A stretch of DNA of 54,015 nt, counting the filler, from Jimgerdemannia flammicorona (lineage: Eukaryota), in NCBI GenBank assembly GCA_003990765.1. It is 3 parts of 3 records of this genome, joined end to end, with 100 filler letters (N's around TTAATTAATTAA, not from the genome) between each part and the next. Parts side by side here need not be neighbours in the genome. Positions count along the whole stretch, not along the records: positions 1 to 17,940 come from RBNJ01002356.1; 2 more parts are not named here. One strand, given 5' to 3'. Positions 1 through 54,015 of the stretch are shown piece after piece. The notes beneath the pieces were generated by a model that saw only the letters and a program-made list of their open reading frames with translations, did not search any database and was not told the origin of the DNA. How positions within the stretch are numbered: position 1 is the stretch's first letter; the number at the start of each line of letters is the position of its first letter. The position numbers and the translations under genes were made by a program.

Positions 1-878
1 AAAAAGAGAGTAGAAGATCATTTGGTGTGGATATCTTCCTAGTTGAAAAGCCTTTTCTTAGTGAGTTTCTTTCTTAGAGATAATAGGGATTATACTGGGT
101 CTTTCTTCTATATTCCAAGGATCATTGTCTTCAGGTGGTGTCCAGTAAGGGTCATCTCAGGAGATGAGTTTGGTGACTTCTTCTTCTCCAGATACTTCTT
201 GCTTGAGAATCTCTTATTTAGGGACTTCTTCTTCCTCAGATGATTCTTGACCCCAAATTGCTTGTACTTCTGTAGCTTCAGCTATAGGTGTTTCTAGAAT
301 ATGTTTGTATTTCTTCTTCTTTCTTCTATACTCTGGGCAGGCTGTGTCAGGCAAATTCCTTGTCCCAATGATCTTAGAGGAGTGCTCAGAGTACTTATGT
401 CTCTTAAGGCAGATAGGGCATCCTTTGATTTCTCTGCAATGACTCTGATGGTAATGGAGATAGTGTTCTTAGCCCATACATTGTATTCTGGTCTGTTATC
501 CACTAGATTGATCTGGGGATTGAGTCTGGGATCATTTCTATCTTTGGATTCTTCCTCTACTTCTATAGTAGATTCTTCACTACTGGTATATTTCTCCTAG
601 ATAGTGACCTTTTTCTTCTTCTTTGATTGCTCATAGCTGGTTATCTTAACTCTATACTTCCTGCCTCAGTAGTCAAACTTGAGTACTTATTAACTGATAT
701 CAATAACTGTGTTCATTTCCTTCATCTAGTTGGTGCTAAGAATTATGTCATAGGTAATAGCTTCAGTGATAATAGCTTTTGGAATGGAGAACTGGATATA
801 CATATCTTAGAGAGATAGTGATGTTTTGCACTTCTCTAAGGGGTTGAGTTTGGGCTCCATCTGCTACTATGATACTGA
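1..878 (-). pseudogene. Decayed LTR-retrotransposon pol fragment (C-terminal half of aspartic protease plus downstream spacer), cut off by the hAT left end
   Basis: Minus strand reads SIIVADGAQTQPLREVQNITI...AIITEAITYDIILSTN*MKKMNTVIDI. This resembles the ADG...YDIILGxDW half of gypsy-type proteases, with stops and frameshifts. CpG is depleted. Confidence 0.55.
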
Positions 879-939
879 TAGTGTTTTGAATAAGTCAATT
901 TGAATCAAATTCAGATTCAATTTATCACATAACAGTTTG

Positions 940-1270
940 ATCTGAATCTCAAATCTGAAGCCATCCAAATCAACTCAGATTAATCTGAATTACCCTATCT
1001 GAATCACCCCATCTGAACCACCCATCCAAATTATTCATCTGAATTACCCTATCTAAACCACCACATCCAAACCACTCAATCTAAATCACTCAATCTAAAT
1101 TACTCAATCCAAATTACTTAATCTGAATTACTCAATCCAAATCACTTCATCCAAATCACTCAATCCAAATTCTCCAATTCAAATCCTCCAATTCAAATCC
1201 TCCAATTCGAATTCTTCAATCTAAATCCTCATCTGAATCCTTCAACCAAATTCTCCAATCTGAATCCTCT
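940..1270. repeat. Left subterminal short-repeat array of outer hAT
   Basis: Tandem degenerate AATC(C/T)(G/A)AATC units, homologous to 1490-1780. Confidence 0.8.
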
Positions 1271-1489
1271 ATATAACTCATATGCTGGATGTATCTATAT
1301 ACACAATACATATATATATAAACATATATATGTATATGCAAACATGCAAACACACATATTGACAGATCAGTCTTCAATAGTTCACAGTACTGATATGTTT
1401 CAAGTCAAACATCCCTGATAGTTCCATATAGTGCTCTGAACGAGTCAATTCAAATCAAATCTGGATTCGATTTGTCACATAACAGTTTG

Positions 1490-1780
1490 ATCCAAATCTC
1501 AAATCCGAAGCCATCTGAATCAACTCAGATTAATCCGAATTGCCCCATCTGAATTGCCCCATCTGAATTGCCCCATCCAAATCACCCATCCAAACTACCC
1601 CAATCTGAATCACTCAATCCAAATCACTGAATCTGAATTACTCAATCTGAATCACTCAATCTGAATCACTCAATCCAAATCCTCCAATTCAAATCCTCCA
1701 ATTCGAATCCTCCAATTTGAAGCCTCCAATCTGAATCCTCATCTGAATCCTTCAACTGAATCCTTCAATCCAAATCCTCC
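1490..1780. repeat. Left subterminal short-repeat array of inner hAT (probable transposase-binding motifs)
   Basis: Repeated CTCAATC(C/T)(G/A)AATCA and CCTCCAATTCGAAT units of ~13-14 bp just inside the TIR, as is typical of hAT ends. Confidence 0.8.
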
Positions 1781-1791
1781 ACATGACTCAT

Positions 1792-4456
1792 ATGCCGGAT
1801 ATGTCCATAACATATTACACACACATGCATATACAATACATACACATGCACACACATATACATGTAAACACACAAACACATATGTTGACAGATCAGTCTT
1901 CAATAGTTCACAGTACTGATGATGCTTCAAGTCAAATATCCCTGATAGTTCCACACCTTCCACACAATCTTCACTCCAAAATCTGGCAACATTGTGCTAA
2001 GATAGGAGATGATGTTATTTGTAATTATTGCAGGTAAAAAATTAAGATGCACCTATTGACTTATTTGACACACACATGATATTGTTTCATCTACCCCCAT
2101 AAACTGTACCAGCCAGAAGTTCAAAATGCTTAGTGGTACAACCTCGAACATGAATCAACACATAAAAGACAAGCACTCTGACAAAATCAAAAAGAATATG
2201 GAGACAAATAAAATCGACATCCAAGCTGTGGTGGGTATGTTTATCTGATTGCCCAACTATTTCTATACCAACAATGCCATTTAATCAAAAATATTTAGCC
2301 ATACTCTTCAGCAGAATTTCGAAATCGGCTCATTCACTGGATTGTGTGCACAGACCAGCTATTCACAACCATCGAGAGTGATCAATTACATAGTATCTTT
2401 GGTCTCCTCAAGCATGATTTATATTTGCCAAGTACTGATACTATTCATAAAGATGTCCTGGAGGCCTATAGGAAGGAGCACAACAATCTTCGCCAGATAT
2501 TTCAGGTAAAATAAGGACAGCACTGTGACCTTTGCAAGCTGAATTATATAAAAGAGCTCACCAATTTAACCTTACATTTAATAAGCAGAATTCAGCAGGC
2601 AAAATTTCATTTACGATCAATACATGGACATCCCCCAATGCAATTTCATTTCTGGGCATTACCAGTCATTGGATTGACCTCGATTAGTAGCTTAAATCTC
2701 TCATCCTTGACTTCATCAAACTTGCTGGCCCTCATTCTGGAGACAATATCGCAGATACTTTTATTAGTTATATTTGAGAGCTTGGGATCACAACCAAGGT
2801 AAAAAAAGGGGGGCTTGCCATCAGGTCAGCATTTTGAGGGAGGTCCTTAAACAGAACAGATTTTGTTGGTTATTTATTTTCACATAATTTGCCAACTGAA
2901 TATTTCAAGTACAGATTTTGGCTATTATGACAGACAATGCCACAAATAACTCAACATTTTTCCAAGCTTTAGCAGTCAGCCTCAAACAGGAAAACATGGC
3001 CTTCGGTGCAGAAAGCTGCTGTGTATGATGTTAGGCCCATGTACTGAACCTCACTATTCAGGACTATCTTATGCATGTAGACAAAACATCCAAGAGAGGA
3101 GGGGCCCTGAGTATAATTTCCAAGCTACGCAAACTGGTTGTGTCAGTCCAATCATCCCTACAATGATGAGACAAATTCGCTGTGCAGTGTAGGGCAATCA
3201 TTTTGGCCCCAAAAGAGCTTATATTAGATGTCTGTATGCATTGGAACTCAACATTTACAATGATCCAGCATGTGCTGGAGTTTGCTGTAGTATGTATCTT
3301 TTTTTTCTTCAGTTAGCTGAAGCAACTGTTTCGGATGATGGAAGATTTATTTTAAAAAATTAAAAAAAAAAAAAAGCCAATAGATTCAATGATGGCTGCC
3401 AACAAGGAAATACAGGCCGAGGCTCTAAGTGAAAGTGAGTGGGACGTACTTAGGAATGTTATCAGAGTTTTGAAAGTAAGTGGTGGTTGCTCTGGCTCCA
3501 CACTCATTTTGTCTACCTTCACATAATGCAACACCTCACTACATATAACTGCTAGTGTTTCGATGATTGTATGAAGGATATAGTCAAAAAAATGATCCCA
3601 ACAATAAGCTCTGCGATATCAGTATACAACCTTCTGATTGACTGGCTAGAGGACAAGCTCAAGGACAGGCTGGAGGGTTGCAGTGATTTATAGTTAAGCT
3701 CAGATCAGAGAGACACCATGGAGGTTGCTCTAAGCAAGCTCAAGAAATACTACTCTCAAACAGATACTGCCATATACTCAATCAGTACAGATATGTCAAT
3801 GTCAGCATATGGCTATTGTCTCTTCCAAAACAGAGGAAACCCCGCAAAAACTCACTCTCCTTTTCTTCAAACAGTGCTGGACCCATGCTTAAAGCTATAA
3901 TACTATAAAGATCAGGGCTGAGAGCAGCACTTCATTGAGAGAACCAAGCAGGCCATAATCGAAGTGTACTGGAAAAACTACACACTGCCACAAGGTTCCA
4001 GCTGAAGTCTGGACAAATATGCCAAGGGTTCCCTCCTGTCCCACATTTACTTCAGCAGAAAGAGGAAGAGGGAGCCATCAGTGGAAGAGCTGCTGTCAAT
4101 AGACAAACTCACCATTTACCTCACCAGCGACCATGTGATCCTGCTGGAGGGCACGGAGGTGCTCAACTGGTAGAAGGTGGATTGTTAGGTAGGCATTGTC
4201 AGGTGGGTATTGGGCCAATTTAACCCACCAATCTAACCACCACTCTACCCACCAGAGTATGCAGCTGCATCAAACAGACTTCCCCAGCCTGTGTGGTATG
4301 GCTCAAGACTACCTGGCAATTCCTGTCTCTAGTGCTCCTGTTGAGTGGGTGTTCTCAGGTAGGGTGGATCTCGTTACCCCAAAGAGGTGTGTGCTGAATG
4401 CTGAGACAATTCGGGCATGTATGTGTCTGAAGTCTTGGTGGGGCTCAGGCCACTAA
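1792..4456 (+). pseudogene. hAT-family transposase, multi-intron, inactivated
   Basis: BED finger KIWQH..DVICNYC...GTTSNMNQHIKDKH. Catalytic-core motifs KISFTI(N)TWTSPN..FLGITSHWID, ILAIMTDNATNN and C*AHVLNL. C-terminal dimerisation domain FPSLCGMAQDYLAIPVSSAPVEWVFS...RCVLNAETIRACMCLKSW (ORF 4196-4456). Several in-frame stops. The start codon is approximate. Confidence 0.93.
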
Positions 4457-4569
4457 AATTCAGTGGGTCCGCAGATAAGTTGGTTGGCCTTGTGGAATAT
4501 TTAATACCTTTCAAATTAATACCTTTCAAAATAATAAAAAAGGAAAAAAAAACCTGAGGACTCAGCCCA

Positions 4570-5050
4570 GAGTTTGCAGCCCAAGTGGGGTGGAGTTGGT
4601 GGCAGTGGCAGAGAGAGTACACAATATTTGTGGCCCTCAGCCAGCAGCAAGGGGCAGCCCCAAGCTGCCAGTGCCCAGGTTGGTGGGTGGGTCAGTGGGT
4701 CAGCAGAGGGAGTATGCAAAATTTGTAGCTCTCTGCCAGTAGCAAGGGGCAGCCCCAAGCTGCAAGTGTCCAGGTCAGGGGGGTAGGTAGAGGGAGCATA
4801 CAAAATTTGTGGCCCTCTGCCAGCAGCAAGGGGCAGCCCTAAGCTATCAGTGCCCAGATCAGTGGGTGAGGTCAGTTGGCAGGTTGGTGGGCATGGAGTT
4901 GGCAGAGAGAGCATGCAAAATTTGCGGCCCTCTACCAGCAGCAAGGGGCAGCCCCAAGCTGCAAGTGTCCAGGACAGATGGGGCAGGTGGAGAGAGTGTA
5001 CAAAATTTGTAGCCCTCCACCAGCGGCATAGGGGCAGCCCCAAGCCACCA
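4570..5050. repeat. Internal array of ~5 units with a conserved ~60-bp core and variable G-rich spacers
   Basis: Core approximates GCAGAGAGAGCATGCAAAATTTGTGGCCCTCTGCCAGCAGCAAGGGGCAGCCCCAAGCTGC and recurs near 4607, 4702, 4787, 4901 and 4988. Confidence 0.85.
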
Positions 5051-5326
5051 AGGAGTCTGGGGCAGAGGGTGCTTCTGGCAGTCAGAGGGCGTTTCTGGTG
5101 GTCGAAGTTGCCAGTTTGGGTCCCACAGGCACTCTGGCCCTGTGCTACAGCACCGTACCAGTGGCACTACAGAGCAGAGCCAAGGGGCTGGTAGGGCCCT
5201 GCATAATGGCTAAGCTAGTGCTACATAAGAGGCATCTGGCCCATATAAGACTGCCCAACCTACACAAAATGGCTGCCTAATCCATACAAAATGGCTGCCT
5301 AACCCTCACAAAAGATTGCCTAACCC

Positions 5327-7549
5327 TCACAAAAACTGCTCCACCTACCAGTCCCAGGCCTTGATGAGTCTATCATCCATTGTGAGTGCGATAACTGTTG
5401 TATCTGAGCTCTCCTCGAAGGCGACAGTGCTATGGTGATCATGTGGTTGGAATAGAACAGCCTTGTTGGCTGCAAATGGGACCCCGAAACCATAGGTGAG
5501 GTTGTACCAGACTCCACCACTGTCCTCTCAGGTTGGGCCCTTCCTTTCTGGGACATAAAACATTACTGAGGTGACATTGTTGTCTGTGTATATGGGTAGA
5601 GAAAGGTTGTACCTGATGTATCCTGATGTGACGTGAGCATACAGTTGGGTGAACCCTTGGCCCAGGACTTCATACTGCTAGGTTGTGCTGGTGGACACCT
5701 GCCCTTGGTCCAGCCCCGGGAGCTCCAGCTTGGAAATCTGCCGAAATGGACAGCAACCGGTCAGTCCTTTTTACATGCAGGGGGGCAGAAACCCCCCAGG
5801 CTGCAGCACTCCAAAAAGCGGAGCTCCTCACCTCATATGGTACACTAAATTGCACCAAGAATGTATGTATAGCTACGCTGAGATCACCACCAAGCTGGCC
5901 TGCCATATGCTCTACCAATTTGCTCAAAGAACCCCAGATCATAGCCACCATCACCGCACAGGCCATGTTGTGCTCACATGCAGTTTGCTCTTCAACAGCA
6001 CTTCTAAAGTTCCAGTAGGAGTACAGAATCTTGTGCATCCCTGGAATTGTATCAAAAAGAGTATGTCAGTAAAGAGTGTGATTTATCTGGAGAGGAGTTA
6101 AAAAAAAAGAGAGATGAGTGTGGGAGATTTTGGAACTCTGGAACCCACCCTTCGCCAGTATTGCAGTATACCCAATTCCTGTCCAAACTCCCCCTCCTTG
6201 CTTTTTTTGCCCCCTCTTTTCTGCCACCCAGTATTTGATGCAATCCTTGCAAATCTCATTGATGTAGTGGTGAAGCTCATCGCCATAGAGGTTCCTTACC
6301 ACCATCACAACCACCTCTCTGCATTTGTTAATAAAGATATGGTTCTCTTCATCATTGGTTACTCCTGCTGGCCAATGGACCCCTTGGTCAAGTATGATTA
6401 GCTCCAATTCAAATGTAGACCCCCAAGCCTTAATGACAATGCTGGTACTGCTCATGCTAAACATCTTGCCCTCGAATTTCTCTATTTGATCAGATGCTGG
6501 ACATGGTTGAACTTGGGTAACTTTGAACTCTCCTTTCCAATGGAACTGAGCCCTGATCTGAGGGACCGAGATAAGTATGTAGATGGGTTGCATGCAAATG
6601 GATTGTGTGTAGGCAGGTTGCATGTAGGCGGGTTGCATGCAGACAGGTTGCATGCGGGCAGGTTGTGGGCAGGTTGCATGCAGGCAGGTTGCATGCAGGC
6701 AGGTTATATGTGGGCAGGTTGCATATGGGTGGGTTGCATGCAGGCGGGTTGCATGCAGGTGGGTTGTGTGTGGGTGGGTTGCATGTGGGTGGGTTGTATG
6801 CAGGTATAGGTGTTTTTTAGAGGGAGACTACATAAAAATGAAATTAAATAAAACATGGAGATGGGTATTTCAGAAAAAGAGTATGAGTGAGTGAGTGAGT
6901 GAGCTGCATGCTGACAAGTTGCATACTGATGAGTTGTATGCTGACAAGTTATATGAGTTGCACAAGATTGCTCACGAAGGCTTGCTTCTGTTCCTTTTGA
7001 GACCTCCACCATGCAATGTATTGACTCAACAGCTCAGCCACCAAAGGCATGCCCCACAATGTCTGCCAGCCTTTCTTCATTTTGATCAGATATTGCAAAT
7101 AAAGTTGGCAGATCTCGCCATAGAGCTGTGGACCCTAAGAAAAGCATGAGGTGAATTGAGTTGTGCTGGAGAAGTTTAAATAAACACAAGTAAACAAGTG
7201 GCAGCTGAGTGAGCAACCTACATCTACTATCAGCTGCTCCAAAAAGGCTGCCACATATAGCTGTGAGGTCTGTGAATTCCAAGGTCTGAAGGGCCACTAT
7301 GAGTTGTTGCCAGAATTCTCCCTCATTCTCACCATTGCCATTGCCATCACTACTGCCACCACCACTGCCATTGTCCCTTTGGCTCTCGATGAGCAGCTTG
7401 TGTGCTGTCCATATGAGAAAGAATCTAACATGGTCAGCAGAGAGTGCATTTCCACCTCAAATACTCCCTCTTTTGATGATCATTGCAGGGTGAAAAATGA
7501 GTAGACTGGACCAATGTACAAATTAAGGGCTGCTGTTTTGTTTGCTCAT
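5327..7549 (-). pseudogene. hAT cargo gene, spliced; C-terminal exon resembles a TET/JBP-type 2OG-Fe(II) dioxygenase
   Basis: ATG at 7549 (MSKQNSSP..), with exon-like blocks separated by repeat or poly-pyrimidine introns. The last exon follows a CTGAC...CAG acceptor at 5738 and reads ISKLELPGLDQGQVSTSTT*QYEVLGQGFTQLYAHVTSGYIRYNLSLPIYTDNNVTSVMFYVPERKGPT*EDSGGVWYNLTYGFGVPFAANKAVLFQPHDHHSTVAFEESSDTTVIALTMDDRLIKAWDW*. The true stop is uncertain (5345 or 5327). Family call is by motif recognition only. Confidence 0.6.
6575..6810. repeat. 15-bp tandem repeat inside an intron of the cargo gene
   Basis: Units resemble GGGTTGCATGCGGGC / AGGTTGCATGCAGGC. A shorter homologous array lies at ~12740-12875. 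Confidence 0.85.
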
Positions 7550-7713
7550 GATGCGGCAGGAAAGAACAAAGAAAAAGAACAAAGAAAAAGAACAAAAAAA
7601 AGAACAAAAGAAGAGAGGGAGCAAAAGGAAAGGGTGATGTCACTAAAGTGTGGCAGGAAAAAAAAATCAAGAGCAAAATAAACAAAAGAAAGGGTGATGT
7701 CACTAAAGATTTC

Positions 7714-7860
7714 AATCCAGATGGATCAATCCAGATGGACCAATCCGGATGGACCAATCTGGATAGACCAATCTGGATGGACCAATCTGGATGGACCAAT
7801 CTGGATCAATCCAGATGGATCAATCTGGATGGATCAATCTGGATCAATCCAGATCAGATC
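7714..7860. repeat. Right subterminal repeat array of inner hAT
   Basis: Tandem CAATC(C/T)(G/A)GATGGAC 14-bp units. The array is much shorter in the outer copy (~13775-13830). Confidence 0.85.
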
Positions 7861-7957
7861 ATGAGACCAATTCGAGTTGATTTGAATCTATCACATGATG
7901 AATCTGAATTGAATCTCATCCAGATCAACTCCATCCATTTGGAGCACTAGTTCCACA

Positions 7958-10460
7958 TCTTCTATGCAATTCTTGCTCTGAAATCTGGCAATATTGTACT
8001 AAGACAGGAGATGATATTATTTGTAACTATTACAGATAAAAAATTAAAATGCACTTATTGATATAACTGATACTTTTGTTTGATATACACATGATACTAT
8101 TTCATCCATCTTTATAAACTACATCAGCCAGAAGTTCAAAATGCTTGGTGGTATGACTTTGAATATACATATATTGACATATAAAAGACAAGTACTCTGA
8201 CAAAAATCAAAAAGAATACAGAGATAAATAAAATCGACATCCAAGCTATAGTGGGTACATTTATCCAAATTGCCTAACTATTTCTATACCAACAATCCCA
8301 TTTAATCAAAAATATTTAGCCACACTCTTTGGCAGAATTTTGAAATCAGCTCATTCACTAGATTATATATACAGACCAACCATTTACAACCATTAAGAGT
8401 GATTAATTACATAGCATCTTTGGCCTCCTCAAGCATGATTTATATTTGCTAAGTACTGATACTATTCGCAAAGATATCCTGGAGGCCTATAGAAAGGAGT
8501 ATGATAATCTCTACCAGATACTTCAGGTAAAATAAGGGCAGCACCATGACCTTTGCAAGCTGAATTATATATATTTTTTTATAAAGAGCTCACCAATTTA
8601 ACCTTATATTCAATAAGCAGAATTCAGTAGGCAAAATTTCATTTAGATTGATACATGGATATCCCCCAATGTAATTTCATTTCTGAGCATTACCAGTCAT
8701 TGAATTGACCTCAATTAGTAGCTTAAATCTCTCACCCTTGACTTTGTCAAACTTGCTGGTCCTCATTCTGGAGACAACATCACAGATGCTTTTATTAGTT
8801 GTATCCAGAAGCTTGGGGTCACAACTAAGGTAAAAAAGAAGGGCTTGCTATCAGATTGGTATTTTGAGAAAGGTCCTAAAACAAAACAGATTTTATTGGT
8901 TATTTATTTTCACATAAATTTGCCAACTGAATATTTCAAGTATAGATTTTGGTCATTATGATGGATAATGCTACAAACAACTCAACATTTTTCTAAGTTT
9001 TAGCAGCTAGCCTCACATAGGAAATTGTGGTCTTCAGTACAGAAAGCTGCTATATACAATATCAGACCCATATACTGAACCTCACTGTTTAGAACTATCT
9101 TATATATATAGACAAAGCATCCAAGAGAGGAGGGGCCCTGAGTATAATTTCCAAGCTATGCAAACTGGTTGTGTCAGTCTGATCATTTCTATAATGACAA
9201 GACAAATTTGCTACACAGTGTAGAGCAATCAGTTTAGCCCCAATTGGATGTCTGAATATGTTAGAACTCAATATTTGCAATGATCTAGTATGCACTAGAG
9301 TTTGCTGTAGTATGTATTCTTTTTTTCTTCAGTCAGCTAAAGCAACTTATTTTGGATGATTGAAGATTTTTTTTTTTTAAAAAAAAAATAACAAAAAAAG
9401 CCAATAGATTCAACAGTAGTTGCTGACAAGGAAATACAGAACAAGGCTCTAGGTGAAAGTGAGTGGGACATACTTAGGAATGTTGTCAGAGTTTTGGAAT
9501 TAAGTAGTAATTGCTCTGACTCAAAACTTGTTTTGTCTACCTCCACACAATATAATATCTTATCACATATAACTGCCAGTGTTTTGATAATTATATGAAG
9601 GATATAGTCAAACAAATGACTCTGATAATAAGCTCTGTAATACTAGTATATAACCTTCTGATTGACCAGCTAGAGGACAAGCTCAAGGACAGACTAGAGG
9701 GTTATGGTAATTTATAGTTAAGCCTGGATCAGAGAGATGCCATAGAGGTTGCTCTATGCAAGCTTAGAAAATACTACTTCAAAACAGATACTGCTATATA
9801 CTCAATTAGTATAGATATGTCAGCATGTGGCTGTTGCTCCTTCCAAAACAGAGAAATCCCTACAAAAACTCACTCTCTTTTCTCTAAACAGTGCTGGACC
9901 TATGCTTAAAGCTACAATATCATAAAGATCAGAACTGAGAGCAGTACTTTATTGAGAGAACCAAGCAGGCCATAATTGAAGTATACTGGAAAAACTATAT
10001 ACTACCACAAAGTTCCAGCCAAAGTCCAGACAAATATGCTGAGGGATTCCTCCTATCCTATATTTACTTCAGCAGAAAGAAGAAGAGAGAGCTATTAGTA
10101 GAAGAGCTGCTATTAATAAATGAACTTACTATTTACCTCACCAGTGACTGTATAATCCTGCTGGAGGGTGCAGATGTGCTCAACTGGTAGAAGGTAGGTT
10201 GTCAGATAGATATTGGACCAATTTAACCCATCAATCTAACCACTACTCTTACTTACTAGAGCATGCAGCTATATCAAATGGACTTCCCCAGCCTATATAG
10301 TATGGCTCAAAACTATCTGGCAATTCTTGCCTCCAATGCTTCTGTTGAGCAGGTGTTCTCAGGTGGGGTAGACCTTATTGCCCCAAAGAGGTGTATGCTG
10401 AATACTGAGACAATTCAGATATATATATGTCTAAAGTCTTGGTGGGGCTTAGGTCACTAA
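7958..10460 (+). pseudogene. hAT transposase of the outer copy (its 5' piece is at 1282-1428)
   Basis: Colinear with 1956-4456. Includes the dimerisation-domain ORF 10263-10460, FPSLYSMAQNYLAILASNASVEQVFSGGVDLIAPKRCMLNTETIQIYICLKSW. Confidence 0.9.
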
Positions 10461-10569
10461 AATTTGATGAGTACTGAGGGTTTGCAGATAAGTTGGTTGG
10501 CCTTGTGGAATATTTAATACCTTTCAAAAATAAAAGGAAAAAAAACCTAAGGACTTGATCTAGAGTTTG

Positions 10570-11135
10570 CAGCCCAAGTGAGATAGTAGTCAGCAGAGTT
10601 GGTAGTGGTGGCAGAGGGAGTATACAAAATTTATAACCCTCCACTAGCAGCAAGAGGCAGCCCCAAGCTATCAGTGCCTAGGTTGGTAGGCAGGTCAGTG
10701 GGTGGGTCAGTGGGCAGATCAGTAGGCAGATCAGTGGGCATAGAGTTGATAGAGGGAGCATGCAAAATTTGTGGCCCTTTGCTGGCAGCAAGAGGCAGCC
10801 CCAAGCTGCAAGTGTCCAGGACAGAGTATTGGTGGGGGGGGGTAGGTGGAAGGAGTATGCAAAATTTGTGGCCCTCCACTAGTAGCAAGAGGTAGCCCCA
10901 AGCTATCAGTGTCCAGGTCAGTGAGCAGGGTTGGTTGGCAGAGTTGGTTGGTAGGGTTGGTTGACAGGGTCAGTAGGTGTGGGGTCAGCAGAGAGAGTAT
11001 GCAAAATTTGCAGCTCTCCACTGACAGCAAGAGGCAGCTCCAAGCTATAAGTATCTGAGATAGGTGAGATAGGTAGAGAGAGTATGCAAAATTTGCAATC
11101 CTCTACCAGCAACATAGGGGCAGCCCCAAGCCATC
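10570..11135. repeat. Internal ~60-bp-core repeat array of outer hAT
   Basis: Same CAAAATTTG...GGCAGCCCCAAGCT core as 4570-5050, about 5 units, with different spacer lengths. Confidence 0.85.
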
Positions 11136-11475
11136 AAGGAGTCTGAGTTCAGGTTAGAGGGTACTTCTAGTGGTTGAAGAGTACTTCTGGCAATCAGAGG
11201 GCATTTCCAGCAGTCAAAGGGTACTTCTGATGGTTGGAGTCTACTACAGATTCAGGTCTTGTAGGCACCCTGGCCCTGCATCACAGCATTACACCAGTGG
11301 CACTGTAGAGTAGAGCCAAGAGGCTGATAGGGCCCAGCATAATGGCTAAACTAGTACTATAGAAGAGGCACCCAGCTGTCAGCCCAATCTGTACAAAATG
11401 ACTGCTGAACTCTCACAAAAGACTGTTTAACCCTTACAAAAGATTGCCTAACCCTCATGATAGATTGCCTAACTC

Positions 11476-13627
11476 TCACAAAAACTGCTCCACCCATTAG
11501 TCCCAGGCCTTGATAAGCCTATTATCCATTATAAGTGTGATGACTATTGTATCTAAGCTCTTCTTGAAGGCAATGGTGTTATGGTGGTCATGTGATTGAA
11601 ATAGAATGACCATGTTGACTACAAACAGGACTCCAAAACTGTAGGTGAGGTCATACCAAACTCTACCACTATCCTCTCAGATTAGACCCTTCCTTTCTGG
11701 GACATAGAATATTACTGGGGTGATATTATTATCTATATATATAGATAGAGAAATATTGCACCCAATGTATCCTAATGTGACATGAGTATATAGTTGAGTG
11801 AACCCTTGGCCCAGGACCTCATACTGCCAGGCTGTACTGGTGGATATCTGCTCTTGGTCCAGCCCTGGGAGCTCCGGCTTAGAAACCTGCCAAAATAGAT
11901 AGTAACTGGTCAGTCCTTTTTGCATATGGGAGAGCAGAAACCCCCTAGGCTGCAGAAACCCCCTGGGCTGCAGTACCCAAATAAAGCAGAGCTCCTTACC
12001 TCATATAGCATGCTAAATTGCACCAAGAATATACATATACCATACTGAGATCACCACCAAGCTGGTCTGCCATATTCTCTATCAATCTGCTCAAAGAACT
12101 CCAGATCATAGCTACCATTGCTGTACAGACTATGTTGTACTTATATGCAGTTTGCTCTTCAATGGTACTTCTAAAGTTCCAGTAGGGGTATAAAATCTTG
12201 TACATTTCTGGAATTATATCAAAAAGAGTATGTTAGCAAAAAGTGTGATTTATCTGAGAAGGAGTAAAAAAAAGAGAAATGAGTGTAGGGGATTTCAAAA
12301 CTCTGGAACCCACTCTTTGTTAGTATTGCAGTATACCCAATTCCTATCCAAACCCCCCCTTCTTGCTTTTTTTGCTCTCTCTTTTCTACTACCTAGTATT
12401 TGATATAATCCTCATAAATCTTGTTGATATGGCAGTGAAGCTCATTACTGTATAGATTCCTTACCACTATTACAACTATCTCTCTATATTCATTAATAAT
12501 GATATGGTTCTCTTCATCATTAGTTACTTCTGCTGACCAATGGACTCTTGGTTGAGAACAATTGACTCTGATTCAAATATAGACCCCCAAGCCTTGATGA
12601 TAATACTGGTACTGCTCATGCTGAACATCTTGCTCTCAAATTTCTCTATTTGATCAGATGCTAAATTTGGTTGAACTTGGATAACTTTGAACTCTCCTTT
12701 TCAATAGAACTGAGCCCTGATCTGAGGGACTAAGATAAGTATGTAGACAGGTTGTATGTGGATAGATTATATGTGGATAGGTTGTATGCAGACAGATTGC
12801 ATGCAGATAGATTATATGTGGATGGGTTGTATATAGGTGGGTTGCATACAGATAGGTTTGCATGCAGGTGTGGGTGTTTTTAGGAAGAGATTATGTAAAA
12901 AATGAAGTTAAATAAAACACAGAGATGGATATTTTAGAAAAAGAGTATGAGTAAGTGAGTGAGTAAGTTGTATGCTGACAAGTTACACATCAATGAGTTG
13001 CATGAGTTGCATGAGTTGTATAAGATTGCTCATAAAGACTTACTTCTGTTTCTTTTGAGATCTCTGTCATGTGATATATTGACTCAATAGCTTAGCCACC
13101 AAAGGTATACTCTGCAATGTCCACCAGTCTTTCTTTATCTTAACCAGATGTTACAAATAAAGTTGGCAGATCTCACTATAGAGCTGTGGACCCTAAGAAA
13201 AGCATAAGGTAAATTGAGTCATGCTGGGGAAATTTAAATAAATATAAGTAAATAAGTAGTAGCTGAGTGAGCAACCTATATCTACTATTAGCTGCTCCAA
13301 AAAGGCTACTGCATACATAGTTATAAGGTCTGTGAATTCTGAGGTTCAAAGGGCTACCATGAGTTATTGCTGGAATTCTCCCTCATCTCTGCCATTACTA
13401 CTGCCATTGCTACTACCATCACTATCACTACTACTATTGCCACTGCTGTCACCTCTTTGGCTCTCGATGAGCAGCTTGTGTGCTTTCTATATGAGAAAAA
13501 ATCTAACATTATTAGCAGAGAGTGCATTTCCACCTTGAATACTCTCTCTTTTGATGATTATTACAGGGTAAAAAATAAGTAGACTGGACCAACATATGAA
13601 TTAAGAGCTGTTGTTTTGTTTGCTCAT
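11476..13627 (-). pseudogene. Cargo gene (TET/JBP-like) of the outer hAT copy
   Basis: Colinear with 5327-7549. ORF 11677-11925 reads VSKPELPGLDQEQISTSTAWQYEVLGQGFTQLYTHVTLGYIGCNISLSIYIDNNITPVIFYVPERKG and continues as *EDSGRVWYDLTYSFGV..VILFQSHDHHNTIAF. Confidence 0.58.
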
Positions 13628-14467
13628 GATGTGACAGGAAAGAACAAAGAAAAAGAACAAAGAAAAGAACAAAAGAAGAGAGGGAACAAAAGGAAAGAGT
13701 GATATCATCAAAGTGTGGCAAGAAAAAAAAACAAAAGCAAAATGAATAAAAGAAAGGGTAATGTCACCAAAGATTTCAATCCAGATGGATCAATCCAGAT
13801 CAATCTGGATTAGATCACAAGATCAATCCAAGTTGATTTGAATCCATCACATGATGAATCTGAATTAAATCTCATCTGAATCAACTCCATCCATTTGGAG
13901 TACTAATTAGCCTCAACCTCATAGAGATAAGATACAAAGAAGTAGCCAGTAATGAGAAAATAGTGAATAGTATTGATATCAGCAGTGGTAGAAGGAATCT
14001 CATCAGCCTGGAAGCTACAGAAGGGGGTAGTATCAATAAGGTGAGAGATAGTAAGAACTATATAAAGATAGTGTAATCTTAATAGATTGGAGAAAGGTAG
14101 TGGTGGTAATATCATATATAGCATTAGCAGTAGCAGTCTTGGCAGCAATGGAAGCCATACAGACCTCCTCAGAGAAGGCTTGATAATAGTCCCCAGAGAG
14201 GATAGAAAACTTAATAGTAGGTAAAACCACAGTATCAACATTATATCAAAGATAAACCTCCTTGATAGAGAGAGCCAGAACTGAGCAGAACTGAGTAAGG
14301 AGAGAATAACCTAATAAGCAAAGATTGAGAGAGAGAGAAAGGAGATATAAGATACATAAGCATTGAAGGATATATTAGCTGGGGTGAAGCAGAAGGAAGA
14401 GGAAGGAGAAAAAGCAATATCTTCTATAGCTATATTAGCAGTAAGAGTCCCAGAGGCAGAAGCAATA

Positions 14468-15331
14468 GCAGTAGTAGGAGAGAGTATAATGGAAGTTAGA
14501 GAAGAACTGAAAGGACCAGTGAGAGGGCCAAAGTCTGAGCTATAGTCAAAGAATAAGAAGACAGAGAGAAGATGAGATATATATAAAAAAGATAAGAAAT
14601 AATAATAGATAAAGAACAGAGCAGAAATTGTATCTATTATTTATTGTAATACAAAAGTATAGTTTTTATATATAAATATAAAGTCCTAAAAAGGAACAAT
14701 ATACTATAATATAAAAATAACCAGATTAGGAATCATATATTATATAAAGATAAGAAGAGAGTTAATTCCAGAGTAAGTATAAAAATCAGAAACAAATAAA
14801 TCTAAATCAAGATTAAAAAACATCTATAGACTTTAGAAGAGTGAGTGTAAGTGAGGAGTGAGGTCAAGCAGAGCAAGCTATAGTAAGCCTGAGGTAAAGT
14901 CAAGAGGCTGAAGATAGTAGAGGAGAGTGAAGTAAAGACTGAGACTCTGGAGTAAGTGTGAGATCTCAGAGGGGGCTAGAATGTTTTTTAATATCAATTT
15001 GGATTTATTTATTTCTGATTTTTATACTTACTCTGGGATTGACTCTCCTCTTATCTTTGTATAATATATGATTCCTAATTCAGTTATCTCTATATTGTAA
15101 TATATTGTTCCTTTTGAGACTTTGTATCTATATATAAAAACTGTGCTTTTATATAGCAATAAACAATAGATGCAATTTCTATCCTATTCTTTATTTATTC
15201 TTATTTCTTATCTTCTTTATATCTTACCTTCTCTCTATCTCCTTCTTCTTTAACTATGGCTCAGGCTTTGGCTCTCTCACCAGTCCTTCTGGTTCTCTCC
15301 TAACTCCCATTATATCTCCTTCTACTACTGC
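14468..15331. repeat. Long degenerate inverted repeat (arms ~14468-14823 and ~14981-15331)
   Basis: For example, CCAGAGTAAGTATAAAAATCAGAAACAAATAAATC pairs with GATTTATTTATTTCTGATTTTTATACTTACTCTGG. GTGAGAGGGCCAAAGTCTGAGCTATAGT pairs with ACTATGGCTCAGGCTTTGGCTCTCTCAC. Confidence 0.8.
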
Positions 15332-17940
15332 TCTCCACTCAAGTATCTCACAGCTCTTACTCAGTTAGTAAGGAGAAATTGAGATACTAATGTTCAGATC
15401 TATCTCTACTCTCTCCAAACTGACCACTCTCCAGTAATCTCTAATAGTCAGACTATAGACACCACTCTATCTCTAGTCTTATCTAAATATCTATCTCCTA
15501 GCAGTCAGCTGTTAGCATCTAGTCAATCCTTATTTAATATCTATTTATCCAATAGATATAGACCCACTGATCCTTCTATAATACTCTACTAGTATCTATA
15601 AAAAAGTCTAGTCTCTCTATCTCCTATACTGCCAGAATACTACTATAGCTACTAGTATCTCTCTCTTTATTGGTCCTATCTAATATTATATTCTAAATCA
15701 TATTAAAGTCTCCTCTAAGCACATCTACTCTAGCTTTAGCCAAAACTCTGCAATTCAAAAGTCTCTTCAATTACTCAATCTACTTATCTTATACTATCAG
15801 GTAATAGTAAGAGTTAATAATAATAGACTCTCACTCTGATCTATATCACTTCTCTCATACCAATCAGTCACTCTAGCTCTCAACTTTACAAAGATTGCCT
15901 TTATCACTCTATACTAGTATTCTAATTTTATTCCTCTAAGCTACTACTCTGTCTTATTCTCTAGTCCAATTCTGCTCATCTAAGTCCTTCTTCTAACATA
16001 CATTCTATAAAAGAAAAAGATCAGCCTCTAATCTCTTTAGCTAAGAAAAAATATTTCACCTTATAGAGCTTCTCAAATTATTCACTTTTAGTGAGAAAAT
16101 ATTAATTATACTATTTATAAGAATAAAATATTATAAAATATAACCAACTTCTCATAACTCTATACTCATCTCCTTATATATTAAGTTTAGGTCATATTTA
16201 GTTACAACCACTGCCTCTGCAGCCTCTCTTATCTCCAGACTCACTAAAATCTCAGCAATTACCTCATTTTCCTTCTCTTCCATCTCCTCTTTATACTCTA
16301 TATAAACTTCCTACCAGTACTGCAAACTATATCTTTGCTTAAACCAGAATACTGCTCTCTTCTCTACCAATACTACCAACTCAGTCTCCTGTACCTCATC
16401 AATCTCATACTCCTCCTTCTTGAGTAGGACTGCTAGAACTTTCATCTTCAGTTTTTCTATCAGTCTATCTCTCCTCAGTATACATACTCATTACTCCTTG
16501 TTGATCACTCATAAGTTTACTTTCTTCAACTCCTCAGTAGTCAATTTATTTATTATCTTAATCATCTACATCAAGTCTCTAATTTGTTTTCTCATAGGAG
16601 TCTCTAGCCTCTCTTCTCTCAATATCATTACATTAATATCTATACTTACTATTTCATTCTATTTCTTCTCAAACATATTATATAGCTCACTTTCAGTAAT
16701 ATCAACTACCTATATCTTCTTTACTATATCAGAAACTCTAAACTAAACTCTCAGCAAGTCCTTTATCTCTATATCTATCTTGTTCTCTACAATCTGTACA
16801 CTAGCTTTTATTTCTAATTTCTCCTTCTTCTCTCAGACTTCCAGCACTCTCTCATCATATAGTCTTGTAGCCCTATTTTCTTTACTCTCTACCATACCCC
16901 CTAGCTTTACCCCAGCTCTTACTTTAGTTTAAAAGCTTATTATCATCTTACTAGTATCTTCTCTATCTCTAATTATAGATCTATTCTTCATTGCTATCAA
17001 TAACTCCTACTGCTACTTCCAACTCTAAGTCTTCTTTTACAATATCTTATCTATCCTTCACTGTTTTCTATTTATGATCTCTAAATATATTAATGTTTTA
17101 TATACTCTTCATATAATTGCCCTCAGCTCTACTACTCCACTTAGCTCCTCTAGAGTCTCTAGCAAATTCTCCTCCTCCTTTATACTCTCTTTTACCTTCA
17201 TTATCTTATATATAAAAGCTCTCTATATTATTACAGAGGGCCAGTCCCAGGCCTTCTCAGTAGTCTTCTTCTCAGTAAGTTAAAGTCAGATATCTATATC
17301 TCTAGTTCTGAATATAGTTCTCTCTTAGACCTAGAATCCAATATCCACTACTTCACTATACTCTATTATCATCTTCTCTACTTTTCTTCTTGTCTCTACT
17401 ACTGTCTCTATAGACACCCCTTTCACTAGAAGTTGAACCACTCTTAGATCTCATCTCAAGTATTATACTATTAATACTATTATCTTTCCAATTATCAGCC
17501 CAGTCTTCAAAGTCTTCTCTAGTAGTCCCACTTTCTCAAACCTCACCTCAACTCTCTTCAGCTCTCTTAAGAACTTCACTAATATTGCTCTAGTCATTTG
17601 TTTTAAGATAAGTCTTAGAACTATCTTAATAGTCACTATTAGTCTCTAAAAGTAAAATATAATAGTAAATTTTAAGATTGATTTCTTAAGTAACAGTACT
17701 ATTACTAAGTCTATTATATCATTTATGAGGTTCTCTTTCCTTTCTCAGCCCACTAGTCTAGCCCCACTATCAGCTATCATATCTGTATTTTTTTCTAAAT
17801 TTTTAGTTATATTACTATCAGTAGTCTTCTCTTCTTCTCTAGTCACTATTTCTTTAGCTTTTTTTTTTATCAAAAAAGTCTATTCTCAGACTATATCTTC
17901 TTCTAACATACTGCTATCTGCAGACCTCAGGTCTGTTTTT
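15332..17940 (-). mobile_element. Extremely decayed repeat; part may be a non-LTR retrotransposon ORF1
   Basis: Essentially no CpG, TpA excess and strong purine/pyrimidine strand skew. Minus-strand remnant VVQLLVKGVSIETVV...EYSEVVDIGF..FRTRD near 17300-17450 is only suggestive of LINE ORF1. Confidence 0.3.
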
Positions 17941-18040
17941 NNNNNNNNNNNNNNNNNNNNNNNNNNNNNNNNNNNNNNNNNNNNTTAATTAATTAANNNN
18001 NNNNNNNNNNNNNNNNNNNNNNNNNNNNNNNNNNNNNNNN
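17941..18040. other. Artificial contig linker / assembly gap
   Basis: N-run containing TTAATTAATTAA (17986-17997), which has stops in all six frames. Confidence 0.97.
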
Positions 18041-18083
18041 AAAAAAAAAAAAGAGGGGGGGATAAAGAAATCCATCCACTCAC

Positions 18084-19575
18084 TCATCTCAACCTCGACG
18101 TGATAAACACCGGATGGCATATCGACGCGATCTTGTCTTCCCCATAGCTTCCTAAAATTCGGCAGGCCCGATGTACGCATCCAGACCATGAAGTGCTCGT
18201 TTCGGTTTAGTTCCGGCAGGCCAAAGGCCGGGTCGGCGGAGGAGTAATTACCGCCGGGGTAGCGCAAGGCCCAGTTGGGCGGTGGGCGGACGTCTGCGAT
18301 GCCGTACGCCGTCCGACCGTATTTGGCCCGATCTGTCGGCCAGGCGATCCCTGTCGAACTGAAGACGTACGTCGAATTCACGAAGCCACCTGGGGAGACG
18401 ATTGTGAAGTCCGAGATCGTGTCTGGTGGACGTGGGAAGGGAGGGGGTTTTACCGAGTATGAAGAAGATAGGTGGAAGGTGTCAAATTTACGTCAATAGG
18501 GGTGTGATTTATAACATATATCCGTCCACGGCGACCCCACTCACACACACACGGGCAAAAAATAAAAATAAAAAATAAAAGCGTACCATTAAAGATAGAA
18601 TTCGCAATCAACCCGCACGGATAATACGGCACGCTGTCATTGCTCCCCAAGGGCGCGCATGATGTGTCGAGTGTCCCGGCACCGACGGCCTCGCCCTTGA
18701 GCTGGCTGGCGTCGAAGCTCTTCACGTAGCGCCTGTGATTCTGGAAGAAGTTTGTGAGCCTGTAGTAAAGGAAAACGGGTGCCTTGAGGGGTTGCGGAAG
18801 GAAAAACTCGATAGCGCAGCGCGTAATGCTGATGTTGTTGGGATTGGGGCCTGTGAGGAAGGTCGGGGTCGCGAAGGACATAAAGCGCGGGTTGATATCG
18901 CTGTAGGTGGAAAAGGAGGAGGAGAATGACGAGATGGGAACGGGATTCATGTTGGGGTAGTTGCCGCAGTTGCTGTAATCGATGATGATTTCGTTAACCT
19001 GGGTTCGGAGTTGGGAGGTGAAGGACAAGGTGAAGGTGAGGGTATTTTAAAGTGAGCTCGTTGTGAGGTACCAGAAAATGCGGCAATGCGGTCTTTCTTC
19101 CTTTCCACAATCCGCGTCCGCCAATCTATCCAGCGTTCTCAAATCCACATATATTTATCCTCCTCGAGCAATAGTCCACACTATTCAAATAGAGTTTTGT
19201 CATACTTCCAAATACTTCCAAATCCTCCTCTCGCTAACTCCTGTATGACTTTGGGGTTTCGGCTCTTCCGCGGTCGTCCATCAAGCACACAACCTGCCCT
19301 GCCTGCCAAAAAGCTTACCATATTGCTAGCATACAGCAGCAGGCCTCCGATGGGCGCGAAAATTAGCCCAACAATGAAGAAGGTCGGCAGCACGGTCCTT
19401 GGGGTCAAGATGGGCTGCCATGCCGGTAACCGTTGCTGCTTGAACGGGGTGTCTGCGGATTAGGCGCATGAGTGAGCAAGGAAGAGGTGGCATGCGATCC
19501 TTGAAAGACGCTGAAGCGCCGATCCGAGTACGTACTTGTGGGTTTCCGGCTCTTGAGTTCACTTTGTTGTGACAT
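18084..19575 (-). CDS. CDC50: CDC50/LEM3 family P4-ATPase flippase beta subunit (3' end lost at the contig edge)
   Basis: GT-AG exons 19575-19536, 19452-19319, 18998-18587 and 18422-18084. Motifs [65 protein letters not shown] and [19 protein letters not shown]. Confidence 0.96.
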
Positions 19576-20443
19576 TTCGAATGAAGGGTAGGTTTTCGGG
19601 AGTGGGTTTCGCTCTCAATAGTGGATCCTCAAGGTATTATTGTGGGTACTTGTTATTCGGTCGCCATATAAAGCAAGGAAAGGGTGTTGGTAGAGCGAAA
19701 CCGCCGATAAAATTGCCGCAAAGCGGCTGGTCACGCCAGCCATCCAATCGATATGGCGCGTTTCGTCTCATAAAAATCATTTTGGAAAAATACACCCCAA
19801 CCCACACCCGTGCACTGCGGTATTATTATTATATATGCTATCCTCTGTCCATAGCCACCGTGCACATGACATCATCTAGTCCAGTATTTTTTGCATTGCG
19901 GCCAAACTCCGTTATTGCCGCATCCGATGGATGAGAAATCGCGTGTCTATTTCCATCGCGTTCCCCACATCAGGATTCGTCGGGTATCATGAAACCAAGA
20001 ATGACTTCATCAAGCCTCGTGAGCGCTTCTTACGAAATGAGTAATGTCCTTGTCCGTGATTAATCGCAACCGCAGCGAATGGGGGAAAGAGAAAGTGATT
20101 TATGTGCGCCACAGATCAGCTGCGGTTTACTGCGTGACTATGGAAGGGGGGAGAGACGTCGAAGCATGGCCGGAAAATATATAGCTGTGGGGATAAAGTT
20201 TCTATTTTTACGGTCGTCTCCAAGACTAATTAGGATCAAGCCCGGCAAGTGAAATGAGTGACCCAAAGTGGAAGTGCGCAGTCGGCGGAACCGTTTTGCC
20301 TTACCTGGCTGCTGTGGCAGCACACTCATCGCTTATATAAACCCACTTGTTCTCCCCAGATCACATCATTCGCGTCTCCTCATTCCCATCTACTCATTCC
20401 CGTCTACTCATTCCCGTCTACTACAACCCAATAAAGGACCAAG

Positions 20444-21313
20444 ATGCATCACAAAAAGTTCGACAACAGTACCCACCAAACCTCGTCCCCCAGCGATCGC
20501 CACATCACCCCTCCAATCAGCACCGCCACTCCGCCCTACGCCTTCCATATCTATCTCGTCACCCCCAACCCCGAGGCCTGGAAAACAGCCTTCGCGGCCG
20601 CCTCTGACCTCCTCAAAAACATGGACATCATCGATAGGAACCACCCCCACCTAACCTACACCATCTATAAGGGCACCTTTGAGCGATTCCTCAAAACGCA
20701 CAAAGCTGAAGCCATCGTCAGCCTTTCCAATAGTTTTGGCCTGATGGACGGCGGGGTGGATGCTAACATCTCGGACTACTACGGCGGCGCTGACAAGCTC
20801 ATCACGCACGTCCAACGCCGCCTCGAGGCCGACTGGTCGGGCCAGCAAAATCCTGGTACATGCACGATCGTCGACCTTCAGGACCTTCTTGTTGGATCTG
20901 GAACGACCCGCGCCGCCGGGCAGCACTACCCGCGCTACCTTCTCCACACACCCATCATGCGCCTGCCTAAGCACATCGACCCTTCCACAGACCTCATCTA
21001 CCGCTGTGTCTGGGCCATCCTCTCCGCTGTCCGCCGTCACAACTCCCCGCACAACCTGCTCACCCCGAGTGGGGCACAGCATCCGGCACGCATCAACAGC
21101 CTCATCATGCTTGGCATGGGAACCGGCGCGGGCGAGCTGCCTGAGGAGACGTGTGCGAGGCAGATGGCACTGGCGTGTAAGCATTTTGTGGAGGCGCCTT
21201 CGAATGGGAACCCCGAGGAAGATAGTATAGAGCCGATGAAGAATGGATATGCTAAGAGCTGGGCGTACGCTATGAAGGTGCAAGAGGAAGTGCTGGGGCT
21301 GGGGATACCGTAA
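20444..21313 (+). CDS. Macro-domain (ADP-ribose / Appr-1''-p processing family) protein, 289 aa, intronless
   Basis: Motifs AIVSLSNSFGLMDGGVDANI, YLLHTPIMRLP and GMGTGAGEL..CARQMALA. The ORF is GC3-rich and open. Confidence 0.88.
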   Translation: MHHKKFDNSTHQTSSPSDRHITPPISTATPPYAFHIYLVTPNPEAWKTAFAAASDLLKNMDIIDRNHPHLTYTIYKGTFERFLKTHKAEAIVSLSNSFGLMDGGVDANISDYYGGADKLITHVQRRLEADWSGQQNPGTCTIVDLQDLLVGSGTTRAAGQHYPRYLLHTPIMRLPKHIDPSTDLIYRCVWAILSAVRRHNSPHNLLTPSGAQHPARINSLIMLGMGTGAGELPEETCARQMALACKHFVEAPSNGNPEEDSIEPMKNGYAKSWAYAMKVQEEVLGLGIP

Positions 21314-22360
21314 AGGGAGGACGATGTGAGGACAATCCAAAGACATTTAATTACGCAGACACACGTAACGGTTCATCAATTGACATTTCTTTTGCGAGAA
21401 ACGCCCCGCAAATATATGTATAATATATATAGGCTTGTCGTGAGTGATGCCGCGCTGAGCATGTAAACATATCGCTGTAAATATGTATTTCTTATTGTTA
21501 CCCTAACCCACATAGAATCAAAGTTCAACACGCTCCAATAAAACGAGTTTGTGAAGAAAAAGTCGAATGAGGGAAATGTATCTTGGTGATTCCAAACCAC
21601 CTGAGGAAAAAAAAAAAAAAAGGGCACACCATGCACCATGACGAAATGGCTGAAGGGCCGCGAACGGTTGCGCGCGTCATTGTTGGGGATCACAGGTGCA
21701 GACAGCTGTACGCATTCAGTCCATTTTTAATTCTGCCTTGAACGCGCCCGCCGCAGGAGGCCCAAGTGTTTGAACAATCGTATCCATGGATCAAGAAAAG
21801 TCCATCTTCCAACATGGAATCTCAAAAACCGTCGATGACGCGTGTTGGAAATCCGTGACCTTTGGCATTGAACTCGCCAATGCAGCAAAATAAAAATAAA
21901 CACATCCCACCACCAGACGCAAAAATAGAACGCAGAGGCGCTGTCCCATTCGCCCCGCCTCGGAATCACAGCATTCGGCTGGTTTCTCCGGCCCTCGTCG
22001 AATGACTCAGGCACGCGCCGATGATGTTCACGACATGCTCCCTGTTTCTCCTAATGTGGTGAAATACAGATTCGCGAAATATTATGTATGCTAGGTTCAT
22101 ACAATTCGATTAAAATAATGTCTGTCAGGGAAATAACGCCTGGTGTAATTTAACCCCGTCACGAGGGACTGACGAGGGCTATATTTTATTTTATTTTTAT
22201 CTTAATGGTACACGGAGACGGAAACTGCATTGGTGGACAGCAAAAACATGTCATGGTGCGAATGAACACATTCAGTGGTGTACCACAAAGGTTGGCATGA
22301 GTGTTCAATGTATTTAACGCGTTCACCAAAACAATGTCGAGAAAATTTAAGGCGATCTTA

Positions 22361-22482
22361 TGGAAGGACATCGGTTATTGGAAGGATATCAGTTATTGGA
22401 AGGATATCAGTTATTGGAAGGACATCAGTTATTGGAAGGACATCAGCTATTGGAAGGACATCAGCTATTGGAAGGACATCAG
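22361..22482. repeat. 18-bp tandem repeat, ~6.8 copies
   Basis: Unit TGGAAGGA(C/T)ATC(A/G)G(T/C)TAT, located ~160 bp downstream of the chitin synthase stop. Confidence 0.95.
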
Positions 22483-22641
22483 GATCTATCTTGATAAAAC
22501 AACGTACAATCGACTTGCTTAAGATTGATAAAGGGAGACAATATGAAATACATTTTTGGGAATATTTCGCGATGTAAATGACAGAACAAGACAAACAAAA
22601 TCAACTACCCGGTATTCACCAGTTAATGCTTTTTACACACT

Positions 22642-25600
22642 CTAACCAGTGAAAATCCTAAACACAAGATAACAGCACGCGCCCGTGAACCTGAACGCCG
22701 ACAGGCCTGCGACGGACCACAGGATGAAGGCGAAGTAGGAGTTGGAACGCTCTGTGAAGTTGCCAAACCAATGCAAGAGCTGGGCGTTGGTGATAATGGC
22801 GACGAGTATGAGGTTGGACGTGATCCAGAAGATGACGAGGCGCGTACGGAAGCCCTTGTAGTAGTCCTCCTGCTTGGTCTTGGCGTCGCGGTGCTGGGGC
22901 GCCTCCACCACCGTCTTCTGCAAGTCCAGGCACGCCTCCTCGTAGGCAGCGTTCAGGTCCTTCTGTTCTGTAGGGACGGCAACTTCAACAGTCTGGGCAC
23001 CCGAAGCGTCCTTCTTGGAAGCGACCACTCCCAAATCAGTGGCGACGGTGTTGTCACCTTTGGTACCCCAACTAATAAAGGAAAAACGGCGAGGTTCGTT
23101 AATGAAAAGATCAATACGGTGAGTGAAAAATCATAATGATGCAATATAAACTAGATGACACACCTAACGTCGTGGGTATTGCAGAAGGCGTAGATGTTGA
23201 GCACGTTGGTGTAGCTCGGCGTCATGAACAGGTACGGGATGAACGAAGTGAACATGTGCCACGGGTCGAAGAAGAGGAAGGAGGCGACGAAGTACATAAC
23301 ATAGGTGGACGCGAGGGAAATGATGATATCCCTGAAGGGACCTTTGCTAATGAGCGAAATGACCGCGGAGGCGCCGCCGCCGGCATTGGCGAGAGCGGTG
23401 GCCACACCAATATAGGTCAACCACACAGCAGCGAACAGTATATATGCCATGAGGAAAGCGAAGAAGATCATGCATCCAACGTATGACCATTTGGCACTAA
23501 AAAGGAAATAGGACGAAATGAATTTTGAAAAGTTAGCGACGGCTGATCAGCGGGATCCAATTCATTGGCGAACCCATCAACCTGAACACGTCGTGAACGA
23601 CTTACCCCTGTGGACGGTTACCCATGGCCATAATGAACTGGATTACGATGAGCAGTATGTAGATGTAGTTGAGGATTTGATGAATGACGCTGCCGACGTT
23701 ATTTGGAAAAGGTGGTTTTTCCATGGTCGACAACGAATCCGTCAGAATGAAAAAGGTTAGGTAGAAGTTGCCCTAATCACGTCGTAGGCGATGTGGAGGA
23801 AAAAAAAAAAAAAAAATTAGTTTCCAAACCAGGACAAAAAGAGAAAATGAAAAAACAAGGACAAAAACAAACAAAAAAAAAAAAAAAAAAAAGGCACTCA
23901 CAATAGCGAACCACGAGAAGATCAGATTGAAAATTGAGTAGGCGTTCTCGATGGTCAACGCGAACTTGCGCCACATGGAGTGATCCGAGCCAAAAATCTT
24001 GCGGAAGTGGTACATAGCGTACACACCGGCGAAGAACGAACCGTTCAACCAACGACGACGTTGCGAGATGAATTCGGGCACACTATCGGGCACATCGGTT
24101 TCACCAAAGGCGGATGAAACGTAGTGCAGGGTCCACGCGGCGTTTTTCTTGGCCACGAGCTCAAAACACAAGATACGATCCTCAGCGAGATACATATTGG
24201 CAGTGAAGATGTCCGCATCGCCACCGTGCTGAGTTTCACCCAAGAAGTACTTCTCGAGCGGGCCAACGCCATTGACGTCGTTCTGGAGGGCGATGTAGCG
24301 GTAGGCAGAGAAGGCACCGGGAAGTACGGAAATGTACCCGAAGACGGACTCGAGGGGCTTGTCAAGAATGTTGGACATCTTATACTCAAAGTTCTGGGTC
24401 GCGACGAGCGGGTTCAAAAGATTGATACCGGCGGTACCAGCCAAGGCACGGATTTCACCGCAAGCACCGGCGACATTGGAGTTGATGTCGAAGGCCTTCC
24501 ACAAGTGATAGATGGAGGTGTTACCGGGCCTCGTACCGACATCGAGCAAGACACAGACGTTGGGCTGGATGATGGGACCAAAGGCCTGGAAGAACCAACG
24601 ATGGGAGTTGATTTTCTTGGCATTCTTCTCCTTCAAACAGAACACGATCTGGACGGGGACGATGTCTTTGTCCGCACCCTTGAATTTGAGCTCGGGGTCG
24701 ACGGAGAGCTGCGTCGTGTACTGGTTATGACGAACAAAATATGATTAATGGCATGCAGACAAAGAATCGAAACAGATGGTAAATCTTTGGATCTACAAAC
24801 CTCATAAATATGAGCCGTAACAGGCTTGCCGTTAACCACATTCTTGGCCACGCCGTCCTGGTAGACACCCATGGCAGCGAGCACACTGAGCGTGCGCGGA
24901 TGGCACTTGGTACGGCCATCGGACACAACGCAGACAACGACTTTGGTCCAGCCATTGGCGCCCCAGGTGCGCGAACGGTCGCGCGTGCACAGGTGCGATA
25001 CGTTCTTCATCACACCGTGCATGGTACGGGTGAAGAGAATTTCATCTTCCTATTGTTTGGAGGGGGCAATGGTTGCAGCAAAAAAGTTAGTCATCGTTGT
25101 CTCTGAGAAAGTGGCTGCTCCATGTTTGTGATCTACTGTGTTTGTGTTTTGTTTGTCGCATCTGCACCAGGTTGTTTACTGGGTGAAATGTCGTCCAATT
25201 GATAGCGGTATCATGCCAATTTCGTGTGGTGACACAACCTATATTTCGCGTCAAATTTTGCAGCTAGATCCAGAACATACGCGCTGTCAAAAAAAAAAAA
25301 AAAAAAAAAAAAAGTTATGGCTGTCCACCGTACTCACATTGTACATGGTCATGACAATAAAAAGTTCGGTCGAGCGGCCAAGTAGCGCCGGTCGAAGGGT
25401 ATAGTTTTCCTTGGAGAAATCTGAGGGATCGCAGGTGGCGGCGGTGTAACGCATATGCGTGAATTCCTTCTCGTCTTTGCGGGGCACAGCCTGCAGATAT
25501 TTCGTCGGGACTGGGCAATCGAGCACGAGGTTACCACCGACGAGCTCGACGCGCCTTGTGGTCTTGTAGCGACGGGGTTGTCTCCGAGGCGCTTCGCCAT

Positions 25601-25895
25601 AGTGGGGGCCGGGGGAGGGGGGTGCCTGGAAGCGCACCCCTGGCTGTGCCTGTGCCTGGTTGCCGTAGGCGTCAAACGCAGGTGGGACGCCGACAGGAGG
25701 ACCCACGGGGTTGGTTTGGAGAAGTGGTTCTGCCATGTAGTCGCCGCCGCCGTAGGCGCGGAAATCCTCCGGATGATCTGGGTACGGGTCAGCAGCGAAG
25801 TTTGGGGCGCGGCTCATGGGTTGCTGCTCGCTGAAGTGAGTGTCGTGCAGAGGGTATTGGTCGGGGAAACCGCCATTATTGGGTGGTTGGGACAT
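22642..25895 (-). CDS. Chitin synthase, division 1 (class I/II-like), ~851 aa
   Basis: Exons 25895-25338, 25049-24801, 24720-23902, 23772-23606, 23496-23164 and 23071-22642 sum to 2556 nt, in frame. Motifs [55 protein letters not shown] and NTHDVSWGTKG. Confidence 0.97.
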
Positions 25896-26689
25896 TGATA
25901 GTTCTTCTCCCTTTTTAAGGTAGTGTTAATGAGGGAGCGCTATGTATGTACAGATAGAGAAGGGGGGGTTTTGTGGGCAAGACCACGTGAGGTTTTGGTG
26001 CGCGAGTTGGGAGAAACAGGACACGAAGAAGCGTGGGGAGAGTATTTATTCTGGGTCTTTGTCACCTCAAGAAGAGCGAGGAGGGCTTCGGAGCCTTGAC
26101 GGGGGGCTTTGACGTCCACTGCCCAATCACCTTCGCGCCTGTCTGGCTATTCTTACTCATGTCGAGAAACGGCAAAGCCCCTAACGTGGCTGAGCCGCCT
26201 CCCACACCCCGATTGGACCCCCTTTGCAAACGTAAAAATATAACCTATGGTTGCTCTTGCCGCCCCGGTCGAGACGCATGCGGCAAAAGCTGCAAACGGT
26301 AGCTCTTGTCGTTTACTAGCTGTGACGTATTGCGTGACCTTGTGAATATATCTACTTAGCACTGCATAAATCCGCCCATAGTTTGGTAGTTCGTGATGAC
26401 AGTGGATAGTTGCCAGCTATTGTTATTTTCGCTCGCTGGCTGGAAAACCCAACCTCCGTGTGAGGGATACGACGCGAGGAAAATCGATGACCTTCTCGGG
26501 GCCCACCCGGAGTTCCCAGTACGGATGAAGCCGAAATGCAAGACAACAGCGATTTTTTTTTTTGCTCCATTGATTAGAACGCCACTATAATCCCCACCTT
26601 CGCTTTCTTTCTCCCCGAAACCTGGCCACATGAAATGTGAAACATTTCCTGAAACGTAAGTGCAATCAATTTATGTGTACTTGATTTAA

Positions 26690-27140
26690 TCAGAATCTGA
26701 CGGCTTTTAATATATAATTACTACTACTAACTATAATTGTATTAAGCTATTGAATATTGAAAAATATTATAATGATGTAGATGAATAAATAAAATATAAC
26801 TTTTAATTTTATTTATATTAAACTATTATACCTTATGATAATTCTTATTTACTAAATAATATTTACTAATAATTAGATATTAAATTAGATGGTAAATAAA
26901 TAACAGATTATAATAATTCAGTTTAATAAATATATTTATTGTTTATTATTTAAAATAAAGAAAATTTGTGAAAAGTAAAGAGATAACATTATTATATTTC
27001 CTTAGAAAGTAGTGGTGAATAATTTATTTAAATCAGCATCTATAACAACCTGTTTACATAAATATAATATGAATAAATAGATTCTATGATCCTCTAATTC
27101 AGAAACACAATAGATATTTATAATTAGAAACTTATAATCG
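26690..27140. other. AT-rich island, probably an eroded transposon remnant
   Basis: Abrupt switch to very AT-rich, CpG-poor sequence inside an otherwise balanced intergenic region. No convincing termini found. Confidence 0.4.
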
Positions 27141-30100
27141 AAAATTTATGGCCCGATTTACAGGACATGCTAGTCTGACAATGGTCGATCCATGTCAAAA
27201 GTAACGACCCAAAGTACATCTTGGCGTTGTCAGCCCTTGAAAACTATCGCGTGGACAAGAGTATCAAGACCTCATGATTTCCGGTTCCATGGGCACTTTG
27301 CATGTGCCGTGGGAGGATGCTCATGGAAGGATGGCTGTGCCATAATTATGAGTGGCGATAAAAATAGTGGTGGTGGTACATGTATAGATGTGGCAATTCT
27401 TGGATGCTGACAAGTTTCTATTAAAAAAAGGGCTTACTTATGCAATTTACAGGTGCACAAAGCACGCAGCCTGTGACCTTGGCATCTAAAACCAAGAAGC
27501 ATCTATCCTCATATGCGAAGAAACGAAGGAGAGATTGTAAAGACATTAGCATTTTCTTTGTTGCCTATCCTATCCACCGCGCCGAATGAGTGCGCCACCG
27601 TCGATACACCCGTGAGATCCCGCCTGGTGGCACCAGGTAGCCCAGCACGCTAACGCACCATTTCGGGGTCCCCCCATAGAAGGCTGAGCAGCCACGGAAG
27701 CTTCGACCATTTCATCTCCAATGCGCACGTAATCTTTTTGTGGTCATTCACGCGACCTTTTTGTTTGACACAATGCTCCCTGCTTGTTTGGTGTCGTATA
27801 TATATACAATCCTCCATGCCCTGGATTTCGCAGTCAATGATCTCCTCTAAATAGCTTTTGAAATAACGTATGAATACCTTCAGTAAACTTCAACTCTTCA
27901 GTAAAATACAAAAGCACTAAGAATTACTCCTGCGAAAAAGATTGGGTCATGAAAAATTCAATTTAGGAGCTCCAAGAATTGACTCAAAGAACGACGAGAT
28001 TCCACACGGAAAATCGTATTCTTACACGTAACATGTCTTAAAGTTTTCGGCCTAAACCTTTCAGAGACATTGATAACATGTCTTTAAAGATGATTCAATC
28101 TTCTCAAACTGCAGCAGGCCTACGGCTTAATATTTCACAACAGCACCTAAGTAACCTCATTAAGTCAGGGAAGTGTTTAAGAAGCAGTATATTAAGTATA
28201 TCATCAAAATACTAAATGATATAGTTCAGTAATACAAGGTAATGATCGATCGGGAAGAATGAACATAAAAATCAATAAAAAACCGATCTGACCGCTAGAA
28301 CTGGATATGTTCTCTTTACATCCACCACCTTGGCAGCGGTGGCTGGTGGCCTGGCGAGTTGGCGGCGACCTGCGAGCGACGGTTGAATCTAATTTATGTA
28401 ATAACAAACAATGTATTTTCTCTGGGCTTTTCTACATGGAGCTGTTCTTAGGGCCTTAGGGGCACCATAATGATGTAAGCCGGTGGCTAGTAATGGTCAA
28501 TTCTATCTATCTGAGTCCGTAGGGTACCAATTTATCCCACTTAGCTTTCCTCTCTCCCCTCCAACACATTCCAATCTCTCTAATGTCGGGATATATTGGT
28601 TTGCTACTACTGAAAGCGAATATTTGAACTGTTGCCAAGGGAAAAAAAAAAAAAAAAAAAAATAGAAATAGAATGAATCATGATATTCATCCAGCGCTGC
28701 TCAAAGACAAACTCAACTCCATATACCTTATCCCGTGTCCGTCGAACCACTGGCCTATAGCTAGGCCGACCGTCACCTTCATCATGATTGTCGACAATCT
28801 AGGAAGACTGTTGCTCAAGTTGGTGCTCGCCTACCTCGATATCGCCTGCGTGTAGGTGTTTCTCGCTTACCCTGGCTCTTTGCACCAGCATTCAGCTAGC
28901 AGAATTGTAGATAAATCATTGCCCATCTCAGAGATTCGGATTAAAAAATTTTTTTTTTTAAAAAAAAAAGAAAAGGCCAAATATATATCCCTTAGTGCAA
29001 CACGTTATACATGCAAATTTGCCTGCCTTTTTATTTATTTATATATACGGAAAAGAGGCGTTTCCATTGCTTCTCACCGAGTTACGCACTCTTACCTCAT
29101 CCATGTGAAAATTAATATAGGTATCCGCGAGCAACATGCCACATGAGAGCAAGGCGCTTTCCGGCACATCCGAGAAGACCGGGGAACAAAGTACATACGG
29201 GTCTGTGGTTTGTGGGACCTTTAAGGAGATGGTCTGACTCGACAAACGGGCGGTTATCTGGGTTCAAGAGGTAATATCGTCGTATGGCATGGGATTGTTG
29301 GATGAGTTCTCTGACATACCAAACATTAATGCTTCGTCATCCTGGGGAATGAGCAAATTTCCGATTATCACGAATTCTTCGATTACGGTATTGTTCCCTC
29401 ATTAGAACAATGAAAACCTGTGGATGCAGGCTTATACTTTCCAAATGGTCACGTTTACGCCATAGTAACACCGTGTACGACCAATTAGTGTGCTATCATC
29501 AAGGAAACGGAGTGTTGAATCGTTGACCCAGAAAGACTCTATTCTTGTTTTGGTTGGGCAACATTTTCTTTAGGTGTTCATCCAGTAATAATTCTAAGTT
29601 AAATGACCATGTCCAGGTAGGAAACTCGCTTGTTGGTTCCCGCTCGTTTTGAGTGACAGAAAGCAAAAGAAATTGAGCACAGGATAGTTAAAAATGCCAT
29701 CGTTTGCCTTGGGTCTATACATTAAGGCAAATTGTGTACCGAGAATAGATTGTTCGCAACGTTGTTCCAAATTAAAGCTGTAGCTGGTGTAGGGAGATAT
29801 GTGAACATGTGATTTCGCATTTCAACAATGTAGATTTCGTCAATCGCCAAGCTGTTTCCGCCACAATTTCTTTTTGGAGAATCATTGGCACATCATCGAC
29901 TATTGTAGAAGTACAGTACTTGACCACCATGACCAAGCCTTCAACCGTCGTCAGAAAGAGGCCACACCCTTCTCATTTCATCCCCTTTGGCGATTTTTTG
30001 GGGATGGGGGGAAGGGGGGGGGTGAATGTGCATGGTTTAATCCGTTATGTTTCCAGATGGCTCCTTCGCAAATACCATCATTGAAGTAAGCGATGACGTA

Positions 30101-30813
30101 ACGAATGCTCTCCGTGACTCACGCCCCTACCCGAACATAACCCGCGTGATCCAGAATTTTCACGGGGCCATTTACGGCGCATCAACACGCGGATTTGGGC
30201 GCGCCATCGAGCAATTGTCTCGTTGCTTCTAGACCGCAAGAGGTGCATGACCACACAAGACACGCGCTGGTTTTCAGTGGACGAATACCATAGGCAATTG
30301 ACGGGATGGCATTATCGGGAGTCTGGGGCATTTTCGCAGAGTGGCGGTCGTGATGATGGTGACTGCTTTGTTGGATATGCCAAATTTGGAACGGACGAAT
30401 AATAAGGGGGTGTGAAGCACAGGGACGAAGAGGGTACGGAGAAGCGGGATATTACTTATGCATTTGTTGGGGGGGGGGTAGGTGGTGTTTGTTGTGATCG
30501 GGGAAAGCCTGTCAGCGGAAATAATAAGTAGGTAAGCCTCTCAACATGGGCGACAACGTGGAAACAGGGCATTTATCACAATTCAAGCGGAGCCTTTCGC
30601 GGTGCGGTTCCGTGGGCTGGGCACACTACTGTGTGTTGCATGAGCCATTCCTAATTTTAGCGTCTGCCGCTACAGTCACATAAACCTTGCAATAATTACC
30701 CAGTCCATTACAATTATTGCGGTGTCGCAAAAAACACATCCTCTTCTTCTTCTCTGCTCCGAACAAGAAACCCCCCCCCTCTACCCCTACTATCTTTCAC
30801 CACAAGAAACCAA

Positions 30814-31975
30814 ATGGGTCAAGCCAAGAGCAAAGAGAACGCCGCCTTGGCTCGCTCGACTCACTGTATGTGTTGGGCCTCATCTCTTCCCATCTGTCTC
30901 AGACAGCCTCACAAGCGCCTCTTGTAACCCCCCAATGGGAAACCCCGGCTATTTTGCCCGGAGACTCATACACGTCTCCTCTCTCCTTTCCTGTCTTTGC
31001 ATCCTGTCCATTCCATAGTCACTGCCAAAGAAATCAACCACCTTAGACACGAATTCGAAAACATCGTCGGCACTGGAGACGCACAGACTAACGAAATTAC
31101 GGAAGAACAGTTCAAACGGGTGGGTATACTACACTGGTTTTGGCCCAAGCGAAATGCTTGGTGTTCATTCGCCCTAAATAGCGTGCAAACGCTAGTACAT
31201 CTCGCTGCCTTTGCTCTTTTCGGTTAAAGCCCATTGTGCGGATGACTGCACCACCACGCCACCCTTTGTGCCTTTGTTAGAAGCGCAATGCTTGCTTACT
31301 TTTCCGCAATTATCCCTCCTTTTCTCTGTGCCACCTTCGTTTCATCTCGAACGCGTCCAACTCCCTTCTAGACCGTAAAGAAATATGTTCCCACGGTTAC
31401 CCCAGGCGATGACGCCTTTTTGGCACGGCTATACTCTGCGTTTGACGCCGATAATAACAAGTCGATCGATTTTCGGTGAGTTTCATGAATTTACTTCTTA
31501 ATCACTGGAATCGTGTGACAACCGGCGTAAGCCAGAAATAGTCTATTGCAATGGAACCATGATGACGAAAATACCCCAAAGGCAGCTTAGCGACTCGGGG
31601 AATTTCTGCGTTTTTTGAGTTATGTCCTCGTGATTTTTATTTTATTAAACATTTGCATATACTTATAATAACAGGGAACTCGTTGACGGCCTGAGCGTGT
31701 TCATGAAAGGCACGCCGGAGGAGAAGCTTGTGCGTACGTTTCATGTTCAATTTCTCAATCTCATTTTCATTATCATGTTGGCTACTTTGAACATCGTACC
31801 ATTTGCATTCGATATCATGTATCTGGAACTTATCTCACAAGCTACTCTTAATGTCACCTCAGTTTCTTTCAAGCTTTACGATGTTGATCATGACGGCTTC
31901 ATAACTCAACCGGAACTGGAACGCGTAATGACTCAATTGGTACGTTTACTATTATCTTTTACCCGCTGAGTTTGG

Positions 31976-32022
<47 letters not shown>

Positions 32023-33003
32023 CTTCATTCCGCCTCTCCCTTTTGTTTTTTTTTTTTTTTTCTTTTTTTGTTTTTTTTTTTTTTTTTTCTTTTTCCTCCT
32101 TTGTGTTTCGGCGGATTTATGAGGGGACAAAATACTGTTTTGCCTATTAAACACACGTCGTGACCATTTATAACATGTATAACGTCCATTATTTTCTGCT
32201 TGAAGTTTGGGTTGGCTTATCATTGCGTTTTTGGACGATGGGGTTACTTTGCCGTACACCAACAGTTCATTGCGAATACGGAAATTCAGTATCCATCAAA
32301 ATTAATTTAACAAACCTACTAACCGACATATTTGCGCACTCTCTCTTTACAACAACTTTTCCTATACGACTCTCGCAAACAAACTTCATCAACCATAGTC
32401 CATGGTATTTGATGATGAGGATCGATCATTAGAAATTCGCGAGTTGGTGCACCGTATGTTCGAGGATCTCGATATTAACGGCGATGGCAGGCTGGTACGT
32501 TCACGATATCGAATGTATGGGAAATATTCATTCTTGCCATTATGAAAGACACTTGATTCTGAAGCCCATTCATCCTACACCTACAGAGTCTTCATGAATA
32601 CAAACTCTCCGCCATGAAGGAACCCCTGATTGTCGATTTCCTCGAACAATTCCTCGCAGAGCACGACCTCTCAACACAACCCTCTCCGCCCTCGCGCCCC
32701 GCGTCCATCCGCTCCTTCCGTGCCGGCTCGCCTAACCGTCTCTCGCAACGATCTTCCTTCCGCCTATCGCAGGTCGACCTCCTCGAAACCCTGCACGCGC
32801 ATGCCCAACAGGGGCTCGACACCGCCCTCGCTGGCGACGGCATGGCCGGGTCGCCGACATCGGGCAGCAGGTCGCGGTCGAACTCGAGCACCGGCAGCCC
32901 GACGACCAAAGCCCCGAGCCCGTTCGATAATCCGTTCGGAAATCGGCATAGGTTGTCGAGGGGGATAAGCCATAGCAGCCTGCATGCGTTCATACAGCCA
33001 TGA
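30814..33003 (+). CDS. N-myristoylated EF-hand calcium sensor (NCS-1/frequenin or calcineurin-B-like) with Ser/Arg/Pro-rich C-terminal extension, ~301 aa
   Basis: Exons 30814-30865, 31019-31119, 31372-31475, 31675-31733, 31863-31939, 32399-32494 and 32587-33003 sum to 906 nt, all GT-AG. N-terminus MGQAKS. EF loops DADNNKSIDFRE, DVDHDGFITQPE and DINGDGRLSLHE. Also has KGTPEEKL..SFKLYD. Confidence 0.9.
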
Positions 33004-33882
33004 GTGGGCGCCGAGGCGATACATCAATCATTGTGTGTGTGCTGTGTGTGACGTTGAGAAGGGCTAATTTCGGCGGGAAGTGGGGAGCATCCTTCGTCGA
33101 GGTCCGCGCGATGATTGCAGGTCTGCTGTGACGCTTGTGACCACGATGAGGTGGGTAGGATGGATGCATTGACGTGTTTTCGATGTCGAGGATTTTTCTG
33201 GGTTTTGGGCACAACTTGAAGTTTGTTTTCGGAAGGGTTGGGCAAGGGATTCGTCTTGGTGTCATTCGTAAATTGGTTGGGGCTTTGCCGTACAATCTCA
33301 CTCGATCCTGATCCCATCTCGTGTAATCCTCGACCGGGCTTATATTGATCTCCCCTTATATTGTACCGTTTCTTCGTATATTATGTTATCCTCCCACTAA
33401 ATGTATCTTATACCCAACCTGTGCATCTAGCTGAAGTTCATTTTTCCGTTTCATCATTGATACTTTCATGTCCGTCTGTGATGTGGTGGGTGTGTTGTGC
33501 TGTGCTGTGGTTGACATGATGAATGACCTGTTGGAAAGTCTTCAATTTCGCATGGTTTACACAATTGGTTCTATATCTTGGGACAAACAATATTAATAAC
33601 CCACAACAGTCAGTATGGATCGCAAATACGTATACGATTTTTTGAAAGTGTTCCAGACACAAAACAAACCTTCCGAGTTCAGTCCGGAAGGAGAATACCC
33701 TATAATTCGACCACAGCGCCCATATACCACCTATGCTTCCCTTAAAACTCTTGCTTTCGCTTCCCTCTCGCGACTTCTCATGGGCGTAGGGTATGATGCG
33801 ACTAATTAGACGGTGACGTCATCCATACGTGACACGGCATCTGGATTCAATCTCAATCGCGTCATTCCATAAATCACACATC

Positions 33883-34454
33883 ATGTTGCGAACTCTGTCG
33901 AGTGTCAATTACCGCCTCCAAGCCGTGCGGACTTTCACGCAGGTATGGAAGGAGTTGGTGTTACCCAACATAAGGAAGGATGTGACCTTTTTGGGTTTCT
34001 CGTTCCGAACCGCAAACCCATTCATTGTCTTTTCCTCCGAACGCAGACGTCCTTCTTCAATAGCCGGTACGGCGACCTTGTCAATCACATCCAAGCCACA
34101 GTCCCTATCCATGAAATTACTCCGTCCGACCTCCGTGCCACACTCCAAGCCACCTCGATGTGGCCTGTGGTGATCGATGTTCGTGAGTCATCCGAACACG
34201 CGGAAGGCAAGATCCCGCACGCCGTGTGCCTTTCGCGCGGGTTGCTGGAACGGGATGTGGAGAAGGTGGTGAGCGTGGAATCTGAGCGACCCATCGTGGT
34301 GTATTGCGCGGGTGGCATGCGGAGCATCTTGGCGGCGGAAGGGTTGATCAGGTTGGGGTATGCGAAGGAGAGGATTTTGAGTTTGAGGGATGGGTTTGAT
34401 GGGTGGAAGAAGGAAGGTTTTGAGATTGAGATGCCCAAGGAAGAACGCAAATAA
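33883..34454 (+). CDS. Single-domain rhodanese/sulfurtransferase, ~155 aa, probable mitochondrial presequence
   Basis: Exon 1 (33883-33942) encodes MLRTLSSVNYRLQAVRTFTQ, followed by intron GTATGG...GCAG. Exon 2 (34047-34454) has VIDVRESSE, GKIPHA, active-site loop VYCAGGMRS and LRDGFDGW. Confidence 0.9.
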
Positions 34455-34947
34455 TCCAACACCACTCCCAGCGTTCATGATTCCGGGGTGTCATATACAG
34501 AATATGTAAATCCACAAACAATACTTGTGGAAGCTGAATAAGATGAAGAGCATATTTCCAATGATCGATTCATACCATCGTACAATTTCAAAAGCATGGA
34601 TTCAGGTACATTTAAGGAAGACGGCATCTATCCGCATCCGATTAACCATAGCATCAGCGATCTGTGGAGGACAAAAATTCTGACGACAATTAATAAGAAA
34701 CTAATTCCGATTGCTCCGAACGCAGGAGGGATAGACGGGAATGACACTGTAGTACAAGCGAGAGATTTACTCTGGCTTACCTAGTACCGCGCAGTCCGTT
34801 TGAGTTTTGTTGGTGAATCTGAAATTCTTTCTTTTCCTTTTTTTGCTTGAAGTATCTCAATTACATCCGCTAAAGAGCGAGCAATCATAATCGTTTAAGC
34901 GGAATATGGATGAACTAAGAAGAAGGCAAGTATTCAGAGAACTGCTT

Positions 34948-35002
<55 letters not shown>

Positions 35003-35149
35003 GAAAGAACGCGTGCAACGAAGCTAAGATTTCTCTATCAGCAATCCAACAGGTGCATTTTTCAGCAAGACGACCCGCCCATTCAAGATAAATTTCAGTT
35101 TGCGGCTTGCAGGTTGCGGGTTGCGAATTAAATTGAATCCTGAATCAAT

Positions 35150-35978
35150 TAAAAAAATAAAAATAATTAATATTTCATATTTTTATAGAGATTTCTGCCT
35201 GCATTATAAAGAAAGGGATAACTATTAACTATGTCACTATAGATTAAAAAAATAAACATATTAAAGAGACTGAATATCAGTATATTGAAAATATATATTA
35301 ATCTGTAAAATAAATATAAATAAATTTAAAGATACAGATAAATTTATCTGTTAAAATATAATTAGTTATAATATTATATATTATATTATAATTTTAAAAA
35401 AAGAGTAAAAAAAGTTTTATTAAGTAAACTATATAAAAAAATTATTATAATAAGTAAATATTATTTTAAAATTTAATATAAATAAATATTAACTAAGATA
35501 TATAAGTATTATAATTATTTTTTAGTTATAGCTTATTTTTATATATTTTTTTCTAGTCTTTTTTTTATCTTTTTTTTTTTTTAAAAAATATTTTAGTATT
35601 TTTTAAATATTTAAAATTTTTCTCTTAATATTAAAACTTTATTAGAATATATATATATATAGTATATAATTTGTATAATGAATTATTACAAGTCTCTGAA
35701 ATTTCTGATAGAAATTTCTATAGAATTTTCAACTAGTAGTTATAGTTATCCAAAATAGTACAACTATATATAGATATATCTAGCATACTATATTTAGTTA
35801 TAGTCTTTGAATATATATATCCCTTTGACTGTTTTGCACCTATATTTAGAGGCAAGATTTTAAAAGTTTATAACTTTTAAAATCATAATAACTTTTAAAA
35901 AAAAATTTACCAATAATTTTTTATATAATAATTCTACCTTTGGTAAAAATTTTACAAAAAAAAAAAAATTTGTTTTTA
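35150..35978. other. Very AT-rich eroded repeat DNA at the contig end
   Basis: AT-rich, CpG-free, with no ORFs in the track. Confidence 0.5.
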
Positions 35979-36078
35979 NNNNNNNNNNNNNNNNNNNNNN
36001 NNNNNNNNNNNNNNNNNNNNNNTTAATTAATTAANNNNNNNNNNNNNNNNNNNNNNNNNNNNNNNNNNNNNNNNNNNN
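35979..36078. other. Artificial contig linker / assembly gap
   Basis: N-run containing TTAATTAATTAA (36023-36034). Confidence 0.97.
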
Positions 36079-38671
36079 CACTCTTCGCAATCAAATTGTC
36101 CACCCTCCACCAAATGCCCTGAGCGGAAATTCAGCATAACATTCCTCCGCAGTATTCTCCACCATACCACCCAGTACTTGGGAGGGAGCCATCGCCGTAC
36201 CTCTGCACTCCAAGCCCAGATGCCTGCCCAGTCCCAATCCTCGCCGATCCCAACTGCCTGCCAGCCACTCGGCCAAAGATCCTGGCCAAGCCCCTGCTGA
36301 CACTCCACTCCCTCCCCAATATCGAAGACAGCCAAGGGAGTACCCCCCAGGAGCAGTCTATCCCAATGCCACATCTTAGGCCCCCACGCCACCTCCCCCT
36401 CATTACCCTGCCAGCGCAGGCCAATACAGTGTGCCCCCTCAGCCACTCCCCACCAAAACCCCTTGAACCGCAGCCTCCAAACTCCATTCAGCCCCACCAA
36501 AGAGAGCAGATCCCCGGAGGACCCTCGAGGGGACGTGCGCATCTCCCATACCTTCTGCAGCAGAGGCACCCAACCGCCGCCTTGCAATTCCATATACTTT
36601 GTCTTGATAGTACATAAGGTTGTCCTTGATGGTGTACCTTTTCTTGAATTTCTTAGTATTCCTTTATAGAACCAGAGAGTCTTGTTCATATGCCTTCTTG
36701 ATCTGATTGAGGAATTCAGATGCTACAGTGACTTGTAAAATTGCAGTAAGGTCAGGTCTTCTTGAGAGTACATCTGGTACAACTAGAGTTTTGCCAGACT
36801 TATAGATGATGTTTGGGGTAAAGGTCTGAAGTAGTTGACTCCACTTGGCTTGTTGGTGAGAAAGGGTTGGTTGAGTATTGATGTACTGAAGGGACCTGTA
36901 ATCAGTGATCACATCAAACTCAACTCCTTTTAGATAGTGTCATCAGGTCTTGAGGGTATGTATGATTGCCAGGAGTTCCTTTTCATAAGTAGCCAGCTTT
37001 TGTTCCACTGGGGACAATTTTCTTGATTCAAAGGTAATAGGTTGGTGTCCTTGACCATCATCTTGAGAAATAACTGCACCAATAGCAAAGTTAGATACAT
37101 CTGTAGTGACCATGAACTTCAAGTTTGGATCCATGTTTCTAAGAACAGGTGTATGGATCAGGTGGTTCTTGAGTTCTTGAAAAGCTTGTTGACAGAAAGC
37201 ATCTCAGATGTAGGGGACATAGAGGTCAGAGTTGGGTTCCTTTTGCAGGAGGTTTGTCAAAGATTCTGCAATACTAGAGAAGTTTTTGACAAATTGATAT
37301 ATAGTAGTATCCAGCCAGACCAAGGAAGGACCTGAGTTCAGTGAGGTTTGCTGGTACAGGCCACTGTTCAATGACTTGTATTTTCCTTGAGTCTACTTGA
37401 ATTCCTTTGGCTGATACAATGTGTCCAAGGTATTCAACTTGATCCTTGAAAAATTCACATTTCTTGAGCTTTGCATAGAGCTTGTTCTTGTGGAGGATCT
37501 TGAGGACTTGTTCAATGTGCTTGAGGTGTTCTTCTTCAGTGCTACTGAAGTTCAGAATGTTATCAATGTACATAAGTACAAAGATATAGAGCTGATCCTT
37601 GAAGACAGTTTGCATGAGGTCTTGAAAGGTTGCCGGCACATTGGTGAGACCAAAGTCCATGACTAGAAACTCATAGAGTCCAAAGGGTATCATGAAGGCA
37701 GTCTTGGGTATGTCTTCTGGCTTGATTTTAATTTGGTGATACCCAGAGGTAAGATCAATCTTGGTGAAGTACTTTGCATTCTTGAGAGCATCAAAGATTT
37801 GATCTATGAGCAGTAGCAGATAATGGTTCTTGACTATAATCTTGTTGAGTACTCGGTAGTCTATACACATTCACAGAGTATCATCCTTTTTCTTGACAAA
37901 TAGGACTGGAGAGCCAAAGGGTGACTTACTTGGTTGAATGGCTCCTTGCACAATAAGTTTGTTGAGTTCCTTCTTGGCTGCTTCAATTTCGAGTTGAGAC
38001 ATATGGTACATTTTCTTCTTAGGTATAGCTGCATCAGGTACCAACTTGATTTTATGGTTATAATCTCTTGAAGGTGGTAGACCAGGTAGTTTGTCTGGGA
38101 AGATATCCTTGTACTTATTCAGCAATAACTTGACACTTTCACTAATCAATAGCTTCTTGTCTTCTTTCTTTGGTTGGATCAGTACCACAAAGGTACACGT
38201 AGCTTTCTTGAGGGCCTTCTTGAACTGAATTGCCAAAAGGATAGCAATTGGGGTTCTCATCTGAGTCTTGTCTGGCTTGATGGTAATGTTGGCTCCATCC
38301 TGAATCATGGTGACTTCATTCTTAGTCCAATTAATCTGAGGGTTATGCTATGTAAGCCAGGGTTTGCCTAGGATCAGGTCATGGTCTCCTAGTGGTGCTA
38401 CCTTGAAATCTAAACATTCCCAGTACTTCTGGATGTTAAGGGGAAGTTTAGCAGTAATTGAGTTGATTGGTAAGATGGTGCCATCTGCAGTGACAACTCC
38501 ACCATTCTTGCTGGCTGGTTTGGTGAGAATCTTGAGCTTATTGATGAGGTTCTTGTTGATGAAGTTCCCAATAGCTCCACTGTCTATGAGAACATCTAGC
38601 TCTTATCCCTTGACTAGACCTTTGAAAATGAGCATTGAATTGACTTGGTTCTTGGCTATACTTGCAACTTT

Positions 38672-39075
38672 GTCAGTGCTACCAAAGCCTTTCTGATCTC
38701 ACTTGGTTGAGGACAGCTTTGTGACTTCTTTGATGACTGGTAGAGTGGCTTGCTCCAGAATGAGCTGTGCAATTCTGTCACCTTCATTGACTGTATATGG
38801 TTGGTTCTTGTGGTTGACTAGCAAGACTTATATTTCACCTCAGAAGTCGGGGTCAATGACTCCAGTACCAATATCCAATGAGTGCTTGAACTGAGACCAG
38901 ATCTTGGTGCAATTCTTGTATAATGTTTCTTGGGGATTTTGACTGAGAGGCTAGTTGGAATGAGCCTTCTTTCATGTACCAGAATAGTTACTTGTTGTAC
39001 TGCTTGAAGGTCTAAACCAATGGCTCCTTCTGACTATGCTTGAGGGATCTGGACCTTGGGGTTGACTTGCATGAA
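38672..39075 (-). pseudogene. Retrotransposon-encoded dUTPase domain
   Basis: All five trimeric dUTPase motifs are present in order: SEGAIGLDL, RIAPRSGL, GVIDPDF*GEI, GDRIAQLIL and K*DQKGFGSTD. There is one frameshift after RSGL and several stops. Confidence 0.93.
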
Positions 39076-40180
39076 ATTGAGTACAACTTCTTGTTCAACT
39101 GGTTGACCTTGAGTGTCTTTGGACAGGACCAGGATCCTCTTTGGTTTGGCAGTTTTCTTAGGACATTTGGTTGCAATGTGACCAGACTGATGGCAAAAGA
39201 AGCAGGCTCCAGCCTTCTTGATGTGCTCCATTTCCTCAGGTGTAAGCTTGCCTTTCTTGCTCTTATCGATGGTATCTAGGTCCATGGGGGCAGGTCCAAC
39301 AGTTCTGACTTTGGGTTCCTCCCTTCTGTGGTTGTTGTTGCTGTTGAAAGGTAATTTCTTCTGTTCAAAGCAGTGACCATAGGTGATGACATCAAACTGA
39401 TCAGTAATTTTCATTGCTATATCTAGGTCCTTGGGTTCTTCTAGTTCAACACAAACTCGGGTTTGACCTTTCAGACCTCAGATGTACTTATTGACCTTCT
39501 CATCTTCAGTAATATGTAGTAATTCAAGCAGGATTGACAGGAATTGTGCATTGTATACTTGCACAAACTTGAGTTATTTGACATTTGCCAGACAGTCTTG
39601 TGCAGCCTTGGTGCTATTGACTGGTTTGAATTGGCCTTGAATAGCATCAGCGAAATCACCCCAGGTCTTAATTCAGCTAGAGAATCTGGTATTCTGAACA
39701 TAATTTCACCACCAGATTGCAGTATTCCCTCAGAGGAGTATAGTGGCAAATTGGACTAGTGTTGCTTCTTCCAAATTGGTCAGTTCCCCATATTGCTCCA
39801 ATTGGAAAAGCCAGGCATCGGTAGACAGTCCTCCTCTTTGACCATCAAAGGTATTGGGCTTCTGAGGCTTGATAGTGACTGCTGTCAGATGTATTGATAT
39901 TGGTTGGGGTGCAGAGGTATGAGCAGAGGCCTTGCTTTCCTTTCTTTCTATACCTTCTTGAAGTTGAGCAATCTGAGCTAATGCAGTCTGCAAAAGTCTC
40001 TTGATGGCCCCATTTGACTGAGTAGGGTTTTGCTGTTCCTCTTCTTCTTGCTGATTGTACTGATTGTATGAGGCATTGTCTTGAACATAGATACTGTATG
40101 AAGGGTTCCACCTGTTGTCCTCTATAGTGTTGTAACTGATATCTTGAGAGGTGTCTTGATAAGGCTAGGTGTAACTTCAC

Positions 40181-40191
40181 CACTGCTACCA
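40181..40191 (-). promoter_or_regulatory. Primer-binding site, tRNA-iMet-like
   Basis: TGGTAGCAGTG starts 2 nt after the LTR terminal CA on the minus strand. Confidence 0.65.
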
Positions 40192-40193
40192 AG

Positions 40194-40596
40194 TGTAACA
40201 GTTCTAGTTTCTAAATGAGGAAGCGACTAAGTCTGGTGGTCCTAAGTAGCTTGAAGAGATACTAAGGATTTAAGTGTTCTTGAAGGATTTCTGAGAGAAA
40301 ATATTCTGAGACTTTATTCATGAGAACAAAGGGGATATTTATACAAGATCTGATAGGAGGATCTGGAAGGATCTGAGAAATCAAAAGAAAATGTCAAGAG
40401 GAAAGTTCTCGGCAAAGATGACAAATGATGACAAATAAAGTTCTACAAGTTTCCAGGACATTCAGTGACTAACTTAATAAGTACTAGTTAATGCTCAGTA
40501 CCAAGACAGGATTTCTAAGCATTCAGAAAGTACCAGAAGGTCATAGAATATTGAAGAAAGACAAAGAAAAGGAATAAACTATGCTAAAATGTTACA
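40194..40596 (-). repeat. 5' LTR (~403 bp) of the dUTPase-bearing gypsy element
   Basis: Bounded by TGTAACA...TGTTACA and directly adjacent to the PBS and gag. Confidence 0.8.
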
Positions 40597-40615
40597 CCCA
40601 CATTAACTATCACTA

Positions 40616-41990
40616 TTGCCAGATAATACAACTATATCCTTACTATTATCTCCTTGTCCAGTCAAGCCATTGCTTATCCATCTTCATTATCTGAAGCTAT
40701 TGCTGACCCATCTTTGTCATCTCAAGCTATTGCCAGCCCTTCCTTATCTTTATTTATCCAAGTTATTACCACTCTATCCTTATCTACTCAAAGTTGCTGC
40801 CAGCTCATTATCAGCTTCCCTTGTGGACAAGTATAACATTCCTGTCAATGTTCTTCTTAGTTACCTATGCATGAGTATTTTGAAAAGTTTTCTTAAACAA
40901 ATAAATAGTATATTACCTAAAGGAGTAAAGTTGTTTGGAAATATAAAAAAAGATAAGTTGTAGGAGTAGTTGTGCAAGTTTCTTAGGCTTGGGGATAGTG
41001 GTTTAGTAATAAACATTCAAGATCCTATCACTATTGGCAAGGATTTGAAGTTTTCAAGAATTGATCATAGATACAATAAAGTACTTAGATATGCAAACTA
41101 CACTATATCTAAGAAGTCTTTTGAGAATTGCATATATAACAATTACTGTCATAAGGTCTGGAGATCTTTTGAAAATACTCCTTTACAAGCAGATATACTT
41201 GAATCTATCAAAACAGCTAAGCTATCATTGATAGCAATACAGATTGCCTCAAATACACTCACTCTTGTTATTATTCCTCAAGTAAAGAATATTGTAGAGG
41301 CTGTTCATCAATGGGAGGATAGAATAATCAAGTGGCTTATAGATCCATATTACAATATAGCTAATTGACATATTTTTAAAAATACAGTTTCTAAATATAA
41401 GATAAGGATGAATTTATTTAAAATGGGCAGAAATCAGTAGGAATCATTAGCAAACTATATATTTTAGTAGACAGAATATCAAATTGTGCTAATTTCTCAA
41501 ATTCTTTATATCATTCTTAAATTATAGCACCTGTATGAAGAATATATTAGTCATCAAAGTAATATAGATCAATTTGTTACAGCATGTTCAGATGCTAATA
41601 TAGATAAATAAAGAATTATATTGAGTATCAAAAAGAGAATGGGTAAATTGGAAGAATATAACAGTTGTAATAAGTTAGTATGATTGAGTGAGGATTAAAT
41701 AAATATACAATATATATATATATTACTCTTATTAATATAATTTTAATTTTATCTTATAATAAATGAGGATAAATACTGCAATTAATATAACTGTTGATAT
41801 ATGGGTTCAACAAGATGAGATTGAAGATCATACAGATATACTTGGTATTTCAGCTAAAGAAGAAGCCATCAATGATTCTGAAATAATTCAAATTGAAAAA
41901 TTTTCCAACTCTTATTAATACTGCTCAAGATGATCTTGATGATGATGATTATGAAGAACCCTCTATAGTAGATTATATCTCTCTTACACA
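40616..41990 (+). pseudogene. Decayed unidentified coding sequence, probably transposon-derived
   Basis: Long near-open frame in CpG-free DNA (ORF 40970-41368 and its continuation) with an acidic tail. No family recognised. Confidence 0.3.
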
Positions 41991-42816
41991 AAGCAAGAGG
42001 TTTGTAATATTAGTACAGTTATAGTGAAAAACTATAATTGATAAGTGATTATTTCTAATATATATTAATATATATATTGTAACAAACCAAAATATATAAC
42101 TCAAATTATAACTTAGCCAGATGACATAAATAATTAGCATACTTACCCAGCATGATATGACTTTTAGTATATCATATGTAATTACTCATACCCACCATAC
42201 TTATAATTAGCCAGGATATCAGATCAGAGTTGTTTATCTGTATCCTGAGAACACACCTGTATCTGACAGACATACTCATGTCTTGCAGACACACTCATGT
42301 CTTGTAGATATACTCATGTCCTATAGATATATCTGTATCCAGAGAATATACCCAAGTATTATCAGAAGTAATAAATCTATAGTTAGCCATATAGTAATCA
42401 GATAGCAAAAACAATGCATAAATTACCTCTAGGATAAGAGTAAATAAACTTTAGTCTAAAATTGAAGCAAAAGACAAGTCTGCCTACCATACTTCAAGAG
42501 GAACTCTACAGCCACTACTAGGAGATTATGAGCTTATTTCCCCACTCTAGTCCACTTTCCAATATAAAGCTTGAAGATTTTACCACCAAGTTCAAGTAAA
42601 GAACTTTACCATCTTTGGAATTATTGGTATACTGGTCTGAAGACCCACTGCTTAAGAAATAAGCCATGCTATTGGTTTGCTTGCCATATAAGCCAGAAGC
42701 TTTCCACCTAAAAGAAAGCTACCTTGCTCAAGCCAGTTTCTGATACAACTTGCAGTGATCTGTCATACAAATAAAGCCAGTCTTTAATGTAACTTTGCTA
42801 AGAGACCCTTTTCAAG

Positions 42817-43281
42817 CAGCCTCTTTCTCTGCTACCTTACTGGTCACAATAGTTTAGTAGGCAACCTTCTGAGTCTACTTTCTACAATTATTACTCCCTT
42901 TACCTCAGATTAATTTGCTGTACCTATTGCAGAGTAGTAGGAGAGAGGCAATGTAATAAGTTGCCTCTTTATCAGTATCAGATCAGTGTCTTCTCTCCTT
43001 TTTTATAGTTTCTGGTGCCTTTGGCTATATCTGGAGTACATCTGTTTTGATGCAGTGCCTTCTTCCTTTTGCTGTTGCCAATAAGATGCTGTCTTGGTAT
43101 ATCACAGGCTATATAGAGAGTCAGCTGACCTTGGGCATCAAGTGCTTAGTATAGGTTACCTGTAGGTTCTTAGTGCCTATGGTGGAGCTCTCTGACTTTG
43201 GTAAGCTTCCCAGTAAGCATGGTTCTGGCATAGGTAATTGTTTTTCAGATGTTGTTGGGATGGGAGGAGAGATGGCCATCA

Positions 43282-43316
<35 letters not shown>

Positions 43317-43318
43317 TT

Positions 43319-43353
<35 letters not shown>

Positions 43354-45226
43354 GGACTCTATGTCTTGTAGATTTTTATTGAAAGTGAACCTAGACTATA
43401 TAGGCCAAAAACCCTCTCCCACCACCCATCCAGCACTACCCCCCCATTAACCTAGGCTAGCTATTGTCCAACAGGTTGACTATACCAGACACAGTAGGGC
43501 CTAGTTGGCCCACACCTTATTCTGCACACTATGCTCTCCCTATTACTAGGGAAAACCCAGCCATATACTAATGACCGAAAGCATATGTCCAAGAATCCAA
43601 TATATGTACAAGGTCATGCCTGAGCCAAATAGAATAGTCCCTACTACTACAAAGAGAATGATAGGTAAAGAAAAACTCTCATCAAATCACAATATGATGG
43701 GTAGGGCCTAGTTCTCCCAGTCAAGGTGAGGTGGGAGGAGACCTCCAATACCCCATTACTCAAGTCTGCAGACCTTGATCACATTGCTATATCAGCTCTT
43801 AGTTCCAGTTAAGTGTAGCTAAGATGCTTGAAATGGGTAGCCTTGGGCCCCCCAACTCTCCCTGATAACTGGGGCCCAACCTGCCAAATCGCCAAAAGAA
43901 GCTGAGAGTGACACTTACTACCTAACTACACCACACTAATCAAAAGGCCCCACCGAAGCAGCACCTGCCCTAGCCCTGATGACCGCCCCCAGCCTGGCAC
44001 TCTACTGGTTCACCATTAATGCTCTTCCTCCTATCTGTGAAGGCCATCTCCCCTCCCATCCTGACAACACCTGAAAAGCAGTCACCTATACCAGAACCAC
44101 ACTTGCCAGGAAGCTCACCAAAGCCAGAGGGCCCCACTATAGGCACTGAGAACCTGCAGGTAACCTACACTGAGTACTTGATGCCCAAGGCTGGCCAACT
44201 CTCTATATAGCCCAAGACACACCAAGACAGTACCTTGTTAGTGATGGCAAAAGGAAGAAAGCACCACACCAAAACAGATATACTCCAGATGCAGCCAAAG
44301 ACACCAGAAACTGTGAAAAAGTAGAGAAGACACTGATCTGATACTGATAAAGGGGCAACTCATCACCATTACCTCCCTCCCACTGCTCTGCAACAGATAT
44401 AGCAAACCAACCTAAGGTAGAGGGGGTAATAATTGTGGAAAGTGGACTCAGAAGGTTGCCTACCAAACCATTGTAACTGGTAAGGTAGCAGAGAAAGGGG
44501 TGGAGATAGTCATCACAGATAGAAGAAAGGGTAATAACAGTGAACCAATAGGATGCTAGACTGGGGGTGGTCATCAGGACTGAGGCAAGTACTGCTTCAG
44601 TGAAGCCTTTTGATTGGTGCAGAGTGGTTAGGTGGTAGGTGTCACTCTCAGCTTTTTGGCAATTTGGTGGATTGGGTTCTGGTCATTGTGGGGGATCAGG
44701 GGGCTCAAAGCTACCCCTTCAGGCATCTTGGCTATACTAAACTAGAACTGAGAGCTGAAACAGCAATGTGATCAAGGCCCGCAGACTTGAGTAGTGGGTA
44801 TTGGGGGTCTTCTCTCACCTCACATGTAAGTCCTTTACTCATCTCAACTGGGAGAACCAGGCTCTACCCACCATGATGTACTTTGATGAGGGTTTTTTCT
44901 TTGCCTATCATTCTCTTTGGGATGGCAGGAGCTATTCTATTTGGTACAGGCATGGCCTTGTACATACATTGGGGTCTCAGGCATGTGCTTTCAGTCTTGG
45001 CATATGACTAGATTCCCCCTAGTGATAGGAAGAGTATAGTGTGTAGAATGAGGTGTGGGCCAACATAGGCCCTGCTGCACCTGGTATAGTTGAGCTACTG
45101 GACAATAGCTAGCCTAAGTTAATGAGGAGGCAGTACTTGATGGGTGGTGGGGGAGGGTTTTGGCCTATATAGTCTAGGTTTTCTTCCAAAAAAAGTCCAT
45201 GGAACATTGAGTCTGTTAAAAAAAAA
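42817..45226 (+). mobile_element. ~1.17-kb poly(A)-tailed non-autonomous retroposon, copy A (split by copy B)
   Basis: 15-bp TSD GAGACCCTTTTCAAG (42802-42816) / GGGACCCTTTCCAAG (45227-45241). Short A-tail at 45218-45226. Confidence 0.85.
43284..44502 (-). mobile_element. Same retroposon family, copy B, inserted antisense inside copy A
   Basis: Poly(T) at 43284-43350. 15-bp TSD GAGATGGCCATCACA (43269-43283) / GAGATAGTCATCACA (44503-44517). Confidence 0.88.
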
Positions 45227-47537
45227 GGGACCCTTTCCAAGTTGAAGCCGCCAATTCAGGAAGAATCCGCGTCATCTGCCATTTTTAAGTTATCTGCATT
45301 CTCAGTTGAAGCCGCCGATTCAGGAAGAATCTACAACATCTGAGTTATTTATGCCATCTGAGTTATTTCCCAGTTAAAGCTGCCACTTTTAAGAAGTCTG
45401 CCGATTCAGGAGAATCTGCGACATCCAAGTTATTTGAGTTATCTGTGCCACCCAAGTATTATTCCCAGATGCCCGCTGTTTTAAGAGAATCTACGCCAAA
45501 TCGAGTTATCCACCAAATTTTATAAGGAGAACCGCCAAATTGCCAGATTGTCATGCATAAGGAACTCGTCATGCTACACAAGAGATCATCACCCAGAAAT
45601 TGCATACTTTTGGAGATTTTCACGCTACATATGAAATTTTACCAATTCCCAGTTAACCTAAGAAGGAAATCCATTCACAAATTGCTGCTACACCCAGAGA
45701 ACCATTCTAATTAGGAAATCAATACACAAATCACTCGCAGATAGCTAGATTGACTATTATATCACTAAACATCAAGAACATTTTGTTGCTTTTAACAAAG
45801 TAACTGGTGGCTCAAGCCAAACCATATCAACCCCCAACCTTGTAATTTGCCTCTATTGAGCCAGATACATTACAATATATATCAGACTTCTTATTTATTA
45901 TTATTATTACATATTTTGGAATCATTAAAGCCTATACTATTTTTCATCAAGAATGTGATCCTAAGTTTAATCTCACCTTTTTGATAGAAGATACTATAGA
46001 CTATATTTGTATATATATTTATAAAAAATGTGATTTTGAGAATCAAAAGAATACTAATGGAAAGGTTGTTGGATGTGAAGACAAATCTATAAGTATTTAA
46101 ATATATATAATTCATTGATATGTTTGATATCAATGAATACTGATATCTTTTTTATATATGTATAGTATTCTCTTACTATAGTAATTCGATCACAATTAGC
46201 AAATATTACTATAATCTTTACACTGTGGTGACCAATATTGGAATTTCAGCTATATAAAGAAGAAATAGATAGATAATCCATCATTATCTATCAAAGTCAG
46301 CAGATATATGTAGAGTCTATATAAGTATAAGGTATAAGTAGGTAATAGTGCTGAATCTGCTAGAGCATTGATAAGTGATGATATGAAAGCTTTTTATATA
46401 CTTTGTCAAACAAAAGATGCAATTGAAGCTAGACAATATGTAAATATTTTTATTTATTTCTTTAATGTCAGTCAAATATATGTATTAGTATTAACATATC
46501 ATAGTGTATTTATTTATTTTCATTTCTTTATCTTTTACATAGAGATGAAGCTTTGAATTATTTTGATATTAGATTTTCACAAAACTCATGAAGTTGGTAG
46601 TAAGTTTCACTTAATAACTTTAATTTTGATAACTCTATTTTATTTGAACCAATAACCTCTACTACCTAAAGGAACACAATTACTTCATTTATATTATAAT
46701 GATTACTTGAAGTTTATGTATCTAGTTTATACCTATTTGAACTGAAAAGTCTAATAATTTACTAAAAATACTTTTTACCAAAGTTAATAAGTATGATTAT
46801 GTTCACATATGTGATCCTTTACTTTATCCAGTATTCAAGGACTAGTTTGAGAGTAATTTCTATAATGCAGATTATGCAAAGTCGTATTTTTATAGCATAT
46901 ACTCTTTTCAAAGAAGTGGATATCAGTACTAGTAACATTATGCAAGTCTGAAAAAGGATATTCAATAGTTATATATTTAGGGTCAATAGAGTATTAAGTT
47001 TGATAGTTTGACTATTATATAATATATTGTTAGTATAAATGATATCTATTATACTTCTAGAGATCTTTATACAAAGTCTTACAAACTACTTACTGATAGT
47101 ATAAAAGAATCTCTTTTTTAAATAAATATATTCATAGATTATAATTTAAATTTAAATTTGATAGAAATCAGCTAAATATACTAATAAATTGCAAATTTAA
47201 ACTAAAGAACAACTTATTTCTTCAGATTTCTAATATATTATATTTATTCTGAAGAATGTAATATAAAATTACCATTTAGAAGTATATATTTATATTTATA
47301 TGAACTATAATATTATCATTTATATTTCTCATTAAGCTTTCAGTGAACCTAATTATTTATATATTGTTTTTTTTTTTTTTCAGAATTCAGAGAGTACCTA
47401 ATTATTCAAAACTATATAAGCTATCAATTATTCATATGAATTTATTTTGATAGATATAATACACAAATATTCTTATGATCTTCTTCACTTAGATCCAATA
47501 TTTCTTTATTTCTAAACTTCTCTCATGTTTAGATTGC

Positions 47538-47540
<3 letters not shown>

Positions 47541-47575
<35 letters not shown>

Positions 47576-48733
47576 GGACTCAATGTCCTGCAGATTTTTA
47601 TTGGAAGGGAACCTAGACAATATAGGCCAAAACCCTCCCCCACTACCCATTAAGCACTGCTCCTCTATTAACCTAGACTAGCTATTATCCAGCAGCTTGA
47701 TCATACCAGGTACAGCAGGGCCTATAGTAGTCTGCACCTCATTCTGCACACCATGCTCTTCCTACCACTAGGGGAAACCCAACCATATGCCAATGACTGA
47801 AAATGTATACCCGAGAACCCAACATATATACAAGGCCATGGCTGAGCCGAATTGAATAGCCTCTGCCATCTCAAAGAGAACAACAGGCAAAGAAAAACCC
47901 TTATCAAAGTACAATAGAGTGGGTAGGGCCTGGTTCTCCCAGTTGAGATAAGTAAAGGCCTTATATATGAGACAGGAGGAGACCCCCAATATCCCACTAC
48001 TCAAGCCTGTAGACCTTGATCACATTGCTATGTCAGCTCCCGGTTTCAGTTAAGTGCAGCCAAGATATCTGAAATAGGTAGCCCAACCCCCCCTGATGAC
48101 TGGGGCCTAACCTGCCAACTCACCAAAAGATGCCAAGAGTATTACCTACCACCTAATAGTACCACACTAATCAAAGGCCCCACAGAAGCAGCACCCGCCC
48201 TAGCCCCAATGACTGCCCCCAGCCTGGTACCCTACTGGTTCACTATTATTGCCCTTCCTCCTATCTGTGACAGCCATCTCCCCTCCCATCCCGATAACAC
48301 CCAAAAAGCAGTCACCTATGCCAGAACCATGCTTACCGGGAAGCTTGCCAAAGCCAGAGGGCCCCACCACAGGCACTGAGGTCCTGCAGGTAATCTATAC
48401 TGAGCACTTGATGCCCAAGGTTGGCCAATTCCCTATATAGTCCAAGACATACTGAGATACCACTTCATTGGTGATAGCAAAAGGAAGAAGGTGCTGCACC
48501 AAAACGGATGCACTCTGGACACAGCTGAAGAAAACCATGAAAAAGTGGAGAAGACACTAATCTGACATCGATAAAGAGGCAACTCATCACTATTGTTCTC
48601 CTCCCACCATGGCCATGTAGATACAGCAAACCAACCCAAAGTAGAGGGAGTAATAATAGGGGAAAGGAGACTTGAAAGGTTGCTCACCAAACCTTGTGAC
48701 TGGTAAGGTAGTGGAGAAAGGAGCTGAATTCTG
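47541..48733 (-). mobile_element. Same retroposon family, copy C
   Basis: Poly(T) at 47541-47572. 15-bp TSD TGTTTAGATTGCAGC (47526-47540) / TATTTAGATTGTAGC (48734-48748). Colinear with 43351-44502. Confidence 0.88.
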
Positions 48734-50157
48734 TATTTAGATTGTAGCAGCCCAGGTTGCATCCAATTACTAATACATTTTCTGCAAGGCTAACTTCTTA
48801 ATTATTGTGAGAATATTCTCACACTGAGCCTTCTAAATTAATTCTTCAAACTTTGATCTTATGATAGTAACATATACCTAAAACAAATGAAGTATAATTA
48901 GATTTTATAATCTATAAGTAAAAAAATTAACATTATATAAACTTACTATAGTAATAGCAAAAACTATTATTCTTCTATCTAATGTCTTTCATTGATATAT
49001 TTGGCCCAAACTTTGTAGTATCTTTGACCTACAATACAATTTATACTTATGGTATATGAAGACAATCCAAATTATTTCTTCAAAAGTTAGGCATATATAA
49101 TCTAATTAACTGTATACTCCTTGAACTTTACTTGTCAAGCAGCATTGAGGTTGAATGTTCTATTGATTGGGTCTACTGAAAGGCTGAACTTGGGTTATAT
49201 TTTTTATAGACTATCAATATCTTGTTAGAGTCAAATATTAACTGTCCGAATTGATAGTCTTTATTAAGATTAATAATATTTGAAAAAATAGGAGTAAATT
49301 CAGAGAGAAAATTAGATTTAATGGCTTTAAGAAACTGTCTCCTCATGTTACATGACCAAACTATAATCTATAGATAAAAGATAATTATATAGATAAAATA
49401 AGAAAGAGGTAAATATGTAGTGATAATTCAATACATATCTTGCTGTATTTCATAATTATTACTTCTAAGTCAAACTTCATATATTCAGATATCTTCTTGA
49501 GAATATGTTCTTGTTCCTTCTTATTTGGCTACATATTAACAATAATCATATATCTGAGATATCTAAGGTTGATTGTTCACTCCTGATTAGAATTTATATC
49601 TTTGAGTTTGACTTTGAATTCCCCAAGAAGTTTGGTATAGTAGATTATAGAGAGTATATCTTGAACTTGATTAGATATTGTTTATTAGATAGTAGGTGTA
49701 AGTATAGATGGATTGAGTAAATTTTAACAGTTTGACTTATATATTATTGTAGTAAGTAATGAGTATAAGCATGAGTACAAATAATGAGTAATAGTGTGAG
49801 TATGAGTAATGAGTATGAGATGAGTATAAGTGATGAGCATGAGTATGAGTGATGAGCATGAGTATAATATGGCAATATAGTGATGATTATATAAGTATAA
49901 GTAAGTATAAGGATAGAAAAGTAGAGAGGATAAGAGAGGTACTTTTATGTCAATAAGCAGATATAAGTAAGCTTAGCTAGATATATATTGCTTAGTATTA
50001 ATATATAGTCACTATATATACTGAGCTTACTATATATACTTACTATATATGCTAGCTATAATATAATGAATTAATTCTTATTGATGATATATTGATTTTG
50101 GCCAGACATATACTGCTTATTAATATAAGCTCACTATACATATATTGAGCTTACTAT

Positions 50158-53087
50158 TGTGACAAACCACGAAATGTAGCAATCTCAAAACCTAACCAGA
50201 TGATATGAACATTAATATAGCATAGTAACCAGCAATCATTACTGTAGAAAAATATATAAATAACTAGATAGCCAAAGAAGGAAATAATGTGAACAGTAGC
50301 TGTCCCCAGAACAGTGGCTATCTGCTGGCATACTCCTTTCTCTGCTATCTTACTAGTCACAATGGTTTCATAGGCCATAGGTAACATGGGCAACATGGAC
50401 AATACAAGCAATACAGGCAACATGGGCAAGATGGGCAAGATGAGCAAGACAGCAAGATGGCAAGATGGGTGATATGGGCAAGATGGGCAAATGGCAAGAC
50501 AGGCAACATGGGCAAAACAGGTGATATGGGCAATATAGGCAATGTAGGCAATATGGGCAATATGGGTAACAGGGGCAAAATGGGCAATATGGGTGGGCAA
50601 GATGGGCAAGACAGGTAAGATGGGCAAGACAGGTAAGATGGGCAAGACAGGTAAGATAGGCAAGACAGGTAAGATGGGCAAGACAGATAAGATGGGCAAG
50701 ACAGCAAGACAACAAGATGGGTGACATGGGCTATGCAGGCAAGATGGGCAAGATGGGCAAGACAGACAAGACAGGCAAAACAGCAAGATGGCAAGATGGA
50801 TAATATGGGCAAGATGGGCAGATGGCAAGACAGACAATATGAGTAAGATGGGCAAAACAGACAAAATGGGCAAAATGAGCAAAACAGGCAAAATAGGCAA
50901 TATGGGTAACATGAGTAACATGAGTGGGCAATACAGGCAAAACAGGAATAATATGGGCAAGATGGGCAGATGGCAAGACAGACAACATGAGCAAGATGGG
51001 CAAAACAGACAAAATGGGCAAAATGGGCAAAACAGGCAAAATGGGCAATATGGGTAATATGGGTAACATGAGTGGGCAATACAGGCTATACAGTCAATAT
51101 GGGCAATATGAGCAGGCAACATAGGCAATATGGACAACATATGTGGGCAATATGGGCAATATGGGCAATAAGGGCAATATGGGCAATATGGGCAACATGG
51201 GCAGACAAGATGGACAAGATGGGCAAGAGGGCAAGATAGACAACATGGATAAGATAGGTAGATGGCAAGACAGGTGACATGGGCAAGATGGGCAAAATAG
51301 GCAAAACAGGCAAAATAGGCAATATGGGCAACATAGGCAATATGGGCAATACAGGCAACATAGGCAACATGGATAGGCAAGATGGTCAAGATGGCCAAGA
51401 CAGGCAAGATGGGTAATATGGGCAACATGGGCAAGATAGGCAAGATGGGCAATATGGGCAACATGGGCAATATGGGTAACATGGGCAACATGGGCAGACA
51501 AGATGGGCAAGATGGGCAAGATGGCAAGATGATAAATGAGTAATATGGACAGGCAAGATGGGCTAGATGGGCAAGACAGGAGGTACCAATAGGGGTAGAT
51601 CAGGTGTACTAGATGCCAAGTACTTGAGGTGGTTGAGACTTACAATCCATACCCACTTGGTGGAGCAGGCTGGGTAGGAGGATTTAGTTACTCAGGCAGT
51701 GAGGTCGCAACTCACACCCTAAAGGTGCAAGGCTGGGAGTAGGTTGAGATTGGGGTAGAATGGGACTACTAATATTGTATAAGGATATGTAGTATGTTAT
51801 AGATAGTTAATAAATTAAGATAAAAGAGAATAAAAAAAAAAATAAAAAAAAAAAAGTGGCTGTCTGCCAGACAGTGACCATCCACCCAAATACACTATAG
51901 ATAGCAAATCTATAGTTAGCCAGGTAGCAACAAGATAGAAACCACAATATATAAATTACCCCAGAGATAAGAGTGAATAAACCTCAGTCCAAAATTGAAT
52001 CCAAAAGCAAAAGTCAAGTCTGCCTACCATACTTCGAGAGGAACTCTATAGCCACTGTTAGGAGATTGTAAGCATTGGTCCCCTTTTCCACTCTAGTCTA
52101 CTTTCCAATACAAAGCTTGAAGAGTTTACCACCAAGTTCTAGTAGAACTTCACTGTCTTTTGAGTAATCCATCACTTAAGAAATAAGCCACCATTTCCAA
52201 GAACCCCACTGATTCAGAAAGAATCTGCATTGTCTGCTGTTCCCAAGTTATCTGCTGCATTCCCAGAAGAGTTCGCCTTCTTGCCACAAGTCTGTCTCTT
52301 GATGTAACTTCACAGTGATCTGTTTGTGCAAACAAAGCCAGTCTAGATGTAACTTGCTAAGAACCCAAGTTAATTCCCAGTTGAAGCCACTGTTTCTGAG
52401 TTATCTACATTCCCAGAGAACTCTGCTGATTCAGGAAGAATCCACACCATCATATTTCCAGAAGAACCCACATCACCTGAGTATTATTCCTAGAAAGAGC
52501 CCGATTTGTAATATCCAAGTTGCTTGTTCCCAGTGAGCCTGGTCCAGAAGAGCTCACTACCAGTACAATTTCCAGCAAGACAGATCTGCACCACCCTCTA
52601 TTCCCAGTGAGTCAAATTGAGTTATTCACCAGATTATCAGAATGTCCTGCATAAGGACCCTGTTATACTATGCAGAGATTGTTATGCAGAAATTGCATAA
52701 GGAGAACTGCTAAATTGCCAGACCATCACACTCAGAAGATCATCATACATACTACACAGAGATCATTGTACCAAAACCATCATCCAGAAATCATATACTT
52801 TTGGAAATTGCCTCACTATACAAAATTGTGGCATTCCCAGTTGACTCAAGAAGGAAACCTATTCATGCACAAATCACTGCTATACCTAGATAACTGTCCC
52901 AATTAGGAAATCAACATACAAATTGCTTGCAGATATCTAGCTTTTGACTATTATACTACTAAACACCAAGGACCTCAGGAATCTTAGAACATTTTGTTGC
53001 TTTTTGACAAAGTAACTGAGGGCTCAAGCCAAACTACATCAATCTCCCAACCTTGTAATTTGCCTCCATTGAGCCAGGCATGTTACA
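50158..53087 (+). repeat. 5' LTR (~2.9 kb) of the second LTR family
   Basis: Bounded by TGTGAC...TGTTACA, homologous to 42078-45874, and followed immediately by a PBS and gag. Confidence 0.82.
50380..51580. repeat. ~1.2-kb 9-bp-period minisatellite within the LTR
   Basis: Units ATGGGCAAG / ATGGGCAAT / ACAGGCAAG / ATGGGCAAA, with higher-order blocks. Confidence 0.95.
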
Positions 53088-53089
53088 TT

Positions 53090-53107
53090 TGGGGGCTCAA
53101 CTAGGAA
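53090..53107 (+). promoter_or_regulatory. Primer-binding site, tRNA-Pro-like
   Basis: TGGGGGCTCAACTAGGAA lies 2 nt after the LTR end. It resembles the tRNA-Pro PBS TGGGGGCTCGTCCGGGAT once CpG decay is allowed for. Confidence 0.65.
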
Positions 53108-53709
53108 GATTTCAAAATCAATATAACTTTTCAGCTCACAAGAACCCACAGTCAAACTGGATACATTCGATATAACACCAATCTCTGCTACTATAGGAGA
53201 ACAGTTATTACCAGCATCTTGATAGAAAGAGAATTAATTACTTCAAGACTTGCTAATTACTCAGCATCAGAAGGATCTCAACCAGAACTAGAAGGCAGTA
53301 CAGCCCAAAATCCCCAACCAGATCAACCAGACAATACAGGCAGCCCTGCTAGAAATTTCAAAGAACTTGCACAAGAACTAGATGATTTCATTATATGAAC
53401 CCAAGACCTTACAACCAGATGCCCCATACCAGCCCCACCAATTTTACTAATAGAACCTTTACCATAACTCCTTGCAGAGTCGAAAGTAGCTCCTAAAAGA
53501 ATACCTAGACCTATTCTACTTCATTCAAGGTCTAGAACACCATCCTCAAGATACCCAAGCACCCACATCTCCAGTGACAGCTCAGAAAGTGAATCGGAAT
53601 CAGAATCTGAACCAGAACTAGAATCAGAAGGAAGTGATTATGAAATGGCTACCTTATTGCCAACCTTTGCAGGATACCTAGAAGAAGACCCCAGAGAATT
53701 CCTTGATAG
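53108..53709 (+). pseudogene. Leader and start of gag of the second LTR family, interrupted at 53710
   Basis: Reads ...SESESESEPELESEGSDYEMATLLPTFAGYLEEDPREFLDS, matching the lp.F.G...EDP..FL capsid N-terminal pattern. Confidence 0.65.
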
Positions 53710-54015
53710 TGTAACGTGCCGGCTCAATGGAGGCAAATTACAAGGTTGGGGGTTGATGTAGTTTGGCTTGAGCCCTCAGTTACTTTGTTAAAAGCAACAA
53801 AATGTTCTTGGTGTTTAGCGGTATAATAGTCAAGATCTGGATACTGTGCAAGCGATTTCCTTATTGGGACGGTTCTCTGAGTGTAGCAGCGATTTGTGTG
53901 TGAATGGGTTTCCTTCTTGGGTCAACTGGGAATGGCACAATTTGTGTGTAGCGCGACGATCTCCTTGTGCGTGACGGTCTGGCAATTTAGCGGTTCTCCT
54001 TATGCGATTTCTGCG
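53710..54015 (-). mobile_element. 3' end of a younger LTR of the same family, inserted antisense into gag; runs off the window
   Basis: Reverse complement ends CCATTGAGCCGGCACGTTACA, matching the 3' end of LTR 50158-53087 and of the solo LTR, but with CpGs retained. Confidence 0.9.

What the first reader, a model, noticed from the sequence alone, without database searches (positions are those of the whole stretch)
5327..7549. hAT transposon family carrying a TET/JBP-like dioxygenase cargo gene
Seen: both hAT copies contain, inside the TIRs and convergent with the transposase, a second spliced gene (other copy 11476-13627), so it is a stable part of the element. Its last exon has a hydrophobic strand, then (Y)TD at 5590-5582, then GG-aromatic...FGV.F....AVLF, then HDHH(S/N)T with the His 50 codons after the Asp. 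Known: this layout resembles the HxD...GG...LLF..H..HSN double-stranded beta-helix core of TET/JBP 2OG-Fe(II) dioxygenases, which oxidise 5mC or thymine. In fungi these genes are described mainly alongside KDZ (Kyakuja-Dileera-Zisupton) and Plavaka transposons; I am not aware of them as hAT cargo. Inference: in a genome whose repeats lose CpG, the element may have encoded its own methylation-modifying, anti-silencing enzyme.
Basis: partly seen in the sequence, partly recalled or inferred. Interest (0 to 1): 0.85.

Follow-up and report, generated by a model that had tools for sequence, protein, structure and literature searches.

The report
hAT transposon carrying decayed TET-like gene
Two nested, mutation-riddled copies of a hAT transposon in an Endogone-like soil fungus each carry a broken gene that most likely once encoded a TET-like DNA-demethylating enzyme, a kind of transposon cargo already described in rusts, mushrooms and truffles.

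Summary
Window 1429-7949 is a full hAT element: 14-bp inverted ends, an 8-bp target duplication and a hAT dimerisation domain. It is inserted inside a second copy (879-1428 plus 7950-13905). Both copies carry a four-exon gene convergent with the transposase.

The gene is real. Metagenome homologues (P0001-P0003, P0010, L001) are open and share three intron positions. They have H-x-D, then GG, then H-G-S/T 48-50 residues on. The window's YTD is a His-to-Tyr decay.

Pfam, PHROGs, PDB sequence searches and my two AlphaFold models gave nothing usable. Support for a 2OG-Fe(II)/TET-like fold comes from three sources:
- ESM Atlas neighbours (Tet-like PF20515 cluster; 2OG-oxygenase structure neighbours at TM 0.54-0.63).
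- The conserved metal triad.
- A by-eye match along the whole length to the 'PE-type' and 'PU-type' transposon TET proteins of Kojima 2025.

That paper already describes TET genes as hAT cargo in Puccinia, so the kind is known. What differs here:
- The host is a Mucoromycotina fungus (chitin synthase 92% identical to Endogone).
- The hAT is canonical, with an 8-bp duplication.
- The TET-like family is divergent and absent from Pfam.

Both window copies are dead. Transposon CpG is depleted (0.02-0.18 against 1.05 in genes).

The parts
1429..7949 (+). hAT copy 1, full length, inserted into copy 2
   Evidence: TIRs found by pattern search; flanks read; self-BLAST
1429..1442 (+). 5' terminal inverted repeat TAGTGCTCTGAACG, followed by 14-bp subterminal repeats (1533-1779)
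7936..7949 (-). 3' terminal inverted repeat (TAGTGCTCCAAATG on the minus strand; 11 of 14 match the 5' TIR, all three differences transitions), preceded by 14-bp subterminal repeats 7712-7854
1421..1428 (.). left target-site duplication GTTCCATA
   Evidence: the uninterrupted site in copy 1 reads GATAGTTCCACACC
7950..7957 (.). right target-site duplication GTTCCACA (7 of 8 identical to the left one; the difference is a transition)
1979..4456 (+). hAT transposase pseudogene, several short exons. In-frame stops lie inside conserved blocks, e.g. HWIDLD**...ISYI*
   Evidence: ORFs; translation; Dimer_Tnp_hAT on 4193-4453 E 4.9e-14
4608..4876 (.). 95-bp tandem repeats between the two converging genes (similar repeats extend to about 5045; 22-bp repeats at 5251-5334)
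5327..7080 (-). Cargo gene, TET-like 2OG-Fe(II) dioxygenase pseudogene. Exons: 7080 or 7050 to 6975, 6557-6147, 6040-5832, 5737-5327
   Evidence: intron positions shared with L001
5582..5590 (-). Y-T-D, the decayed H-x-D metal-binding motif (TAT where relatives have His)
   Evidence: relatives
5432..5434 (-). codon of the distal His (H-G/S-S/T motif), 50 codons after the Asp
5528..5530 (-). Premature TGA, shared with copy 2. All other metagenome contigs laid here read TGG (Trp), as does P0001
5678..5680 (-). Premature TAG. Copy 2 and P0001 have Trp here
5345..5347 (-). Premature TAG six codons before the inferred natural stop at 5329-5327. P0001 has Trp here
6558..6974 (-). long first intron holding a 15-bp minisatellite (6585-6804)
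879..1428 (+). hAT copy 2, 5' part (TIR TAGTGTTTTGAATA and subterminal repeats), split off by the insertion of copy 1
7950..13905 (+). hAT copy 2, remainder: transposase remnant, repeats and cargo gene (about 11476-13111, minus strand, 5 premature stops besides the stop near the gene's end, two 1-bp deletions). 3' TIR at 13892-13905. No target duplication recognisable

Best explanation
The stretch is the second gene of a canonical hAT DNA transposon (8-bp target duplication) in a Mucoromycotina fungus close to Endogone.

In its intact form the gene encodes a protein of about 370 residues. Its C-terminal half is a double-stranded beta-helix Fe(II)/2-oxoglutarate dioxygenase: H-x-D, GG, then H-G-S/T 48-50 residues later, and a downstream Arg. 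Its overall layout matches the transposon-borne TET/JBP-like dioxygenases described by Kojima in 2025, nearest by eye to his 'PE type' but with H-x-D instead of H-x-E.

Inferred mechanism. The element makes its own cytosine-methyl oxidase. This removes or alters the 5mC that the host places on repeats. It thereby keeps the transposase transcribed and slows 5mC-to-T decay.

Shown:
- The element anatomy.
- The gene, its homologues and the conserved triad.
- CpG loss restricted to repeats.
- Transition-only decay.

Inferred:
- The fold, which rests on ESM Atlas models and not on my own.
- The substrate.
- The anti-silencing role.

Both copies in this window are dead. The cargo gene has premature stops and has lost the first iron ligand. 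The transposase is broken too.
For: Element:
- TIRs, 8-bp TSD and nesting.
- hAT dimerisation domain E 4.9e-14.
- Subterminal 14-bp repeats.

Gene reality:
- 9 phmmer hits among 1.84 billion representatives, 5 of them true relatives (P0001 E 5.7e-55, P0002 2.6e-26, P0003 1.3e-09, P0005, P0008).
- P0010.
- Metagenome loci L001 and L002 hold an open multi-exon gene matching P0003 residues 28-367.
- Three shared intron positions and phases.

Catalytic motif: H-x-D in 14 of the 18 family sequences in which the motif region was found, H-x-N in 4. Asp-to-His spacing is 48-50.

Fold and family leads:
- The ESM Atlas holds P0001 (82% identical to the window's last exon) with its own model (pLDDT 0.69).
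- Of its 10 listed structure neighbours, 8 are 2OG-Fe(II) oxygenase clusters at TM 0.54-0.63: a cluster with Tet_JBP in 28% of members, one named prolyl 4-hydroxylase with no Pfam family listed, PF13640, PF13759 and PHD.
- By features, rank 3 is a 'Tet-like 2OG-Fe(II) oxygenase' cluster (PF20515 in 72% of members, score 0.91, 178 of 256).
- For P0003 the top cluster has PF20515 in 15% of members, score 0.96.

Literature: Kojima 2025 (PMC12730594) shows TET/JBP genes inside 11 lineages of fungal DNA transposons, hAT included. Its PE type is likewise invisible to ordinary profile searches (HHpred E 1.4).

By-eye match to sequences printed from its Table S1:
- N(H/Y)IF.D....E(I/V)V..V.RN
- GG.(V/M)W..IG(Y/W)
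- LP.(L/M)D
- GG.F(Y/F)...YG(I/F).(V/I)....N...V.(F/W).....HG(T/S)(T/S)
- G(L/M)S......RL

Host pressure:
- CpG obs/exp is 0.18 and 0.02 in the copies against 1.05-1.06 in the genic stretches.
- There are 878 transitions against 50 transversions between the copies.
- C-to-T affects 59% of CpG and 38% of CpA sites.

Other copies: in a soil metagenome run, 788 contig pieces lay on 5300-7960. All 27 contigs covering 5528 read TGG where the window has TGA.
Against: No formal homology test was passed:
- Pfam gave no Tet_JBP, PF20515 or any 2OG family at E<=1 for the window exons or for P0001, P0002, P0003, P0005, P0008, P0010 and the L001 exons.
- PHROGs gave nothing relevant.
- PDB sequence and profile searches gave 0 hits at E<=10.
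- Both AlphaFold2 models were poor (mean pLDDT 36.8 and 38.5).
Its weak rows include cupins, HppE, HEPD and PHD2 but no TET.

Other weaknesses:
- ESM Atlas neighbours are leads without E-values. The structural neighbours include prolyl hydroxylase-type families as well as Tet_JBP.
- The putative 2OG-binding Arg is not invariant: Leu in the L001 group.
- The match to PE and PU types is by eye only.
- Both window copies are pseudogenes, and the His-to-Tyr change and the TGA are shared by both. The last transposing ancestor may therefore already have lacked an active enzyme.
- No activity or expression data exist.
Confidence: 0.6

Rival explanations
1. The cargo is a 2OG-Fe(II) dioxygenase of another clade (prolyl/lysyl-hydroxylase-like or AlkB-like). 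It would act on a protein, on RNA or on alkylated or 6mA bases, not on 5mC.
For: Several structural neighbours of the Atlas model of P0001 are 2OG-FeII_Oxy_3 / Oxy_5 / PHD clusters or carry a prolyl 4-hydroxylase name, with TM as high as the Tet_JBP-containing cluster. No Tet_JBP or PF20515 Pfam hit. Early-diverging fungi are rich in 6mA, and CcTET also oxidises 6mA (passages of PMC13297926; section 3.4 of PMC12730594).
Against: The feature search ranks Tet-like PF20515 clusters first among named families. The N-terminal half also resembles the transposon TET proteins by eye. The context, cargo of a DNA transposon in CpG-depleted repeats, is that of the known TET-bearing transposons.
Confidence: 0.2
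2. The gene is an accessory transposon protein with a jelly-roll fold but no oxygenase activity (for example DNA binding or transposition control). The H-x-D ... H pattern would be a relic.
For: Both window copies lack the first His. 4 of 18 family sequences have H-x-N. The Arg is not invariant.
Against: The H-to-Y and D-to-N changes are the C-to-T / G-to-A transitions that dominate decay here. They sit in sequences with other damage. The open, divergent members (P0001, P0002, P0003, P0010, L001) all keep H-x-D and the distal His at fixed spacing.
Confidence: 0.1
3. It is a host gene picked up by chance (transduplication). It would be of no use to the element and would simply decay.
For: Both copies are pseudogenes. 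In the related locus L001 the gene lies in a different arrangement (followed by another gene, then the terminus).
Against: It is present in both copies, which differ by about 16-20%. Metagenome contigs cover the whole gene many times (788 pieces). L001, only 38-40% identical in protein over the last exon, also ends in a terminus matching this hAT's 5' end: 22-nt motif, 0 of 200 shuffles, and 65-68% identity over 109-121 nt. No copy outside the two elements was found in the window.
Confidence: 0.1

Closest known systems
TET-bearing hAT7 transposons of Puccinia (Kojima 2025, Biology 14:1741, PMC12730594)
   Same: A hAT-superfamily DNA transposon carries a TET/JBP-like dioxygenase gene as a second gene inside its TIRs, in a fungus whose repeats undergo C-to-T hypermutation.
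   Different: hAT7 makes 7-bp duplications and ends in CAACGGTGGG / CAGCGATGGG (Table S1). Here the duplication is 8 bp and the ends are TAGTGCTC. The hAT7 cargo is the PU type. In three of the hAT7 families it lies upstream of the transposase in the same orientation. Here the gene is downstream and convergent, and the protein looks nearer to the PE type. The host is Pucciniales there against Mucoromycotina here.
PE-type TET/JBP-like dioxygenases of Pezizomycetes and Agaricales transposons (same paper)
   Same: Very divergent from classical TET/JBP and missed by ordinary profile searches. By eye they share the same order of blocks along the whole protein, including GG.FF..(Y)G(I)R(I)...N..V.W....HGT(S/T) and G(M)S.V...RL.
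   Different: The PE hallmark is H-x-E; this family has H-x-D. [quoted passage not shown] I made no computed alignment, because the paper's sequences are not stored session sequences and so could not be entered.
KDZ (Kyakuja-Dileera-Zisupton) / Plavaka-associated TET/JBP genes and CcTET of Coprinopsis
   Same: Fungal transposon-linked Fe(II)/2OG dioxygenases thought to counter methylation. CcTET oxidises 5mC and 6mA.
   Different: Those proteins are recognised by Pfam Tet_JBP / PF20515 (recalled). The present family is not. The transposase superfamily differs.
VANDAL (MuDR) anti-silencing protein VANC of Arabidopsis
   Same: A DNA transposon that encodes its own factor against epigenetic silencing (named in the introduction of PMC12730594).
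   Different: An unrelated protein that acts by sequence-specific binding, not as a dioxygenase (recalled).

Membership tests
hAT superfamily of DNA transposons | C-terminal hAT dimerisation domain in the transposase | tested here: met
   PF05699 on window 4193-4453(+), E 4.9e-14, 52.3 bits against a cut-off of 21.4
hAT superfamily of DNA transposons | 8-bp target-site duplication and short TIRs | tested here: met
   GTTCCATA / GTTCCACA flank copy 1. The 14-bp TIRs match at 11 of 14 positions. Copy 2 shows no duplication.
hAT7 TET-bearing families (Kojima 2025) | 7-bp target-site duplication | tested here: not met
   8 bp
hAT7 TET-bearing families (Kojima 2025) | termini like CAACGGTGGG / CAGCGATGGG; host Puccinia | tested here: not met
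   Termini are TAGTGCTC... against Table S1. The host chitin synthase is 92% identical to Endogone sp..
2OG-Fe(II) dioxygenase superfamily (DSBH) | H-x-D/E ... H facial triad | tested here: met
   Met in intact relatives: 14 of 18 sequences with the motif have H-x-D, and the distal His is 48-50 residues after the Asp. In the window itself it is not met: Y-T-D in copy 1, Y-I-D in copy 2.
2OG-Fe(II) dioxygenase superfamily (DSBH) | double-stranded beta-helix fold | tested here: inconclusive
   My AlphaFold2 models reached pLDDT 36.8 and 38.5, and Foldseek gave no hit at E<=0.001. The ESM Atlas's own model of P0001 (pLDDT 0.69) has 2OG-oxygenase clusters as 8 of 10 listed neighbours, TM 0.54-0.63.
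2OG-Fe(II) dioxygenase superfamily (DSBH) | basic residue binding the 2OG C5 carboxylate after the distal His | tested here: inconclusive
   Arg about 21 residues after the His in P0001, P0002, P0003, P0010 and the window. Leu in the L001/P0005 group.
TET/JBP family | match to Pfam Tet_JBP (PF12851) or fungal 2OG-FeII_Oxy_6 (PF20515) | tested here: not met
   No hit at E<=1 for any member or window exon. Only ESM Atlas look-alike clusters carry these families.
TET/JBP family | structure closer to TET/JBP enzymes (NgTET, CMD1, CcTET, TET2) than to other 2OG oxygenases | tested here: inconclusive
   No confident model of my own. No TET chain among the weak Foldseek rows.
TET/JBP family | oxidation of 5mC or thymine in DNA | not testable with these tools
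   needs biochemistry
PE-type transposon TET/JBP-like proteins (Kojima 2025) | H-x-E in place of H-x-D | tested here: not met
   H-x-D throughout; the hallmark is stated in section 3.4
PE-type transposon TET/JBP-like proteins (Kojima 2025) | sequence similarity along the domain | tested here: inconclusive
   Block-by-block resemblance by eye to Table S1 sequences. No computed alignment.

The most novel reading that the evidence does not exclude
This is a fourth type of transposon-borne TET/JBP-like dioxygenase: PE-like scaffold, H-x-D triad, unknown to Pfam. It would be native to canonical hAT elements of early-diverging fungi (Endogonales and other soil Mucoromycota). That would mean the contest between cytosine methylation or hypermutation of repeats and transposon-encoded demethylases is not confined to Dikarya. 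The PE type of truffles and mushrooms might then stem from such elements by horizontal transposon transfer.
Probability: 0.4. Interest if true: 0.7.

Novelty: new variant of a known kind. Interest (0 to 1): 0.5.

Why it matters
Transposon-encoded TET/JBP dioxygenases are the clearest candidates for a mobile element that carries its own eraser of DNA methylation.

In the papers I could search, they are reported only from Pucciniomycetes, Agaricomycetes and Pezizomycetes. That is the range given by Kojima 2025 and by passages of a June 2026 review (PMC13297926). A search for JBP together with five Mucoromycota terms, asking for at least two of the six (1,196 papers, 25 listed), showed JBP in one listed paper only. 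There it stands in the reference list alone.

A member in an Endogone-like Mucoromycotina fungus would extend the phenomenon to early-diverging fungi, which are usually discussed for 6mA and not 5mC. The same window gives matching evidence. Repeats, but not genes, have lost nearly all CpG by transitions, so cytosine methylation or a RIP-like process targets repeats in this lineage.

It also shows that a whole TET-like family escapes Pfam-based annotation.

Tried and rejected
Searches and models that gave nothing usable:
- Pfam on single exons and on all relatives at E<=1: nothing relevant.
- PHROGs at E<=5: nothing relevant.
- PDB by sequence and by profile at E<=10: 0 hits.
- AlphaFold2 of P0003 with 6 sequences and of P0001 with 8 sequences: pLDDT 36.8 and 38.5, unusable.
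I take the weak cupin and HppE rows as no evidence.
- Word-indexed homologue searches with P0003 and with alignment A1 found only 2 proteins each, fewer than the known members. They could not deepen the alignment.
- Alignment A3, with window exons as fragments, misplaced the end of exon 3. I did not use it.

Context that could not be obtained:
- No whole genome is held for the window.
- The genome search by handle was not possible for L001.
- Earlier findings of this scan: three look-ups, nothing.
- Sequencing runs: no RNA holder listed, only soil-metagenome DNA runs with small shares.
- Iyer et al. 2014 is not held. What I say of it is recalled or taken from Kojima 2025.
- The figures of Kojima 2025 (alignment Figure 7, termini Figure 1) and FigS.pdf could not be seen.
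Full report
**What is in the sequence**

Self-BLAST of 1301-8000 against the window and two MAFFT alignments show two copies of one element. They are 79-80% identical by BLAST, and 84% over 5708 aligned columns.

A pattern search for the terminus found TAGTGCTCTGAACG at 1429-1442 (+). Its inverted mates lie at 7936-7949 (-) and 13892-13905 (-). There were two further 2-mismatch matches that I take as chance: 5 matches in all against 2.16 expected.

Reading the flanks shows that copy 1 (1429-7949) is bounded by GTTCCATA and GTTCCACA. The sequence left of it (879-1428) and right of it (7950-13905) together form copy 2. Copy 1's own homologous site reads GATAGTTCCACACC. So copy 1 inserted into copy 2 with an 8-bp target duplication. 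The copies are nested, not adjacent. Copy 2 shows no recognisable duplication.

The plus-strand gene (about 1979-4456) is a hAT transposase. Dimer_Tnp_hAT matches 4193-4453 at E 4.9e-14. It has in-frame stops inside conserved blocks, for example ...HWIDLD**LKS...ISYI*ELG. Both ends carry 14-bp subterminal repeats.

**The second gene**

On the minus strand, converging on the transposase, lie four exons:
- ATG 7080 or 7050 to 6975
- 6557-6147
- 6040-5832
- 5737-5327

In copy 1 the first three exons are open. The last exon has TAG 5680-5678, TGA 5530-5528 and TAG 5347-5345.

In copy 2 the homologous exons carry 5 premature stops, besides the stop near the gene's end, and two 1-bp deletions.

Y-T-D is 5590-5582, and the conserved His (5434-5432) lies 50 codons after the Asp. 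I found no support for coding sequence upstream of about 7080.

**Is it a gene?**

phmmer of the last exon (TGA read as X) against 1.84 billion representatives gave 9 hits at E<=0.001. Five are true relatives:
- P0001: 136 aa, 82% identity, E 5.7e-55
- P0002: E 2.6e-26
- P0003: 374 aa, full length, E 1.3e-09
- P0005
- P0008

The other four are repeat proteins.

All come from metagenome or Logan assemblies, and none carries a name other than 'hypothetical protein'. The P0005 cluster has 28 members.

A metagenome scan found L001 and L002, which are 99% identical to each other. They hold an open multi-exon gene matching P0003 residues 28-367.

Three introns sit at the same codon and phase in the window and in L001:
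- after ..KQAF / ..KKEF, phase 0
- inside the Gly codon after GYT..A(K/S), phase 1
- after ..PYE / ..LYL, phase 0

These are read. tblastn of P0003 covers window exons 3 to 5 (E 8e-25). No further copy lies elsewhere in the window.

**What the protein is**

Open relatives share these blocks:
- P-T-H-x-D-x-(D/N)-x-T-P-V
- (S/G)GG.(F/W)Y(N/D)(L/M).YG(F/V)GV
- N....(F)
- H-G-(S/T)-(T/A/V)

Of the 18 sequences in which the first block was found, 14 have H-x-D and 4 have H-x-N. The Asp-to-His distance is 48-50. The window's Tyr (TAT) for His (CAT), its three stops (TGG to TAG or TGA, judged against P0001) and the Asp-to-Asn changes are all C-to-T or G-to-A transitions.

The pattern is that of the 2-His-1-carboxylate triad of 2OG-Fe(II) dioxygenases (established knowledge). 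An Arg about 21 residues after the His is present in most members. It is Leu in the L001 group.

Formal tests failed or were uninformative:
- No Pfam family at E<=1.
- Nothing in PHROGs.
- No PDB chain at E<=10 by sequence or profile.
- AlphaFold2 with the 6- and 8-sequence alignments gave mean pLDDT 36.8 and 38.5.

Indirect support comes from the ESM Atlas. For P0003 the nearest cluster by features (0.96, 209 of 256) is a Basidiomycota cluster in which 15% of members carry PF20515. A Tet_JBP-containing cluster is at rank 11.

P0001 is held in the Atlas with its own model (pLDDT 0.69). By features, rank 3 is a 'Tet-like 2OG-Fe(II) oxygenase' cluster (PF20515 in 72% of members, 0.91, 178 of 256). 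By structure, 8 of the 10 listed neighbours are 2OG-Fe(II) oxygenase clusters, TM 0.54-0.63. They are a cluster with Tet_JBP in 28% of members, one named prolyl 4-hydroxylase with no Pfam family listed, PF13640, PF13759 and PHD. These are leads without E-values.

**The literature**

Kojima (Biology 2025, 14:1741, PMC12730594) characterised complete DNA transposons that encode a TET/JBP dioxygenase. I read the abstract, sections 1, 2.1, 3 (parts 1-2) and 4 (part 1), and parts of Table S1. He found them in 11 transposon lineages in Pucciniomycotina, Agaricomycotina and Pezizomycotina.

Twenty hAT families of six Puccinia species carry the 'PU type'. They make 7-bp duplications ('hAT7') and, as printed in Table S1, begin CAACGGTGGG or CAGCGATGGG.

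[quoted passage not shown] It is so divergent that HHpred gave only E 1.4 to CMD1. It was recognised through AlphaFold DB models. Its hallmark is H-x-E.

Compared by eye with the Table S1 sequences printed, the present family follows the same order of blocks along its whole length. It looks nearest to the PE type:
- window NHIFINKCREVVVMVVRN against N-Y-I-F-.-D-....-E-I-V-..-V-.-R-N
- LP.(L/M)D
- GG.F(F/Y)...YG(I/V).(I/V)....N..V.(W/F).....HG(T/S)(T/S)
- G(M/L)S......RL

It also shares GG.(M/V)W..IG(W/Y) with the PU type, and it has H-x-D.

I could not enter the paper's sequences into a tool, so this comparison is not computed. The paper's alignment figure and FigS.pdf were not visible to me.

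**The host**

The window also holds ordinary fungal genes:
- CDC50, 17992-19046
- a macro domain
- chitin synthase, 23776-25925
- an EF-hand
- a rhodanese

A chitin synthase exon is 92% identical to a protein of Endogone sp. FLAS-F59071. It is 85% identical to Umbelopsis and Bifiguratus, about 80% to Mucorales, and 70-77% to Glomeromycotina and the Agaricomycetes listed. The host is therefore a Mucoromycotina fungus in or near Endogonales.

A search for JBP together with five Mucoromycota terms asked for at least two of the six (1,196 papers, 25 listed). JBP appeared in one listed paper only, where it occurs solely in the reference list. My two searches with 'TET JBP' were void for that term, because the slash is not matched. 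Passages of a June 2026 review (PMC13297926) name transposon-encoded TET/JBP only in Basidiomycota and Pezizomycetes. Iyer et al. 2014 is not held.

**The pressure on the element**

Between the copies there are 878 transitions and 50 transversions. Where copy 1 has C, copy 2 has T at these shares of sites:

| Context | Share C-to-T |
|---|---|
| CpG | 59% |
| CpA | 38% |
| CpC | 20% |
| CpT | 8% |

CpG observed/expected differs sharply between repeats and genes:

| Stretch | CpG obs/exp |
|---|---|
| hAT copy 1 | 0.18 |
| hAT copy 2 | 0.02 |
| Ty3-like element, 36000-40300 | 0.14 |
| AT-rich stretch, 14000-17900 | 0.00 |
| Genic stretch, 17900-26000 | 1.06 |
| Genic stretch, 29000-34500 | 1.05 |

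Repeats, not genes, lose CpG. This is what repeat-targeted cytosine methylation with deamination, or a RIP-like process, would give (inference).

**Other copies**

Logan contigs of three soil-metagenome runs of one study were laid on 5300-7960 at 80% or more. Run X1 gave 788 pieces: 113 at 99% or more, 197 at 95-99%, 278 at 90-95% and 200 below 90%. They covered all 30 bins. X2 gave 40 pieces and X3 gave 12.

The differences are mostly window T or A against C or G in the contigs (X1: A>G 90 and T>C 88, against C>T 45 and G>A 57). At 5528 every covering contig (22, 3 and 2) reads C. This turns the window's TGA into TGG (Trp), as in P0001.

The contigs are short (the longest listed piece is 621 letters), so they do not link the gene to termini. 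X1 may be the sample of origin, so it is not independent support.

L001's 3' end matches the window element's 5' terminus. AACGAGTCAA(A/T)TCAAATCAAAT occurs once in L001, and 0 of 200 shuffles reach this. The ends are 65-68% identical over 109-121 nt to both 5' ends. So this distant relative also appears to lie in a related element. There the gene is followed by another gene before the terminus.

**Verdict**

The interpretation as a TET/JBP-like dioxygenase is the best reading. I put the fold at about 0.8 and a TET-like, DNA-directed enzyme at about 0.6. It rests on motifs, Atlas look-alikes, context and a by-eye match to published transposon TET proteins, not on a passed homology or fold test.

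The kind is known: a TET gene as cargo of fungal DNA transposons, hAT included. Three things are new:
- the host lineage;
- the canonical hAT carrier;
- a divergent H-x-D family absent from Pfam.

The two copies here are relics. Both the enzyme gene and the transposase are broken by the very transitions the enzyme is supposed to prevent.

Noticed in passing
window 48941-49648 (minus strand): A decayed, AT-rich homologue of the second gene of metagenome locus L001 (L001 2362-3157, which lies between the TET-like gene and the hAT-like terminus). tblastx gives 46% identity over 67 residues with two in-frame stops, plus a second block of 38% over 48. No Pfam family for the L001 exons. It may be the remnant of a related element with another gene set.
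   Followed up: partly
window 14000-17900, 36000-40300, 40300-50100 against 17900-26000 and 29000-34500: CpG observed/expected is 0.00-0.14 in the repeat or AT-rich stretches and 1.05-1.06 in the genic stretches. TpA/ApT reaches 1.27 in 14000-17900. This is a repeat-restricted C-to-T hypermutation signature, at CpG and also at CpA, in a Mucoromycotina fungus. RIP-like processes are usually discussed for Dikarya.
   Followed up: partly
window 50157-51599: A long minisatellite that gives a 481-codon open frame of (L/M)P(I/V)LP-like repeats on the minus strand. No Pfam family. Probably not coding.
   Followed up: no
window 36667-37870 (minus strand): Ty3/Gypsy-type retrotransposon remnant (RVT_1 E 4.2e-31, RT_RNaseH_2 E 1.7e-27), CpG-depleted like the hAT copies.
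   Followed up: no
window 17992-26000 and 31649-34451: A gene island between the repeats: CDC50/LEM3 (17992-19046, minus), macro domain (20435-21310, plus), class I-III chitin synthase (23776-25925, minus), EF-hand (31649-31966) and rhodanese (33873-34451). The chitin synthase exon is 92% identical to Endogone sp. FLAS-F59071.
   Followed up: partly
window 5528-5530 and 5588-5590, with the matching sites of copy 2: The TGA stop and the His-to-Tyr change are shared by both nested copies, although all other metagenome contigs read TGG at the stop. Either the two copies descend from an already disabled parent, or the same CpA hot spots were hit twice.
   Followed up: partly
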